NCBI GenBank assembly: GCA_964544265.1
Contig: CAZJBD010000003.1
Span: 1 to 62,935 of the forward strand
DNA length: 62,935 bases
From: an uncultured Eubacteriales bacterium
GTDB lineage: Bacteria; Acidobacteriota; Aminicenantia; Aminicenantales; Saccharicenantaceae
Reading direction: 5' to 3'
Under the pieces are notes generated by a model. The model saw only the letters and a list, made by a program, of their open reading frames with translations. It was not told the DNA's origin and did no database searches. Shown here piece after piece: positions 1 to 62,935 of the stretch (positions are counted from its first letter, which is position 1; every line of letters begins with the position of its first letter). A program made the translations under genes and the position numbers.

Positions 1-2962
1 GATAACGAGCGATGGATTCTCCCAGGATAGTAAGCTGGATGGAGAGAGAGTAGCCGCGAAGTGATTGTTCGAGAGATAATTGAGAGGCCAATATATCCCT
101 GGGGAGAATGTCTTTTTCGAGCTTGGCGAAGTTGGCAAAAAAATCATGCCAAGCTCGGCGCAAAAGGGTTGATTTTTCGGGTGGCGCTTTGATGATTTCG
201 GGCTGAAGCGCATCCAGATGCCTTCGGATATTCCTCACGGCGGTTACGGCCAAAGCCAATTTTTTAGAGACTTTAAGGAGTTGGCCAAGAAAGTCCTTTT
301 GGGCGGTCCATTGATCCTGGGGGAATTCGATACGCGGATCGGCGAGGACTTGCGCGGGACACGAGTAGACGGTCCCGCCTAAATTGATCTCCAGTGTATA
401 AACGCCAGGACGAACGCTCGGGAGCGAGGCGCCGATTCCCGAGGCCGGATATTTTTTTCCGTCTGCGGCCGCCGGCAGGAACTGAAAATTCCAGGTATCC
501 CTCTGGAGGCCGGCCTTCTGGTTGAGGTCGAATTCCGTTAGCGTCTCGCCCGCTCCCGCTCCGTCTTTGACCGCGATCCTCGTCTTTTCTTTGATGTCGA
601 TCTTGCTCCAGGTCGTGACCATGATCCCCAGCGGTGGATTTTTCCCCAGGAAGCCCGGCTTGCCGTAGAGTTCCCCCCTAACCGTGCTCCAGAAGAGGGT
701 CGCCGGCCTAGCTTTAAAAAGGTGGAAACTCGAGTTGAGGACCGTCTCGGACATCTCCTGGAGATACGAAACATCGTCCAGAATCCAGACTCCCCTGCCG
801 TGGGTTCCGATGATCAGGTCGTTTTCCCTTGGGTGGACGGCGATATCGTGGACGGCGACGGTCGGCAGGTTGTTTTTTAGAGTGAACCAGGTCGCTCCGC
901 CGTCCAGAGATGCAAAAACGCCGAATTCCGTGCCCGCGTAGAGGAGGTTCCTATTTTTGGGGTCCTCCCGGACGACATGTATCCAGCCGAAAGGCAGATT
1001 CCCTTTAATGGATTTCCATGATCTGCCGAAATCCATCGTTTTATAGAGGTAGGTTGCATAATCGTCCGTCCGGTGGCCGTCGAAAGCCGCGAAAGCGGTT
1101 CCCGGGTCGAAGTGCGAGGCTTCCACCCTGGAGCACCAGGTATGTTTGGGGAGACCCGGCACACCGGCGATGACGTTTGTCCAGCTCTTGCCGCCGTCCC
1201 GGCTCAGCTGGAGATTCCCATCGTCGGTTCCGCACCAGAGGGTCCCTTTATCCAACGGCGATTCGGCGATCGTTGTGATCGTGCAATGGACTTCGGCTCC
1301 GGAGATCTCGAAAGAAATCGGGCCTCTCGGATCCTTTTGTTTGGCCGGGTCGTTTGTGGTCAGGTCCGGGCTGATCGTTTCCCAGGAGTTCCCCTCGTCC
1401 GTTGTCCGGAAGAGAAAATTCCCGGCGCAATAGACCGTCTTTGGATCGTTGGGAGAAACCAGGACCGGAGAATTCCAGTTGAAGCGGTAAGGCGGTTCTT
1501 TCCAGGAAGCGGCCGGCCGAATGGACTTCGATCTGCCGATCCTCAGGTCGGTTCGGACGAGTCCGTTCATCTGCGAGTCGCTGTAGACCGTGTTCGGGTC
1601 GGAGGGGTCGGGTTTGACGAAAAATCCGTCTCCCCCGCCGACCGTCTCCCATTCTTCGTTGGCGATGCCCCGCGAGTCGAGAGAAGCGCTTGGGCCTCCC
1701 CAAGACCCGTTGTCCTGGAGGCCGCAATAAACATGATAGCGCGTCCTCATATCGAAGCCGACTTGGTAGACCTCGGCCAGGTCCAGGCTTTGGACCGCCT
1801 GCCAGGTTTTGCCGCCGTCGTAGGAGATATCGATCCCGCCGTCGTTTCCGTCGATGAGATGGAGGGAGTCGGACGGGTCGATCCAGAAACCATGGTGGTC
1901 GGGGTGGATCCCCGCCCCGATGGGCCTGAATTTTTCCCCCATGTCGTTCGAGACAAAAAGACCCGTGGAAAGAACATAAACCGTCTTATCGTCGTTGGGG
2001 TCCACGTGGATCTGGCTGTAGTAGAACGGGCGCGTATTGACCCGCTTGAACGTAGGCGTGTCGCACATCCTCTTCCAGCTTTCCCCGTAGTCCTCGGACC
2101 GCCAGATGCCTCCATCCTTGTGCTCGATCAGAGCATAAACGACGCCCGGCTTGCTCCGGGCGACTCCGATGCCGATCCGGCCCATGATCCCTTCGGGAAG
2201 GTCCTTTGAAAGCCGCCTCCAGGTCGCTCCGCTGTCATCGGATTTATAAAGGCCGCTTCCGGGCCCGCCGCCGGTGAATTCATAAGGCAGCCGTCTGTGC
2301 TCGTAGGCTGCCGCGTAAAGGACGAGAGAATTCCCGGGGTCCATGGAAATGTCCGCAAACCCAGTATTATCATTGACATAGAGAACTCTTGTCCACGATT
2401 TGCCGCCATCGAGGGTCCGGTAGATCCCTCGCTCGGGATTGGGTCCCCAGAGGTGTCCCATGGCGGCGACAAAAACGATGTTGGGGTCCCCCCTGTTGAT
2501 GAGGATCCGGCTGATATGCCGGGTTTCCTTGAGCCCCATATTTGTCCAGGTCTTGCCGGCGTCGACAGACTTGTAGACGCCATCGCCGATCGTGACGCTG
2601 TTCCGGCAGGTCGCTTCGCCGGTCCCTGCCCAGATGATGGAGGGATTGGATTGAGAGACGGCGATGTCGCCCACGGAGACTGTAGCTTCGTTGAAGAAAA
2701 CCGGAGTCCAGGTCGTTCCGTTGTTTTCGGACTTCCAGACCCCGCTCGGCCCTATGGCCGTATAGATTGTCGAAGGATGGCTCTCCACGACATCGATATC
2801 AACCGTCCGGCCGCCCATGACAGCCGGCCCGATCGCGCGCCATTGGAACTTGTCGAAAAGCCCCGCGACCTTGTCTGCGCTCTGGGCGCCAAGCTCCGCG
2901 GCTGCTGCGATCAGGACGAGCGCGATCGAAAACACAGCACAACACCTGGATTTGTTCTCCAT
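1..2962 (-). CDS. BNR/Asp-box repeat beta-propeller protein (sortilin/VPS10-like, GH74-like), secreted; C-terminus lies beyond the left edge
   Basis: Absent from the ORF track because there is no stop in the window. The minus-strand frame opened by ATG 2962..2960 (GAGGAGG upstream) stays open to position 1; I translated both ends and internal pieces by hand. N-terminus MENKSRCCAVFSIALVLIAAAAELGAQS is a signal peptide, followed by FQWRAIGPAVMGGR. Repeated SxDxGxTW Asp-boxes include YKSVDAGKTW (near 2548) and LSRDGGKSW (near 1190). The plus-strand ORFs 1073..2209 and 2297..3802 are antisense shadows. Confidence 0.8.
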   Translation of the reverse strand, partial: MENKSRCCAVFSIALVLIAAAAELGAQSADKVAGLFDKFQWRAIGPAVMGGRTVDIDVVESHPSTIYTAIGPSGVWKSENNGTTWTPVFFNEATVSVGDIAVSQSNPSIIWAGTGEATCRNSVTIGDGVYKSVDAGKTWTNMGLKETRHISRILINRGDPNIVFVAAMGHLWGPNPERGIYRTLDGGKSWTRVLYVNDNTGFADISMDPGNSLVLYAAAYEHRRLPYEFTGGGPGSGLYKSDDSGATWRRLSKDLPEGIMGRIGIGVARSKPGVVYALIEHKDGGIWRSEDYGESWKRMCDTPTFKRVNTRPFYYSQIHVDPNDDKTVYVLSTGLFVSNDMGEKFRPIGAGIHPDHHGFWIDPSDSLHLIDGNDGGIDISYDGGKTWQAVQSLDLAEVYQVGFDMRTRYHVYCGLQDNGSWGGPSASLDSRGIANEEWETVGGGDGFFVKPDPSDPNTVYSDSQMNGLVRTDLRIGRSKSIRPAASWKEPPYRFNWNSPVLVSPNDPKTVYCAGNFLFRTTDEGNSWETISPDLTTNDPAKQKDPRGPISFEISGAEVHCTITTIAESPLDKGTLWCGTDDGNLQLSRDGGKSWTNVIAGVPGLPKHTWCSRVEASHFDPGTAFAAFDGHRTDDYATYLYKTMDFGRSWKSIKGNLPFGWIHVVREDPKNRNLLYAGTEFGVFASLDGGATWFTLKNNLPTVAVHDIAVHPRENDLIIGTHGRGVWILDDVSYLQEMSETVLNSSFHLFKARPATLFWSTVRGELYGKPGFLGKNPPLGIMVTTWSKIDIKEKTRIAVKDGAGAGETLTEFDLNQKAGLQRDTWNFQFLPAAADGKKYPASGIGASLPSVRPGVYTLEINLGGTVYSCPAQVLADPRIEFPQDQWTAQKDFLGQLLKVSKKLALAVTAVRNIRRHLDALQPEIIKAPPEKSTLLRRAWHDFFANFAKLEKDILPRDILASQLSLEQSLRGYSLSIQLTILGESIARY

Positions 2963-2980
2963 GAGACCTCCTCGACTTCC

Positions 2981-4315
2981 TTACTCCCCGCCGATCTGCA
3001 TGAGCTTAATCCGAAAGGTCGGGGCCGTTATCGTCCGGTCAAGGTCGAGATCGTCGGCGACAAGGTCGATGCCGTTGAGCATCTCGTCGGCCGTCGAGGC
3101 GATCGTCAGCCCTTTGACGGGGAAAGCGACCTTGCCGTCCTCGATCCAAAAGCCCGAGGCGCCGCCGCTGAAGTTGCCGTTCACGGGATTGATGCCGTAG
3201 CCCGTGACCTCCTTCAGCCAAAGCCCGGTCTTGGTGGCCTTGATGATGTCCTCGGGTTTGGCCTGTCCGGCCGCCATATAGAAATTATGAGGCCCGATCC
3301 CGGGAAGGGAGGCAAATCCTTCCCGGGAGGCGTTCCCGGCGCTCTTCCTCCCGGCCCGCTTGGCGACGATCGTGTTGTACAGGAAACCTTTGAGAATGCC
3401 CATGTCGAGGATGATCCTTTTTTGGGTCGGAACGCCCTCCCCGTCGAACGGCTGGCTGCCCAACCCTTTTTCACGGGTGCCGTCGTCGACGAGCGTCACC
3501 AGCTCCGAGGCGATTCGCTGGTCCATCCTTTTGCCCAGGAAGCTCGCGCCCTGAAGCACGGACTCCCCGTCGATGGCCCCCAGGATTCCGCCCAGGAGGG
3601 CATAGGCCACGTCCCGATCGAATATCACGGCAGCCTTCTGGGTCTTTACCGGTCGGGGGTCGAGCATCGAATACGCATCGCGGGCCGCCTTGGCGGCGAC
3701 CTCCTCGGCCGGTTTGAGGTCGGTATAGAAGCGGCGGCCGCAACCTTCACCCCCCGACGACTTTTGCTCGCCCTTTTCGGCCACGACGGATACGAAGAAT
3801 GAACAGGCGGAGGATCTGGCGCTCTTCAACAGGCCGTGGGAATTGGCCAGGAAGACCTCCCCCTCCCCTTCTCCATAGCCGGAGCCCGCGCTCTTGGTGA
3901 TGCGGGGGTCCTGCATGGCGAGCTTTTCGACTTTCTTGGCCAGCTCGATCTTCGCGTCCATCGGTATTTTCGCGATGCTCTCGTCATAGAGCCCCCCGAC
4001 CTCGGTCATTCCTTTGTCTTCCGGAAGGACATTGTCGGGGTCGGCGGTCGAAATCCTGGCGAAATCGATGGCCCGGGAGATCGTGTCCTCGAAAGCTTTT
4101 TCGCTGAAGTCGTTACAGCTCGAGAACGCCATCCGGCCCTTGATGAAAACCCGGAAGCCGGCGCCGTAGGTCTCCGCCTCCTGGATGGTCTCGATCTCGC
4201 CGTTACGGACCTCAATGCTCAGGTTGCGGCCCGTCTCAAGATAGACCTCGGCCGCGTCGGCGCCCTTCTCGAGGCATTTCTTAACGAGTTGTTCGGAGAG
4301 TCCTTTGTAATCCAT
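2981..4315 (-). CDS. pmbA: TldE/PmbA family metalloprotease subunit, no signal peptide
   Basis: Internal ATG (M38 of the 481-aa ORF) preceded by GAGGAAAGGAAA. Product starts MDYKGLSEQLVKKCLEKGADAAEVYLE and shows full-length PmbA/TldE-type similarity. The 37-aa R-rich extension overlaps tldD and was rejected. Confidence 0.85.
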   Translation of the reverse strand: MDYKGLSEQLVKKCLEKGADAAEVYLETGRNLSIEVRNGEIETIQEAETYGAGFRVFIKGRMAFSSCNDFSEKAFEDTISRAIDFARISTADPDNVLPEDKGMTEVGGLYDESIAKIPMDAKIELAKKVEKLAMQDPRITKSAGSGYGEGEGEVFLANSHGLLKSARSSACSFFVSVVAEKGEQKSSGGEGCGRRFYTDLKPAEEVAAKAARDAYSMLDPRPVKTQKAAVIFDRDVAYALLGGILGAIDGESVLQGASFLGKRMDQRIASELVTLVDDGTREKGLGSQPFDGEGVPTQKRIILDMGILKGFLYNTIVAKRAGRKSAGNASREGFASLPGIGPHNFYMAAGQAKPEDIIKATKTGLWLKEVTGYGINPVNGNFSGGASGFWIEDGKVAFPVKGLTIASTADEMLNGIDLVADDLDLDRTITAPTFRIKLMQIGGE

Positions 4316-4332
4316 GATCGTTTCCTTTCCTC

Positions 4333-5865
4333 TCAGCCCCTGGCCCTCGTCCCGCCGACGTTGATGCCGCGAATCCGGACGGTCGGTTGGCCGGCATCGA
4401 CCTCGGCGGCCTGTCCCTTGCCGCATATTCCCGGGCCAAAGTCCAGATCGTCGCCGACGGCGTCGATGTTGGAAATGATGTCCAGGCAGCTTCCGATCAG
4501 GGTTGCTCCCTTGACCGGGGTCGTCTTTTTTCCGCCCTCGATGAGGTAAGCCTCCCGGCAGGAGAAGTTGAACACGCCGTCCGTCGGGTTGACGCTGCCG
4601 ACGCTCAGGCTCTGGACATAGATCCCGCTCGGGGTCGAGGTCAGGATGTCGGCGGGTTTACTTGTCCCTTTTTCGATGAACGTGTTCGTCATCCTGGGGA
4701 TCGGAATGTAGCGGAAGCTTTCCCGGCGGCCGTTTCCGGTCCGTTCCATCTCGAGTTGCTTGGCCGACAGGATATCGCTCATGAACGTCATCAGGATGCC
4801 GTCCTTGATGAGGACGTTGCGCTTCATCTGCGTCCCTTCGTCATCGAAGTCCGTCGTTCCTCGGGCGCAGGCGAGCGACCCGTCATCGACCATGGTGAAG
4901 ACCTCGCTGGCAACCTTCTTGCCCAGCTTGCCCACGAAAACACCCGTCTTGCGGGCGATGTTGTCGGCTTCGAGGGGATGTCCGACGGCTTCGTGGACCA
5001 GAACCCCGCCCCAGCCGTTCTGCATGACGACGTCCATCTTTCCAGCCGGCGCGTCCTTGGCCTCCAGCATGGCGACGGACTCCCGGGCGCAGGCCCTGGC
5101 CACGTCCTCGGGCCTGACCTCGTCAAAAAGCTCCAGGCCGGCGTGCCGGCTGAGCCGCTCGCGGCCCATGTGGGACGTGCCGTTGCCGACGCCCAACGCC
5201 TGGACGATGAAGAAGATTAATGGCAGTTCTTTATTGAGATAGAGGCCCTCGCTGTTGGCGATCGTCCGGCCCCGGACTTCGTCGTAATAGTTGACCGAAG
5301 CCATTTTGATCTTCGGGTCGTAAGCGAGGGCGGCGTCGTGGGCGCGCTTGATGATTTCCATGCGTTTCTCGTCGGCGACGCTGCCCAGCGGGATTTTCAC
5401 GCTGACAAAGGACGGCCGGTTCTCCTCCCGAATGTCGATCGGTTTCCGAGCTTTAGTCCCCCGGGCGATATAGGACGCGACCTCGGCCGCCCGGAAGAGC
5501 TTGTCCTCAGAGATTTCGTCTGAATACGCATACCCCGTCTTGTCTCCTGAGATGACTCGCACGCCGGCGCCTTGACTGATCCCGAAAACGGCATTCTTAA
5601 ACTTGGCTTCCTCCATCAGGATCGTCCGGGAGGTCCGATGCTCGACATAGACCTCGGCGAATTCCCCTCCCTGCTCTAGGGCTCTACGGATGACCTTATT
5701 GAGGACATCCGGCGCAAGCGCTGGCGCCTGCTGTTGGACCGGACCTCCGGCGAGGGCCCGGCCGAGAAGCGACGGCGCCGCTGCGATGGCGATCCCGCCT
5801 TTTAAGCCTAGTTCCAGAAACTTGCGTCGAGGCATGTCCTCGATGAAATAGCGTGGAAGAATCAT
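4333..5865 (-). CDS. tldD: TldD family metalloprotease with twin-arginine signal
   Basis: HEAVGH (HExxxH) motif and TldD-type sequence. Start chosen at M15 (ATG 5865, AAGGGGGAG upstream) because a TATAAT/TTGAAA promoter overlaps the longer ORF start. N-terminus MILPRYFIEDMPRRKFLELGLKGGIAIAAAPSLLGRALA has an RRxFL Tat motif, an h-region and an AxA site. Confidence 0.85.
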   Translation of the reverse strand: MILPRYFIEDMPRRKFLELGLKGGIAIAAAPSLLGRALAGGPVQQQAPALAPDVLNKVIRRALEQGGEFAEVYVEHRTSRTILMEEAKFKNAVFGISQGAGVRVISGDKTGYAYSDEISEDKLFRAAEVASYIARGTKARKPIDIREENRPSFVSVKIPLGSVADEKRMEIIKRAHDAALAYDPKIKMASVNYYDEVRGRTIANSEGLYLNKELPLIFFIVQALGVGNGTSHMGRERLSRHAGLELFDEVRPEDVARACARESVAMLEAKDAPAGKMDVVMQNGWGGVLVHEAVGHPLEADNIARKTGVFVGKLGKKVASEVFTMVDDGSLACARGTTDFDDEGTQMKRNVLIKDGILMTFMSDILSAKQLEMERTGNGRRESFRYIPIPRMTNTFIEKGTSKPADILTSTPSGIYVQSLSVGSVNPTDGVFNFSCREAYLIEGGKKTTPVKGATLIGSCLDIISNIDAVGDDLDFGPGICGKGQAAEVDAGQPTVRIRGINVGGTRARG

Positions 5866-5905
5866 GATCTCCCCCTTTCGGGATGGATTGGTGACATGAG
5901 CGCTC

Positions 5906-5935
5906 ATTATATCGTATCGCGCGGTCGTTTTTCAA
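5906..5935 (-). promoter_or_regulatory. Candidate sigma70-type promoter for tldD-pmbA
   Basis: On the minus strand: TTGAAA (5935..5930), 18-nt spacer, TATAAT (5911..5906), about 40 nt upstream of ATG 5865. Confidence 0.35.
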
Positions 5936-6224
5936 AGCCCCCGCTCCGCCCAGAAGCACCTCTTTTCGTGTAAGAAAGAGTTGAGGCTCGGGGCGTGCCC
6001 TCTGTCGGCCGCGGCCTGCCCCGGCGAGCCAGGCCGCTTCGGCTCCGGTCTCCGCTCTCCTCTCCCTCCGGTCGAGGACCCGTGCCCGCTCCGACCTTCG
6101 ACTGCCTCCTCCGGGCATCGCCCCTGCGCCATTCTCTCTATCACGCCAAAAAAAGAAAAAATCGTTTCCCGTTCAGGCGCCGATTGTTTTACAATAGGGC
6201 CCGATAAAGTCGCCGGAAACTCTT

Positions 6225-8003
6225 ATGGCCAAGAAACACACGATCGAGGTCCTATCCCCTGCCGCGACGCTCAGGGCCGGGGACGGCAATCTTCTTGCGG
6301 ACGTCCTTGAATCCGCGGGGATCCCCCTCAGCCTTTACTGCGGCCGGAGGGGGGTTTGCGGCAAGTGCTTCGTGGAAATCGTCCGGGGAACGCTTCCGCC
6401 CCTCCGAGATGAGGAGGTCTCTCTCCTCGGTAAGAAAAACTTCTCTTTAAGGCATCGATTGGCGTGTCTCTACAAGGTGCACGGCGATCTCGCCGTGAGG
6501 ATTCCTGAAGGATCGCTTCTCAAGCAAGTGGCGGTTCTCGATACGGGCATTCCGGCGCCCATTTTTCCCGAACCCGCCGTAAGGAAGGTCGCCTTCGACC
6601 TCCCCTCCCCTACCCTCGCAACACCATTTTCACTCGTCGAAGCCCTGGAAAGGAGGTTGGCCAAGCGCCTTCGTGTTTCCATCCGCTCGGCCCGCCGGCT
6701 CTCCGAAATTTCAAAACAAAACGAGGGCCGCATTTCGGCCGTCATCCTTGACGATCAGGACCTCTTGGACGTCGAGTCCGGTGACACGGCGGATAAGTGC
6801 TACGGGGTCGCCGTGGACATCGGCACGAGCACCGTGGTCGTGGAGTTGGTCGACCTGGACTCCGGGAGGGGCCTCGACCGTTTGGCCGCGATGAACGCCC
6901 AGGTTCCGTTCGGCTCCGATGTCGTCTCCAGAATCACGTTCGCTTTCCAGGACCGCGCGAACCTGAAGCGCCTCGGTGACGTCGTCCGGGAGCAAATCGA
7001 TAGGATGATCCAGGATCTTTGCCGCGCCCGGAGGGTCGCCCCGGAACACATCTATGAGATCGTGGTCGCCGGGAACACCGCCATGAACCACATCTTTTTC
7101 GGCGTTCCGGTTTCGACGCTGGCCCTCTCACCGTTTTATGGGATCTATGCCTCCTCGCCTGAAGCTCGCGCGGCCGACCTTGGCCTCGGGGTCTGTCCCG
7201 CGGCCCGGGTCTATGCCGCGCCCAACATCGGGAGCTTCGTCGGCGGAGATATTTCGGCTGGGCTTGCGGCTGTTGGGCTGGAGAGCAAGGACGGCCATTT
7301 CCTATTCATCGACCTGGGAACGAACGGAGAGATCGTCCTGAAAAAGGGCCGCCGTTCTATGGCGACCTCGACGGCCGCGGGACCCGCCTTCGAGGGCATG
7401 ACCATCAGCTGCGGCATGCTGGCCCTGCCCGGGGCCATAGGAATTGCCAAATGGAAAGGGGGCGGCTTTACGGTCAAGACGATCGGCGAGGGACCCGCTC
7501 AGGGAGTATGCGGTTCGGGCCTTATCGACGTTCTCGCCCTTTCCCTCAGGAAAGGACTCGTCTCTCCGGACGGGAGGATCGCGGCCTCTTCTAAAACGAT
7601 CCCCATCATCGGAGAAATCGTTCTAACCCAGTCGGACGTCCGCAAAATGCAGCTGGCCGTAGCCGCCATCAAGAGCGGCGTCCTGATGATGCTCGACATG
7701 GCCAAGCTCGGGGTTTCCGATCTGGAAGGGATCTTCGTCGCGGGCGCGTTCGGTGCATCCCTCAACGTCCGGAACGCGATGACCGTGGGGCTTCTTCCCT
7801 CCATCCCCGAGGACAAGGTCGTTTTTGTCGGGAATTCCTCGCTTGCGGGGGCCAGGAAGCTCCTTCTTTCGGCGTTGGAGCGTCGGAGGATTGAATCCTA
7901 CGCGAGGACAATCAAGCACGTTTCGCTGGCTTCAGGCCGGGCCTTTCAAGACCGATTCATAGCGGCCCTGGAGCTCAAACCCTATTCAGGAGGAAGGGCA
8001 TGA
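6225..8003 (+). CDS. Reductive activator of corrinoid proteins (RACo-type): N-terminal 2Fe-2S ferredoxin plus ASKHA ATPase
   Basis: Cys motif CGRRGVCGKC...C. ASKHA phosphate loops VAVDIGTSTVVV and FIDLGTNGEIV. 592 aa, typical for the corrinoid activation/regeneration family. The stop overlaps the next start (ATGA at 8000..8003). Confidence 0.8.
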   Translation: MAKKHTIEVLSPAATLRAGDGNLLADVLESAGIPLSLYCGRRGVCGKCFVEIVRGTLPPLRDEEVSLLGKKNFSLRHRLACLYKVHGDLAVRIPEGSLLKQVAVLDTGIPAPIFPEPAVRKVAFDLPSPTLATPFSLVEALERRLAKRLRVSIRSARRLSEISKQNEGRISAVILDDQDLLDVESGDTADKCYGVAVDIGTSTVVVELVDLDSGRGLDRLAAMNAQVPFGSDVVSRITFAFQDRANLKRLGDVVREQIDRMIQDLCRARRVAPEHIYEIVVAGNTAMNHIFFGVPVSTLALSPFYGIYASSPEARAADLGLGVCPAARVYAAPNIGSFVGGDISAGLAAVGLESKDGHFLFIDLGTNGEIVLKKGRRSMATSTAAGPAFEGMTISCGMLALPGAIGIAKWKGGGFTVKTIGEGPAQGVCGSGLIDVLALSLRKGLVSPDGRIAASSKTIPIIGEIVLTQSDVRKMQLAVAAIKSGVLMMLDMAKLGVSDLEGIFVAGAFGASLNVRNAMTVGLLPSIPEDKVVFVGNSSLAGARKLLLSALERRRIESYARTIKHVSLASGRAFQDRFIAALELKPYSGGRA

Positions 8004-8884
8004 AACAGACGATTCTCGATCTCATTAAAAAACGGACGGTCCTTTTCGACGGCGGCCTGGGGACCGAACTCATGCGGCACGGCCTCCCGCTGGGGACCTC
8101 GCCGGAGACATGGAACGCCGAGCGGCCCGACATCGTTCAAAAAATCCACGCTGGCTACTTCGAGGCGGGATCGGATGTCGTTTCGACGAACAGCTTCGGC
8201 GGGAACCGAATCAAGCTGGCCGCCCATGGCCTGGAAGGGCGCGTCCGCGAGCTTAACTCGGCCGCGGCCCGCATCGCCCGCCGGGCGGCTCCGGCTGGGA
8301 AGTTTGTTGCCGGAAGCATGGGCCCCACGGGCAAGTTTCTCCAACCCCAAGGGGAATATACCGAGCTGGAGTTCGAAGAAACCTACAGCGAGCAGGCTGC
8401 TGCCCTGATCGAGGGCGGAGTCGACCTTCTGATTATCGAAACGCAATACGACCTTAAGGAAGCCCTGGCGGCCCTGAGGGGCGCCAAGCGCGCAGCGCCA
8501 TCCCTGCCCATTTTCGTCACCATGACCTTCAACAAACTCCCCCGCGGCTATTTTACCCTGATGGGGAACACGGTCTCTCTCAGCGCCGAGCTGCTGGAAA
8601 AAGGAGGGGCGCGGGCCGTGGGCGCCAATTGCACCCTCAACAGCGAGGACATGGTCGGGCTGGTCCGGGCCTTACGAGAGGCGACGAAGCTTCCAGTCAT
8701 CGCTCAGGCCAACGCCGGGAAGCCGGAGCTTTCGGGCAAGGGGGAGGTTTCTTATTCGCAGGGACTGGAAGATTACGTCCGGTTCGTCCCGGATATCATC
8801 AAGGCAGGTGCGAATATCATCGGCGGTTGCTGCGGAACCGACCCCGGGTATATCCGGAAAATGGCAGAATTCATTAAAAAATAG
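8000..8884 (+). CDS. Stand-alone homocysteine S-methyltransferase domain protein (MetH Hcy-barrel-like, Zn-dependent thiol methyltransferase)
   Basis: LFDGGLGTEL N-terminal motif, GANCT and GGCCGT Zn-ligand cysteine motifs, AGGAGG upstream, 294 aa. Confidence 0.8.
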   Translation: MKQTILDLIKKRTVLFDGGLGTELMRHGLPLGTSPETWNAERPDIVQKIHAGYFEAGSDVVSTNSFGGNRIKLAAHGLEGRVRELNSAAARIARRAAPAGKFVAGSMGPTGKFLQPQGEYTELEFEETYSEQAAALIEGGVDLLIIETQYDLKEALAALRGAKRAAPSLPIFVTMTFNKLPRGYFTLMGNTVSLSAELLEKGGARAVGANCTLNSEDMVGLVRALREATKLPVIAQANAGKPELSGKGEVSYSQGLEDYVRFVPDIIKAGANIIGGCCGTDPGYIRKMAEFIKK

Positions 8885-8909
8885 ACATTATCATCGAAAG
8901 GAGGAAAAA

Positions 8910-9560
8910 ATGGTCCGGGAAGAGCTATTCAGCAACATCAAGAAGGCCATCGTGGAAGGAGACAAACCGCGGGCCCAGGAGCTGGCCAGACAAGCCATCC
9001 GCTCAGGAGTCGACCTCAACGAGGTTATTGACAAAGGGTACGTGCCGGGGATCCAGGCCGTTGGGGAGCTGTGGGAAAAAGGGGACTATTTCCTGCCTGA
9101 ACTCATTACCAGCGCCGAATGTATGAAGGCAGCCATGGACATCCTGCAGCCGGAGATGGCCAAAGCGAACATCAAATCCAGGTCTTTGGGAAAGGTCGTG
9201 ATCGGGACGGTCGAAGGCGACATCCACGACATCGGCAAGAATCTGGTGGCCTCGATGCTCCAGGCCAACGGCTTCGAGGTCTTTGACCTCGGCGCCGACG
9301 TCAAGCTGGAGAGGTTCATCGAGAAGGCCGAGACCGAAAAGGCGGACCTCATCTGCCTCTCGGCCCTGTTGACAACGACCATGCTCAACCAGAAGCGGCT
9401 CATCGAAATGCTCAGGCAAAAAGGCTTCTACGGGAAATACAAGGTTCTTGTGGGAGGCGCGCCGGCTACCCGGAAGTGGGCCGAGGACATCGGGGCCCAT
9501 GGATATGCCGAGAACGCTGCCCTAGCGGTGAAGGCGGCCAAGGCCGCAACGGCCAAGTGA
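8910..9560 (+). CDS. Corrinoid (cobalamin)-binding protein, MtgC/MtqC/MetH Cob-domain-like
   Basis: Internal ATG 8910 preceded by AAAGGAGGA. Has the B12-binding cap helix region, then GDIHDIGKN (DxHxxG), SALLTT (SxL) and LVGGAP (GG). Confidence 0.85.
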   Translation: MVREELFSNIKKAIVEGDKPRAQELARQAIRSGVDLNEVIDKGYVPGIQAVGELWEKGDYFLPELITSAECMKAAMDILQPEMAKANIKSRSLGKVVIGTVEGDIHDIGKNLVASMLQANGFEVFDLGADVKLERFIEKAETEKADLICLSALLTTTMLNQKRLIEMLRQKGFYGKYKVLVGGAPATRKWAEDIGAHGYAENAALAVKAAKAATAK

Positions 9561-9576
9561 GCGAGGAGAAAATATC

Positions 9577-11046
9577 ATGATCCAGACCAGAAGACCCAAA
9601 GTCGAGCTCCTGAGCGCGGAGTTTATTGAGAAAATCGTCGACGAGGCCTGCCTCCTCCTGGAAAAACAGGGCATCTTTGTTGAGAACCACGAGGCCTTGG
9701 AGCTGCTGGCGGCGGCTGGGATGAAGGTCGACCGCTTGACCCAAAGGGTTCACTTGACTCGGCGGCTGGTCGAGTCCTGCCTCTCTAAGACGCCCTCGGT
9801 CATCAAGCTATATGACCGTTCTGGCTTAAAAGAATATGTCGTAGGCGGGGACGAGATCCACTTCGATCCGGGTTCGGCGGCCGTCTCCATACTGGACCAT
9901 AAGACGAATGCCGACCGCAAAGCCGACACCGGCGATTTGATCCGTCTCTACCGCCTCGTCGAGACCTTGGAAAACATCGACCTCCAGAGCACGGCCCTCA
10001 TCAGCGCCGACGTTCCCCACGCGATCGCGGACGCCTACCGTCTCTATCTGGGGCTTCTCTATTCGGCGAGGCCCTTCATAACGGGAACATTCCGGGTCGA
10101 AGGCTTCGCGGTTATGCGCGACATGCTGACGGCCGTCCGGGGAAGCTCCGACGAGCTTCGGAAAAAGCCGCTGGCCGTTTTCGATGCCTGCCCCTCCCCT
10201 CCCCTCAAGTGGAGTAACCTCACCGCTCAAAGCCTGATCGACGCGGCCCGGGCCGGCCAGCCGAGCGAGCTCATCTCCATGGGCCTTACGGGCGCCACCT
10301 CGCTCGTGACTCTTGCCGGCACGCTCGTCCAGCACGTGGCCGAGAACCTCTGCGGCATGGTCATCTGCCAGCTGGCCAAGCCGGGGGCTCCGGTCATCTT
10401 TGGCGGCTCGCCAGCCAGCTTTGATATGCGGAAGGGCACGACACCCATGGGGGCCATGGAAACGATGATGATCGATTCGGCCTATGCCCAAATCGCCAAG
10501 CGCCTCGGCATGCCGACCCACACTTATATGGGAATGAGCGACTCCAAGATCAACGATTCCCAGGCCGGGCTGGAAACGGGCATGGGCGCGGTCCTCGCGG
10601 CTCTATCGGGAATCAACGTCATCTCCGGACCCGGGATGCTTAATTTCGAAAGCACCCAGAGCCTGGAGAAGCTGGTCATCGACGATGAGATCTGCGGGAT
10701 GGCCCGCCGTCTCGTTCGCGGCATTGAACAAAGGGACGAGATCCTGGCTCTGGACAAATTCGAAGAGCTAACCGCGGGGGCGCAATTCCTTTCTCTGGCC
10801 CATACACGGAAGTGGTACAGGAAAGAACACCGCTTTCCCAAGATCATAGACAGGGATACGTATGAAGCCTGGGTTTTACTCGGACAAAAGTCTATGGAAG
10901 TCAGGGCCGCCGAAGAAGTCGAAAAAAGGTTGGCCGCGCCGGCAGGGGCACCCTTGGAAGCGAACAAGGCCGGCGAGCTCCGGAAGATCATGATGGGATA
11001 CGCCAAAGTCATGGGCGTCTCTTCACTCCCGGAGTCCGGGATTTGA
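9577..11046 (+). CDS. MttB-superfamily methyltransferase, non-pyrrolysine member (substrate:corrinoid methyltransferase, substrate unknown)
   Basis: Uninterrupted 489-aa ORF with trimethylamine-methyltransferase-family similarity along its whole length and GAGGAG upstream. No in-frame TAG. Confidence 0.85.
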   Translation: MIQTRRPKVELLSAEFIEKIVDEACLLLEKQGIFVENHEALELLAAAGMKVDRLTQRVHLTRRLVESCLSKTPSVIKLYDRSGLKEYVVGGDEIHFDPGSAAVSILDHKTNADRKADTGDLIRLYRLVETLENIDLQSTALISADVPHAIADAYRLYLGLLYSARPFITGTFRVEGFAVMRDMLTAVRGSSDELRKKPLAVFDACPSPPLKWSNLTAQSLIDAARAGQPSELISMGLTGATSLVTLAGTLVQHVAENLCGMVICQLAKPGAPVIFGGSPASFDMRKGTTPMGAMETMMIDSAYAQIAKRLGMPTHTYMGMSDSKINDSQAGLETGMGAVLAALSGINVISGPGMLNFESTQSLEKLVIDDEICGMARRLVRGIEQRDEILALDKFEELTAGAQFLSLAHTRKWYRKEHRFPKIIDRDTYEAWVLLGQKSMEVRAAEEVEKRLAAPAGAPLEANKAGELRKIMMGYAKVMGVSSLPESGI

Positions 11047-11663
11047 CGAGCGGCGATATGCCCCGGATGATGGGGGGCCCTCCTCAGATCGCGATCGCCT
11101 TCGAGGAACGAAGGATTCTCATCCGGCTGGGCTATCGAAAACCCGCCGGCGACATCGACCGGGGCATCAGGCTCATCGTCCATGAGGAGACCGAGAACGC
11201 AATAAGGCTCGTCCGGCCGCAGGTCTTAGCGGCCATCCTCGACTCCTCCGAGCTTCCTGACCACCCTATTTTCCGGAATGCCGAAATGGCGGCGCTTTGC
11301 CTTTGCACGATAGGTCCGGAACTTGAAGGGACCGTGGCCAGGTTGATGTCCGGGGGGGACATGCTCAGGGGCCTTATTCTCGACTGGCTGGGATCAGAGG
11401 CGGTGACCAGTGTTTCAAAACAGGCCGAGGCCTGGCTGAAGGAAGAAGGGGCATCCCTGGGATTTTGGCCGAGCAAGAGGTTTGCGCCTGGCTACAAAGG
11501 CTGGGATGTCTCCGGCCAGAAGCTCATTTTTTCCGTGCTCCCGGCCGCCAAGATAGGCGTTCGGCTCACGGAGTCCTTCATGATGGTCCCCAGGAAATCC
11601 TATTCTTTCCGGATCAACTATTTCAAAGACCAGGCGTTGGCGACCATGCGAAGGCCGGCCTGA
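11043..11663 (+). CDS. MetH activation-domain-like protein (vitamin B12-dependent methionine synthase activation region) as a separate polypeptide
   Basis: Family-like sequence (FAPGYKGWDVSGQKLIF, MMVPRKSYSF). TTG 11043 overlaps the mttB-like stop (TTGA), with GGAG 8 nt upstream. The alternative ATG at 11058 lacks a well-spaced SD. Confidence 0.7.
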   Translation: MTSGDMPRMMGGPPQIAIAFEERRILIRLGYRKPAGDIDRGIRLIVHEETENAIRLVRPQVLAAILDSSELPDHPIFRNAEMAALCLCTIGPELEGTVARLMSGGDMLRGLILDWLGSEAVTSVSKQAEAWLKEEGASLGFWPSKRFAPGYKGWDVSGQKLIFSVLPAAKIGVRLTESFMMVPRKSYSFRINYFKDQALATMRRPA

Positions 11664-11691
11664 GACGAATATCCGGCAGAGTCTTCCGCCT

Positions 11692-13092
11692 TCATGGGAG
11701 CTCAAATTCTTGCAGGTATTCCGGGACCTCGACATGCCAGCCCCGGTCCCGGCCGATCTCCGTTCCAAGCTTGAGGGAGATGTCTTTTTCGCCATGGGTT
11801 AGAAAGAGCGTATGAGGAGGCGATTCCAAGCCGTCGAGCCAGCGGGACAGCGCCTTCCGGTCGGCGTGGGCGGAAAATCCCAGGATCTTCTCGATGCGGG
11901 CCGCGACCGGCAGTTCTTGCCCGAGGATGCGGACGCGGCGGTTGCCCTCAAGGATTTGGCGGCCAAGAGTGTCTTTTGCCTGGAAACCAACGAAGAGGAT
12001 CGTTGACTCTGGCCTGGAGATGTTCCTGAGGAGGTGCTGCTTGATCCGCCCTCCCGTGCACATCCCCGAACCGGCCATGATGATACAAGAACCCTTGATC
12101 GCATTGATCGCCTTGGACTCGTCGATGGTCCGGATGAATTCGAGGCCCGGGAATTCAAAGGGCTTGTTGCCCTCACGAAAAAGCCCCAGGGTTTCTTCGT
12201 CCAGGCACTCGGGGTGGCGTTCAAAGACGTCCGTCACGTCTACGGCCATCGGGCTGTCGAGGAAGATGAGGATCGGAGGAAAGCATTTCTCGCGGCGAAG
12301 CCGGCCGAAGTGAAACATCAGCTCCTGAGCCCGCTCGATGGCGAAGGTGGGGATGATGACGTTGCCCCCGGCTCCGACCGCTCGGCCGGTAATGTTGCAG
12401 AGGAGCTTCTCTACGTCCTTCATGTCTTCGTGGTCATGGTCGCCATAAGTCGTTTCCATGACCACATAATCCACCCGTTTGAACACGGACGGGTCGCGGA
12501 TGATCGGCTTGTCCCATTGACCAATGTCTCCCGAAAAAACAATGGTCCTCTCTTGGCCGTTCTCCCGGGCCCGGACTTCGATCATGGACGAGCCCAGGAT
12601 GTGCCCGGCGTCATGGAAGGTAACCGAAACGCGATCATTGAGGGCCGCCGGCGCGTTGTATCCGATTTCCTCGACCAGGGGCAAGGCCCGCTGGGCATCC
12701 TCAGTCGTGTAAAGGGGAATCTCTTCGTAAGGCCCCCGGCGGCCTTCCTTTTCATGGCGCTTCTTCTTGAAGGCCGCGTCTTCCTCCTGGATCTTGGCGG
12801 AATCCAAAAGGACGATCGGCAGGAGGTCGGCCGTGGCGGGAGTCGTCAGGATCGCCCCCGCGAATCCTTGCCGGACGAGCCTGGGGATGAGGCCGCAGTG
12901 GTCGAGATGGGCATGGGTCAGAAGCAGGATGTCTATTTGATCCGGCGGGATCGGAAAGGGATTCCAATTCCTTTCCAAGAAGGAGCGTTCCTGGTAGAGG
13001 CCGCAGTCCACAAGTATGCTCAATCCACCGGCTGCCAGGGTGTAACAGGACCCCGTCACCTGTTGGGCCGCGCCGAGAAAACGGAGTTTCAT
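11692..13092 (-). CDS. MBL-fold beta-CASP ribonuclease (RNase J/CPSF-like)
   Basis: LTHAHLDHCG (HxHxDH), DCG and later beta-CASP motifs, 466 aa. The start overlaps the upstream stop by 1 nt. Confidence 0.85.
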   Translation of the reverse strand: MKLRFLGAAQQVTGSCYTLAAGGLSILVDCGLYQERSFLERNWNPFPIPPDQIDILLLTHAHLDHCGLIPRLVRQGFAGAILTTPATADLLPIVLLDSAKIQEEDAAFKKKRHEKEGRRGPYEEIPLYTTEDAQRALPLVEEIGYNAPAALNDRVSVTFHDAGHILGSSMIEVRARENGQERTIVFSGDIGQWDKPIIRDPSVFKRVDYVVMETTYGDHDHEDMKDVEKLLCNITGRAVGAGGNVIIPTFAIERAQELMFHFGRLRREKCFPPILIFLDSPMAVDVTDVFERHPECLDEETLGLFREGNKPFEFPGLEFIRTIDESKAINAIKGSCIIMAGSGMCTGGRIKQHLLRNISRPESTILFVGFQAKDTLGRQILEGNRRVRILGQELPVAARIEKILGFSAHADRKALSRWLDGLESPPHTLFLTHGEKDISLKLGTEIGRDRGWHVEVPEYLQEFELP

Positions 13093-13955
13093 CAGGGTTG
13101 GAATATCCTGTAAAGGTCGAGTTCCGTGGCGAAGAAAAGGATCTTGCTCGAGATCCGGGCCAATATATAGGCTTGGGCCAAGATGAATCCGAGCCCGAAG
13201 GCGACGATCCCCGTTCCCGGCAGGGCGTTCGTTACTCCGATGAAGACGGCGGTTACAGCGATGAACAGGAGGCCGACGAAGAGGTAAAGCCCCCAGGCCC
13301 TGAAAAACCTTCTCCCGACGAAGGACAGCGCAGCAGCAGCCGCCCGGAGGACTTTGCGGCCGTTCCGGGCCACGAGGTCAATCTTGATGTAATCGAAATA
13401 CATCTGAACGAGGGATAAGAGAAGAATGGTTATCAGGAATCTGAGATTGGACGCGACGATGACCGGCATTTCTCCCGCCGCGTTCTTGGCCCACAATTTG
13501 AAGGGGGCCGAGACGAGCCTAACCAGTCCGCCGAAGACCAGGACATAGACGGGAATGGAGAGCAGGAAGACCCTGAAAAACCGGCCGAAATACTTCCCGC
13601 AGTCGGCGAAGAATCCCTGAAGGGTCGTTTTTTCGCCACCTGCCAGGCGACCGATAATCCCTCCATTAAGAAAAATGGAGAGAAGGATGAAGATGAGCGC
13701 CGGGACCAGCAGCCAGCCCGCTAGGGCGGGAAGGAGGTTATGGTATCTATAGATACTATCTCCCAGCCAGATAAAATTCAGCCTTCCCAGGCCTTCGCCC
13801 GCCGGAGAGTGGCCGAAATCCTTGTTGATCAAAAAATAGACCGGCGCCGCTACGATGATTCCGAAGACAAAGTCGATAATCCAGAGCCAGAGGATCATTC
13901 CGGGGTTTCTGCGGACAGCGGATACGCCATTGCTGATGATCTTGAGATGACCCAT
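13092..13955 (-). CDS. Polytopic membrane protein, unknown function
   Basis: 287 aa with about 6 hydrophobic segments. GAAGGAGGA upstream of ATG 13955. No family recognised. Confidence 0.6.
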   Translation of the reverse strand: MGHLKIISNGVSAVRRNPGMILWLWIIDFVFGIIVAAPVYFLINKDFGHSPAGEGLGRLNFIWLGDSIYRYHNLLPALAGWLLVPALIFILLSIFLNGGIIGRLAGGEKTTLQGFFADCGKYFGRFFRVFLLSIPVYVLVFGGLVRLVSAPFKLWAKNAAGEMPVIVASNLRFLITILLLSLVQMYFDYIKIDLVARNGRKVLRAAAAALSFVGRRFFRAWGLYLFVGLLFIAVTAVFIGVTNALPGTGIVAFGLGFILAQAYILARISSKILFFATELDLYRIFQP

Positions 13956-13970
13956 GGTTTTCCTCCTTCG

Positions 13971-16088
13971 TCAGCTTACTGAGCCGGCTGCGAGAAGCAG
14001 GTTCTGGATAAGGAAGAGGAATTTAGCCGCGGCTCTGAAAACGCATTCCCTCTTGGCCTTGATTAAGAAGCCGTTGTTGGATTGATTGGAATCGATGAGC
14101 CAGATTCTATCCGGATCGATCTCTGCGAGTTTGGCCTTGACAGGTTTCTCGAACTTCAGCCTGGCCCACCTCCCCTGGCCGTCCCATTGACTGATCTCTT
14201 CGCTTCCGTCAGCGAAGACAACCCTGACTTTGAGCGGCGCCCCGATTCCGACCTTGGCCTCCCCGAAGCGGCGGAGGGTGACCGTGGTGACATAGATCTT
14301 ATTATCCCGGGAGGACTTTTCCTTTTTTTTGAGCTCGGCGGCCTTGCGAACCGTCATCACTTCCCGTTTGCCGTTGACCTCGAAAACACCCAGGGGGTGA
14401 ACGGGCTTCTCCACGGACCGGACCGATGCAACGCCATAGTCGAAGTTCAGGGTATTGAAGAAAAGCTCATTGAAAAACCAATTCATGTCCTGGCCGGAAA
14501 CCTCGTTGACAACGGCGATGAAATCTGCGGTCGTTGGATGCTTGAAACGGTAACCCATGTGGAACGTCCTCATGATTCGGGCCATGACGTCCGCGCCCAA
14601 AAGACCCTCCAGAGTGTTCAAACAGGTCGCCGCCCGCATGTAGACATTGGCTCCGTAGCTTCCTCCGTTATAGAACTCCCAGGAGGGCGTAACGACCGGA
14701 TCATACTCGGCGATATTGATTGCGGCTGCGCGGTCGGTTTCATAGTCATAATAAACCGGAAGCTTCAGGAGCCAGCCTAGAGGGATGCCCTTGAATGATG
14801 CGCCGAACTCTCCGCGACCATAGGCCTCGGCGAGGACTTTTCCGGTCGAATAGGTATTGATGCCCTCGTCGAGCCAGGCTTCCTCGAACTCGTTATTCGC
14901 GACCAGGCCGTACCAATAGCCATGGCCGAATTCGTGAATGATGACCCCTTCGGGCGACAGGACCTTCTGTCTCTTCAGTAGGGACGTCCCGGCCGTGAAT
15001 AGAGTCGGATATTCCATGCCGCCGCTTCCGGTCCGGAAGGGCGGATCGATCATGGTTATGGTCTCATAAGGATAAGGACCGTACCAGAGGCCATAGGACT
15101 TCAAAGCCGTCCTCAGGGCCTTGAAGTGGCGATCGATCTGGCTTCGGTGCTGTTTCTCGATGAGCAAGGTCATCTTGACGTCCGGAAGCTTGACCTCCTC
15201 CAGCGGAATGGCCAGCCGCCGGGCCGTCTCCTCGTATTCCTCGGGCGTCACTTCCTGGTTGCCTATGAATTCGCGCTCGACCTTGATGAATTCCGGGCTC
15301 GCCGTCCAGGCGAAGTCGTGAATGCGCGATTGCCCATAGGTATAGGTGGCCGTTTTTTTAGCTTTGTCCGGGACGGTTCCCTCGAGCTTCCCCGAGGACC
15401 CAACGACGAAGTTTTCAGGGACTGTGATATGGACGACAAAATCCGCGAAATCCGCAAAAAATTCCGCGTTCGCGTGGTACTCATGACAATTCCAGCCCTT
15501 CCCCTCCTCATACACGCCAGGTTTCGGGAACCACTGGGCGATAAAATAAGAATCCTTATAATAGCCGGTTCGCATGCCGCTCCGGGGCACTCTCGATTCG
15601 AACTCGCACCGGAGCCGGACCGTCGCCCCGGGCGCGATGGGCTCCGGGAACGTCACTCTCATAACGGTCTGGTCGCCGGGGTGGAGGGGCTCGTCCCGGG
15701 CTAGGAACTCGGCCGTTGGCTTGAGATCCCTGCCGTCTTCAAGGTCGATCTTCTTCACATCGACCCAACCCCACTCCCCTTCCTTCACCCGGGCCCGGAC
15801 TAAAAGGGATTCTTCCTTCGATTCCTCCAGGACCGTGCTGTTCTCGTTTTTAAAGGCATTGTAGTAGAGATGGAAAAGCATATCGGGGACGGCATCACGA
15901 GAGGTATTGGTCCAGGAAATCGCTTCCCGGCCGTGGAGCATTCTTTGGGCGTGGTCGAGTTCAACCCAGATTTCATAACGCAGCGGCGGCCCGTCTTGGC
16001 CTTCCGCCGGCAGAGACCAAAGATAGATGGAAAAGCCGCAACATAGGACGGCTGCGAGAAATAGAAAGATCGAAGCGAGCGTTTTCAT
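13971..16088 (-). CDS. M1 family metallopeptidase, secreted
   Basis: GGMEYP (GxMEN-like), HEFGHGYW (HExxH) and the third Zn ligand in WLDEGINTY at the canonical +19 spacing. Start at M17 (GGAGGGAAGG upstream) gives the signal peptide MKTLASIFLFLAAVLCCGF. Confidence 0.85.
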   Translation of the reverse strand: MKTLASIFLFLAAVLCCGFSIYLWSLPAEGQDGPPLRYEIWVELDHAQRMLHGREAISWTNTSRDAVPDMLFHLYYNAFKNENSTVLEESKEESLLVRARVKEGEWGWVDVKKIDLEDGRDLKPTAEFLARDEPLHPGDQTVMRVTFPEPIAPGATVRLRCEFESRVPRSGMRTGYYKDSYFIAQWFPKPGVYEEGKGWNCHEYHANAEFFADFADFVVHITVPENFVVGSSGKLEGTVPDKAKKTATYTYGQSRIHDFAWTASPEFIKVEREFIGNQEVTPEEYEETARRLAIPLEEVKLPDVKMTLLIEKQHRSQIDRHFKALRTALKSYGLWYGPYPYETITMIDPPFRTGSGGMEYPTLFTAGTSLLKRQKVLSPEGVIIHEFGHGYWYGLVANNEFEEAWLDEGINTYSTGKVLAEAYGRGEFGASFKGIPLGWLLKLPVYYDYETDRAAAINIAEYDPVVTPSWEFYNGGSYGANVYMRAATCLNTLEGLLGADVMARIMRTFHMGYRFKHPTTADFIAVVNEVSGQDMNWFFNELFFNTLNFDYGVASVRSVEKPVHPLGVFEVNGKREVMTVRKAAELKKKEKSSRDNKIYVTTVTLRRFGEAKVGIGAPLKVRVVFADGSEEISQWDGQGRWARLKFEKPVKAKLAEIDPDRIWLIDSNQSNNGFLIKAKRECVFRAAAKFLFLIQNLLLAAGSVS

Positions 16089-16158
16089 CCTTCCCTCCTG
16101 TGAACGAGCATTATAATAGAGATTACGAATCGTCACGGATAAAAGTTCTCTGGCTTGG

Positions 16159-16617
16159 TCAGCGAGTCCTCTCGACCCAGGCCTCCCAGCTAGAGAGGCG
16201 CGGGAAGTACATGAAGACGAGGACCAGGGAGACGGCGAGGAGGGCGTAGAAATCCTTATTCAGTCCGCCGATGAGAAAGAGGACGAGACCCAGGATTGCT
16301 GGAACCTCGCTGAGGCAGACCGTGAGGATGGAGGCCCGAAAGAGCTTCTGGACGGTCATCTTGACCGTGTCTCCGGGCGCGCGTTTGAGGAGGAGCGATT
16401 GGGCGAGCCGGATGATGAGGACCTCGAGGACGGCGAGGCCGTAGCAGACGTAGCGGAAGGTCGACATCTCCGGAAGAGGGGCAAAACCCCGGAAGGGCTT
16501 AAGCTGGGACCGCAGGACCTCGACGATGACAAGATAGACGAGAAGGCTGGCGATGACCGTTACACCGATCAGAGAAGCGGTTTTGAGGGTCCTCTTTAAT
16601 TCCTCGCGGTTCTCCAT
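16159..16617 (-). CDS. Small membrane protein, unknown function
   Basis: 152 aa with 4 predicted TM segments and GGAGGA upstream. Confidence 0.55.
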   Translation of the reverse strand: MENREELKRTLKTASLIGVTVIASLLVYLVIVEVLRSQLKPFRGFAPLPEMSTFRYVCYGLAVLEVLIIRLAQSLLLKRAPGDTVKMTVQKLFRASILTVCLSEVPAILGLVLFLIGGLNKDFYALLAVSLVLVFMYFPRLSSWEAWVERTR

Positions 16618-16670
16618 GACATCCTCCTTTCCCTGAACATGCGAGCCGATTATAGCATGAAAACTGCCTC

Positions 16671-17888
16671 TTACTTTTTCTTCAAAGAGACGCTTTTTGT
16701 GACCCGGGTGATAAGGAACGCTTTGACCTTTTCGTAAAAATCCTTGCCCCAGGTCCGTAGCCTGGCATTGAGCATGTTGTTATTGACTGTGGAGACGTCC
16801 AGGTATTTCCCCTCGCTGATGAGAAGCTCCCTGAGGGCCGTCCACTTCCCCTCATCCTCTTTTTTCATCGGAGCGCAGGTCTCTTCCTTTTCCGAGACGG
16901 TGAGCTGGAAGCCTTGGCCGTCGATCGTGCGGAGATCGTTTTTCTTCGCGAAGGCGAAGGCTGCCTCCTCAACCAGGGTCTCCTCGGCTTCGAGGTTTTC
17001 GATCTCGGTCTTGAGTTTTTTCTTTTTTTCTTCGAGCTCCGCATACTTGGCCACCAGGACGACGCCCTCGTCCTTCAAGTACTCATTTTTTGGAAGCTTC
17101 TTCATGGCCTCGGGATGCTTCCACTCCGGACAGATTTCTTGAAAGCCGCACCAATCGCAGAGGGCGCCCCTTTGGGGCGGGAAATCCACGCAGGCCTCGA
17201 TCTCCTTGACCTTGAGGATCATGCGCTTTTCGAGTTCGGCCAGCTTTTCTTGGGTCCGGTTTGATTCGATCTGCTTGTTGAAAAGAAGGTAATGCCAGAT
17301 GAGCTTGACATAATCGGCGTCTGGCCACAGGCTCCGGACGGCGATGTGGTAGAGGCCGAGCTGATCGTCCCCGTCCGCGTCCGCTTGGGTCAGCAAGCTC
17401 CCTGAAGTCTTGTAGTCGTGGATTTCATAGATCTTTTCCTTATCGTTCCAATCCAGCCGGTCGATGATCCCCCTGAAGACGATTTCGCCGCTCCCGTCCT
17501 TCAACGTGAAAGAGATATTTTTCTCTGTCGCGACGACCTTAGCCTGGTCAAAGGGCGCGTATTCCCCGTAGTAATCATTGAGGCCTTTGCGGCCCTTCCG
17601 GCGATAGTCGTCTTCGGTGTATTCGGCGTTAACGACCTTGATCTTGGGAATCAAGTTTTTATTCTTATCCCACAAATCGTCGTATCGGGCCAGGAGCCAC
17701 TCCCGTGGCTTGACGACGCCGTTCTTGACGAAGCCGTAAAGCTCCGCGAGGGCTTCGTGGGCTCGGCTGCCCATGAAGGCTTCGATGGTCTCCTTGTCGG
17801 CCTTGAGATGGTCCAGATACTGGTACTTATACCTGAGTCGGCAGTCCTCAAATGTCCCGATCCGGCTGATGGAATAGATCGTTCCCAT
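16671..17888 (-). CDS. PD-(D/E)XK nuclease with Cas4/AddB-type 4Fe-4S cysteine staple and C-terminal coiled-coil extension
   Basis: N-terminal Cys (FEDCRLRY), IIDRLD, EIHDYK (DxK), QLGLY (QxxxY) and C-terminal CDWCGFQEIC (C-x2-C-x5-C). GAGGAGG upstream. Confidence 0.75.
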   Translation of the reverse strand: MGTIYSISRIGTFEDCRLRYKYQYLDHLKADKETIEAFMGSRAHEALAELYGFVKNGVVKPREWLLARYDDLWDKNKNLIPKIKVVNAEYTEDDYRRKGRKGLNDYYGEYAPFDQAKVVATEKNISFTLKDGSGEIVFRGIIDRLDWNDKEKIYEIHDYKTSGSLLTQADADGDDQLGLYHIAVRSLWPDADYVKLIWHYLLFNKQIESNRTQEKLAELEKRMILKVKEIEACVDFPPQRGALCDWCGFQEICPEWKHPEAMKKLPKNEYLKDEGVVLVAKYAELEEKKKKLKTEIENLEAEETLVEEAAFAFAKKNDLRTIDGQGFQLTVSEKEETCAPMKKEDEGKWTALRELLISEGKYLDVSTVNNNMLNARLRTWGKDFYEKVKAFLITRVTKSVSLKKK

Positions 17889-17897
17889 TTCCCCTCC

Positions 17898-19076
17898 TCA
17901 ATCGACATAGAGCAAGAGCCCTTTGAGGTACTCCGTTTCCGGGTGGTAGATATTGATCGGATGGTCCGAAGCCTGGCGATGCCTCTGGAGGATTCGGACG
18001 TTCCTCGATGCCTCGGCGGCGGCCTCGAAAACGATCTTCTGGAAAAGCCGTTCGTGCACGAAATGGGAGCAGGAAAAGGTCAGGACAAAACCCCCGGCCG
18101 AGACCTTCTGGAGCGCAAGACGGTTGATATCCTTATATCCCTTCCCGGCTTGCGGGACGTCGCCCTTCTTCTTGGCGAAGGCCGGGGGGTCGAGGATGAT
18201 GAAGTCATAGCCTGCAACCGGCCCGCGCAGGAACGAGAAGACATCGGCCTCGATAAACCCGTGCTCCTCGGGCCGAAGACCGTTGAGGCGGAAGTTCTGC
18301 TTTGCCAGCTCGAGGGCCGGGCCCGATGTGTCCACGGAATCCACTCGGGCCGCCCCGCCCAGCAGGGCATAAACGGAGTATCCGCCCGTATAACAAAAAC
18401 AGTTGAGCACACGCCGATCGGAGGCCAGAAATCCGGCGAACTTCCGCATCTCACGCTGGTCGAGGTAGAAGCCTGTTTTCTGAGATTCGACTATGTCCAC
18501 CAGGAAGTTCCGTCCGTTCTCCCGGATCAAGATCTTTTTGACCTGTCCTCCGAAGAGGAATCCCGCTTGATCCTCCAGCCCTTCTTCCCGACGCGACTGC
18601 AGGTTAGATTTTTCGTAGATCGATGCCGGGCCGAGCTCCTGGACCAGCGTCTCGATGATGAAATTCCGCAGCTTATCCATGCCCAGGGTCGCGATCTGGA
18701 CGACGAGGGTCGTGTCATACTTGTCCACGATGAGGCCGGGGATGCCGTCTCCCTCGGCGTTGATTAAGCGATAGGCGTTTGTTTCCTTGCCCTCGCCGAA
18801 AAGCTCATTTCGGACGGCGATTGACCTTTGGACGTTCTTGCGGAGGGCGGTGAACGGGTCTCCGGGGCCGAAGCTGACCATCCGGCCGGTGACGGAACAC
18901 TTCCTGTTGAAATAAGCGTAGCCGAGCGGCGATCCTTCATGGCTTGAAACGGGGTACAAGCCTCCGTCGATAAGATCTTCGGGAAGGCTTTCCACCGCGC
19001 CCGAGAAGATCCAGTGATGGCGGTTCCTGATCGGTTTGTCCTTGCCTTTGCGCAGGACCACGGCCTTGTCTGTCAT
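17898..19076 (-). CDS. rlmI: 23S rRNA m5C methyltransferase RlmI-like (PUA plus class I SAM methyltransferase)
   Basis: N-terminal KPIRNRHHWIFSGAV, SAM motif LNCFCYTGGYS and DPPAFAK. ATG 19076 forms an ATGA overlap with the Nudix stop. Confidence 0.8.
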   Translation of the reverse strand: MTDKAVVLRKGKDKPIRNRHHWIFSGAVESLPEDLIDGGLYPVSSHEGSPLGYAYFNRKCSVTGRMVSFGPGDPFTALRKNVQRSIAVRNELFGEGKETNAYRLINAEGDGIPGLIVDKYDTTLVVQIATLGMDKLRNFIIETLVQELGPASIYEKSNLQSRREEGLEDQAGFLFGGQVKKILIRENGRNFLVDIVESQKTGFYLDQREMRKFAGFLASDRRVLNCFCYTGGYSVYALLGGAARVDSVDTSGPALELAKQNFRLNGLRPEEHGFIEADVFSFLRGPVAGYDFIILDPPAFAKKKGDVPQAGKGYKDINRLALQKVSAGGFVLTFSCSHFVHERLFQKIVFEAAAEASRNVRILQRHRQASDHPINIYHPETEYLKGLLLYVD

Positions 19077-19516
19077 GACTTGCACCCTCTCGTTCCATCG
19101 TCGGATCGTCCGCGAGGAAAGATGGCCGCGGCCACCCGGCGATCAGGCTCGGCAAGGTTGAAATCCTCGAGGCTCTCCGGCTCGATCCAGCGGATCTCAT
19201 CATGATCATGACACCGGACCTCTCCGGCCAAAAGGCTGGTCCTGAAGGCCATCAATTCAATGGAAAGCCCGGACGTTTCGAACGAAACGGAGCACAGGAG
19301 TTCTTTTGTTTCGGCCTCGACGCCCAACTCCTCGCGGAGTTCCCGCCGCAGGCATTCCTCCGGGCTCTCCCCTGCTTCGATTTTTCCCCCCGGAAACTCC
19401 CACCGGCCCTCGAAACGATCGCCCTTCTTCCGTCTGGCAATAAGAACCTTGCCGCCGCGCTCGATGACGGCTGCAGTCACCTTGAAAGCCGGCCCTCTCG
19501 CTCCCTTTGAGTTCAT
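19073..19516 (-). CDS. Nudix hydrolase (MutT-like)
   Basis: Nudix box GGKIEAGESPEECLRRELREELGV. ATG 19516 is preceded by GAGGAGGTGA. The longer ORF begins with TTG and has no SD. Confidence 0.8.
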   Translation of the reverse strand: MNSKGARGPAFKVTAAVIERGGKVLIARRKKGDRFEGRWEFPGGKIEAGESPEECLRRELREELGVEAETKELLCSVSFETSGLSIELMAFRTSLLAGEVRCHDHDEIRWIEPESLEDFNLAEPDRRVAAAIFPRGRSDDGTRGCKS

Positions 19517-19680
19517 CCGATCATTCACCTCCTCAATATTATCGGGTTGCCCTTGTCTTGACAAGCTCTACTGGTCCGAAGGAAACCCATCCTCCGACCT
19601 CTGCCGGAGACACGGACCTCTTAGCTCCCTTGATTGGCCATAGCCCTTCTCCATGCCCTCCTCTTACGCCAATCGATAGC

Positions 19681-19711
19681 TTAACTTTAGAGAGCGTCTT
19701 TGTGCTACAAT
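19681..19711 (+). promoter_or_regulatory. Candidate promoter giving a leaderless or near-leaderless glgA mRNA
   Basis: TACAAT at 19706..19711 lies only 6 nt before ATG 19718, with a TTAACT-like -35 at 19681..19686. There is no SD before the ATG. Confidence 0.3.
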
Positions 19712-19717
19712 CGCCGC

Positions 19718-21166
19718 ATGATGAAGATCGCGTTCTTAGTATCCGAGGCCATCCCGTATGCCAAGACCGGAGGCTTGGCGGACGTCGCCGGAGCCCTGCC
19801 CAAGTACCTGAACAAGCTCGGCGCCGATGCCAGGCTCTTCATCCCTCTTTATAGGGAGGTCAGGAAAAAGGGTTTGCCTCTCAAAACCGCCCTGGACCGC
19901 GTCGAAGTCAATCTTGGCGGGCGGAAAACGGCCTTTGCCGTTAAGACGCATTCCGGAAGCGGTCTTACTGCCTATTTCATAGAAAAGGACGAGTATTTCG
20001 ACCGGGATTGCCTTTATGGGACCGCGGCCGGTGATTATCCGGACAACGGCGAGCGTTTCGGGTTCTATTCCCTAGCCGCCCTCGAGACCATCCAACGACT
20101 CGGCTTTGCTCCGGACGTCTTGCACTGCCATGATTGGCAGTCGGCCATCGCCTTGGCGTATCTTAGGACCGTACGGGTTCACGACCCTTTGTTCGCGGGG
20201 ACGCGCTCGCTATTCACCATCCACAATCTCGCCTACCAAGGGCTTTTCGGAAAAGATATCCTTGGGACTATAGGTCTTCCAGAATCCCTCTTCAATATGA
20301 ACGACCTGGAATTCTGGGGGAAGGTGAACTTTCTTAAGGCAGGCATTCTTTATTCTACGGCCGTCAGCACCGTAAGCCCGCGCTACAGCCGCGAGATCCA
20401 GACGCCCGAATTCGGTTGCGGCCTGGATGGGCTCCTGCGCACTCGGTCCAGGGCTCTCTTCGGGCTCCTAAACGGCGCCGATTACGCGGCTTGGGATCCC
20501 GCAACGGATCCGCTCATCCCCGACCATTACAGGGCTTCTGACCTCGAAGGCAAGAAGGTCTGCAAGGCAGAGCTTCTCAAGACGTTCGGTCTCACCGGCG
20601 GGGCGGAAACCCCCGTGGTCGGGATCGTGTCTCGTCTGGCCGGCCAGAAAGGATTGGACATCGTGTGTGATGCTCTCCCCTCCCTCTTTGCGCTCGGCGT
20701 TCGGCTCATAATCCTGGGAACCGGAGAAGCGAAAATCCAAGATAGCCTTCTCAAAGCCCAGAAGGCCTATCAAACCCAGCTCGGCCTAAAGATCGCCTTT
20801 GATGAAAGGATCGCCCGCACGATCTACGCCGGCAGCGACATGTTCCTAATCCCTTCCCGTTATGAACCCTGCGGCCTAACCCAAATGTACAGCCTTCGCT
20901 ATGGTACGGTGCCCGTTGTCAGGGCCACGGGCGGGTTGGATGACAGCATCCAGGAGTTCGATCCCTCAACCGGATCGGGGAACGGCTTCAAGTTTGAGGA
21001 GGCCTCATCGGAGGCCCTTGTCGCGGCCGTAAGGAAGGCGATCGCCGCGTTTGCGCGTCCCCATGACTGGCTGGCCATCATCCGGAACGCCATGAATAGC
21101 GATTTTTCCTGGGAAAGGTCCGCCGAGGCATATATAGACATTTACAGGAAGCTCGCTGTCCTCTGA
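19718..21166 (+). CDS. glgA: Glycogen synthase (ADP-glucose type, GT5)
   Basis: MMKIAFLVSEAIPYAKTGGLADV (KTGGL motif) and full-length GlgA-type sequence. Confidence 0.9.
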   Translation: MMKIAFLVSEAIPYAKTGGLADVAGALPKYLNKLGADARLFIPLYREVRKKGLPLKTALDRVEVNLGGRKTAFAVKTHSGSGLTAYFIEKDEYFDRDCLYGTAAGDYPDNGERFGFYSLAALETIQRLGFAPDVLHCHDWQSAIALAYLRTVRVHDPLFAGTRSLFTIHNLAYQGLFGKDILGTIGLPESLFNMNDLEFWGKVNFLKAGILYSTAVSTVSPRYSREIQTPEFGCGLDGLLRTRSRALFGLLNGADYAAWDPATDPLIPDHYRASDLEGKKVCKAELLKTFGLTGGAETPVVGIVSRLAGQKGLDIVCDALPSLFALGVRLIILGTGEAKIQDSLLKAQKAYQTQLGLKIAFDERIARTIYAGSDMFLIPSRYEPCGLTQMYSLRYGTVPVVRATGGLDDSIQEFDPSTGSGNGFKFEEASSEALVAAVRKAIAAFARPHDWLAIIRNAMNSDFSWERSAEAYIDIYRKLAVL

Positions 21167-21276
21167 CGTCCGACAGGGTCGGCCCGTGTCCCTCATCCAG
21201 TAGTATTGAAAATTGACGGGTGAACCCCTTCATGGGGCGTTGATTTCGACCTCACTCTCGGAGTCGGTGCCGTCTC

Positions 21277-22647
21277 CTATCGGATCAACAGGAAGGCCTT
21301 TTGACCCCCGTCGGCGAATATGCAGCCCTCGGTCGTGAAAATGGCGTCATCCTCGTAGCCGATGCGAACATCCTGGCCGTCCCACTCGGAGACCTTGGTC
21401 GTGGCGCTGAATTCGATGGAATGCATTGTATTCAGATAAAGCGGATATTCCCCTCGGAGGCGGGATCCCTCCGGCGCGCTTTCCAGCGCTCGGGCGTCGA
21501 TCGGCGGGCCGGCGGCATGGCCATAAACCCCGATGGGATGCGTGTAGATGAGCGGTCGCAGACCCTCGGCTTCGGCTTTCTTCATAGCGGAGTCCACGAC
21601 CTCATTCCCCTTTCGGCCTTCGCGGAACTCCGCCATGAGGATGTCCGCCACCCTGCCGGCGTTGGCCAAGGCTTGCTTCAGGCCCTCCGGGGCGTCTGTT
21701 TCCCCGGTTTGCAGCACGTACGCTGACCATTGCATATCGGTATAGAGGCCAAGATACCTGATCCCGATATCGCAGTGGAGAAGATCGCCCCTCCGGATGA
21801 CGTTTTTATCCTTATATTCGGCCTCTTTTGTTTTGCTTCTCTGAATATGGATCGAGGGATGGAACCAGGGGTCGACACCCAAATCCCTCACCTTTTGCCG
21901 GAACGACCATTCCACATCCTCCGTTGTCGTGATATCCGGGACGATGACTCGATTAGAGAAAAATCCGGCGATGAGGTCGTGGCTGATCCCGCAGACATGC
22001 CGGTAGACGCTCAACTCCTGCCGACTTCGGGTCTCCAGCCAGCCGATACACAGCCGGTCGGCAGACACCAGCCTTTTAGAGTATTCGGGGCCGAGAGCGC
22101 TGACCAGCTTGTCTTTCAGTCCGGCCGTCAAATGATCTCCGTAACCCCAGAGCGGAGAGGTGTTGATCCCTATTTTCTTAGGGTTCATCTTTTTGATCAC
22201 CTCGGCCAGGCTTCCAAACTGAGTTTTGTTCTTTTTGTCAAGCCAAGTGGGTTTATACCAGTCGCCGATTCCGGAACTCCCTCCGGACAGCCTCTCCACG
22301 CCCAGCTCTTTTCCCCGGTCGTGAAATATCAGGATGGAGGTTCTGACGACATAGAGGCTCGTTGAGGGTAGCAAGGTGAAATAAACCGGACCTGGATCCG
22401 GTTCATTGCAGATGACGAGCCAGAGGTCGATTCCTTCCCTCCTCATCAATTCCGGGAGGATGTTGTCCAGCCTCCACCTCAGCCACTCATCCATGATCCG
22501 CGCCCGTTCCCTTTCCGGCAGAATATTCATGCTGTCAACGGCGGGCCTGAATTGGGAACCCGCGGAAAAAGAACCGGCCAGGATCAGAACCCACGAAAAG
22601 CTGGAGAAAAGTTTGAGCATCCGCGTCCGTGCCGCCTTCGCAGTCAT
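21277..22647 (-). CDS. M24 family Xaa-Pro peptidase, secreted
   Basis: Metal-ligand motifs LHCDIG, HPIGVYGH, SIEF and GYEDD. Start at M66 (GGAGAGGAGG upstream) gives a signal-like N-terminus MTAKAARTRMLKLFSSFSWVLILAGSFSAGS. Confidence 0.8.
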   Translation of the reverse strand: MTAKAARTRMLKLFSSFSWVLILAGSFSAGSQFRPAVDSMNILPERERARIMDEWLRWRLDNILPELMRREGIDLWLVICNEPDPGPVYFTLLPSTSLYVVRTSILIFHDRGKELGVERLSGGSSGIGDWYKPTWLDKKNKTQFGSLAEVIKKMNPKKIGINTSPLWGYGDHLTAGLKDKLVSALGPEYSKRLVSADRLCIGWLETRSRQELSVYRHVCGISHDLIAGFFSNRVIVPDITTTEDVEWSFRQKVRDLGVDPWFHPSIHIQRSKTKEAEYKDKNVIRRGDLLHCDIGIRYLGLYTDMQWSAYVLQTGETDAPEGLKQALANAGRVADILMAEFREGRKGNEVVDSAMKKAEAEGLRPLIYTHPIGVYGHAAGPPIDARALESAPEGSRLRGEYPLYLNTMHSIEFSATTKVSEWDGQDVRIGYEDDAIFTTEGCIFADGGQKAFLLIR

Positions 22648-22721
22648 CACGTCTTTCCTCCTCTCCTTACATAGATGGATTCGACCTATCCATCCGTAGA
22701 ATCCGAGTGCGGTCAGAAGCC

Positions 22722-23747
22722 TTATTGATCTCCCCTCAGGTATGCCGCAGCCGACTCGGGCGGAACGGGATTGATATAGAATCCTGTCCCCCATTCGAAG
22801 CCGGCGACCTTGGTCAGCACGGGCAGGATCTCCATATGCCAATGGAAATATTGTTCGATTTCCGGCCAGGCCCTTTGGGAGACCGTCGGATTCGGGGCCT
22901 GATGAAGAATTAGATTAAAGGGCGGATCGGAGAGAGTCGTTTTCAGCCGCCTGAGCACCGTTTTTAGAACCCCCGCCAGCGAGGCCAGCTCTTCATTCCC
23001 CTCGGTCGTAAAGAACGGGGAATGGCGGAGGGGGTAGATGGCCATTTCGAACGGGGACCTGGACGCGAAGGGTGTGATCACGCAAAACCGGTCGTTCCTG
23101 AGGACGAGGCGTTCGTTGAGGGTCGTTTCATCCCTGAGCGTCCGGCAGAAGATGCATTCTTTATGGGTTCGGAAAAGTCTCTCCGAGCCATAGACTTCTT
23201 CTTTCACCCTCTTGGGAACGATGGGGGTGGCCACAATCTGCGAGTGAGGATGGCTGAGGGAAGCCCCGGCCTCCTTGCCCTTATTCTTAAAGACCTGGAC
23301 ATACTGGTAATGAAGGTCTTCTTCGATGGCCCTTATCCTCTCCCGGTAGACTCTGAGGACGTCCCGGATGTGGTTTGTTTCGAGGTCGCCCAGCTCCTTG
23401 TCGTGGTCTGGATTCTCGATGATGACCTCGTGGACGCCGACTCCGGGCATCCATTGGAAGACCCCCCTAAAAGATTTAGGCGGCGGCGCGCCTGGGCTCA
23501 AGGCAGGGAATTTGTTCGTTACGACCCGGACCCGCCAGCCCGGGCCGTTGGGGGACGTGCCGCTCTCCCGCAGGGCAAAGACTTCCGGGGGCGTCTTTGA
23601 TTCGTTTCCCAGGCAGAACGGACAGAATCCCGATCGCCCTTCTCTTTTCTCCGGGGAGGCGGGGCGGAAATCGTCAGGCCGCTTGCTTCGTTCCGAGGCG
23701 ATGATCACCCACCGTCCGCTGACCAGATCCTTTCTCAGCTCGGACAT
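22722..23747 (-). CDS. galT: GalT-family (HIT branch III) hexose-1-phosphate nucleotidyltransferase / NDP-sugar phosphorylase
   Basis: CPFCLGNE Zn motif and SHPHSQIV (HxHxQ active site), 341 aa. The ATG directly abuts the response-regulator stop (TAGATG). Confidence 0.75.
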   Translation of the reverse strand: MSELRKDLVSGRWVIIASERSKRPDDFRPASPEKREGRSGFCPFCLGNESKTPPEVFALRESGTSPNGPGWRVRVVTNKFPALSPGAPPPKSFRGVFQWMPGVGVHEVIIENPDHDKELGDLETNHIRDVLRVYRERIRAIEEDLHYQYVQVFKNKGKEAGASLSHPHSQIVATPIVPKRVKEEVYGSERLFRTHKECIFCRTLRDETTLNERLVLRNDRFCVITPFASRSPFEMAIYPLRHSPFFTTEGNEELASLAGVLKTVLRRLKTTLSDPPFNLILHQAPNPTVSQRAWPEIEQYFHWHMEILPVLTKVAGFEWGTGFYINPVPPESAAAYLRGDQ

Positions 23748-24101
23748 CTAAGGTTTCACCAGTTCGCGAACCTTGGCCTTGAGCTCGGCGAGGGAGGAGG
23801 ACTTGACGACATAAGCGTCAGCGGCCCAGGTCATGAAGTCCTCCTTGTAGCTCTGATAAGCGGTATTGATGATGATCGGGATGTCCTTCCTCAAGCCCAT
23901 GATTTGAGCGATGAGCTCGACACCGTTCTTCCCCGGCATGCGGATGTCGGTGATGATCAGATCGAAAGTCTTGTTTTTGATGGCATCCAGGGCCGAATCG
24001 GCATCGTGAACGGACGTCACTTCATAGCCTTCTGCAGACAGCTCTTCTTCGTAGAGGAGACAGAGCGGCTGCTCGTCTTCCACGAGGAGTATCTTTTTCA
24101 T
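23748..24101 (-). CDS. Single-domain response regulator (CheY-like receiver only)
   Basis: MKKILLVEDE, LIITDIRMPG (phospho-Asp), INTAY, YVVKS. AAAGGAGG upstream. ATGA overlap with the kinase stop. Confidence 0.85.
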   Translation of the reverse strand: MKKILLVEDEQPLCLLYEEELSAEGYEVTSVHDADSALDAIKNKTFDLIITDIRMPGKNGVELIAQIMGLRKDIPIIINTAYQSYKEDFMTWAADAYVVKSSSLAELKAKVRELVKP

Positions 24102-25453
24102 TGGGGGGACCTCCTTTCTTGGCATTGGAATAATAGGCGGAACCGGGTCCCTTTGCCTTCCCGGCTTTCGACTTCGATTTTCCCGCCGCAGGCGTCCATG
24201 ACCCGCTTGACGAAGGGCAGCCCCAGGCCCATCCCCTTTTCTTTTGTTGTGAAGAAGGGTGTGAAGAGCTTCGTCTTATCGGCTTCAGAGATCCCCCCGC
24301 CGGCGTCCTTGACGCTTACGACGAAAACCTTTTTGCCCTTAGCATAGGCGAGGACAGTTATCTTTCCGTTCTCGGGAGTGGCTTCGATGGCGTTTTCCAG
24401 AATATTACGGAAGACCTCCCCAACATAGGTCGGGTCGCAAAGGACCTGGGGGGGACACTTGGCGATCCGGACGTTCAGCCGGACACCCCGGCTTTTCACC
24501 TTGGCCTTTATCTCCGGGCTCTCGATGACCGATTCGAGGACGGGCCGGGCGTCGAAGGCGACCGGCTCCTTGAGACGGACCTTGAGAAAGTGGGCGATCT
24601 GGTAAACAATCTCCTCCAGCCTTTTTGTCTCATCCCGGATAATGCGCAGATCGCGGTTCCTTTTCTCTTCGTCGAGGTCCGGCTGAAGGAGTTGTTCCGT
24701 GAAGCCGCCTATGGTCACCAAGGGATTTCTAATCTGGTGGGTGACAAAGACCGCCATCTCGCCCAGGGCGGCCATCTTTTCCGCCTCGACGAGCTTTTTA
24801 TGCAGGGAAGCGGAATAGACGTAGTTCCCCGCGATCAGACCGCAGATAACCGCCAATTTGATATCCTGGGGGGCGATCGGCGCCTTGGTGAAGGCATTGT
24901 CCAGAATGATCTCCCCCAGGACTTCGTTCCTGGCGAGCAGAGGAATGCAGACGAAATCATCCATATCAATGATCTCCAGAAATCTGGGGTCCACCAGGGG
25001 CTCGTTCTTGGCGTCCTTGACTAAAAGAATGTCTTTATCCCTGGCCGGGAGAGCGGGGATAAAGAGCGGTTCCCCGCTCAGGGAATAGCGCAGGTTCCGG
25101 ATGCGCCGGCTCAAGGCGTCCCGGCTCTTGCTGATCAGGGAACGGTTGTATTCGATGACCTCAACGTAGCCGATGCCGGGGGTCGATAGGACCTCCCAGA
25201 CGTTCTGGGCTTCCTCGGCCGACCTCGGGCCAAGCCACATCTCGCCGCGCAGGGTGTCGCCATCCTTGAGGAAAAGCATGGCCCGGTTGAATCCGACTCC
25301 GGAGCCTGAAGTCAGGGCGGTCAGCAGGACCAGGAGGTTATCCTCCAGGGAGAAAGGCTGGACGAAACCCTGGGAAATGATGGAGAGGAGCATGAGCTCG
25401 CGGGGGGTTTCCTTCTGGACCTCAGAAAAAAAGAAGCTGTATTTCTCGATCAT
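24098..25453 (-). CDS. Cytoplasmic GAF-domain sensor histidine kinase
   Basis: N-terminal GAF-like region, H-box FVTHQIRNPL, and N and G boxes (NILENAIEAT, GMGLGLPFVK). No TM segments. ATGA overlap with the glgC stop. Confidence 0.85.
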   Translation of the reverse strand: MIEKYSFFFSEVQKETPRELMLLSIISQGFVQPFSLEDNLLVLLTALTSGSGVGFNRAMLFLKDGDTLRGEMWLGPRSAEEAQNVWEVLSTPGIGYVEVIEYNRSLISKSRDALSRRIRNLRYSLSGEPLFIPALPARDKDILLVKDAKNEPLVDPRFLEIIDMDDFVCIPLLARNEVLGEIILDNAFTKAPIAPQDIKLAVICGLIAGNYVYSASLHKKLVEAEKMAALGEMAVFVTHQIRNPLVTIGGFTEQLLQPDLDEEKRNRDLRIIRDETKRLEEIVYQIAHFLKVRLKEPVAFDARPVLESVIESPEIKAKVKSRGVRLNVRIAKCPPQVLCDPTYVGEVFRNILENAIEATPENGKITVLAYAKGKKVFVVSVKDAGGGISEADKTKLFTPFFTTKEKGMGLGLPFVKRVMDACGGKIEVESREGKGTRFRLLFQCQERRSPQ

Positions 25454-26634
25454 ATCGGCTTCCAGTTCTTGGGGACGACGCGCACGCCTTCCTTACTGAT
25501 CTTGAAGTTCCTAGCGTCGTCCTCATCCGAGAAGCCGATGGCGAAGTCTTCAGGGATTAAGGACTGTTTGTCGATAATGACCTTCCGGACCCTGGCTCCC
25601 CTTCCAATCTCGACATCCTCGAAGAGGATGGAATCCTCAACCTCGGCGCCCTCGAGCACCCGGACTCCGGGCGAAAGGATCGAGTTGCGGATCTTGCTCC
25701 CCCGAATCGAGCAGCCGGAACTCAGGATGGACTGCAGGATGTCTCCGTTCTCGATGAAAGCCGGGGGGTATTGCGGCCTGTAGCTACGAATCGGCCAGGA
25801 AGGGTCTTTGAGGGGAATGGGGGGGGACGGCGAAAGAAAGTCCATGTTTGCCCGCCAATAAGCATCGATGGTGCCGATATCCTCCCAGTAATCGTCGAAG
25901 ACGTAGGCGTAAATCCCGTACTCGCGAACGAGCTTGGGGAGGACGTCTTTTCCGAAGTCATGAGAACTCCCGGGGTGGCGGGCGTCCTTGATCAGCGCCT
26001 TGATCAGGATGGGCGTCCTAAACACATAGACACCCATCGAGGCCAGAGATTTCTCCGGGTCCCATGGAAGAACGGGCGGCTTCTTGGGCTTCTCCAGAAA
26101 ATCGACGATCCGGCTTTCCCTGTCGACCTCCATGATGCCGAAACGGGAGGCATCCGCGGCCGGGACGATCTTGGCCAGGACGACCGCGTCGGCATTCCTG
26201 CCCGTGTAAAAATTTAGGACCTTCCCGTAATCGGCCCGGTAAACGTGGTCGCCGGATAAAACCAGCACGGCCTCCGGATTCGCCTGCTGGATGGAGTAGA
26301 TGTTCTGGAAAACGGCGTCCGCCGTGCCTTCGTACCAATGATCGCTCACCCGCCCCTGGGCCGGGAGAGAGATGATGTAGTCGCCGCTTTCAGAGTGAAA
26401 GATGTTCCATCCGCGCTGGATATGTCGCTCGAGGGAAAGGGATTTGTACTGGTTGAGCAGGGCGATCCGGCGCAAGCCGGAATTGAGGGCGTTGGAAAGG
26501 CTGAAATCGATGATCCGATAGGCGCCAAGGAACGGGACGGACGGCTTGGCCCTGTCCTTGGTCAAAGGATAGAGCCTCTCCCCTTTGCCGCCGCAGAGGA
26601 CCATGACCAGGATCCGTTCAGATAACGCGTCCAT
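25450..26634 (-). CDS. glgC: Glucose-1-phosphate adenylyltransferase
   Basis: LCGGKGERLYPLTKDRAKPSVPF signature plus the left-handed beta-helix C-terminus. Confidence 0.9.
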   Translation of the reverse strand: MDALSERILVMVLCGGKGERLYPLTKDRAKPSVPFLGAYRIIDFSLSNALNSGLRRIALLNQYKSLSLERHIQRGWNIFHSESGDYIISLPAQGRVSDHWYEGTADAVFQNIYSIQQANPEAVLVLSGDHVYRADYGKVLNFYTGRNADAVVLAKIVPAADASRFGIMEVDRESRIVDFLEKPKKPPVLPWDPEKSLASMGVYVFRTPILIKALIKDARHPGSSHDFGKDVLPKLVREYGIYAYVFDDYWEDIGTIDAYWRANMDFLSPSPPIPLKDPSWPIRSYRPQYPPAFIENGDILQSILSSGCSIRGSKIRNSILSPGVRVLEGAEVEDSILFEDVEIGRGARVRKVIIDKQSLIPEDFAIGFSDEDDARNFKISKEGVRVVPKNWKPI

Positions 26635-28267
26635 CGGGTGTCACGACCTCCTTGAATAGGCTGTCTTCCGTCTCATAGGTCTTCAAGAGCGCTTCTTCAT
26701 GTTCGAAAAGCTTTCGGCCGGGCTTGAGCCAGCCGGCCAGTTTCCATGCCCGGTCGAAATGCTCGACGGCCCTTTTCTGGGCATAGTCGCGAGCCGTTCC
26801 GGTTGAGATGAGAAACGGCCAGTCTGAACTCTCTAGGAGAAACTTTTCCCTGATGAATTGCCTCCAAACCCGAAGGTCCAGGTCATTCGAAGACTCGAGC
26901 ATCGAAGCTTTGTCTTCGATCCTGTAGATTTTCTCCCAGATCCAGGACGTGTCCTCGTTAAGCCAGATCCAGTGGAAGCCCCCCTGTCCCCAAGACCCTT
27001 CCGGAAGGGAGACTATGGTCCGCGGAGGACGGGCTTCGAGCGCGGCCGAGCCAGTCAAAGGGCGGACCTCGCGTCGGTCGAGGCCTTTCAGGACCAGGTA
27101 GAGCCACTCCGGTCCTTCGAACCACCAGTGGCCTAAGAGCTCTGTATCGTAGAGAGCGACTATGGTCCCATCCTCCCGTTCCTTCAGGATGTTCTCGAGG
27201 ACCGATATGAAATGAGCCGCGTGTCCCGCCAGCTGATCCCGCGTCTTTTTCGGATCGTAAGGGGCCTTGTCTCCCAGACCGGCGCCGCTCGCCGTGATCC
27301 GCCAGTAACGATTCCCCCCGGGGAAGTGCTTTTTATGAAATTCAAGATACCATTCGTCGCCCGGATAGCCCAGGTCCCGGCTCCAAACCTGGGAACCCGA
27401 GACCTCGTCCCTGACCAGGAACGGGGTATTTGAAGGGTAGGCATGGTAGGCCGAGTAGGGATCGCGGGCCGATTTCTCCGCCGGCTGATATTGGCCCCTG
27501 AACTTCTCCCAGAGGAGTTTAAGGCCAGGGAATCGGTCGGTGTAAACTCCTTTGGCTTCTCCTCCCTTTAACAGGTGGGTATCGACGAAGAAGTAACCGA
27601 TGCCCTCGGCTCCAAGAATCTCGTCCACACCCAGCCTGGGATAGGGCTCTTTATTCCCCAGCGGCGGTTTCCAGGCATATCCGGGACGGTAGGCGCATTC
27701 CGGGATCCAGAATCCTTTGGGATCACGGCCGAAGTGTCGCCGGTAGGTGTAGCGGCCCTGCCGGACCTGGTGGCGGATCGTTTCGTCCCGAGAAAGGAGC
27801 GGGAAGTAGCCATGGGTAGCGGCTGAAGTCAAGACCTCGATCTGGCCCTGGTCTTGCAGGTCGCCGAAGCCCTCGAGGATGTCCTCGTGAAAGGTCTCAT
27901 GAAAATCCATCGCCAGCTTTTCATACCATTTCTGCCAGAAGACCGTCAGGGGAATAAGGGCCTTTTCCCCCCGCTTTTCGAAATCAGCCCTGTCCTTGGC
28001 GGCGATCTCGATTTTCATGTCGAGATATTCGCCGAAACCCGCCTTGAACGATTTATCCTTGAGCTGGTCCGCCAGGACGGGCGTGAATCCGATGTTCGTC
28101 CGGGGGGGTACCCCCTCGTCCCGAAGACGGCGGAAGACATCGAGAAGGGGAAGATAGCTTTCCGCTGCCGCCTCATAAAGCCAATCCATCCCATGCGGCC
28201 AACTTCCATGGGCGAGGACGTAGGGGATGTGACTGTGAAGGACCAGCGTAAAAAATTTATCGGGCAT
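26618..28267 (-). CDS. GH57 1,4-alpha-glucan branching enzyme type
   Basis: LHSHIPYV, GFWIPECAY (nucleophile Glu region typical of GH57 branching enzymes), YDTELLGHWW (acid/base Asp region), about 550 aa. Confidence 0.8.
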   Translation of the reverse strand: MPDKFFTLVLHSHIPYVLAHGSWPHGMDWLYEAAAESYLPLLDVFRRLRDEGVPPRTNIGFTPVLADQLKDKSFKAGFGEYLDMKIEIAAKDRADFEKRGEKALIPLTVFWQKWYEKLAMDFHETFHEDILEGFGDLQDQGQIEVLTSAATHGYFPLLSRDETIRHQVRQGRYTYRRHFGRDPKGFWIPECAYRPGYAWKPPLGNKEPYPRLGVDEILGAEGIGYFFVDTHLLKGGEAKGVYTDRFPGLKLLWEKFRGQYQPAEKSARDPYSAYHAYPSNTPFLVRDEVSGSQVWSRDLGYPGDEWYLEFHKKHFPGGNRYWRITASGAGLGDKAPYDPKKTRDQLAGHAAHFISVLENILKEREDGTIVALYDTELLGHWWFEGPEWLYLVLKGLDRREVRPLTGSAALEARPPRTIVSLPEGSWGQGGFHWIWLNEDTSWIWEKIYRIEDKASMLESSNDLDLRVWRQFIREKFLLESSDWPFLISTGTARDYAQKRAVEHFDRAWKLAGWLKPGRKLFEHEEALLKTYETEDSLFKEVVTPDGRVI

Positions 28268-30209
28268 TCTTCTCCGCCAACGCGATGGCCGTTTGAAATC
28301 TCCCTTTTCCGGAGAGATGGACCCTCCAGACCGTAAGGATACAGAATCCTTGATGGATTATATCATACCCCTCCTCTGACTGAGAAAGCGTCCTGAGCGG
28401 GAAAGGCCAGAGTTCGTCGGCGTCCGGCGCGGCGAGGGCGAGAGTTCCATCTATAAGTCTCGCCTCGCGCTCTGAGACGACAAGATCTCCCTCAAAGGCG
28501 TAAAAATTCCATTCCGGGGCGAAAACGAGCGAGACGGGCTCCCCTTCCCTATTCTCCACTTCGTATTCGACGGTTATGACACCGGAAGCCGGAGTAATCC
28601 GTTTGCGGACGGTAATCAAGCGTTTATTATCCTCGACCCAAACGCCTCCATCTCTTTCCAGCCGGAGCGCCGAACCCTCGATGGAACAAGAATATTCCCG
28701 GTTGATAAAATTCCCTTGTTCGCCGAAATCGACGCGCCGGAAATCCTCCGGACGGGTTGCCGGGTGCAGGAAGTGGTCGAGCGAAGAATATCGCGGATGC
28801 CAGTCGTAGCGAAGAAGGTCTTCGGCCCCCTGAGGAAGTTTTTTCCGCAGCTCATGAATGCTCTTTCCCTCGCCGCTCCCTTCTTCCCCACCGGCGTGGT
28901 AAGCTTCAGGCCGACGAGAAACGACGTCCGAAAGATTTCGCGAAAGGGGCTTATAATCGATCTCGACGATTGCCCCTCCAAAGGAGGGTTTGACGATGAG
29001 GTTGAAGCGGGCGCCGAAGTGAAGGGCTTCCGGATGCCCGTCCTGATCGTAGTCCTCCATGCGCCAACCCGTCTCAATCGGCATCCTTTTTTCGGCTTCG
29101 ATAAGATGGTGATAAGCAGCTTCACGGAGATGCGGCAAGTAGAGCCCCCCGAAGACGCCGTGCCAGAATGGGTCGTTGCCCTGGGCTTTGTAGAGCTCGG
29201 TCAAAGCGGATTCGCTTTCGGAGGCGCGGACCTTTTTTGAGGTGAGAAGCATCCTTTTGTGAAGTTGGTTCGATTCCGGATATTTCAGGAAGAAGTCCCT
29301 GAAAAACCCGCCCCTGAGGAAACGTCGTGCCTCGGCGGGGCTCCCCTTTTTGAGCATCTTGAACGTCTTGAGGTCCGAAGGTTCCAGGACCCACTCCATC
29401 ATCTCTTCATAGGATGCGGGCGGCAAGTAGACTCTTCCGCCGGGAGGCTCCGCGGCGTATTCTGAGAAGGTCATGGTCTTGATTTCTTTCTCTTCGATGA
29501 ACCGGAGAAAATTCTCGAGCCAGCCCTTCTCATAGACCCATGACTTCGTGCCCGGCCAGAGTCCGAATTTTTCGCCGTCGTCTCCGAGGATGGCGATCCC
29601 GCCCTTCCCCCGGATGTCCTCCAAATAGGCTTCGATCTCGTCGAGCGGCCTGAATGGAATGAGGTAGCGGAGCTTCTTGTCGATAGGAAACACCCTCAGC
29701 GGAAACCCTTCATCCTCCGTAGCATAAGATGTGTGGATGTCCTTGACTCCCGCGTAATGGAAATGCTCCTCGTCGAGGAGCGTGTATTCGATCCCGGCCC
29801 GGGAAAGGGACTTCGGGAGGTGCGGTTCCCAGACTCTCTCGGCCAGCCAGGCGCCCTTCGGTGTGATGCCGAAGTTTCTCTCGATGTAGCGGCTCATCAT
29901 CCGGATCTGGCCGATCCTGTCCTCCTCGGGGATGATGCAGAGGATCGGTTCGTAAAAACCGCCGCCGAGGAGCTCGACTTGGCCCCGTCCGGCCAGCTTC
30001 ATAACCAGCGCCAGGCATGCCTTCCGGCGTTTCTCCATGTGCTCCCAGAGCGGACCCGAAAAATGGAGGGCGAACTTGAAGGCTGGATGTCGGGCCACCG
30101 TGTTCAAAAAAGGTTCGTAGCAGTCGTCGAAAGCCATATCGAAAACGTGGTCGAAGTTCCCCACGGGCTGGTGGCAGTGGACGGCAAAAAGGAGCCGGAG
30201 CGGGTTCAT
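28257..30209 (-). CDS. GH57 4-alpha-glucanotransferase/alpha-amylase type
   Basis: HCHQPVGNF, AWLAERVWEP, ILGDDGEKFG. A 650-aa architecture like the Thermococcus-type GH57 4-alpha-glucanotransferases. Confidence 0.75.
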   Translation of the reverse strand: MNPLRLLFAVHCHQPVGNFDHVFDMAFDDCYEPFLNTVARHPAFKFALHFSGPLWEHMEKRRKACLALVMKLAGRGQVELLGGGFYEPILCIIPEEDRIGQIRMMSRYIERNFGITPKGAWLAERVWEPHLPKSLSRAGIEYTLLDEEHFHYAGVKDIHTSYATEDEGFPLRVFPIDKKLRYLIPFRPLDEIEAYLEDIRGKGGIAILGDDGEKFGLWPGTKSWVYEKGWLENFLRFIEEKEIKTMTFSEYAAEPPGGRVYLPPASYEEMMEWVLEPSDLKTFKMLKKGSPAEARRFLRGGFFRDFFLKYPESNQLHKRMLLTSKKVRASESESALTELYKAQGNDPFWHGVFGGLYLPHLREAAYHHLIEAEKRMPIETGWRMEDYDQDGHPEALHFGARFNLIVKPSFGGAIVEIDYKPLSRNLSDVVSRRPEAYHAGGEEGSGEGKSIHELRKKLPQGAEDLLRYDWHPRYSSLDHFLHPATRPEDFRRVDFGEQGNFINREYSCSIEGSALRLERDGGVWVEDNKRLITVRKRITPASGVITVEYEVENREGEPVSLVFAPEWNFYAFEGDLVVSEREARLIDGTLALAAPDADELWPFPLRTLSQSEEGYDIIHQGFCILTVWRVHLSGKGRFQTAIALAEKNAR

Positions 30210-31531
30210 GTCCGCTCCTCGGCCCCGGTTTTTCTCAGGGCTTCCCGTAGATAGCCCTTGAAAAGGACGTCGAATTCTCCCTTATCAGGTTCGCCGTACC
30301 ACCAGAACCAGTCCGAACCTTCAGCGACATAGATTTCTTCATTCGGTCCGCTTTGGTCCCGAACTTCGGCGAGTTCATCCCAAGCCTTGTTCTTGGCCGG
30401 GTCGCCGATCCACTTCGAGAAATTGCCCAGCCATGTGCCTGGGACAAGAGTGAGTTCCCTGGTCGGTGGGTGGTTTTTCAGATATTCGCCGGGGAAAATG
30501 GGTGTTATCCCGTCGGCCTTGAGGAGGCGCGCGAAGAACTCCCTAAGGAAAGGGACACCGTTCTCCGGATAGCCTTCCCAGGGATTCTCTCCGTCCAGGA
30601 CGACGACACAAATGGAATCCTCGGGAGATGTTTTTCGCCTGTCCTCGAGCCGGAGGAGGAAATCCGTGACCGCTTCCGCGGCCGGAAGTTTCTTATATTC
30701 GAAGCTCAATAGGTCGGCGAGCTCCCTGTCTCTGAAGAATAAGGAAAGGTTTTCGGCCTTATACGGCCGATAAAGCTTCTGGCGGTCGTAAGGCTCTTTC
30801 AAGCTTTTCCAAAGGACGTTCTCGTCCGTGAACGCGAACCTGAAATCTGCCTCGGCAATGGCTGCCGCCACTTCCCGGCTGATTCCCCCTTCCGACGGCC
30901 AGAGCCCGTCGGGATCGAAGCCGAATATTTTTCGAAAATACTCCCGTCCCTTCCTGAGCTGGACCATCCCGTCCTCCGGATGCCGGAAACGCTTCGAGGG
31001 CAGCTTCTCATCCGTCGGGCAATGGCTGTCGAATACGAGAGGCAGGAGCGGATGATAGTAGGGCGATGTAAAGAGCTCGACGAGACTGCTTTTCCTGAGC
31101 CTCTTGAATAGAGGAACGAGGTCCTTATGGATTTCTTTTTGAAGCGCCAGGAGCCCCGCCTTATCTTTTTCGGGTTTTTGAAGGGGCGAGAACATCGCTT
31201 GGAGAGCTTCCGCTTGAGCTCGAGCGGGGTCGCTCCCGTCCGGGACGATCTTTCGGAGGAGTTGGACATCGGCTGGAGAAAGGGACCTGGGGTCCTTCTC
31301 CAGAGCCCTTTGGAAGGGGTCCTTTGCTGTGCCGGCTGCGTATTCCATGAGTTGTTCGAGGAGGCAGGGAACGAAGTTGAAGGCGCAGGGAAATCCCGTC
31401 TCTTGGACGAGCTTTCCTAATTGATAATAATTTTTCGTGGCGTGGAAGTTCACCCAAGGCAGGATGTATTCGCCGGTCGAAGCGTCCTTATAGATGGGCT
31501 GATGGAAGTGCCAGACGAGGGAAAGATACAC
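30206..31531 (-). CDS. GH57 family glycoside hydrolase, third paralogue (specificity unknown)
   Basis: WHFHQPIY, GLWPSEGGIS, VLDGENPWEGY. GTG start at 31531 with GGAGGG upstream. ATGA overlap with the downstream gene. Confidence 0.75.
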   Translation of the reverse strand: MYLSLVWHFHQPIYKDASTGEYILPWVNFHATKNYYQLGKLVQETGFPCAFNFVPCLLEQLMEYAAGTAKDPFQRALEKDPRSLSPADVQLLRKIVPDGSDPARAQAEALQAMFSPLQKPEKDKAGLLALQKEIHKDLVPLFKRLRKSSLVELFTSPYYHPLLPLVFDSHCPTDEKLPSKRFRHPEDGMVQLRKGREYFRKIFGFDPDGLWPSEGGISREVAAAIAEADFRFAFTDENVLWKSLKEPYDRQKLYRPYKAENLSLFFRDRELADLLSFEYKKLPAAEAVTDFLLRLEDRRKTSPEDSICVVVLDGENPWEGYPENGVPFLREFFARLLKADGITPIFPGEYLKNHPPTRELTLVPGTWLGNFSKWIGDPAKNKAWDELAEVRDQSGPNEEIYVAEGSDWFWWYGEPDKGEFDVLFKGYLREALRKTGAEERT

Positions 31532-31534
31532 GGT

Positions 31535-32953
31535 TCAGATTCCCTCCTGGGCGAGGATAAACGCATATATGGCCAATGCTATGGCATTCAATTCAAGCTC
31601 CCGGGGATGGACGCTGTCCAAGATATCTCGTCCGGAGTGATGGACGTCGAAGTAGCGTTGGGAATCCTGGCCGATGCCCAGGAGTGCCGTACCTTGGGCG
31701 GTTAGAGGAGCCACGTCCACCCCTCCCCCGCCTGGCCTCATTATCATGATGCCGAGCGGCTGGAAAACATATTCCCACTTCTTGAGCTTTTCGAAAACCT
31801 CCGGCTTCCCGCCCCCGACCGCGACCGGAAGGAAACCGCCGCTGTCCAACTCGATGGCCGCCAGGTGCCTTTCACCCTTTCGACGTTCGTCCGCGGCATA
31901 GAAGCGGCCGCCCGTTCCGCCGAATTCCTCGTCCATGAACATAACGGCCCTGATCGTTCGGCGAGGTTTGAGCCCGGCGGCCTTGATAAGCCTCAAGGCC
32001 TCGACTGCGTCCGCACAGCCCGCCCCGTCATCGTGGGCGCCCACGGCCAGGTCCCAACTGTCCAGGTGACCGCCGACGAGGATGATCTCGCCGGGGAGAT
32101 CCGATCCGCGGAGTTCACCGACGATATTAGCAGAAGGAACGGGGGCAAGGTTCCGACAACTCAACTCCAGATGAATGCGGACTTCCTGTTCTTTTTTTAG
32201 GAGCGAACTCAGAAACTCGGCGTCGGCTGTGCTGATGGCCGCGGCCGGCACCTTGGGCGCCTGCGGGTCGTAGGTAACGAGTCCAGCATGAGGGAATTTA
32301 TCGATCCGGAGGGTCACCGACCGAACGAGAACGGCAAGGGCTCCGAGTTTTGCCGCTTCCGAAGCCCCGCGAACCCTCTGTTCGGCGGGGGCGCCATAGG
32401 CCCGGAACGTCTGGACAGGGGTCCGGTCCATGGGGAGGTTGAAAAAGACGACCCGGTCCCGGACGTTCTCGCCGAGCGCCTTGAGTTCCTCGAAAGACCT
32501 GACCTCGACGACGGGGGCCGTGACGCCCAACTCTGGCGTGCCGACGCTCCCGCCGAGGGCGCAGATCGTGAGAGGAACGCTGCCGACAAGCGCGGAACCG
32601 ATGATCTGGGCTTTTTCCGTATCTCCCCGCAGCCAGCGATTGACAGTAATAGGTTCGGGGTGGACGTCATCGAAGCTAAGGTCCTGCATGATCTGCCGAA
32701 CGATCTCGATGCCTGCCGCAGCCCCCGCCGACCCAGTCAAGCGTGGGCCGACCGATACGATCTTTCGAAGGATCTCGTAAGCGCCTTCATCCTGGAGTCC
32801 CATCCCGGCCAGCTTTCCGACGGTGTCGAGATACGGCTTGTCCTGGAGCTTTTCCTGTGCCGTCGCAAGTGTATGGGCGGGCATGATCATGAAGGCTAAA
32901 ATTATGATGACAGATGAGATCAGAATTTCCCGTTTCGTATCCAGGTTGGCCAT
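31535..32953 (-). CDS. M28 family aminopeptidase, membrane-anchored or secreted
   Basis: GGHLDSW, HDDGAGC, MDEEFGGTG. ATG at M6 with AAGGAG upstream. The stop lies 3 nt before the GH57 GTG start. Confidence 0.8.
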   Translation of the reverse strand: MANLDTKREILISSVIIILAFMIMPAHTLATAQEKLQDKPYLDTVGKLAGMGLQDEGAYEILRKIVSVGPRLTGSAGAAAGIEIVRQIMQDLSFDDVHPEPITVNRWLRGDTEKAQIIGSALVGSVPLTICALGGSVGTPELGVTAPVVEVRSFEELKALGENVRDRVVFFNLPMDRTPVQTFRAYGAPAEQRVRGASEAAKLGALAVLVRSVTLRIDKFPHAGLVTYDPQAPKVPAAAISTADAEFLSSLLKKEQEVRIHLELSCRNLAPVPSANIVGELRGSDLPGEIILVGGHLDSWDLAVGAHDDGAGCADAVEALRLIKAAGLKPRRTIRAVMFMDEEFGGTGGRFYAADERRKGERHLAAIELDSGGFLPVAVGGGKPEVFEKLKKWEYVFQPLGIMIMRPGGGGVDVAPLTAQGTALLGIGQDSQRYFDVHHSGRDILDSVHPRELELNAIALAIYAFILAQEGI

Positions 32954-32999
32954 CTCTGCTCCTTGCATTATCCAGCAGCCGCAAGCGCTATTTATCCCT

Positions 33000-33042
33000 C
33001 AATCTTGGACTCCTGTCAAGAAAACGGAGTCGCCCAAGATTG
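33000..33042 (-). terminator. Imperfect 14-bp stem-loop downstream of the LigD-PE-like gene (possible terminator or processing site)
   Basis: CAATCTTGGACTCC (33000..33013) pairs with GGAGT-cgc-CCAAGATTG (33026..33042). No U-tract follows. Confidence 0.25.
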
Positions 33043-33097
33043 CCCATAAGCTGTAAGTCAGAAGCTAAAATCCTATTGACAGGTTTGAACAGTGCGT

Positions 33098-33562
33098 TTA
33101 TTTCGTTTTGAAGAAAAGCCAGTTGGCGTCCTTCTCTTTTCCCCGCGGCTTGAGTTTGATGAGGGCGTAGCGGCCCGAAAGCTTTTGTCCGTGAATATCG
33201 ACGATTCTCTTTTGGGCCGCTATTTCGACCGCCTCATACGTTCCCTTGTCCCAAATCTCAACCGTGCCCGCCCCGTACTCGCCTTCGGGGATAGTCCCCT
33301 CAAATTCGGCGTAGTCGAGGGGATGATCTTCGGTCTCGACTGCGAGCCTTTTCTCTCCTTCGTTCAAGGGAGGCGTTTTGGGGATCGCCCAGCTCTTCAG
33401 AACACCCTTCTCTTCGAGCCTCAGGTCAAAGTGAAGACGCGAGGCGTCATGCTTCTGAATGACATATATCAGGCCCTCATCCGATCCTTTCTTTCCGGTC
33501 GAAGGCTCGGGCGTCTTCGTGAAATCCCGCTTCTCCCTGTATTTCTTTAATCCCATCGTCAT
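33098..33562 (-). CDS. Stand-alone DNA ligase D 3'-phosphoesterase (PE) domain protein
   Basis: [40 protein letters not shown] and EDHPLDY are hallmark LigD-PE motifs. 154 aa. Confidence 0.8.
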
Positions 33563-33576
33563 ACCCGTCCCTCGTC

Positions 33577-34656
33577 CTATCTGTGAAGAAAACAGCGCTC
33601 GCAGTCAACTTCTCCAGGCCTCCTGGTCACGATCATGGCCAAGCCGCGTGCGTCGGCCTTGTCGATGACCTCCTGGTCCTTGATGGAACCGAGGGGATAG
33701 ATGATGGCCGTGATCCCATGATCGGCGGCGAGCTCGACAACGTCGGGGAAAGGCATGAAAGCGTCCGAAGCCAGGACGCATCCTTCGGGGCCATAGCCGC
33801 GCCGCGAGAGACGGATGGCGTTTTCGGCCGAATCGATCCGGCTCCGCTGGCCGGACCCGATCCCGTGCGTTTTATCGGACTTGCCGATAATGACGGCATT
33901 CGACCTGGTGAAGCAGGCCACGGTCCAGTTGAACAGGGCCGCCCGGACTTCTTCTTCGGTGGGCTTTCGGGCGGAAACAGCATCGACGGTCTCCGGAGAG
34001 ATGATCTTCGAGCTAAACCGTCTCTGGACCAGAATCCCGCCGGCCACCCGCTTGAATTCGAGCCCGTTGTCTTCGGCCGGAACGCCTGGCGGGGAGCCCA
34101 TCCTGACGACCCTGAGGACCTTGCGGATCGCCAAGACCTCGAGCGCCCCGGACTCAATTTCCGGGGCATAGACGACCTCGATATTGCGCGGGCTTTCGGC
34201 AAGGAGGCGGGCCAGCGGCTCCGTGATTGCATAGTTGAACACGTCGACGCTGCCGAAGTTCGAAAGCGGATCGCATTTCCAAGCCTTCTCGAAGGTGTCC
34301 ACGGCTCCTTCCCCCATGGCGACACTGCTCGGCATCTCATGCTTGACGATGACGCAGGTCGGCCTGCCCAGGAAGACCTGATGGAGCTTGTTCAATAGCC
34401 TCTGTCCCAGGTCCATGTCGCCGACGTTGATATAACTCAGGCCCTTTGTTCCCTCCTGGAGAACTTTGAAATTGGCCATATTGGGGCCCGACGCCCCTTC
34501 CTCCCGGTAAAAAGCGGCCGGGGTGCCGGGATTTTCTCCATAGCGCATGGCGGTTTTTTTGCTGAAGCGGGTCGCCCCAAAGTCCAGAATGTCTGGGAAA
34601 TCCTCCTTGACCTTGGTCGAATACTGGGTCCTGGAAGTCTTTTCTTTATTATCCAT
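33577..34656 (-). CDS. purH: AICAR formyltransferase-only PurH (no MGS-like IMP cyclohydrolase domain)
   Basis: [48 protein letters not shown]. 359 aa covers only the AICARFT domain. Confidence 0.8.
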
Positions 34657-34662
34657 GAGTCC

Positions 34663-35397
34663 TCAGGTCCTTTCGCAACGGTTGATGATGGAAACCTCAT
34701 ATTGGTTTCCGGCGATGTCGCCGGAGCAAAGGCAGGCCACGGCGACCCGGAAGTCTGGACAGGCGCCGGACGGTTTCAGGGATTCATAGACGGCCTCGGC
34801 TATCTGGGAGGATTCCGCTCCATCGATACTCACGTTAAGAGGCTTGCCGCTGAAAGACCGCAAGGGGTCCTTATTAACGCCGTCATAGGTCGAAATCATC
34901 TTTCCCCTTCCGGGGAGGGGCATGACTTTAAAAGAATTATGAACCGAGGCGCCGCGGGTTCCCCTCTTGATGATGTTCAACGCGGCCTTGGGGCCCGGCA
35001 GGACGCAGCCGCTGATCCGGGGCGTAAAGATGGGGGCGTCAGGTTCGTATTCCCAGGCCTTTAGCGAGGAGGAAAGGAGCGAGAGAGGATTCGAGGCCCT
35101 CCTCAACGCCCGCCCGATGTCGGTCGTTTGCTTGCCGTTCGATACCGCGACTCCGTCTGGGGAAAAAAACATGGCCGGATAAACAAGGAGGTCGATACGG
35201 CCCTTTTTTAGGGTCGCTTCGTCTGTAGGACGGACCCAGACTCCCTCCTCGCTCCATTCGAGCTTTCGTGCTTGGCTCGAAGGCGAGCGGCCGGTGATAG
35301 CATAGACGACGACGGCTTTTCCATCCCGGCTTTGTCCCAGGATGATGACCCTTCCGGGATACTCCATTGCGGCCAGGTTCTCGAGCGCTGGATTCAT
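34663..35397 (-). CDS. purO: Archaeal-type IMP cyclohydrolase (PurO-like)
   Basis: MEYPGRVIILGQSRDGKAVVVYAITGRS resembles the PurO N-terminus. ATG 35397 has AGGAAGG upstream. The alternative start at 35367 would begin exactly at MEYPGR. Confidence 0.7.
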   Translation of the reverse strand: MNPALENLAAMEYPGRVIILGQSRDGKAVVVYAITGRSPSSQARKLEWSEEGVWVRPTDEATLKKGRIDLLVYPAMFFSPDGVAVSNGKQTTDIGRALRRASNPLSLLSSSLKAWEYEPDAPIFTPRISGCVLPGPKAALNIIKRGTRGASVHNSFKVMPLPGRGKMISTYDGVNKDPLRSFSGKPLNVSIDGAESSQIAEAVYESLKPSGACPDFRVAVACLCSGDIAGNQYEVSIINRCERT

Positions 35398-35609
35398 CGA
35401 TCTGCCTTCCTGTTCAGGCCTTATTGATAGCATACGGCCGGGGCCAAGTCAAAAAACCGGCCGGGCCGCCGAAATTGCAAGTATGAGGCGGGTCGGAATT
35501 CCGGGACATGAACCAATCCTCTGGAATTGGTATCGTGTCCCTGGAATTCTGGAGGACCTTGAGAGGGTCGTCCGTTTATGCTAATATTAAAATTTAAAAA
35601 AGAGGTTTC

Positions 35610-36341
35610 ATGACCAAAGTCGAACTCCCTGAATCCCCGTACAAAGACGTCGAATTTCTGGACTCGCTCGAAGGCCGGACTCTCCGGATTCTGAGCGAAT
35701 ACCTGGGACCCATGGCCCGGCTGGACAAGGCTAAGGTCAACAGCACCGTCCTCTTTCTGGGTTCATCCCGGGCCAACCCGAGCCATGCCGATACCGTCTT
35801 CACGAGATATTACTGGGAGGCTGAGGAACTGGCTTATCTTCTGGCAAAATGGGCCATCCCGCTCAAGCCCAAAGGCAAGAATTTCGTCGTCTGCACGGGC
35901 GGCGGCCCGGGCATCATGGAAGCAGCCAACCGGGGAGCCCAGCGGGCCGGCGGCAAGACGATAGGCATGAACATCTCTCTGCCCCAGCCTCAAGACCTTA
36001 ATCCCTTTATCAGCCCGGAGCTGTCGTTCGCCTTCCATTATTTTTTCATGAGGAAGTTCTGGCTCGTCTACAAGGCCAAGGCCGTGGTGGCCTTTCCCGG
36101 CGGATTCGGCACCCTCGATGAGTTTTTTGAGATCCTCACCCTCGTCCAGACCAGCAAGATCTCAAGGAAAGAGATGATCCTTGTCCTCTACGGTGAGAAC
36201 TACTGGAAAAAGATCATCGATTTTGACGCGCTGGTGAAGTTCGGAGCCATCACTGCCGAAGACCGTAAGCTCTTCACGGTTTTATCCGATCCCCGAAAGA
36301 CTTTCACATTCCTTAAGAAAAAACTTCTGGGCTGTCTGTGA
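35610..36341 (+). CDS. LOG/TIGR00730-family nucleotide 5'-monophosphate nucleosidase-like protein
   Basis: TGGGPGIMEAANRGA and FPGGFGTLDEF motifs. Confidence 0.8.
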   Translation: MTKVELPESPYKDVEFLDSLEGRTLRILSEYLGPMARLDKAKVNSTVLFLGSSRANPSHADTVFTRYYWEAEELAYLLAKWAIPLKPKGKNFVVCTGGGPGIMEAANRGAQRAGGKTIGMNISLPQPQDLNPFISPELSFAFHYFFMRKFWLVYKAKAVVAFPGGFGTLDEFFEILTLVQTSKISRKEMILVLYGENYWKKIIDFDALVKFGAITAEDRKLFTVLSDPRKTFTFLKKKLLGCL

Positions 36342-36365
36342 TGGCCCCTGTGAATTTCAATTTCG

Positions 36366-37937
36366 CTATCGGCGGACTGGATAGTGCATCGGGTCCGGCA
36401 GGGGCTTGCGGGGAAGCATCTCGTCGCGCATAGCCGTGTTGTAGACGAAAGCGGCCATGACCACTGCCGCCTGCATCAGGTCCTCGACGATCAGGTGGTC
36501 GAAGACGTCCATATTCGTGTGGTGAACGCGGGTGCCATAGTCAAGCGGGTCTTGGATGAACTGGAAGGCCGGCAGCCCGATATAGTCGAGGGCGCCATGG
36601 TCCGACCCCCCTGTATCGCGCATGACGACTTCTGTCGCCCCCAGGTCGTGGAACGGTTTCAACCACTCCTCGAAGATGGGCTTTACGGCGACGTTCGTCT
36701 GGGCGTAGATCCCCCGAATCCTGCCGCTGCCGTTATCGAAGTTGAAGTAACCCGCCAGTTTGGCGTGTTCGGGCTTGAGGCTCATCTTGGCCGGATCGCC
36801 AAAGTGCTTTTCGACATAGGCTCTGGATCCGACCCATCCCTTCTCCTCGGCGCTCCAGAGGACGACTCGGACGGTTCGGCGAGGTTTAATCCCTAACGCC
36901 CGGAGGATGCGCACCGCCTCGAGCGAAACGGCACAGCCGGCTGCGTCGTCCGCCGCCCCCGTACCCGGGCTCCAGGAATCGATGTGGCCGCCAAGCATGA
37001 CGACCTCGTCGGCCTTGTCGTTGCCCGGGATCTCGCCCACGACGTTATAGCCGCGAAGGTCCTTGTCGAAGAATTCTGTCCGAACCTCGACCTCCATCTT
37101 GGCCGGCTCCTTGAATTCCTCGATGATCCGGTAGACGCGGTTGTAGTGCTCGGCGGCAAGGATGATCTCTGGCAAGGGACGGGGCCGCTTCGGATCGCGG
37201 GCCTGGCGGACGCCCCGGGCCGTAACCGTTCCGTATTCGCGCCGGACGGCTCCGCTCGAGGACACCAGAACCCCGACGCCCTCGGAACGGAAAAAGTCCT
37301 CAAGCTCATCGGCGAAACCGCGGACGTAATCCGGGTCGGGAGGCCTCGCGGCCCGAACGGGCGTTTCGGCAAGGGCGGTTAGGCTCACGGCGTCGTGGCG
37401 CTTGGCGTCTGGCGTGAACTGAGTCGGCACGGGTTTCGGCGGCTCATGAAGGATGATCCTGCCTCCCAGCTTGCCCTGGTATTTGGGGAAGTCGTCCTTC
37501 GACCGGATATCGACATAAATCGGCTGTCCGCTGATCTTTCCTGCAGTGCTCGATCCCCATTCAACCGAGATAGCGATGAGGGGCGCGTAATGCGGCTCGA
37601 TGAGGTGGGCGGAGACGTAACGGAGAACCCAGCCGACTCCGAAATCGTCGTAGGGCTCGAGGGCGACATTCTTCATGCCCCATTCCTGCATTTTTGCGGC
37701 CGCCCATCTGTTAGCCCGGTCGATCTCCGGCGAGCCGGTTGGGCGGGGCCCGATGACGTCGGAAAGGAAGGCGGCCAGCTTACCGACTTGACTGTGCTGC
37801 AATCCCTCGTAGCGGATCCTATTCATCATACCCAGGTCTGGCTTATCCTGGGGGGCGAAAGGGCCTAGGGAGAAGACGGCAACGGCCGCCGCCGAAAGAA
37901 GAATGAGGAATCTGGTCAATAGCCGTCGAGCTCGCAT
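36366..37937 (-). CDS. M28 family peptidase, secreted
   Basis: GGHIDSW, ADDAAGC, SAEEKGWVGS. Signal peptide MRARRLLTRFLILLSAAAVAVFS. AAGGAGG upstream. Confidence 0.8.
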   Translation of the reverse strand: MRARRLLTRFLILLSAAAVAVFSLGPFAPQDKPDLGMMNRIRYEGLQHSQVGKLAAFLSDVIGPRPTGSPEIDRANRWAAAKMQEWGMKNVALEPYDDFGVGWVLRYVSAHLIEPHYAPLIAISVEWGSSTAGKISGQPIYVDIRSKDDFPKYQGKLGGRIILHEPPKPVPTQFTPDAKRHDAVSLTALAETPVRAARPPDPDYVRGFADELEDFFRSEGVGVLVSSSGAVRREYGTVTARGVRQARDPKRPRPLPEIILAAEHYNRVYRIIEEFKEPAKMEVEVRTEFFDKDLRGYNVVGEIPGNDKADEVVMLGGHIDSWSPGTGAADDAAGCAVSLEAVRILRALGIKPRRTVRVVLWSAEEKGWVGSRAYVEKHFGDPAKMSLKPEHAKLAGYFNFDNGSGRIRGIYAQTNVAVKPIFEEWLKPFHDLGATEVVMRDTGGSDHGALDYIGLPAFQFIQDPLDYGTRVHHTNMDVFDHLIVEDLMQAAVVMAAFVYNTAMRDEMLPRKPLPDPMHYPVRR

Positions 37938-37946
37938 GATGCCTCC

Positions 37947-40103
37947 TTAGTATGATTTGATGACTGCGGCGTCGACCCAATAGATGTCGCCTCCCCGGGT
38001 GAAAAAGAGGAAACGGCCGTCGGGCGACAGCATCTGGCAGTTCTCCCCGCTTTTTGGAGAACAGACGCCGGACCCCAGCTTGACGAGAGGAGTCCAGGTT
38101 CCGTTCGGCCCCTTTAATGAGAGGAAAAGATCGGCCGGGCTCGTCTTTTCATCGCGGCTGGTGGAGACGATTAGGTAGCTCTCGTCCGGTGAGATGAGCG
38201 TGTCGCCCTCGAAACCGGTCGAGTTTACGGGCGGGGGCAGGCATTCCGCTTGAACGAAGCGTCCTTCGACCGGGCGGGCCCGCCAAATGTCGGGGAGTCC
38301 CGGGCCGCCCGGCCTCCGGGATTGAAAGTAAATCGTCCCGTCCTTGGTTAATGAGGGGTAGAATTCGTCGGTTGAGGAATTGACCGGTGCGCCCAGATTC
38401 GTCGGCTCGGCCCATCCTTCGGCCGCACGCTCCGCGATCCAGATGTCGAAGTCTTTCGGAGGGCCGCTTTGCCCTTCCAAAGGACGGTTGGAGCAGAAGT
38501 AGAGCCGGCGACCGTCGGCGGTTATAAACAAATCGACGTCGCTCCAGCGGCCGGAAAAGGAAGCCGGCCGGGGCGAACTCCAAAACCCGTTTTCGAGCTT
38601 CATCATCATAATGGTCCACTGGCCGGATCCGCCACGGATCGTGAAATAAAATTCTTTCCCGTCCGGCGTGAAGACCGAATTGAGTTCGTCTTTTTCCGTA
38701 GAAACGATCCCCGGGGCGAACATTCGGGGCGATAAACCCGGCGGCGTCTGGTCGAGATAGGGCCCGGCTAGGGAGGGGAATTTCGCAGCCGGCGCCTTCC
38801 CGGTCGGCGACAGAAGGTCGGCGATTTCAGTCAAACCCTGGCGGACGGCAATATCGAGGGGAGTGTTTCCGTACACGTTACGGACGCGGGCGTCGACCTT
38901 TTTGGCGAGCAGGAGTTTGACGATCTCTTGGTCGGCTGCCAGGACAGCCCGATGGAGGGGGGTGCAACCCATATCGTCCAATGTTTCGGCGGCCGCCCCG
39001 CGCCCAAGAAGGGCTTCCACGCACTCCCGCTTTCCGTTTTCAACGGCCATGGCCAGGGGCGTCCTTCCATTTGTCGAGCGCGGATCCAGCCGGGCGCCTT
39101 TATCGACCAGAAGCCGGACGACGGCGGCGTGACCTCCTAGGGCCGCGACGTGGAGGGGGGTATATCCCAGAATGGAGTCCGCACCATCAATTAATGCCTT
39201 ATGGTCGATGAGCAGAGCTGCCGTCGTCAGGTCCCCCCCGACGCAGGCAATCGCCAATGGAGAGATGCCCTCTGCGTCCTTCCAGTTTACGTCCGCCCCG
39301 GCTTCGACGAGAAATCTGGCCGCTTCGCCCTGCTTTGCCCAGAGGGCTTCTTCGAGAGGCGAGCGGCCGTATTCGCCGGGTGCGTTTATCTGTTCCGGAT
39401 TCCGGTCGAGGATTGTCTTGAGAGCCGGGATATCTCCCTTTTTTGCCGCTTCGTGAATTCCCTCGGGCGGCGGGAAAGGGGATATGTTTTTATTTTTGAC
39501 TTTAAAAATATAGATATCGTCTTCGGGGAGAAAGGTCTCGAGCTTGGCCAGCGTGTATCCGGCGAGGCCGGCGTTTTTTATGATCTCGTTCTTCGCAGAC
39601 TCCCGGTTGTAACTCTTCGATTCGATGACCGCCAGGACGCCGCCGGGCTTCAGGGCGGGGGCAATGTTCCTGAAGATGTCGACCGGTCTGCCGAGATGGC
39701 GGTAAGTGAAGGTGAGGTAGACCGCATCGAGTTTCCCTGGCGGGAATCGGGGATCCGTCAAGGTTCCCTGGATGACTTCCATATTCTGGATTTTCTCCCG
39801 GACGCAGCGCTCTCGCATATAGGCTAGGGCGGATTCGCTGATGTCGTTGGCGAAAACCCGCCCCGCGTCTCCAACCCTGCGGGCGACCTTGACGGCCACT
39901 CGGCCGCCTCCCGCGCCCACTTCTCCGACATACATGCCGGCCTTAATGCCTATGACATCCATGATCTTTTCGGTTGGCTGGTTCTTCTCAAAAGCCTCCT
40001 CATCGATCTTGGCCCAATTGTATTCCTGTGGTCGCGGAAGAAGAGGAAGAACGAGAAAGCCGAAGGCGAAGAGAGACGGAAGCCGTCTATTTATGCGGAT
40101 CAT
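37947..40103 (-). CDS. Fusion protein: N-terminal signal/anchor, class I SAM methyltransferase, ankyrin repeats and TolB-like PD40 beta-propeller
   Basis: ATG 40103 (AAAAGGAG 8 nt upstream) gives MIRINRRLPSLFAFGFLVLPLL. SAM motif I is VGEVGAGGG. About 5-6 ankyrin repeats (GYTPLHVAALGGHAAVVRLLVDKGA and others). PD40 repeats include FTPDGKEFYF, ITADGRRLYF, LTKDGTIYF and LSPDGRFLFF. The longer 824-aa ORF start overlaps the luxR-like gene and was rejected. Confidence 0.75.
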   Translation of the reverse strand: MIRINRRLPSLFAFGFLVLPLLPRPQEYNWAKIDEEAFEKNQPTEKIMDVIGIKAGMYVGEVGAGGGRVAVKVARRVGDAGRVFANDISESALAYMRERCVREKIQNMEVIQGTLTDPRFPPGKLDAVYLTFTYRHLGRPVDIFRNIAPALKPGGVLAVIESKSYNRESAKNEIIKNAGLAGYTLAKLETFLPEDDIYIFKVKNKNISPFPPPEGIHEAAKKGDIPALKTILDRNPEQINAPGEYGRSPLEEALWAKQGEAARFLVEAGADVNWKDAEGISPLAIACVGGDLTTAALLIDHKALIDGADSILGYTPLHVAALGGHAAVVRLLVDKGARLDPRSTNGRTPLAMAVENGKRECVEALLGRGAAAETLDDMGCTPLHRAVLAADQEIVKLLLAKKVDARVRNVYGNTPLDIAVRQGLTEIADLLSPTGKAPAAKFPSLAGPYLDQTPPGLSPRMFAPGIVSTEKDELNSVFTPDGKEFYFTIRGGSGQWTIMMMKLENGFWSSPRPASFSGRWSDVDLFITADGRRLYFCSNRPLEGQSGPPKDFDIWIAERAAEGWAEPTNLGAPVNSSTDEFYPSLTKDGTIYFQSRRPGGPGLPDIWRARPVEGRFVQAECLPPPVNSTGFEGDTLISPDESYLIVSTSRDEKTSPADLFLSLKGPNGTWTPLVKLGSGVCSPKSGENCQMLSPDGRFLFFTRGGDIYWVDAAVIKSY

Positions 40104-41124
40104 GGTCGAGCTCCTTTTGCCAATCATTGGAATTCCCGGCCGGCTTATCCCCTGCTTCCCGGGCGCGGTTCTCGACGAGGCGGGCCAGCTCGAAACGGTT
40201 CTTGACTCCGAACTTATGGAATAGGTTATAGACGTGGTTTTTGACAGTGTGGTAGGAAATGAAGAGTTCCCGTTCGATATCCCGGTTGCTTTTCCCGGCC
40301 AGGATAAGACCCAAAATGTCCCGCTCGCGTTTTGAGACGTCAAACGTCCGGCAAACCGTATCGAGATCGGCCGCTCCGACGGCGGGCCGGCCGGCCTTCG
40401 CAAGCCCAAGGCGCTCCTCATAAGCCCGGAAAAAGATCCGGAGCCAAACGACGGGAACTGCGTTCAGAAAGAGAATAAAAAAGAAGGCCCGGACGACGGG
40501 GGGGACCAGAAGGAATAGAGGAATGATCAGATAACGGGCTAGGTAGAAGGCCGCGAACGATTTTCCCAGCCGGGCCCTGACAGAATCGGCGACGCCCGCG
40601 CTTTTGCGCCAGAGACGCACGAGCAGGACGATTTCCAGAATTATAAAGACCACCGCGAAGCTGTCGTAAACCTCGTAATGGACCTTTGACAAGAATCCTT
40701 TTTCGGGAACCAGCCATTTGATGCCATAGCCGGCGATCAAAACCGTCACCCCGGCCAAGTAGCATTTAACCAGGAACCGCGAGGCGGGCCTCTCCAGGAT
40801 CCCGGACACGACCCATAAAACTGCGAGGACCATGCCGGCGCAGATGATATAGGCGAGAATCATCCAGACGTCGTCGAGGAGTTCCCATGGCGGCGTTTTC
40901 CATGCGGGCGGCAAATTGAGTGCCGAGTACCTGTTGAGGAAAAGCAGCCAGATAGCGACGTTCATCAAAATGACGTGAAGGGCAAGGGGTTTGAGGAACT
41001 CAACCGCTGTCGACCGGGCTTTCTGAAAGATGTGGAAGGCCACGCGGGCGCCGATGACAAGGTTGATGACCAGGCCCAGCAGCTTCAGATGATCGATCAT
41101 GAATTCGTCCGCTTCGTCCCCCAT
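40087..41124 (-). CDS. Membrane-embedded LuxR/GerE-family transcriptional regulator
   Basis: About 7 TM segments followed by SKRERDILGLILAGKSNRDIERELFISYHTVKNHVYNLFHKFGV (HTH_LuxR). The start is uncertain (TTG 41169, ATG 41124, ATG 41100). The 3' end overlaps the next gene by 17 nt. Confidence 0.7.
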   Translation of the reverse strand: MGDEADEFMIDHLKLLGLVINLVIGARVAFHIFQKARSTAVEFLKPLALHVILMNVAIWLLFLNRYSALNLPPAWKTPPWELLDDVWMILAYIICAGMVLAVLWVVSGILERPASRFLVKCYLAGVTVLIAGYGIKWLVPEKGFLSKVHYEVYDSFAVVFIILEIVLLVRLWRKSAGVADSVRARLGKSFAAFYLARYLIIPLFLLVPPVVRAFFFILFLNAVPVVWLRIFFRAYEERLGLAKAGRPAVGAADLDTVCRTFDVSKRERDILGLILAGKSNRDIERELFISYHTVKNHVYNLFHKFGVKNRFELARLVENRAREAGDKPAGNSNDWQKELDHDPHK

Positions 41125-41313
41125 CTTACGGCTGTCGAAATCGCCCGTCAAGACGGGAAACGGGTTCAAATTAGGCCAAAGGCCGCTAGTAAACTGGTCT
41201 CATTTTTTAAGATTAGCACCGGTTCCTCATATAACTCGCTGCTTTTTTTCGTTAAGAAGAGTGTCCCGTATGCGCGTCCTCCCCTTGCGAGGGACGAAGT
41301 AAAGGAGAATGAT

Positions 41314-42198
41314 ATGGAGCTAAGCATCAATAATCTTTCCAAGACCTACCCGAACGGTGTCCAGGCCCTGCGGGAGGTCGGCCTCACGCTCGGCGATGGA
41401 ATGTTCGGTTTGCTGGGGCCCAACGGCGCCGGGAAGACGACTCTCATGCGCATCATCGCCACCCTCCAGTCGCCAGACGCAGGAGCTGTCTCCCTGGACG
41501 GCCTGGACGTCCTTCGCCGCAAGCTCGACGTCCGAAAAATCCTTGGTTATCTACCCCAGGATTTCGGCGTCCATCCCGAAGTCACGGCTGAGCGGATGCT
41601 GGATCACATTGCCATGCTCAAAGGCCTCTCGGATCGTCGGGCCCGTCGCGAAGAGGTCCGCTCGATCCTCCACCTGACCAACCTCCAAGACGTCCGCCGG
41701 CGGAAGCTGGGCAGTTTTTCAGGCGGCATGAAGCAGCGCTTCGGGATCGCCCAGGCGCTCCTGGGATCGCCCCGCCTCCTCATCGTGGACGAGCCGACCG
41801 CCGGCCTCGACCCCGAGGAGCGGCTTCGCTTCCATAACATCTTGAGCGAGATCAGCGCGGACCGGATCGTCATCCTCTCGACCCATATCGTGGACGACGT
41901 CCGGCAGCTCTGCAGTCGGATGGCCGTGTTGCACAAGGGGCGAATCCTTCTGGCCGGCCGAACCGAAGACGCCATCCATCGTTTTTCCGGCAGGATCTGG
42001 CGCAGGATCATCCGCAGGGAGGAAGCGGCCGATTTCGACGGCCGCTTCAACATCCTGGTCAGCCGGATGTTCGCCGGAAACCTGGAGATCGAGGTCCTTT
42101 CCGATCAAAGGCCCGAGGGCTTCGAGCCGGCCGAAGCGGACCTTGAGCACGTCTATTTCGCTGCGGTCAAAGGCGTGGCCGAGCGCCCAGCCTCCTGA
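41314..42198 (+). CDS. ABC transporter ATP-binding protein (ABC-2 subfamily)
   Basis: ATG 41314 with AAAGGAGAA upstream. Walker A GPNGAGKTT, signature FSGGMKQR, Walker B LLIVDEPTAGLD. Confidence 0.9.
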   Translation: MELSINNLSKTYPNGVQALREVGLTLGDGMFGLLGPNGAGKTTLMRIIATLQSPDAGAVSLDGLDVLRRKLDVRKILGYLPQDFGVHPEVTAERMLDHIAMLKGLSDRRARREEVRSILHLTNLQDVRRRKLGSFSGGMKQRFGIAQALLGSPRLLIVDEPTAGLDPEERLRFHNILSEISADRIVILSTHIVDDVRQLCSRMAVLHKGRILLAGRTEDAIHRFSGRIWRRIIRREEAADFDGRFNILVSRMFAGNLEIEVLSDQRPEGFEPAEADLEHVYFAAVKGVAERPAS

Positions 42199-42218
42199 GG
42201 TCCGAAAGGAGACTTCCG

Positions 42219-45200
42219 ATGTTTTATCGCATTTTTTCATTCGAATTCAGGCTCCGGGCGCGGCGAATTTCGACGGCCCTCTTTTTCGTCCTCTTCCTCA
42301 TCATCGGATATATGGCCATCGTCCGAGGGAGCGGGCCGATCAAATTGATGAGCGGCCTTTCTTCCGGTATCACCGATACGAGTGCTCCCTACGTCCTCCA
42401 CTTCCTGATTAACATCATGGGCTATGCGGGAACGCTCATCTCCAGCGCCGTCTTCGGCCAGGCCGGGCTCCGAGATTTCCGGGACCGAACCCAGGGCCTG
42501 GTCTTTTCCTATCCCATCCGAAAGACCGAATACCTGGCCGGACGGTTCGCGGCCGCTTTTACCGCGGCGACAGCGATATTCGCCGGGACAGGACTCGGGG
42601 CATGGCTGGGAGGCGCGGCGCCGCTCTTTAAATCAGCTACGAACGGACCGGCTCGGCCGGCCGCCTACCTCCTCCCCTATCTCGCCGGCCTCTTGCCGAC
42701 GCTCCTCATCATGGGCGCGCTCTTTTTTACCCTAGCCCTGCTCACTAGAAGAATGCTTCCCGTCTATGCGGGCGGCGTCGCAATCATGGTCCTCCATCTC
42801 ATGGGAGGCACGTTGGCTATGAGGACGGGAACCCGGCTGGCCGGTGCGCTCATCGATCCCTTCGGTGAGTTCGCCGCCAGGAATATCTATGGAATGTGGA
42901 GCCTGGCCGAGCGGAACGAACGGCTGGTTTCTCTGTCGGGGCCGTACCTTCTTAACCGGCTGATCTGGTCGGCCGCCGCCGTATTGATCCTGGCCGTTCT
43001 CTGGCACCGGTTCCAGTTCCGCGAGATCGAAGAGTCTAGAGGCGCTCGCGAAGAACGCTCTCTCGACAGGGCTGACGATGAAGTCGTCCGGGATGAGGTC
43101 GTTCCGGTCGTCCTCCGTTTCGATTTTTTAACCCGGATCCGGCAGACGCTCGCCGGTGCGGCCTTCGAGTTCGGGGGCATTGTCCGGAGTACGGCCTTCC
43201 TGGTTATCCTTCTTCTCATCTCGATCCTGCAGTTTATCGTAAGCTTCCGCAACATCGGGCTCGTCCGCGAGACGACCGCCTATCCGCTCACCTCCCAGGT
43301 CCTCGATACGGGATTCGCCATGCTCCATCCAGCCCTTCTCCTGGTGATCCTTTTCTGCTCGGGCGAGCTAATCCGGCGAGATAGGGCCCGCAAGGTCAAC
43401 GCCCTCCTCGATGCCGCACCGGTCCCCGAAGGCGTCTTCTTTTTAGGGAAAGCCGCAGCCCTCGTCGCCGTGACGGGCGTTATCATCGCCATAGCCATGG
43501 CGAACGGCATGGTCGTCCAGGTTATCCAGGGCTGGACCCGATTCCAACCCGGACTCTACCTGACCGAGCTCTTCGGCGTGCGATTCGTCTATTTCTCCCT
43601 CATCGCGATCTTCGCGTTGTTCGCCCAGGTCGTGGCCGGCAATCGCGCCTTGGGATACCTCATCGTGCTGCTGTTTACGGACGACTTGCCGGCCATTATT
43701 GGGCTGGAACACCGGCTCTGGACATTCGGCCTGACGCCGCCCTATATCTATTCCGACCTGAACGGCTATGGACCGTTCGCCAGAGCCATCTTTTTCTACA
43801 ACCTCTATTGGCTGTTTGCGGCCGTCCTGGTCATCGTAGCGGCCCTCCTCTTTTATGCCCGGGGAGAGGACGCAGGATTGAAATCCCGCCTCCGAGACAT
43901 TCGGTCGAGGTGGACGCCTCTGAAACGGGCAGCCGTGGGCGCAGGAGCAATCGGCTGCGCGGTCTTCGGCGGATGGATCGTCTACAACACGACCGTGCTC
44001 AACCGGTTTGAGTCTGCGGCCTGGGAAGAGAGACGTTCGGCGGATTATGAAAAAACATTCAAAGCCTACGAGCACCAGCCGCAGCCGCGGGCGACCGACC
44101 TCTCCTGGAACGTGGATCTCTATCCCGAGGAACGCCGGGTTGTCTCGCGCGGCGTCATGACCTTTGCCAACAAAACGGATGGCCCGATTGAGGAGGTCTT
44201 CGTGCAGACGCCGCGCAATGCACGGGTCAAAGGGCTCGACCTCGGCCGTCCGGCTGTCGTCCGTGTGGAGCCTTCTCTTCAGGGCGTTAGGATTCTGAAG
44301 CTGGCCGAGCCGATCGGACCGGGAGAACCGGTGCGGATTGCGTTCGACCTCGAAGTCGTGGAGAAAGGCTTCAAGGACCACGGAGTCAACACCGGCCTGG
44401 TTCGGAACGGGACGTTCCTGGATAATCGGCACCTGCTCCCCTCGCTCGGCTACAGCCGGTTCGGAGAACTCGAGGGCAACTCGGCCCGAAAAAGGCAGGG
44501 GCTTGCGCCTCGCCGCAGGCTTCCGGCTGCCGACGAGCCGGGAGCGCAAATGTCAACGATCATCGGTCCGGACTTGGATTGGATCCGGTTCCAGGCGGTC
44601 TTGAGCACGAGCAAAGATCAAATTGCTTTGACGTCCGGAGACCTCGTCGAAACCTGGGAGAAGGACGGGCGGCGCTATTTCAGGTATGAAGCCCGGGATC
44701 GAATCCTCAAGTACCTGCCGTTCTTATCGGCTTCCTATGTAGTCCGAAAAGACCGCTGGGGAAAGGTCGCGATCGAAATCTATTATCATCCTGGGCATGA
44801 CTTTAATGTCGCGCGCATGATCGAGACGGCCAAAACGTCGCTCCGGGTGTTTTCGGAAAAGTTCGGCCCCTACCCCTTCGATGCGGTCCGTATCGTCGAG
44901 TTCCCCAGATACGAGCTTTCCGCCGAGGCCTTCCCCGGAGTCGTTCCCGTCTCTGAGGGCTACGGCTTTATCGCCAGGCATAGGGGACCCGGCGTAGAGG
45001 AATTGGTCCGGGTCATCGCCCATGAAATCGCCCACCAGTGGTGGGGAATGCAAATGATCGGCGCCGGGGTCGAGGGTGAATTCTTCATCTGCGAAACATT
45101 GGCCCAGCATTCCGCCTTGATGGTCCTCCGCGGCGGGTATAGCGAGGCGACGCTGGCCGATTACATGAATACGAGGATCGACCGTTATCTGCGGGGTCGG

Positions 45201-45821
45201 GCCAGGGAATCGTCGGCAGAAAAACCGCTGGCCCGGACGAACTTCGAAACCTCTTATGTCCACTACGACAAGGGGATGGTCGTCATGAACGCCCTGCGGG
45301 AGATCATGGGCGAGGAAGCGCTGAACGGGGCCGTTCGGTCGTTTTTCGAGAAAGCGGCCCTCCGAACGGTCCCCTTTCCGATCGCTGAAGAGTTTATCGA
45401 CGAATTGTTGAAGGCGGCGCCGGAAGCCACCCGGGACGCGATCCGGGAGACGATCGAGAAGATCATTCTTTACGACAATCGGGCCCTGGGCGCTGAGGCG
45501 GAGGAAATCGAGGGCGGAAGATACAAAGTCACCTTGAGGGTTGAGGCCGTAAAAAGCCGTTCGGACGAAAGCGGCAAGGAGACGTCCGCGCCGTTTCTGA
45601 ACGAGCTGGAGTTCGCCGTTTTCGGCGAAGGGGGGAAGATTCTTTATCGAGGACGGCGCCCGGTCGAGCCCGGTCCCCAGGTCCTGGAGTTCATCGTGGA
45701 TTCCGTCCCGGCGCGGGCCGGGATCGATCCCTTCCATCTCCTCATCGACCGGAACCCTGACGACAACTTGGCGGCCGTCATGATAAAGAACGAAAAGCAA
45801 CAAGCGCTCTTTCGGAAGTAG
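42219..45821 (+). CDS. ABC-2-type permease fused to a C-terminal M1 aminopeptidase domain (1200 aa)
   Basis: The N-terminal ~550 aa carries many TM segments. The C-terminal part carries HEIAHQWWG (HExxH), a downstream Glu in FICETLAQ and a degenerate GxMEN region (FPGVVPVSEG). AAAGGAGA upstream. Confidence 0.8.
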   Translation: MFYRIFSFEFRLRARRISTALFFVLFLIIGYMAIVRGSGPIKLMSGLSSGITDTSAPYVLHFLINIMGYAGTLISSAVFGQAGLRDFRDRTQGLVFSYPIRKTEYLAGRFAAAFTAATAIFAGTGLGAWLGGAAPLFKSATNGPARPAAYLLPYLAGLLPTLLIMGALFFTLALLTRRMLPVYAGGVAIMVLHLMGGTLAMRTGTRLAGALIDPFGEFAARNIYGMWSLAERNERLVSLSGPYLLNRLIWSAAAVLILAVLWHRFQFREIEESRGAREERSLDRADDEVVRDEVVPVVLRFDFLTRIRQTLAGAAFEFGGIVRSTAFLVILLLISILQFIVSFRNIGLVRETTAYPLTSQVLDTGFAMLHPALLLVILFCSGELIRRDRARKVNALLDAAPVPEGVFFLGKAAALVAVTGVIIAIAMANGMVVQVIQGWTRFQPGLYLTELFGVRFVYFSLIAIFALFAQVVAGNRALGYLIVLLFTDDLPAIIGLEHRLWTFGLTPPYIYSDLNGYGPFARAIFFYNLYWLFAAVLVIVAALLFYARGEDAGLKSRLRDIRSRWTPLKRAAVGAGAIGCAVFGGWIVYNTTVLNRFESAAWEERRSADYEKTFKAYEHQPQPRATDLSWNVDLYPEERRVVSRGVMTFANKTDGPIEEVFVQTPRNARVKGLDLGRPAVVRVEPSLQGVRILKLAEPIGPGEPVRIAFDLEVVEKGFKDHGVNTGLVRNGTFLDNRHLLPSLGYSRFGELEGNSARKRQGLAPRRRLPAADEPGAQMSTIIGPDLDWIRFQAVLSTSKDQIALTSGDLVETWEKDGRRYFRYEARDRILKYLPFLSASYVVRKDRWGKVAIEIYYHPGHDFNVARMIETAKTSLRVFSEKFGPYPFDAVRIVEFPRYELSAEAFPGVVPVSEGYGFIARHRGPGVEELVRVIAHEIAHQWWGMQMIGAGVEGEFFICETLAQHSALMVLRGGYSEATLADYMNTRIDRYLRGRARESSAEKPLARTNFETSYVHYDKGMVVMNALREIMGEEALNGAVRSFFEKAALRTVPFPIAEEFIDELLKAAPEATRDAIRETIEKIILYDNRALGAEAEEIEGGRYKVTLRVEAVKSRSDESGKETSAPFLNELEFAVFGEGGKILYRGRRPVEPGPQVLEFIVDSVPARAGIDPFHLLIDRNPDDNLAAVMIKNEKQQALFRK

Positions 45822-45903
45822 GCCCGATCGTTTCGGCTCTGCCTTCTTCTGGGATCCGAATTCCTACCCGATTTTCTGCCTTTAGCAGGTCAAAAGCAAA
45901 AAT

Positions 45904-45964
45904 TTGGCAACCTTTTCTTGGCAACCTCGGTCTTTAATAAATGAATACTAAGAAACGAATACTA
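45904..45964 (+). promoter_or_regulatory. Two pairs of direct repeats upstream of the serine-hydrolase gene
   Basis: TTGGCAACCT at 45904 and 45918. GAATACTA at 45943 and 45957. Both pairs have a 14-nt period, and the region is AT-rich. Confidence 0.3.
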
Positions 45965-45998
45965 TGAATGAAAATAAACGTTATCCAAGGAGGCATCA

Positions 45999-47222
45999 AT
46001 GACGAAAAAACGGATCATTATTGGCGTCGCATTGGCCATATTCGTTGCCCCGCATCTCTTGCCCTCAGACACGCAACAGGAAATGATTCGAAAGGTCGAA
46101 AACGGCCTTCTACGCAAGATTCAGATTGGTGCGCCATCGCCCATGAACCTCCAGGAACGGATGAAATCCCTTAAAGTGCCTGGACTGAGCATTGCCGTGG
46201 TCAAGGACTTCGAGCTGCAATGGGCGAAGGGATATGGCGTCCGGGCTTCCCGGACCGGGGCCCTGGTTACGGAAGATACCCTTTTCCAGGTCGCCTCCAT
46301 CACGAAGAGCATCAGTGCGGTTATCGCGCTTCGTCTCGTTCAGGACGGAATCCTGGATCTGGACAAAGACGTGAATGGCTACCTCAAGCGCTGGAAAGTG
46401 CCGGAAAACGAATTCACTAGGGTTGAAAAGGTAACCCTGCGCCGGTTGCTATCCCATACGGCCGGCCTGACTGTGCGGGGATTCCGCGGGTATGCCGAAG
46501 GGGAGGCCGTGCCAACCATCCTGCAGCTGCTGGACGGCCTTCCTCCGGCCAACAACGCTCCTGTTCGAGTCGATCGGGTCCCCGGCACCGAGATTCGGTA
46601 TTCGGGAGGGGGGTACACCGTCCTCCAGTGTCTCCTGGAGGATGTTATGGGCCGCCCCTACCCTGAACTTGCGGCCGAGTTCGTGTTCGCGCCGGCCGGA
46701 ATGACCCGCAGCACCTTCTGCCCACCCTGCGAGGATTCTCTGAAGGGGCAGACTTCCATGGGTCACTCTGTGGATGACTCGGGAAACGTCACCAGCTTCA
46801 AGGGGTATGCCTTTCTGGATAAGGGTTCTGGTTGTTGCGAACTCTGGACGACATCCTCTGATTTGGCCCGCTTCATCATCGCCATTCAACGGGCCCTCAG
46901 AGGGGATCCCGGGTCCATCCTCTCCCTCGAAATGGCCCGGGCCATGATCTCTCCCCAAAAGAACGTCCCCAAGGGGTCCGGCGTTTTTGACAAAGGACTC
47001 GGGTGCGATCTCCCGCGTTTCGGCGACGCTGTTTACTTCAATCATGACGGAGGGAACATAGGGTTTTCGGCCCGCTACCTCGGCCACCCCGAAGGGGGGT
47101 ATGGATTCGCCTTGATGATAAATTCAGACAGCGCGTCCACTTTAGTTGAGGAACTTACGATGGCGGTGGCCGGGGCCTACGGGTGGGAAGGCATCAAGCC
47201 CGTTTTTTACAAGGAGAGGTGA
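45999..47222 (+). CDS. Serine hydrolase, beta-lactamase/PBP family, secreted
   Basis: ASITKS (SxxK) and HDGGNIGF (HxG box). Hydrophobic N-terminus. AAGGAGG upstream. Confidence 0.85.
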   Translation: MTKKRIIIGVALAIFVAPHLLPSDTQQEMIRKVENGLLRKIQIGAPSPMNLQERMKSLKVPGLSIAVVKDFELQWAKGYGVRASRTGALVTEDTLFQVASITKSISAVIALRLVQDGILDLDKDVNGYLKRWKVPENEFTRVEKVTLRRLLSHTAGLTVRGFRGYAEGEAVPTILQLLDGLPPANNAPVRVDRVPGTEIRYSGGGYTVLQCLLEDVMGRPYPELAAEFVFAPAGMTRSTFCPPCEDSLKGQTSMGHSVDDSGNVTSFKGYAFLDKGSGCCELWTTSSDLARFIIAIQRALRGDPGSILSLEMARAMISPQKNVPKGSGVFDKGLGCDLPRFGDAVYFNHDGGNIGFSARYLGHPEGGYGFALMINSDSASTLVEELTMAVAGAYGWEGIKPVFYKER

Positions 47223-47227
47223 TCGAG

Positions 47228-47560
47228 ATGAAATATCTCACTCGAATCGAAGAAATTCTGCTCTTGGCCATTTGGAAGCTCCGGGACAATGCCTATGGTA
47301 TTTCGATCCGGGAGCAGGTCGAGAAAGATACGGGCGTCGGATGGCTTTCGGGCGCGATCTATGCCCCTCTCAACAGGCTAAAGAAGAATGGGTACGTCGC
47401 CGCCCGCACGGCCAAAGGACAGGGGGAATGCGGAGGGCGTCCGCGAATCTACTATACGCTGACTCCCCGCGGAAAGGATGAGTTGTGCGCTATCCAGGCG
47501 ATGACTCGCGATCTTTGGGCCGGCGTTCCCGTACTGCAAAACGAAGCCGGCGGGGAATAA
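47228..47560 (+). CDS. PadR family transcriptional regulator
   Basis: ILLLAIWKLRDNAYGISIREQV...IYAPLNRLKKNGYV...YYTLTPRG. AAGGAGAGG upstream of ATG 47228. Confidence 0.85.
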   Translation: MKYLTRIEEILLLAIWKLRDNAYGISIREQVEKDTGVGWLSGAIYAPLNRLKKNGYVAARTAKGQGECGGRPRIYYTLTPRGKDELCAIQAMTRDLWAGVPVLQNEAGGE

Positions 47561-47561
47561 C

Positions 47562-50186
47562 ATGCCGGACCGAAAAACCGTCTTCGTCCGCAAGGGGCTT
47601 TTGTCCCTGCTTGTGGATGAAGAAATGGCCTCTTCGATCTGCGAAGACCTCGAATTCCAGCGGTCCAGCGATCAGCGGGAAAAGGGCCCCTTGATTGCGG
47701 CCCTCTTTCATTCGATTCGGCTCGCAGTTACTTTCGGCCCGCTAATCTTTGATTCCGTACGAGGAGGACTTTTTATGATCCGTAATTCCATCAGGATGGC
47801 CAGCCGGAATCTGGCCAAGTCCAAGGGATTTTCTTTTATCAACATCTTCGGCCTGGCCATGGGAATGGCCGCCTGCCTGTTTCTTGTCCTATGGGTCCAG
47901 GATGAACGGAGCTTCGATCTCTTTCACGAAAAGGCGGCGGCCATTTTTAGGGTGGACGCTAACTGGCCCACGGTTCGGAGCGCACTGACGCCCTACCCCC
48001 TGGGGCCGGCCATCGAGAAGGATATTCCGGAGGTCAGGAAGACTGCCCGCCAGGCATCGCTCGGAACAGTGGTCCTGCGGGCCGGAGAGAAAACCTTTTA
48101 TGAAAGCTCCATACAGGCCGTGGACCCGTCCTTTCTTCAGATCTTTTCTTTTCCCCTCCTGCGGGGGGACCCCGAGTCGGCGTTGAGTCAGCCTCATTCC
48201 TTGATCATGACAGAAACTTTGGCCAAAAAGTATTTCGGAAGCGAAAATCCGATGGGCAGGACCGTGACCATGGACGGGCAGTTTGATTTCACAATCTCCG
48301 GGGTTACGAAGGACGTCCCGGCGAATTCCACCCTTCGGTATGATTCGCTCGTCCCCGTGGAGTTTATGAGGGAATTCGGCTGGTACATCGACCGCTGGGA
48401 AAGCGTCAACGTCACGACTTGGGCGGAGCTGGGGGGTCGGGATCAGGCAAAAGCGGTCAAGGAAAAAATTTCCAGATTATATCGGACCCAAATGCCTTCC
48501 TCTGCCCCGGAGCCGGAGTTGATCCCTTTGACCGCGATCAATTTGTACGCCTCCGCCCAGCCCGGCCAAACATCGCAAAAAATCCAAACCGTCTACCTGT
48601 TCAGCGGACTGGCGGCCGCAATCCTGCTCGTCGCCTGCATCAATTTCATGAATCTCTCCACGGCCCGGTCCTCGAAACGGGCCCTGGAAGTCGGATTGCG
48701 GAAGGTCGTCGGCGCCAGCCGGAGGAATCTTATCGGACAGTTCTACCGTGAATCCCTCCTCGTCTCCGGGATTGCCCTTATGGTGGCCTTGGGCCTGGTT
48801 GGGATTCTGCTGCCTTCGTTTAACGCCCTGGCTGGGAAGGCCTTGACCATCCGATCTTTACTGAAAATAGAATACCTCCTCGCCTTTTTGGGAGTCGCGT
48901 CCATTGCGGGACTCGTATCCGGAAGCTATCCGGCGTTGTTCCTTTCGTCTTTCCATCCCGTCAGAGTCCTTAAGGGGACTTTGAGGGCGGGGGCGAGAAG
49001 CGGTCTGGTCCGCAAAGCCCTCATTGTCACCCAGTTCGGCCTGGCCGTCGTTGTTCTCGTAGGGACGCTTGTCGTCATGAAGCAATTGGACTACCTGAGG
49101 TCCAAAAGCGTTGGATATGACAAGGACCAACTTATCTACCTGACTCTTCAGGGAGAGGCTCGGAATCGCTACAAATTCTTTAGGGAACAAGTGATCCGGG
49201 AAGCCGACGTATCCGGAGTCACGGGGATATTCCAGAGGCCGACGATGTTCGGGAGCCGGGTCAGCGGTGCGGAATGGGAAGGAAAGCCTCCCGAACTGAA
49301 TCCCTCGATCTACTATTCTGCGGTCGATCCTCATTATATCGAGACGATGGAGATTAAGATCATCCAAGGCCGGCCGTTTTCGGACAAATTCTCCGCAGAT
49401 TTCGCCGATGAGGCCCTGATCAACCGGTCGATGGCCCGGGAGGCGCCGGAGGGTTATGCCGCCAACCCCCTGAACGCCTTCCTGATCAACGAGGAACTGG
49501 GCCGCCTGATGGGCGGAAGCGACCAGGCCGGAAAAAAGCTGAAATTCTTGGACACCGAAGGGGTCATCATCGGGGTGATGAAGGATTTCCATTTCCAGGC
49601 CGTCCAGAAGAAAATCGAACCGTTGATCCTGTTTACCTCGCCCATACATGTCCGGTACGCTATCGTCCGCCTGCCCAAGGAAAATGTCGGCGCCTCCCTG
49701 GCCGCTGTCCGGTCGATATGGGAGCGCGTCTTCCCAAATTATCCGTTCGAATACCGGTTTTACGACGAAGATTTTGGAAGGATGTTCCTGTCTGAACAGC
49801 GAATGAGGACACTTCTTCAATGGGCCGCGGTCCTGGCTGTCACGATCGCCTGCCTCGGATTATTCGGGTTGGCCTCCTTCCTGGCCGAACAGAGGACCCG
49901 GGAAATCGGGATCCGGAAAACGCTGGGAGCGACCTCCGCGGGAGTCGCCTGGATGCTGGCCAAGGAATTTCTCCGCTGGGTATTGCTGGCCAACCTGATC
50001 GCCTCACCCATCGCCTACGTCATCTCGGAGCGATGGCTGCGAGGTTATGCCTACCGTATCTCCCTCGGCAGTTCAGCCTTCGTGCTGGCTTTGGCCGCGA
50101 CCTTGGGCGTCGCGATCCTCACGATCAGCCGCCAAACCCTCAAAACCGCCCGAATTAATCCATCCCGATGCATCAAATATGAGTAA
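47562..50186 (+). CDS. Duplicated FtsX/MacB-type permease (ADOP-like orphan permease) with N-terminal prefix domain
   Basis: Two MacB_PCD-plus-FtsX halves, 874 aa. Sits directly after padR. No ATPase gene is adjacent. Confidence 0.85.
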   Translation: MPDRKTVFVRKGLLSLLVDEEMASSICEDLEFQRSSDQREKGPLIAALFHSIRLAVTFGPLIFDSVRGGLFMIRNSIRMASRNLAKSKGFSFINIFGLAMGMAACLFLVLWVQDERSFDLFHEKAAAIFRVDANWPTVRSALTPYPLGPAIEKDIPEVRKTARQASLGTVVLRAGEKTFYESSIQAVDPSFLQIFSFPLLRGDPESALSQPHSLIMTETLAKKYFGSENPMGRTVTMDGQFDFTISGVTKDVPANSTLRYDSLVPVEFMREFGWYIDRWESVNVTTWAELGGRDQAKAVKEKISRLYRTQMPSSAPEPELIPLTAINLYASAQPGQTSQKIQTVYLFSGLAAAILLVACINFMNLSTARSSKRALEVGLRKVVGASRRNLIGQFYRESLLVSGIALMVALGLVGILLPSFNALAGKALTIRSLLKIEYLLAFLGVASIAGLVSGSYPALFLSSFHPVRVLKGTLRAGARSGLVRKALIVTQFGLAVVVLVGTLVVMKQLDYLRSKSVGYDKDQLIYLTLQGEARNRYKFFREQVIREADVSGVTGIFQRPTMFGSRVSGAEWEGKPPELNPSIYYSAVDPHYIETMEIKIIQGRPFSDKFSADFADEALINRSMAREAPEGYAANPLNAFLINEELGRLMGGSDQAGKKLKFLDTEGVIIGVMKDFHFQAVQKKIEPLILFTSPIHVRYAIVRLPKENVGASLAAVRSIWERVFPNYPFEYRFYDEDFGRMFLSEQRMRTLLQWAAVLAVTIACLGLFGLASFLAEQRTREIGIRKTLGATSAGVAWMLAKEFLRWVLLANLIASPIAYVISERWLRGYAYRISLGSSAFVLALAATLGVAILTISRQTLKTARINPSRCIKYE

Positions 50187-50259
50187 TTTTTCTACGGTCG
50201 GTCGTGGGCTGACGCCGGGTTGATTTTGGCGCCGGTCTTTGGCATGATGGCCTTAAAAG

Positions 50260-50880
50260 ATGGTTAAGAAATTCTCCCTCGTTCTTTGCCTTTTAGCGGT
50301 CCTCTCTTCATGCGCCCGAGCCCCCTATCACCCCGGAAGTGGCGTTGAAACGGGTGTGGCTTCCTGGTACGGACCCGAATTTCACGGGAAGTTTACGTCG
50401 AATAAAGAAATCTTTGACATGTACGACATGACCGCAGCCCACCGGACACTGCCCTTTGGAACGTATGTTATGGTAACCAACCTCGACAACGGCCTGACGG
50501 CCACCGTTCGTATCAACGATCGCGGCCCGTTCGTGGACAACCGGATCATCGATTTGTCGTACGCGGCGGCCAGGGTCCTGGGGATGATCGGCCCGGGGAC
50601 CATTCCGGTCAGGCTCGAAATCCTGAGGCGCGTCTCGTCGGCATCGGTGGGCCGGGGCTGGTCCGTGCAGGTCGGATCGTTCATTTCCAAGGATAATGCT
50701 TCGAATCTGGCTGGCAAACTTAAGGGGAATTACGCGGGAGTTTATATCACTCTTTTCAAGACGTCGACCCAGGTTTATTACCGGGTTCGGCTCAAGGCCT
50801 CCGATGGCAACTCCGCTCGCAAATTGGCCCAACGCCTCTTTGCCGACGGATATTCCGTCATCATTCTGGAAGAACAGTAG
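50260..50880 (+). CDS. rlpA: Septal ring lytic transglycosylase RlpA family lipoprotein (DPBB plus SPOR)
   Basis: Lipobox LSSC, ASWYGPEFHGKFTSN, RINDRGPF and a C-terminal SPOR-like domain. Confidence 0.85.
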   Translation: MVKKFSLVLCLLAVLSSCARAPYHPGSGVETGVASWYGPEFHGKFTSNKEIFDMYDMTAAHRTLPFGTYVMVTNLDNGLTATVRINDRGPFVDNRIIDLSYAAARVLGMIGPGTIPVRLEILRRVSSASVGRGWSVQVGSFISKDNASNLAGKLKGNYAGVYITLFKTSTQVYYRVRLKASDGNSARKLAQRLFADGYSVIILEEQ

Positions 50881-50887
50881 CCCCGGC

Positions 50888-51313
50888 CTATTTTTTCTCC
50901 ATTTCGCCCTTGACGGTCTGGTTCTTGTGGGCTCCCTTCAAGGTGTGCACCTGGAAGCCGTCCTGCCCGGGCAGCCATACCTCGGCCAGCACATAGTCTG
51001 TCACATATTCCGTATAGGAAGGCTCGAAGTTTCCCACCATATCAAAGACAAGCTGGGGCTCCTCGATGGGAGGCTCGGGTTGCGCCAACTTCGTGAGGAA
51101 AGAGATTTGGAAATCCTTGCCGGTTGATTCCTGCCGAAGGATAATCGGTCCCTCTTCCTTCTGGTCAACCCGGTATTCGCCCGGGGGAAATTTTTTTCCG
51201 CCCGCTTCGAACTTGAACGGGATCTTAAAAGTGCCCTGGGCAAAGGCCACGGTTCCGCTGGCGATGAGGGCGACGGAAAGTGCCCCAACGGCCAAAGCAG
51301 CCAAGGTCTTCAT
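50888..51313 (-). CDS. Small secreted protein, unknown function
   Basis: Signal peptide MKTLAALAVGALSVALIASGTVAFA-QG. ATGA overlap with the upstream PLP-enzyme gene. Confidence 0.55.
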   Translation of the reverse strand: MKTLAALAVGALSVALIASGTVAFAQGTFKIPFKFEAGGKKFPPGEYRVDQKEEGPIILRQESTGKDFQISFLTKLAQPEPPIEEPQLVFDMVGNFEPSYTEYVTDYVLAEVWLPGQDGFQVHTLKGAHKNQTVKGEMEKK

Positions 51314-52674
51314 AGGAATCCTCCTTCCATGCTGCCGAGGGCCCCGGGATCCGCGGAAGGAACGCCGTTCTTGAGTGCGGCTTCCATGCCCTCCACAAAG
51401 GTATCGATCTCCTCGAGCGTCGTATAGATGTTCGGCGATACCCTGATGGCTTGATAATCGAACACCGCGTTGGGCGGGGCTCCCCCGACGAGCGGGACCA
51501 CGATGATCCGATACTCGTCCATCAAGAACCGGGCCAAGTCTCGGACGTCGATCCCCTCAATGTTGACCGCGGCCACCGCCCAGGTTTCGGCCGGCTCCCC
51601 GAGGTTGGACAGGATCTTGATGCGCGGATGGACCTTGAGGGCGTTGGCCCAGCGCAGAGTCAGGTAGCGAAGCCGCGCCGCCTTGCGCTCGGCCCCGACG
51701 GCCTGATGGTAGGCCAGAGCTTCGCCGAGTGCCGCCCGGATGGCCCAGGGGTGAGTCCCGATGGCCTCGAACTTGCGGATATCGTTGTCTTGCTGTTCAG
51801 GCGCCGCCTGGAGGGGCCAAAATCGCGGGATCATCTCCCGGCGCACGTACAAACAGCCGTTGCCGATCGGCGCCAGGAGCCACTTGTGCAGGCTGACGCC
51901 GTAGGCGTCACATTCGAGGTCCCGCAGCTTAAACGGGAACTGTCCCAATGCGTGCGCCCCGTCGACGATCGTTATGATTCCTTTGGAACGAGCCAGCCGG
52001 GAGAGCCGCTGGACGGGGAACATCTGGGCCGTTAGATTGGTGATATGGCAGAAATGGAAGACTTTCGTTTTCGGTGTGATGGCGTTCTCGAACCGCCGGT
52101 ATAGGTCATCCTGGGTCGTCGGCACGGGGAACTGAAGGCGCGTGACCTTAATCCCCTCGCGCCGCATCCGCTGGTCCCAGGTCGTCAGCATGCGGGGATA
52201 ATCCTGCTCCGTCGTGATGACCTCGTCGCCGGCCTCAAGGTCGATCCCGTTCTGGACGATTTGGAGGGATTCGCTGGCCCCGCGGGTGAGCGCTAACTCC
52301 TCGGGCTCGCATCCGAACTCCGCCGCCATCCTCCGGCGGATCGTCTGGATGTTGTTGGCGATCTGGCCCTGGTAATGGATGGGCAACATGTTGATCATGT
52401 CCATGTAGCGCCAGACCGATTCGAGGACAACCCGGGGGCAGGGGGCGGTAAATCCGTTGTTCAGGTTGATCAGGCTCCGGTCCAGCTTGAAAGCGAGTTG
52501 AACCTCCCGCCAGTAGAACTCGTCCTTAGCGATTTCCTCGGGCGTCCGGTCGGCAACCGTTTGAGAGGCGGCCAGGATACGCTCGAGCCCGCCGGCCTTG
52601 GCCGCGTAGGCGGCAGGCATAAAACTTCCGGCCATCCGCAGGAATGCCCTTCGGCTCCACATCGCAGATCTCAT
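51310..52674 (-). CDS. Class V-fold PLP-dependent enzyme (cysteine desulfurase/epimerase-like) with Tat signal
   Basis: ATG 52674 with GGGAGGAGG upstream. N-terminus MRSAMWSRRAFLRMAGSFMPAAYAAKA (SRRxFLR). PLP-lysine motif SLHKW. Confidence 0.8.
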   Translation of the reverse strand: MRSAMWSRRAFLRMAGSFMPAAYAAKAGGLERILAASQTVADRTPEEIAKDEFYWREVQLAFKLDRSLINLNNGFTAPCPRVVLESVWRYMDMINMLPIHYQGQIANNIQTIRRRMAAEFGCEPEELALTRGASESLQIVQNGIDLEAGDEVITTEQDYPRMLTTWDQRMRREGIKVTRLQFPVPTTQDDLYRRFENAITPKTKVFHFCHITNLTAQMFPVQRLSRLARSKGIITIVDGAHALGQFPFKLRDLECDAYGVSLHKWLLAPIGNGCLYVRREMIPRFWPLQAAPEQQDNDIRKFEAIGTHPWAIRAALGEALAYHQAVGAERKAARLRYLTLRWANALKVHPRIKILSNLGEPAETWAVAAVNIEGIDVRDLARFLMDEYRIIVVPLVGGAPPNAVFDYQAIRVSPNIYTTLEEIDTFVEGMEAALKNGVPSADPGALGSMEGGFL

Positions 52675-52813
52675 GTTAGACCTCCTCCCATTCAAGACGG
52701 CTCATACGTATTCATTTTGCGCGAAACGATTTTTCAGTCCCCTGACTCAGGGGACAATCGGGTTCATCGCGGTCCATGGTATTCCGCCCCCCGGATCGAT
52801 GTCAAGAAAGCGA

Positions 52814-53875
52814 TTACTTCTTCCTCTTGTACAGATAAGCGCAATCGCGGAGCTTGTTCTCTTTGCCGTCATGAACCGCATAATCGCTGCCGCTCCACAT
52901 GCAAGCCGCTCCGTATTCCCCCTTCTTGTTGATGGCGTAAAAATTAAGGCCGAATGAAGGCCTGCCGTCCTCGGTCAAAAGGCGCGGTTCGAGCTTCGTT
53001 TTAACGGCAATCTTTTCCAGCGTTTTCAAACAAGCCTCTTCCGGTGAGAGGCCGTGTCCCATGAAATCTACGACCGAATAGCTGCCGAGATTGAGGATAT
53101 TGGCTTCGCCGCGGCCCGTTGATCCGGCGGCCCCGATCTCGTTATCCACATAGAGTCCGGCCCCTATGATGGGCGAGTCGCCGACGCGTCCCGCGATCTT
53201 GAAGGACAGCCCGCTCGTCGTCGTTACCCCGGCCAGGTCTCCCCTTTCGTTGATGGCCAGGCAGTTGATCGTTCCGTTGCTCAAAAGGAAGGGCCGCAGT
53301 TCAGCGGTCATCTTGTCGGAATCGGGGGGAAACCAATTGTCCTTGTCCGAAAGGTTCTCCTTCCAGCGGAGCCAAATCTCACGAGCCTTTTCGGTGAGCA
53401 GGTCCTCTTCCTTGAGGCCGTGGGCCTTGGCGAACCGAAGAGCCCCTTCCCCGACCAGGAGCACGTGATCGCTTCGCTCCATGACCAGCTTAGCCACTTT
53501 GGAGGGATTTTTAATGTTCCTGAGCGAGGCCACCGCACCGGCATCGTGGGTCGGTCCATACATGACAGAGGCGTCGAGTTCGACGATGCCGTCCTCGTTG
53601 GGCAGGCCTCCGTATCCCACCGACATGTCATTCGGGTCGTCCTCGATGATATTGACGCCGGCGATGACGGCATCGAGAGGATTAGCTCCCTTCTTCAACA
53701 GCTCCATCGCCTTCTCGGTGGCCCGGATTCCATTGCCGCTGGAGACGACACGCATGGTCTCGGTCGCCGCAGGAGTCACGTCAATCGACGAGGGTGCGGC
53801 TCTGCCGGCAAGGATCGACGCGGCACCGAGGCTCACTCCCGTCTTGATGAATTCGCGTCTTGAATATCGGCTCAT
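52814..53875 (-). CDS. Ntn-hydrolase asparaginase / glycosylasparaginase family, Tat signal
   Basis: MSRYSRREFIKTGVSLGAASILAG (Tat). GTINCLAI autoprocessing Thr region. GAAGSTGRGE. GGGAGGA upstream. Confidence 0.8.
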   Translation of the reverse strand: MSRYSRREFIKTGVSLGAASILAGRAAPSSIDVTPAATETMRVVSSGNGIRATEKAMELLKKGANPLDAVIAGVNIIEDDPNDMSVGYGGLPNEDGIVELDASVMYGPTHDAGAVASLRNIKNPSKVAKLVMERSDHVLLVGEGALRFAKAHGLKEEDLLTEKAREIWLRWKENLSDKDNWFPPDSDKMTAELRPFLLSNGTINCLAINERGDLAGVTTTSGLSFKIAGRVGDSPIIGAGLYVDNEIGAAGSTGRGEANILNLGSYSVVDFMGHGLSPEEACLKTLEKIAVKTKLEPRLLTEDGRPSFGLNFYAINKKGEYGAACMWSGSDYAVHDGKENKLRDCAYLYKRKK

Positions 53876-53892
53876 GTGATGATTCCTCCCTT

Positions 53893-56277
53893 TTAGCCTT
53901 TTTCTTCGATAAGGAGAATGAGGACCGAATGGTCCCCGGCGGTGACGTCGAAGGTCACCGATTTCCCCGTGAAGATCTTAACCTCGCGGTTGTCGATGAG
54001 GAGCTGGTATTTGCCTTTTTTCAGGAACCAGATCTTGACCTCGCGATCGTCGAGGGATTTGATCTCGAACGAAACCTCGCTTTCGTTGTAGAGGAAGTGG
54101 CGGAAGACGGCGCCCCCATCGGCCCGGACGAGGTCCTTTCCTTCTTCCTTGAGCTCTGTTTTCTTGCGGGACACTTTCACTTCGTAGTGGCGACCTTGGA
54201 TGGCCACCCGGGACAGGGTTCCACTGTCCTCGGGAGAGATCATGCCGAACCGGAAACCCTCCCAAGGCGTGAAGTCCAAGTACTCCTCCAGGGCAACCAG
54301 GGCGAACAGCGGCCCCCAGCTCTGGTACCGCTGGCCGCCGGCCTCCCCGGTCCGGGAGTCGAAGTTCTCCGGGCAGAGCTGGAAGTTTTTCCAGCTGCGG
54401 AGGAAGAGTTCCGAGCTCTTTTTCGCGAAGTCCGCGGCCACGGTGTCGAAACCATAGGCCTTCAAGCCCTGGTAGACGATGTAGTTCGTCGGCGGCCAAA
54501 TCGTGCCGCGCCAGTATTGTTGATCCTTGTACGCGGGATCATCCCGGGAGATCGATGGGATGACGAACTCCCCCCAGAATTCCTTGGGATCGAGGAGGTG
54601 CTTGAGGACGCGCAGAACCCGCTTCTCGTCAGGAATGCGAGCGATGAGGGGGAAAAAATTGGAGGCCGCTTTCCTGGTCGAGAACCGTCCGTCCCAGTGG
54701 CGGTCGAAATAGAAGCCCTCACGCTCGTTCCAGAGCTTGGCATTGATCAGTGATTTCATCCTTTCATATTCCTCGAGGTGCCTCCGGGCATCTTCATCCT
54801 GCCCCAGCATGTCCGCGATCTGCGACAGACACCAGGCGTCAAGGGTGAAGAGGCAGTTGAGGTCGAGACAATTCATGGTCATCGTTCCCGTCTCTTCGCT
54901 GTAGGCGGCATCGTCCCAGTTGGGCAGGTCGTCCTGGCCGGATTCCCACATGGCCCTTTGTTTGGGAGCCGCTTTCTCCTCCCAGGGCGGGACGTTCTTC
55001 GCCAGGAGTTCGACGTCCGATCCCCATTCCAAAAGGCCATCGCCGTTTCCGTCTCGGCGGGCCTGGCCGTTGGATCTTTTGGCGGTCCAGAAGGAATGCC
55101 ATTTCTCAAGATAAGGATAGGCATGCTTTAGAAGGTCCATGTCGCCGACGTGCTGGAAAAGCTTCAGGACTGCATAGGCGCCGACGGGGGGTTGGGATCG
55201 GTCCGGGGTGCCTCCAAACCGGCTCCGCCAGTTGGGGATGTTCCCGTTCGGATATTGGGTCTCAAGAACGGCGTTGACAGTATCTACGGCGTGCTTTGAG
55301 CTTTCGACGGCCAGTTCGAGGGAGTTGAAGAACGAATCCCATTCGAAGATCGTCCAGTGGTCGGGAGCGCCGTCCGGCCGCGGGAAGATCCAGCGCCGTC
55401 CGGCGGGGGTGTAGAGTCGATGCAAACCCGGCTGATAAAGGACCATCCAGAACAGGTTGTTGGTGATCGCCTCCGGGACGCCGGAGTAGAGCCCGTCGAT
55501 GGCCACCCGTTTTTTTCTGTAGCCGTCCGCCTCCTCCTCGAGGATGGAATCGATAGTCTTCGAGTTCTTGTAGCGGTAGATGTGATTCTTCGTCAGCCGC
55601 AAGTCCTCACCGACCCCGGCCACAAAATAGAGGTCGCGCTCGTCCTCGGTAGAAAACCTGAGTTCGAGCGTGCGGGCCGCGGCCGGCGCCGCCTCGGACG
55701 GCCTATCCGTCCACAGGACGAAATTCTGCTTTCGGGATTCCCCGCTTTGGCCCAGGACGTGACCGTCGCTCTGGAGGTGGTAGCTCACAGGAACGTCCCA
55801 TGGCGAGCTGAAAACGAGGAAAACCTTAATGCCTTTGGGGCACAGGACCCTGCCGACGATGGTCTTTTCGTCCTGTCGGGACCATTCCAAGGTCAAGGTT
55901 TTCGATTTCGAAGAGGGCTTGATCCGGATGGGGGTATCCTTCCCCTGGTTGAAGTTCAGGCCCAGATCGAATTTCATGCGGGCGTATTGGCCGTCGGGCG
56001 AATGGGGCCCGACCTCGGATACGAGGTAAAAGAAATCTCCGGGTTCCGCTACCTTGCCGTCCTTTTCAACTTTGAGGGCGAAACCAAACGCGCTCTCCCG
56101 GTTGGGAGCGATGGCGATTCCCGGCCAGCCCGCTCCTTCCAGGGCTCCGATGTAGACGTCCTTCCAGGGATAGAAGACCTCGGCCGGGGCGAAGGAGAAA
56201 AAGAGAAATAGGATGAGTGAGGCTGCCGCTGTCAATAAAACAAATTTTTTAAGAATATTCATCCTGGCCGGAATCAT
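53893..56277 (-). CDS. GH63-like / trehalase-like (alpha/alpha)6-barrel glycoside hydrolase, secreted
   Basis: The C-terminal half has QYWRGTIWPPTNYIVYQGL and FYFDRHWDG-type motifs of the GH63/MGH family. Signal peptide MNILKKFVLLTAAASLILFLFF. The start is either ATG 56277 or ATG 56262. Confidence 0.7.
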   Translation of the reverse strand: MIPARMNILKKFVLLTAAASLILFLFFSFAPAEVFYPWKDVYIGALEGAGWPGIAIAPNRESAFGFALKVEKDGKVAEPGDFFYLVSEVGPHSPDGQYARMKFDLGLNFNQGKDTPIRIKPSSKSKTLTLEWSRQDEKTIVGRVLCPKGIKVFLVFSSPWDVPVSYHLQSDGHVLGQSGESRKQNFVLWTDRPSEAAPAAARTLELRFSTEDERDLYFVAGVGEDLRLTKNHIYRYKNSKTIDSILEEEADGYRKKRVAIDGLYSGVPEAITNNLFWMVLYQPGLHRLYTPAGRRWIFPRPDGAPDHWTIFEWDSFFNSLELAVESSKHAVDTVNAVLETQYPNGNIPNWRSRFGGTPDRSQPPVGAYAVLKLFQHVGDMDLLKHAYPYLEKWHSFWTAKRSNGQARRDGNGDGLLEWGSDVELLAKNVPPWEEKAAPKQRAMWESGQDDLPNWDDAAYSEETGTMTMNCLDLNCLFTLDAWCLSQIADMLGQDEDARRHLEEYERMKSLINAKLWNEREGFYFDRHWDGRFSTRKAASNFFPLIARIPDEKRVLRVLKHLLDPKEFWGEFVIPSISRDDPAYKDQQYWRGTIWPPTNYIVYQGLKAYGFDTVAADFAKKSSELFLRSWKNFQLCPENFDSRTGEAGGQRYQSWGPLFALVALEEYLDFTPWEGFRFGMISPEDSGTLSRVAIQGRHYEVKVSRKKTELKEEGKDLVRADGGAVFRHFLYNESEVSFEIKSLDDREVKIWFLKKGKYQLLIDNREVKIFTGKSVTFDVTAGDHSVLILLIEEKG

Positions 56278-56403
56278 TTCCCTATTAATGTATGGGAAAT
56301 CGGGGGGGAAATCAACCGAATAACAGGCAGGGCCGCCTGCCTGCGTGGCCTCGTGAAGGGGCGCGTATTTTTTTTCGCGAGATTAGGATTATAATATTCA
56401 GCC

Positions 56404-57567
56404 ATGAGATCGTGCGTCTCCATCGTCAAGTGCCCCGGCTATGGAAGCGCGGAGCTTTCCTCGTCGATCACAACCGCACTCGACCTCATCGGCGGGATCG
56501 AAAGTTTCCTGAGGCCGGGGAGCAAGGTCTTCATCAAGATCAATCACCTCTCCCCCGGCTCAGCTCCGGAGAAGGCCATCGTCACCCATCCTCTTTTTAC
56601 CCGGGAGGTCATCCGCCTCCTCAAGGACCTGAACATGAAAATCACAGTGGGCGATGATAACCAGTTCAAAGGCGAGGACGGCTATCTCGTCTCAGGCTAT
56701 CGAGAGATGTGCCGGGAGATGGGCGTCCGGCTCATCAACCTCAAGTCCGAAGGGTTCCGGGAGGTCCCTTGCCCGGCAGGACAGACAGTCTCCAGCGTCT
56801 TCGTGTCGGCCGCGGCCTTGGACGCCGAGGGGGTCATCGATTTGGCGAAGCTGAAAACGCACGCGTTTACCGCCTTCACCGGGGCCATAAAGAACATGTT
56901 CGGCGTCATCCCCCACGGCCTCCGCTTGAAGTTACACAGCCAGTTCCCCCTCAATGAAGCCTTCAGCCAGATGCTGGTGGACGTTTTCTCCTGCCTTCCC
57001 CCCACCTTGACCCTCATGGACGCGGTCACGGCCATGGAGGGATTCGGTCCGTCCGGGGGCTCGCCCCGGTCCGTCGGCCTTGTCCTCGCCGGCAGGGACG
57101 CCGTTGCCGTGGACGCCGTCGCCCAGGCGGTCGTCGGATTCGGCCCAGACGATATCCTGACGACGCGCTATGCCGCAGAAAGGGGCCTGGGGACGGACCG
57201 CCTTGATTCGATCGACATCACCGGGGGAAAGCTCGGAGATGTCCGGGTCGAGGGCTTCAAGAAGGCTTCTTTTCCGGTCGGCATGCTGCGAAGGAAGCTT
57301 CCTTCCTCTGTCTATGCCTTCGTCTCCGGCCAGCTCATCTTGATTCCTGAGGTCTCGGCGGACAGGTGCAACGGCTGTCAGGAGTGTTTTGGGGCCTGTT
57401 CCGTCGACGCCGTGCGCATGGAGGACGGAAAGGCACGGATCCTAAAAAAGCTTTGCATCCACTGCCTGTGTTGTCACGAAGTCTGCCGTTCGAACGCGAT
57501 TAAGCTTCGCCAGCGCCTACTGGGCCGTTTCGTCCGTTTTGTGAGCTCCGTCGTCAAGTTGGTCTGA
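56404..57567 (+). CDS. DUF362 domain protein with C-terminal 2x[4Fe-4S] ferredoxin domain
   Basis: DUF362-like body (VFIKINHLSP...LKTHAFTAFTGAIKNMFG). C-terminal CNGCQECFGAC and CIHCLCCHEVC clusters. Confidence 0.8.
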   Translation: MRSCVSIVKCPGYGSAELSSSITTALDLIGGIESFLRPGSKVFIKINHLSPGSAPEKAIVTHPLFTREVIRLLKDLNMKITVGDDNQFKGEDGYLVSGYREMCREMGVRLINLKSEGFREVPCPAGQTVSSVFVSAAALDAEGVIDLAKLKTHAFTAFTGAIKNMFGVIPHGLRLKLHSQFPLNEAFSQMLVDVFSCLPPTLTLMDAVTAMEGFGPSGGSPRSVGLVLAGRDAVAVDAVAQAVVGFGPDDILTTRYAAERGLGTDRLDSIDITGGKLGDVRVEGFKKASFPVGMLRRKLPSSVYAFVSGQLILIPEVSADRCNGCQECFGACSVDAVRMEDGKARILKKLCIHCLCCHEVCRSNAIKLRQRLLGRFVRFVSSVVKLV

Positions 57568-57702
57568 GCTTGGCTATTACCCCGGCGTCTTTTCACCGTT
57601 TTTAAGCGGGGATGAACGCGACGACTCGAGCTCAGAAAACAGGATGAATAAACCGGGGACTTATGGTAACTTGATTATGGAGTCGCAAAAACGGAGGCCG
57701 GC

Positions 57703-58833
57703 ATGGATTTCAACCGCTATTTCAAATCGCGACAGGGCGAGATGGTCAACCTGCTCAAGAAGATCGTGGCCATGGAGTCCCCAACCTCCGACAAGCCGGC
57801 CGTGGATGCCTGTTCGGCCTTCGTCATCAACGAGTTCAGGAGGACTGGGGCCAAACTCACCCGGTTCCCCCAAAAGGACATTGGGGACCTTCAATTGATC
57901 GAATATGCCCCTCGCGGCTTGAAGAAGCAGCCCGAACAAATCCTCATCCTTACCCATTTGGACACGGTCTGGCCGGTCGGCAAGATCGAGAAGATGCCTT
58001 TCTATATCTCAGGCGACAAGATCTTTGGCCCGGGGGCCCTAGACATGAAAGCCGGGATCGTCATGACTATTTTCGCTCTTTCGACCCTCAACCGTCTGAA
58101 TATCACGCCCCAGAAAAAGATCGCGATCTTCGTCAATTCGGCTGAAGAGACGGGCCACGACGCCGGCCTCGCCCTTATCAAGAGTCTGGCCAGGAAGTCC
58201 GCGCTCGTTCTCTGCCTGGAGCCGGCGCTTCCGGGAGGGGCGCTGAAGCTGGAGAGGAAGGGCCGTCTCGTCGTAAAGCTCGAAGCGCGGGGCAAGGCCG
58301 CCCATGCCGGAACACCGGAAAAAGGCATCAACGCCATCGAGGAGATGGTGGCCCAGATCGGCCGCCTCAAGAAGCTCAGGACCGGGGAAACGACGGTCAA
58401 CGTCGGCCGGATCGAGGGGGGCGAAAAGGTCAACGTCGTTCCCGAAGCAGCTGGGGCCGTTCTCGATATTCGGTTCTGGAAGACCGCCGACAAGGAAAGG
58501 ATCCGCGCTTATTTCAAGGACCTGAAGCCCGCCCTCCGGGGGGCGAGGATCAAGGCCGTTTTTCAGAGTCTGACTCCCCCCATGGAAAAGACGAAGGCCT
58601 CTTCGGCGCTTTTTGCTCAGGCCAGCGAGATCGCCTCAGGCTTGGGGCTGTCGCTTAAAGGCGGAAAAACCGGGGGCGGTTCTGACGCTTCCATAGCTTC
58701 CAGCCTGGGCCTTCCCACGCTCGACGGCCTGGGTCCGGACGGAGAAGGAATTCATGCCGAAAACGAGCATCTCCTCCTCCCCTCCTTCATTGAACGGACG
58801 GCCCTGCTGACCGAGCTTCTGGCCCGGCTATGA
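57703..58833 (+). CDS. M20 family metallopeptidase (carboxypeptidase G2-like)
   Basis: THLDTV, GPGALDMKAG, NSAEETGHD, and a C-terminal GEGIHAENE. GGAGG upstream. Confidence 0.8.
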   Translation: MDFNRYFKSRQGEMVNLLKKIVAMESPTSDKPAVDACSAFVINEFRRTGAKLTRFPQKDIGDLQLIEYAPRGLKKQPEQILILTHLDTVWPVGKIEKMPFYISGDKIFGPGALDMKAGIVMTIFALSTLNRLNITPQKKIAIFVNSAEETGHDAGLALIKSLARKSALVLCLEPALPGGALKLERKGRLVVKLEARGKAAHAGTPEKGINAIEEMVAQIGRLKKLRTGETTVNVGRIEGGEKVNVVPEAAGAVLDIRFWKTADKERIRAYFKDLKPALRGARIKAVFQSLTPPMEKTKASSALFAQASEIASGLGLSLKGGKTGGGSDASIASSLGLPTLDGLGPDGEGIHAENEHLLLPSFIERTALLTELLARL

Positions 58834-58862
58834 TTGACTGTCGAAAATATTTTTGCTAGTGT
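58834..58862 (+). promoter_or_regulatory. Candidate sigma70-type promoter for the aminotransferase-serA pair
   Basis: TTGACT (58834..58839), 17-nt spacer, TAGTGT (58857..58862), about 25 nt upstream of ATG 58887, which has an AAGGAGA SD. Confidence 0.3.
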
Positions 58863-58886
58863 GCTTTTATAACAAGGAGAAATCAT

Positions 58887-60032
58887 ATGATAAAAAAGTA
58901 TTATCTTCTTTCCCCCGGCCCGACGCCTATCCCGGACAAGGTCCTCTCGGTTGCGGCCGAGCCCATCATCCATCACCGGACTCCGGAATTCTCCAATATC
59001 TTCATGGAGGTGACTGAGGGAATCAAGACCGTTTTCGAGACCAAGGAGGACGTCTTCATCCTGACCTCCTCGGGCACGGGTGCGATGGAAACCGCGGTCG
59101 TCAACACGCTCTCGCCCGGAGACAGGGTCATTACCATCAATGGCGGCAAGTTCGGCGAACGCTGGGGCAATATTTGCAAGGCCTATGGAGTTGTCTATAA
59201 GGACATCATCCTGGAGTGGGGCGCTGACTTCAGCAAGGAGCAGTTGGCCGATGAGCTCAAAGCGAATCCTGGCGTCAAGGCCGTGTTCGCGACCCTGTCC
59301 GAGACCTCCAGCGGCGCCATCTATGACGTTAAGGGCTTCGGCGAAGTCGTGTCCGGAACCGACGCCATCCTGGTCGTAGACGGCATTTCAGGCCTGGGCG
59401 CGGCCCCCTGCCCCATGGACGCATGGAAGGTCGACGTCATGGTGACCGGCTCACAGAAATCCTTTATGATCCCGCCGGGCCTGGCCTACATCGCCTTCAG
59501 CCAAAAAGCATGGAAGATGGTTGAGACGTCCAAGCTCCCGAAGTTTTACTTCGACGCCAAGAAGGCCAAGAAAAACCTTGAGAAAAAAACGACCCCCTGG
59601 ACCCCCGCGATCTCCCTCATTATCCAGCAGAAAAAAGCCCTGGAGGTTATTAAAGGCCTGGGCCTCCCCAAGCTATTTGAACATCACCGCATCCTGGGGG
59701 AGGCGACCCGGGCCGGCGTCAAGGCCGCCCGCCTCGAGCTCCTGGCCAGAAATCCCGGCAACATCCTGACGGCCGTCAAGGTTCCGGCCGGCGTGGACGG
59801 AGTCAAGCTTGTCAAGACCATGCAGAGCAAATACATGGCCTACATCGCCGGAGCCCAGGATCCGAACAAAGGCAAGTTCTTCCGGATTGCCCACCTCGGC
59901 TACATGGGCGGGTTCGACGTCATCACCGCGCTTTCTGCCTTGGAAATGACCCTCCTGGACCTCGGATACGCGTTCGAGCCGGGCGCCGCGGTGAAGGCCG
60001 CCCAGGCCGTTCTGAAGGAGAATTGGCAATGA
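58887..60032 (+). CDS. Class V aminotransferase (serine-pyruvate/alanine-glyoxylate/phosphoserine aminotransferase-like)
   Basis: LLSPGPTPIP, SSGTGAMET, TGSQKSFM (PLP Lys). Confidence 0.8.
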   Translation: MIKKYYLLSPGPTPIPDKVLSVAAEPIIHHRTPEFSNIFMEVTEGIKTVFETKEDVFILTSSGTGAMETAVVNTLSPGDRVITINGGKFGERWGNICKAYGVVYKDIILEWGADFSKEQLADELKANPGVKAVFATLSETSSGAIYDVKGFGEVVSGTDAILVVDGISGLGAAPCPMDAWKVDVMVTGSQKSFMIPPGLAYIAFSQKAWKMVETSKLPKFYFDAKKAKKNLEKKTTPWTPAISLIIQQKKALEVIKGLGLPKLFEHHRILGEATRAGVKAARLELLARNPGNILTAVKVPAGVDGVKLVKTMQSKYMAYIAGAQDPNKGKFFRIAHLGYMGGFDVITALSALEMTLLDLGYAFEPGAAVKAAQAVLKENWQ

Positions 60033-60931
60033 CCAAGATCCTTATCGCGGATTCTTTGGACAAAGAAGCCTTGGAACAGCTGAAGGCCGTCCCCGGCTTC
60101 GAAGTCACCGTGAAGACAGGCCTTGATGAGGCCGCCCTCATAAAGACGATCCCAGGTTTCAATGCCGTTGTCGTCCGGGGCGCCACCAAGATCACCCGCC
60201 CCGTCATTGAGGCGGCGACCGAACTCAAGATCATCCTCCGGGCCGGCATCGGACTCGACAACGTCGATGCGGCGGCGGCCAAGGAGAAAAAGATCGCCGT
60301 GGCCAACACCCCCGCCGCGACGTCTATCAGTGTCGCCGAGCATACTTTCGGCCTGATGTTGGGAGCCGTCCGGAACCACGGCAGGGCGATCGTCTCCATG
60401 AAACAGCACAAGTGGGAGAAAAAGGTTCTGGAAGGCACTGAGCTCTACGGGAAAACCCTAGGAATCATCGGCTGCGGGCGTATCGGCATTGAAGTGGCTC
60501 GGCGGGCCATCGCCTTCGGCATGAAGGTCCTCGGCTATGACGTCATCCCGATCAAAACGAACCTGGCGGTGACTCAGGTTCCCATGGATGAGCTGCTTTC
60601 GAAGTCCGACCTCATCACCCTGCACATTCCCAAGCAACCCCAGCCGGTCATCGGCGCTGCGGAGATCCGCAAGATGAAGGACGGGGTTATCATCGTCAAC
60701 GTGGCCAGGGGCGGGGTTGTCGACGAGAAAGCCCTTCTCGACGGCCTCAATTCGGGCAAGGTCCGGGCTGCGGCGCTGGACGTCTACTCGAAGGAGCCTC
60801 CCGACGACTTCACGCTCATCGACCATCCAAACGTCACGCCCATCCCCCACCTCGGCGCCGCCGCCAAGGAGGGCCAGCAGAGAGCAGGCCTGGAGGTCGT
60901 CAAGATTCTCAAAGAAAGGCTCGGCAAGTAG
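60029..60931 (+). CDS. serA: Short D-3-phosphoglycerate dehydrogenase-like 2-hydroxyacid dehydrogenase (no ACT domain)
   Basis: GIIGCGRIGIEVA (GxGxxG), NVARGGVVDE, PHLGAAAKE. ATG 60029 forms an ATGA overlap with the upstream stop. Confidence 0.75.
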   Translation: MTKILIADSLDKEALEQLKAVPGFEVTVKTGLDEAALIKTIPGFNAVVVRGATKITRPVIEAATELKIILRAGIGLDNVDAAAAKEKKIAVANTPAATSISVAEHTFGLMLGAVRNHGRAIVSMKQHKWEKKVLEGTELYGKTLGIIGCGRIGIEVARRAIAFGMKVLGYDVIPIKTNLAVTQVPMDELLSKSDLITLHIPKQPQPVIGAAEIRKMKDGVIIVNVARGGVVDEKALLDGLNSGKVRAAALDVYSKEPPDDFTLIDHPNVTPIPHLGAAAKEGQQRAGLEVVKILKERLGK

Positions 60932-60986
60932 CGTTCCGCGGTCCGCGAACGTGGTCGGAGCCGAAAAGACCGATTGGCCGCTCCCC

Positions 60987-62006
60987 TTATTTCTTTATAG
61001 ATACATATTCCCCCGAGGGATCTCTTTGTTTGAGAGATGTGATCCGCCCGTTTTCCATGACAAACTCGAAAATCACGTCGGAGAAATGCTCGATGCGGAA
61101 CATGAGGCCCTTGTAAGGAAGAAGCTTCTCCTCCGGCTCTCCGGGAAAAACGAGGGATAAGCTGAGGTCTTCCTTGAGAACGACCTGGTACTTATAGCCG
61201 GTTGCGGTTTCATAAGTCCCGGCTAATTGTTCCAGGAGCTTGGGGTCGAGTGTTTCGGGCTTGCGGGTGAAGGTCACTTCCGCCTCGTCGAGCGAGATGA
61301 CGGCCTTATCGATATCACCCTGGGGATTGGTCAAGAAATTGACCGCAAACCTGCCATAGGTTTCGTCATCAGGGGTTTCGAAACGATCATAATGGAAATG
61401 GTCGAGCGGCCATGCCAATTTATGAAAGTCAAACTTGAGCCGGTTATCCTTCATTCCGATTTTCAAGACGCCGTAAGCGGGGTGCTCGTAATTCCCCACG
61501 TAATCCTTGAGCGGATGAGAGGGCTTGGTATCCGGGACGCGGTCGGCGCCGGCCTTGGCCCGAGCCTCTGTACCGGCTTTTTTTCCCTTTAGCCGGATCT
61601 CGAGATAGCGGGTGCTCCAGGGCGTCTCGTCTATCCCCAGCAGCCGCTCGTAAATATTGTAGCTGATGAGGTCATAGAGTCTCGCGCAGTGGTTTCCGAT
61701 GACGAAGAGGAGGACGCCGATCCGCTCACGGGGCATGAAGGAGACTTGAGAATGGAAGCCGGGAAGGTCCCCGCCGTGATAGGTCAGGAGATGTCCGCGA
61801 TAGGAAACAGTGAATCTTCCCATTCCGTAGGCCTCGTTCAGGAGTTCCCAGTACCCCCGCGTTTCCGTTTCGGTATTGGGCAAGGCGATGGCCGGCTCCA
61901 GTGTCGCTTTGAGCACGGCCGAAGGGAGAACCTGCTTTCCTTGGTATCGGCCGTCGTTCATCAGCGCGATGAGCCAATGGAATATACCATTGGCGGGGAG
62001 TCGAGG
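60987..62006 (-). pseudogene. 5'-truncated beta-lactamase-family serine hydrolase with DUF3471-like C-terminal domain
   Basis: The open frame starts just after a TGA at 62009..62007 and reads ..LPANGIFHWLIALMNDGRYQGKQVLP.., then YHGGDLPGF (HxG box), then a DUF3471-like domain. The SxxK/YxN half (roughly 250 aa in intact relatives such as 45999..47222) is found in no frame upstream. Confidence 0.6.
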
Positions 62007-62020
62007 TCAAAATAAATCAT

Positions 62021-62262
62021 GGCCCCCTCTGCTTCGGGGGCTTGGCACGATTTCCAGGCGGCATCTGTTTCCATCGCCTGATGAAATTTGACGAGCGGTG
62101 ATATGCCCCGGGTCTTGACCCGGGGAGCCGCTCGTCGGGGGATCCAAGGGGGTATGCCCCCTTGGTCGCAGGGCGTGGGTTCACGCCCCGCCCGAGAAAG
62201 GGAGGCAGGGAGCGGAGCGAACGTTGGAAGGGGGAAACGCGAAGCGGGTTCCCCCCCTCCAA
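62021..62262. other. Cluster of five GC-rich stem-loops (candidate structured RNA or element remnant)
   Basis: H1: 62022..62027 pairs with 62036..62041. A 9-bp outer stem (62090..62098 with 62128..62136) encloses H2 (62106..62112 with 62119..62125). H3 is a 9-bp stem (62144..62152 with 62157..62165) with loop TATG. H4: 62171..62175 pairs with 62184..62188. H5 spans 62224..62234 with 62251..62262 and has an inner CGC-GAA-GCG hairpin. Confidence 0.4.
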
Positions 62263-62327
62263 GTTGACTTCAGGATATAGAAAAGTGATAGTAAAGGATT
62301 GGTGCGATGAGGACGAGGAGGCATTTC

Positions 62328-62935
62328 ATGAAGAAAAGGATTTTATCGCTCGTATTGGCCTTCGCCTTCATTTCGGCTGGGAATTTGGCTTTTGCCCAGA
62401 AGGAAGACCTTTCTCTTTGGGAGCTCTTGGAAACCAAGATTCGGCCCTGCAAGTTTGTGGATCTGACTCATGCTTTTGCCCCGGGTATCCCGCGATGGCC
62501 GGGCTTTCCCGCCGATGAACGCAAGGTCATCTATACCTATGAAAAGGATGGCTTCCTTGCCGAAATCTTTACTCATGTTGGACAATACGGGACCCATTGC
62601 GATCCGCCGGGGCATTTTCATAAAGGCATGCGCATGATCGATGAAATTCCGGTTGACGAAATGATCCTTCCCCTGGTGGTCATCGATTGCAGCCAAAAGG
62701 TCGCCGCCAATCCTGACTACCAGCTTGTCCTCGGGGATATTCAGGCCTGGGAAACCAGACATGGCCGGATTCCTCAAGGCGCGTTCGTTGCCATGCGGAC
62801 GGACTGGTATAAAAGGTTTTCCAACATCAACGCCTTTTACAATAAGGACGACAAAGGACAGGCCCATTATCCAGGATGGACGATCGAAGCCCTCAAGTTT
62901 TTGTTTGATGAGCGGGGCGTGACAGCCATAGGTCA
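62328..62935 (+). CDS. Cyclase-family protein (kynurenine formamidase/arylformamidase-like), secreted; 3' end beyond the right edge
   Basis: Absent from the ORF track (no stop in the window). ATG 62328 has GAGGAGG 7 nt upstream. Signal peptide MKKRILSLVLAFAFISAGNLAFA-QK. HVGQYGTHCDPPGHF matches the HxGTHxDxPxH cyclase motif. Confidence 0.8.
   Translation, partial: MKKRILSLVLAFAFISAGNLAFAQKEDLSLWELLETKIRPCKFVDLTHAFAPGIPRWPGFPADERKVIYTYEKDGFLAEIFTHVGQYGTHCDPPGHFHKGMRMIDEIPVDEMILPLVVIDCSQKVAANPDYQLVLGDIQAWETRHGRIPQGAFVAMRTDWYKRFSNINAFYNKDDKGQAHYPGWTIEALKFLFDERGVTAIG

Follow-up and report, generated by a model that had tools for sequence, protein, structure and literature searches.

A predicted folate-free corrinoid methyltransferase operon with homocysteine as the probable methyl acceptor in an uncultured Aminicenantes bacterium

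The window analyzed here is a 63-kb stretch of DNA from an uncultured Aminicenantes bacterium (GCA_964544265.1, contig CAZJBD010000003.1, positions 1-62,935 of the forward strand). It contains an operon of five tightly packed genes on the same strand, positions 6225-11663 (Table 1). The content of these genes had been described in an original prediction made from the sequence, and open reading frame calls, sequence motifs and Pfam profiles bear out all five domain assignments, the profile match of the last protein being weak by itself and strengthened by further comparisons. The first two genes overlap by 4 nt (ATGA), a 25-nt gap with a strong AGGAGG ribosome-binding site precedes the corrinoid protein gene, and 16 nt separate the latter from the MttB-family gene. 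These junctions were correctly predicted, but a 4-nt overlap between the last two genes exists only if TTG 11043 is the start codon; ATG 11058, the start called in one orthologue (L083), leaves a gap of 11 nt and yields a product of 201 aa. No Rfam family reached its gathering score anywhere in the window, or E<=1 between positions 5850 and 6300, indicating that no SAM, cobalamin or other known riboswitch lies upstream of the operon. The approximately 48 ORFs of the window look like those of a peptide and carbohydrate fermenter.

Table 1. Features of the operon and its upstream region.
Feature	Position	Strand	Length	Basis or remark
Intergenic region, presumed promoter region	5908..6224	+	317 nt	Upstream of operon, common to divergent TldD gene
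RACo-type reductive activator of corrinoid proteins	6225..8003	+	592 aa	Pfam
Stand-alone MetH-type homocysteine-binding Zn barrel (MT2)	8000..8884	+	294 aa	Pfam S-methyl_trans, 1.7e-71
Corrinoid (B12-binding) protein, methylamine/MtgC type	8910..9560	+	216 aa	Pfam B12-binding_2 and B12-binding
Non-pyrrolysine MttB-superfamily methyltransferase (substrate:corrinoid, MT1)	9577..11046	+	489 aa	Pfam MTTB, 4.7e-88
TM0269-like stand-alone MetH reactivation (AdoMet-binding) domain protein	11043..11663 (TTG 11043 or ATG 11058)	+	201-206 aa	

The product of the first gene possesses an N-terminal 2Fe-2S ferredoxin domain and an ASKHA ATPase, with Fer2, RACo_linker, Raco_middle and RACo_C_ter each above the Pfam cut-off. 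Its score against the NCBIfam model AcsV, 385 bits, falls under the cut-off of 800. Of the 62 species-level loci with enough flanking sequence to be informative, 40 have an orthologue at this position, with 44-82% identity; about 86 related loci or clusters were examined overall.

The PDB entry that best matches the homocysteine (Hcy) barrel is the Hcy module of Thermotoga maritima MetH (1Q7M), at 170 bits; the MmuM type (5DML) scores 74 bits and betaine:homocysteine methyltransferase (BHMT) 68. The protein contains DGGLGT at residues 17-22 and E147, and the Zn-ligand motifs are intact, as had been claimed, with C211 in GANC and C277/C278 in GGCCG. The protein stays below all NCBIfam equivalog cut-offs for known Hcy methyltransferases, with sub-threshold matches to the BHMT model (215 bits) and the homocysteine S-methyltransferase model (128 bits). 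Judged by its sequence, the barrel is much more similar to MetH Hcy modules than to the corrinoid-independent Hcy methyltransferases, and it is most likely a methyl-corrinoid:homocysteine methyltransferase.

The corrinoid protein scores 236.6 against the NCBIfam model TIGR02370, above the cut-off of 215.3, and 227 bits with the MtgC model but only 150.7 with that of MetH. Its cofactor-binding signature (D104xH106xxG109, S151xL153, G182G183) is invariant in 56 orthologues. The MttB homologue scores 388.7 against TIGR02369, under the cut-off of 525, and is equidistant from Methanosarcina barkeri MttB (7XCL, 217 bits), Desulfitobacterium hafniense MtgB (2QNE, 214) and 9YCE (213). Its gene has no in-frame stop; Met is aligned with Pyl334 of M. 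barkeri MttB, and Ser occupies the Tyr364 position. It belongs to a distinct and well conserved clade with 48-92% identity over 80 genomes.

The last protein reached only 27.3 bits against Pfam Met_synt_B12 (cut-off 25), over residues 144-188. A profile built from 11 orthologues, however, found T. maritima TM0269 (1J6R) as its sole PDB match (E=4.5e-11), and an AlphaFold model (pLDDT 93) matched the same structure in Foldseek with TM scores of 0.72-0.74, together with 18 chains of MetH reactivation domains, including those of Thermus thermophilus, Escherichia coli and human. The RxxxGY motif is present as RFAPGY (R146 to Y151). Homologues of this reactivation protein accompany the pair formed by the corrinoid protein and the MttB homologue even at loci that do not contain the Hcy gene. 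The operon had been framed as a split MetH, and this description fits in part: the barrel and the reactivation protein are MetH-like, but the corrinoid protein belongs to the methylamine/MtgC type and the reactivation protein stays with the corrinoid-MttB pair where the Hcy gene is missing. By sequence, the parts are of mixed origin rather than simply those of a split MetH.

The pterin-binding module was predicted to be missing from the operon, and this was borne out at each scale considered. None of the ORFs in the window contains a Pterin_bind, MetH, MetE or MetF domain, no Pterin_bind domain occurs in the annotated neighbors of the approximately 86 related clusters, and tblastn with the pterin module of E. 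coli MetH against 1.2 Mb of these loci plus the window returned nothing better than E=0.04. The Hcy barrel is the only MT2-type gene found adjoining this MttB clade.

More than 120 orthologue clusters of the stand-alone barrel were found. Because the arrangement recurs in dozens of genomes, it is not a product of chance. The corrinoid gene adjoins this MttB clade in 47 of the 62 informative loci, and in 23 of the 62 the Hcy gene is present beside both; the Hcy gene never occurs without the corrinoid gene (23/23). On the MttB tree, this linkage recurs in four or more subclades. Five of the 23 loci are labeled as belonging outside the Aminicenantes (Phycisphaerales, Myxococcales, Thermoanaerobaculia and two unclassified MAGs), and in these the genes form an isolated four-gene module in the order corrinoid protein, Hcy barrel, reactivation protein and MttB homologue, flanked by unrelated genes. 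An APC amino-acid permease is linked in 20 loci, one of them from another phylum, and in six Aminicenantes loci the cluster lies directly 3' of genes for ACS/CODH and CFeSP of the Wood-Ljungdahl pathway. The Hcy gene is missing in cis from 24 of the 47 corrinoid-linked loci, so a neighboring Hcy gene is not a strict requirement of the MttB-corrinoid pair, which may pass methyl groups to other acceptors.

What this analysis shows directly is the gene content, the motifs, the folds and the conserved linkage. From these we infer which way the methyl group moves, which compound accepts it, what kind of donor supplies it and the two repair roles. On balance, the operon probably encodes a complete multi-component corrinoid methyltransferase system in which homocysteine would be the methyl acceptor and folate would have no part. 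The MttB-family MT1 would transfer one methyl group from a candidate N-methylated compound, probably a quaternary amine or an amino-acid betaine imported by the APC/LAT-type permease that is linked to the cluster in relatives, to Co(I) of the small corrinoid protein. The barrel would activate homocysteine as a thiolate, which would then take the methyl group from CH3-Co(III), forming methionine and regenerating Co(I) with no involvement of folate. With a quaternary ammonium donor and a Zn-thiolate acceptor, transfer from amine to cobalt to sulfur would be the favorable direction, judging by the established chemistry of MetH and of MtgB, MtpB, MtcB and MtyB. Cofactor oxidized to Co(II) could be repaired in either or both of two ways: the RACo activase would reduce it at the expense of ATP via its 2Fe-2S cluster, and the TM0269-like protein would remethylate it reductively with SAM, by analogy with T. 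maritima MetH. That the MttB-family enzyme loads the corrinoid protein and the barrel unloads it had been proposed earlier; this wiring is the best explanation because the synteny is conserved across phyla, even in rearranged form, and because reverse look-ups from homologues of the barrel return the same cluster (3/3). Against it count the loci without the Hcy gene and the flux to THF in Roseobacter described below. Moreover, biochemical or genetic data for this cluster were not found in the literature for any organism, and the two nearest orthologues of the reactivation protein (L003 and L025) have Thr or Ser in place of the RxxxGY tyrosine.

The alternatives differ mainly in the fate of the methyl group. 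As in the MtgBCDE system of Roseobacter, the corrinoid protein could be a shared hub from which the main flux passes to THF through a pterin-binding methyltransferase whose gene lies elsewhere in the genome, serving catabolism or the Wood-Ljungdahl pathway, while the barrel draws methyl groups derived from methyl-THF by reversal of the same pterin enzyme. The operon would then consist of a split MetH plus a demethylase, with no bypass of folate. Wiring of this kind has been shown genetically in Ruegeria, where mtgC and mtgD mutants are methionine auxotrophs that do not use GBT (PMC12478193), and mtgE is down-regulated on GBT. The absence of an MT2 gene in cis at 24 of the 47 corrinoid-linked loci likewise indicates that an acceptor enzyme need not have its gene nearby, and the six loci beside ACS/CODH and CFeSP genes are consistent with this possibility. 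Nevertheless, a pterin-binding gene lies beside none of the approximately 86 clusters, contrary to the original caveat that relatives might always carry one; in Proteobacteria it is mtgD that co-localizes with mtgBC and mtgE that usually does not; and the five loci outside the Aminicenantes possess the four-gene module in isolation. Moreover, a methylated hub protein would serve as substrate for the barrel here as well, so the direct route could operate even then. We regard this reading as possible but rather unlikely.

The remaining alternatives concern the barrel itself. It is improbable that its substrate is another thiol, such as sulfide or a small mercapto-acid, and that it serves as a sink for methyl groups from catabolic demethylation instead of synthesizing methionine. 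A fermenter of peptides and carbohydrates, as this organism appears to be, would need such a sink, the barrel scores below every equivalog cut-off, and exchanged MT2 enzymes have been reported to let corrinoid systems methylate non-native thiols. To our knowledge, however, all characterized PF02574 members act on homocysteine or selenohomocysteine, the barrel retains both the N-terminal DGGxGT motif and the ET-motif Glu that are conserved in MetH Hcy modules, and the nearest structures are those same modules. The sub-threshold matches given above could also suggest that the barrel is a passenger, that is, a corrinoid-independent S-methylmethionine/SAM or betaine:homocysteine methyltransferase merely located in the operon. 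This is very improbable given the much higher score to the MetH module and the strict linkage to the corrinoid gene, which survives rearranged gene order across phyla; the proteobacterial BHMT model family has itself been reinterpreted as corrinoid-dependent MtgE (PMC12478193). The least credible possibility is a reverse flow, in which the barrel demethylates methionine or another thioether or sulfonium and the MttB homologue N-methylates an amine for osmolyte synthesis. Corrinoid methyl transfers are reversible in principle, but thermodynamics and, as far as we know, all characterized MttB-family and PF02574 enzymes favor the opposite direction, and a linked permease suggests that a substrate is taken up.

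The folate-free route to methionine was initially taken to be undescribed, but neither the gene set nor the idea is new. Williams et al. (2022, Environ Microbiol 24:2576; PMC9324843) described a four-gene cluster in Electryoneota MAGs and 'diverse bacteria' and proposed, as a hypothesis without experiments, that it mediates corrinoid-dependent methionine synthesis from an unknown methyl donor. The four gene families and the proposed function are the same as in the window, the hypothesis having been reached independently by those authors, and the four-gene loci of other phyla match the published description. The Electryoneota MttB homologue is likewise reported to belong to an uncharacterized clade apart from MtgB and MttB. 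The window differs in gene order, in its Aminicenantes host and in RACo as the first gene. What the present analysis adds is this lineage and its RACo gene, the recurrent APC permease, the variants without the homocysteine gene and the mixed origin of the parts.

In addition, Mausz et al. (2025; PMC12478193) used genetics to demonstrate that an MttB-family GBT demethylase and a homocysteine module share a single corrinoid protein. This MtgBCDE system of Ruegeria pomeroyi, Phaeobacter inhibens and Sinorhizobium meliloti, which includes the three-part split MetH of P. inhibens, shares with the window an MttB-family MT1 (MtgB), a small corrinoid protein (MtgC) and a separate PF02574 module (MtgE) around the shared cofactor protein, and a RamA/RACo-like activase for repair. 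In contrast to the window, the pterin-binding MtgD is essential, methyl groups from GBT pass to THF and methionine probably receives its methyl group from methyl-THF. The main destination of methyl groups from the Roseobacter MttB-family enzyme is THF, reached via a pterin-binding MtgD whose gene lies elsewhere, and mtgE expression falls on glycine betaine (PMC12478193; bioRxiv 10.64898/2025.12.19.695462). The mtgE gene is usually apart from mtgBCD, whereas the Hcy gene of the window is in cis with no pterin gene nearby. Repair in MtgBCDE involves DUF1638 rather than a TM0269-like protein, and the hosts are aerobic Proteobacteria. The corrinoid protein of the window matches the methylamine-type model TIGR02370.

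The D. hafniense MtgABC (glycine betaine:THF) and Eubacterium limosum MtpB, MtcB, MtyB and MthB systems also combine a non-pyrrolysine MttB-family MT1 with an MtgC-type corrinoid protein and an ATP-dependent activase. However, their MT2 is a pterin-binding MtgA or MtqA that methylates THF, not a homocysteine barrel, and the MT1 of the window is no closer to D. hafniense MtgB than to pyrrolysine-containing MttB; the E. limosum enzymes were compared by description. T. maritima, for which Huang et al. (2007, Protein Sci 16:1588) reported a MetH (TM0268) with a separate reactivation protein (TM0269, 1J6R), provides the nearest Hcy module to the barrel and, by profile and fold, a homologue of the last gene, and in both cases the reactivation domain is its own polypeptide. 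TM0268 nevertheless fuses the Hcy, pterin and B12 modules and uses methyl-THF, while in the window the modules are separate and an MttB-family enzyme replaces the pterin module.

The folate-independent 'core' methionine synthases MesA, MesB and MesC (Price et al., 2021; PMC7857596) are similar in concept, since there too, in anaerobes, homocysteine would be methylated directly from a methyl-corrinoid protein and folate bypassed. They are MetE-type barrels (Meth_synt_2) and not of the MetH type (PF02574), and the methyl group is predicted to come from MtrA or from the CFeSP of central C1 pathways instead of a dedicated corrinoid protein loaded by an MttB homologue. Lastly, the trimethylamine:CoM system of methanogens (MttB/MttC, MtbA and RamA) follows the same logic of MT1, corrinoid protein, thiol-methylating Zn MT2 and ATP-dependent activase, and the corrinoid protein of the window reaches the cut-off of the same NCBIfam model (TIGR02370). 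Despite this similarity, methanogen MttB requires pyrrolysine, which the window homologue does not contain, the methanogen MT2 is a URO-D-family CoM methylase in place of a PF02574 barrel, and the activase is of the RamA type with a C-terminal 4Fe-4S domain, while that of the window is of the RACo type with its 2Fe-2S domain at the N-terminus.

The operon is real, well conserved and functionally coherent. Its five genes lie on one strand with overlaps or short gaps between them, and the ORF positions and the Pfam and NCBIfam matches agree with the families given in the original prediction: a RACo-type activase with an N-terminal 2Fe-2S domain, a homocysteine-binding barrel (HcyMT), a corrinoid protein, an MttB-family methyltransferase (MT1) and a TM0269-like reactivation protein (Act). 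Two starts are possible for Act, and its orthologue in the related locus L083 is called from the start equivalent to ATG 11058. Rfam searches of the window and of 12 related loci detected no upstream SAM or B12 riboswitch, and the window contains no tRNAs or tandem repeats.

Coordinates of the operon genes and of other features in the window and in related loci (L numbers)
Locus	Feature	Position	Strand	Remarks
window	RACo gene	6225-8003	+	4-nt overlap (ATGA) with HcyMT gene
window	HcyMT gene	8000-8884	+	followed by 25-nt gap with AGGAGG ribosome-binding site
window	corrinoid protein gene	8910-9560	+	followed by 16-nt gap to MttB-family gene
window	MttB-family gene	9577-11046	+	uninterrupted ORF
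window	Act gene	start TTG 11043 or ATG 11058	+	4-nt overlap or 11-nt gap, respectively
window	long ORF, probably spurious	2297-3802	+	no Pfam match
window	PmbA gene	2981-4426	-	233 bits
window	beta-CASP metallo-beta-lactamase nuclease gene	11692-13092	-	convergent with operon
window	hypothetical protein	13092-13955	-	287 aa; no Pfam or NCBIfam match
window	hypothetical protein	16159-16617	-	152 aa; no Pfam or NCBIfam match
window	glycogen/alpha-glucan block	19700-31531
window	LigD 3'-phosphoesterase domain protein	33098-33562	-	stand-alone, 154 aa
window	AICAR formyltransferase domain protein with adjoining IMP cyclohydrolase	33577-35433	-
window	SAM methyltransferase/ankyrin/PD40 protein	37947-40421	-	824 aa
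L011	HcyMT-CoP-MttB beside ACS/CODH genes	59-13598
L052	PYLIS_3 match	8945-9042	+	inside non-Pyl MttB homologue
L081	APC/LAT-type permease heading cluster	5183-6607
L084	APC/LAT-type permease heading cluster	3802-5163
L085	APC/LAT-type permease heading cluster	237-1691
L087	radical SAM gene, then CoP-Act-MttB	5109-9087

The operon is flanked upstream by a divergent pair, PmbA and TldD, which is also found in L083, and downstream by a convergent nuclease gene. This neighbor is kept in 18 Aminicenantes loci, and its top NCBIfam match is the 'type VII CRISPR-associated Cas14' model, at 400.9 bits against a cut-off of 800; no CRISPR-like repeat array was found in the window. The long ORF on the opposite strand to PmbA has no Pfam match, overlaps this clear gene and is probably spurious. 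The window is an entire contig of a Candidatus Aminicenantes bacterium. The rest of the window (about 48 ORFs in all, annotated with Pfam) encodes peptidases, glycogen and GH57 proteins and housekeeping functions. The two hypothetical proteins keep their positions in L081, L083 and L084. The glycogen/alpha-glucan block comprises a starch-synthase-type GT5, a GalT-like transferase, a response regulator with a histidine kinase, a GlgC-like nucleotidyl transferase and three GH57 proteins, including a branching enzyme and a 4-alpha-glucanotransferase. Further downstream, the AICAR formyltransferase lacks the usual fused IMP cyclohydrolase and adjoins an IMP cyclohydrolase of archaeal type (PF07826), so that PurH is split in a non-canonical way. 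The LigD phosphoesterase domain has no ligase or polymerase domain close by, and the 824-aa protein joins several ankyrin repeats and PD40 beta-propeller repeats to a class I SAM methyltransferase domain.

MT1 belongs to the MttB superfamily, matching MTTB (PF06253) over residues 2-470 with 295.8 bits (4.7e-88, cut-off 25). Its score on the model for pyrrolysine-dependent MttB (TIGR02369), 388.7, lies below the cut-off of 525. When aligned to Methanosarcina barkeri MttB, it has Met in place of Pyl334 and Ser in place of the partner Tyr364, and a stop codon at the Pyl column is absent from all 84 clade members. With bit scores of 214 to DhMtgB 2QNE, 213 to 9YCE and 217 to MbMttB, MT1 is equidistant from Pyl-MttB and MtgB, and in a rough neighbor-joining tree computed without support values its clade stands apart from both M. 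barkeri MttB and D. hafniense MtgB. The clade is large and well conserved, with more than 120 clusters at 67-97% identity in the protein database. Among genomes, the best 80 of 156 matches represent species-level loci at 48-92% identity, the closest of these 80 being L001 at 92%; an exact-sequence look-up of the window protein returned no further contig. The labels 'trimethylamine methyltransferase' and '5-methyltetrahydrofolate-homocysteine methyltransferase' that these genes now carry are probably wrong.

Several apparent anomalies in the clade were discarded. In-frame stops flagged in L026 and L060 as possible hidden pyrrolysine are a frameshifted stretch and the natural C-terminus, outside the Pyl column. 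The PYLIS_3 match in L052 (Rfam, 43.4 bits; gathering score 38) falls within a homologue with Leu in the Pyl column. It probably reflects homology of the coding sequence and not a functional element. An Act-MttB fusion was suspected from the long ORFs of L070 and L078, but the Act-like match and MttB are in different reading frames, so no fusion exists.

The remaining proteins have diverse affinities. HcyMT matches S-methyl_trans (PF02574) with 241.9 bits (1.7e-71) and retains the Zn-ligand cysteines C211, C277 and C278, the DGGLGT motif and E147. It scores 170 bits to 1Q7M, the Hcy module of Thermotoga maritima MetH, compared with 74 for an MmuM-type protein and 68 for BHMT. On sequence affinity, HcyMT is a MetH-type homocysteine-binding module, and homocysteine binding itself is predicted. 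The RACo protein contains Fer2, RACo_linker, Raco_middle and RACo_C_ter domains, each above its cut-off. Since it scores 385 against a cut-off of 800 on the AcsV-specific model, it is not the AcsV of ACS clusters itself. By Pfam, Act is the weakest assignment, with a marginal Met_synt_B12 match of 27.3 bits. However, a profile of 11 orthologues matches PDB 1J6R (T. maritima TM0269) only, with E=4.5e-11, and an AlphaFold model built from 37 homologues (pLDDT 93) matches 1J6R at TM 0.72-0.74 and also 18 MetH reactivation-domain chains at E<=4e-4 (Foldseek). The RxxxGY motif is present as RFAPGY, its Tyr not being invariant among orthologues. From these profile and model matches, Act is a TM0269-type stand-alone MetH reactivation protein with predicted AdoMet binding.

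The corrinoid protein (CoP) has B12-binding_2 and B12-binding domains, and the residues D104xH106xxG109, S151xL153 and G182G183 are invariant across 56 orthologues. It passes TIGR02370, the 'methyltransferase cognate corrinoid protein' model (236.6, cut-off 215.3), and scores 227 on the MtgC model but only 150.7 on that of MetH, placing it with the methylamine/MtgC type. The operon had been described as a split MetH; this holds for the Hcy barrel and Act, but not for the corrinoid protein. No piece comes anywhere near the cut-off of 1010.85 set for the full MetH model (TIGR02082). Because the parts differ in affinity (a MetH-like barrel, a methylamine/MtgC-type corrinoid protein, RACo and a TM0269-like protein), the system is, as judged from sequence, a mosaic of MetH-derived and methylotrophy-derived parts, not a MetH that has simply fallen apart.

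The absence of a pterin module from the operon, also predicted, was borne out and extended. Pfam found no Pterin_bind, MetH, MetE, MetF or Meth_synt domains among the ORFs of the window, and no Meth_synt_1 or Meth_synt_2 match that would denote a core methionine synthase of the MesA-D kind. No pterin-binding (PF00809) gene was found beside the clusters across about 86 loci, as searched with Pfam on recurrent and type-D neighbors and with tblastn. When the four modules of E. coli MetH were compared by tblastn with 1.2 Mb of loci and the window, the Hcy and Cob modules matched as expected. No match to the pterin module was better than E=0.04, in a search that is weak for distant MtgA/AcsE-type proteins, and none lay in the window.

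The prediction had proposed examining whether the neighborhood is conserved in relatives. The five window proteins were mapped by tblastn onto the 80 loci, which are dominated by Aminicenantes, and recurrent neighbors were annotated; ORFs in these loci are simple longest-ORF calls, and the taxonomic labels of the MAGs are as deposited, some being clearly generic. In 47 of the 62 loci with enough upstream sequence, the corrinoid gene lies directly 5' of the MttB gene. RACo is found in 40 of the 62, and the MttB gene stands alone in 15. The Hcy barrel occurs in 23, each time with the corrinoid gene and the MttB clade, while a further 24 have the corrinoid gene without it. In the reverse direction, all three HcyMT homologues picked solely for their long contigs lie in the same cluster. 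Act also goes with CoP and MttB in loci that lack HcyMT, and therefore the constant core is CoP and MttB with Act and/or RACo. The Hcy barrel recurs as an acceptor module but is optional. Complete or nearly complete MAGs with the cluster include GCA_040961015.1 and those of contigs CAVZBY010000011 and CAVQXL010000004, and variants lacking HcyMT include OY970261, OY969762 and OY970122.

The gene order varies around this core. Arrangement A, that of the window, is RACo-HcyMT-CoP-MttB(-Act) with the convergent beta-CASP gene behind it, and L083 shares the gene order of the window throughout, PmbA/TldD and Act included. Arrangement A', seen in L081, L084, L085 and eight genome loci, adds an APC/LAT-type amino-acid permease in front. 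In arrangement B, the HcyMT-CoP-MttB set follows ACS/CODH, CFeSP and AcsV genes, and some loci add a second MttB paralogue, a HisC-like aminotransferase and a permease. Arrangement C is permease-RACo-CoP-MttB(-Act) without an Hcy gene. Arrangement D, CoP-HcyMT-Act-MttB, is an isolated four-gene module in five loci labelled non-Aminicenantes (Phycisphaerales, Myxococcales, Thermoanaerobaculia and two unclassified MAGs), where its surroundings are unrelated genes, EF-G and ABC transporters among them. All five arrangements fall within one MttB clade of the neighbor-joining tree, and HcyMT-linked members occur in at least four of its subclades, including deep non-Aminicenantes branches. In L087, CoP-Act-MttB follows a radical SAM gene, and RACo and HcyMT are absent.

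One Aminicenantes subclade (L005, L009, L011 and L013) carries HcyMT-CoP-MttB directly 3' of genes for CdhC, CooC, two CdhD-type CFeSP subunits and an AcsV-like RACo. In these loci the cluster is followed by the second MttB paralogue, which carries Ala in the Pyl column, reaches 447 bits on TIGR02369 and is closer to M. barkeri MttB; L009 and L011 also have a HisC-like aminotransferase and an APC permease. Possibly this subclade is connected with the Wood-Ljungdahl pathway or uses a second substrate.

The permease is absent from the window. It occurs in 20 genome loci, heads the cluster in many relatives and, in L052, which is from another lineage, is placed after the cluster. It may carry the methyl donor, and its linkage hints at an amino-acid-like compound. 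As a clue to the donor it is weak evidence, because it has only sub-threshold matches to general amino-acid transporter models. Aminotransferase neighbors (HisC-like in L009 and L011, other class I/II in L017 and L021) were set aside as a substrate clue, being confined to few loci and chemically ambiguous.

Based on these observations, a three-step mechanism is proposed. MT1 would move a methyl group from an N-methyl donor to the Co(I) of the corrinoid protein. A quaternary amine is the probable donor because the characterized non-Pyl members act on such compounds, namely glycine betaine, proline betaine, carnitine, gamma-butyrobetaine and phosphocholine (PMC12478193). The Zn barrel would pass the methyl group on to homocysteine to form methionine, and Co(II) would be repaired by the ATP-dependent RACo and the SAM-dependent TM0269-like protein. 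The SAM-dependent repair is modelled by analogy on TM0268/TM0269, as reported by Huang et al. (2007). As a whole, this inferred sequence from donor to corrinoid protein to homocysteine, with both repair systems, appears reasonably probable. A more far-reaching form is offered tentatively: the MttB clade, using a donor new to the superfamily (plausibly an amino-acid-like N-methyl compound brought in by the linked permease), might together with CoP and the MetH-type barrel constitute a true folate-independent, B12-dependent methionine synthase. Such a synthase would be widespread in Aminicenantes and scattered in at least five other lineages, and perhaps the sole methionine synthase in some.

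As the main alternative, the same genes could form a Roseobacter-style hub, where a distant pterin enzyme takes most of the flux and the methyl group of methionine normally comes from methyl-THF. Both the cluster variants without HcyMT and those adjacent to ACS/CODH lend this some support, but the consistent lack of cis-encoded pterin genes in the loci searched, and the four-gene modules that stand isolated, speak against it, and the hub seems unlikely. Readings in which the barrel is a passenger, another thiol is methylated or the flow is reversed are minor.

If the proposed wiring from N-methyl donor to homocysteine is right, methionine, and hence SAM, could come straight from methylated amines in the environment, with no need of methylene-THF reductase or methyl-THF. 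Osmolyte and methylamine turnover, B12 demand and sulfur amino-acid synthesis would then be linked in abundant uncultured sediment bacteria, and a substrate would be defined for a large, conserved MttB clade. For biocatalysis, the system would be a natural thiol-methylating one with unactivated donors. Were the folate-independent synthase reading true, a bypass of methyl-THF would be shown for the first time in a MetH-type enzyme system.

Related systems have been described. Mausz et al. (2025, PMC12478193) and a preprint from 2025 showed for Roseobacter that a GBT demethylase of the MttB family and a separate homocysteine module draw on one and the same corrinoid protein. However, Roseobacter MtgBCDE always works with the pterin-binding MtgD, and its reactivation partner is a DUF1638 protein; neither PF00809 nor DUF1638 was found in the 63-kb window or beside the related clusters. 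Folate-independent methionine synthases fed by corrinoid proteins are established as a concept (Price et al., 2021, PMC7857596); those have MetE-type barrels, whereas the barrel of the operon is of the MetH type, and the proposed wiring would make it a MetH-type counterpart to MesA-C. The route had been thought undescribed, but Williams et al. (2022, PMC9324843) reported such a cluster, with the same hypothesis attached, for 'diverse bacteria' as well as Ca. Electryoneota. The operon resembles it in gene content, with the MttB homologue, HcyMT, corrinoid and activation genes on one strand within 3.7 kb. In full-text literature searches, no study was found in which the route from MttB through the corrinoid protein to homocysteine had been tested biochemically or genetically. 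Because the idea is already in print, the value lies in experimental testing and comparative detail. The operon is an Aminicenantes, RACo-containing addition to the described gene cluster, to which the present analysis adds the absence of pterin genes in cis, the permease linkage, the inclusion of Act in the CoP/MttB core, the parts' mosaic origin, and the breadth and variants of the cluster.
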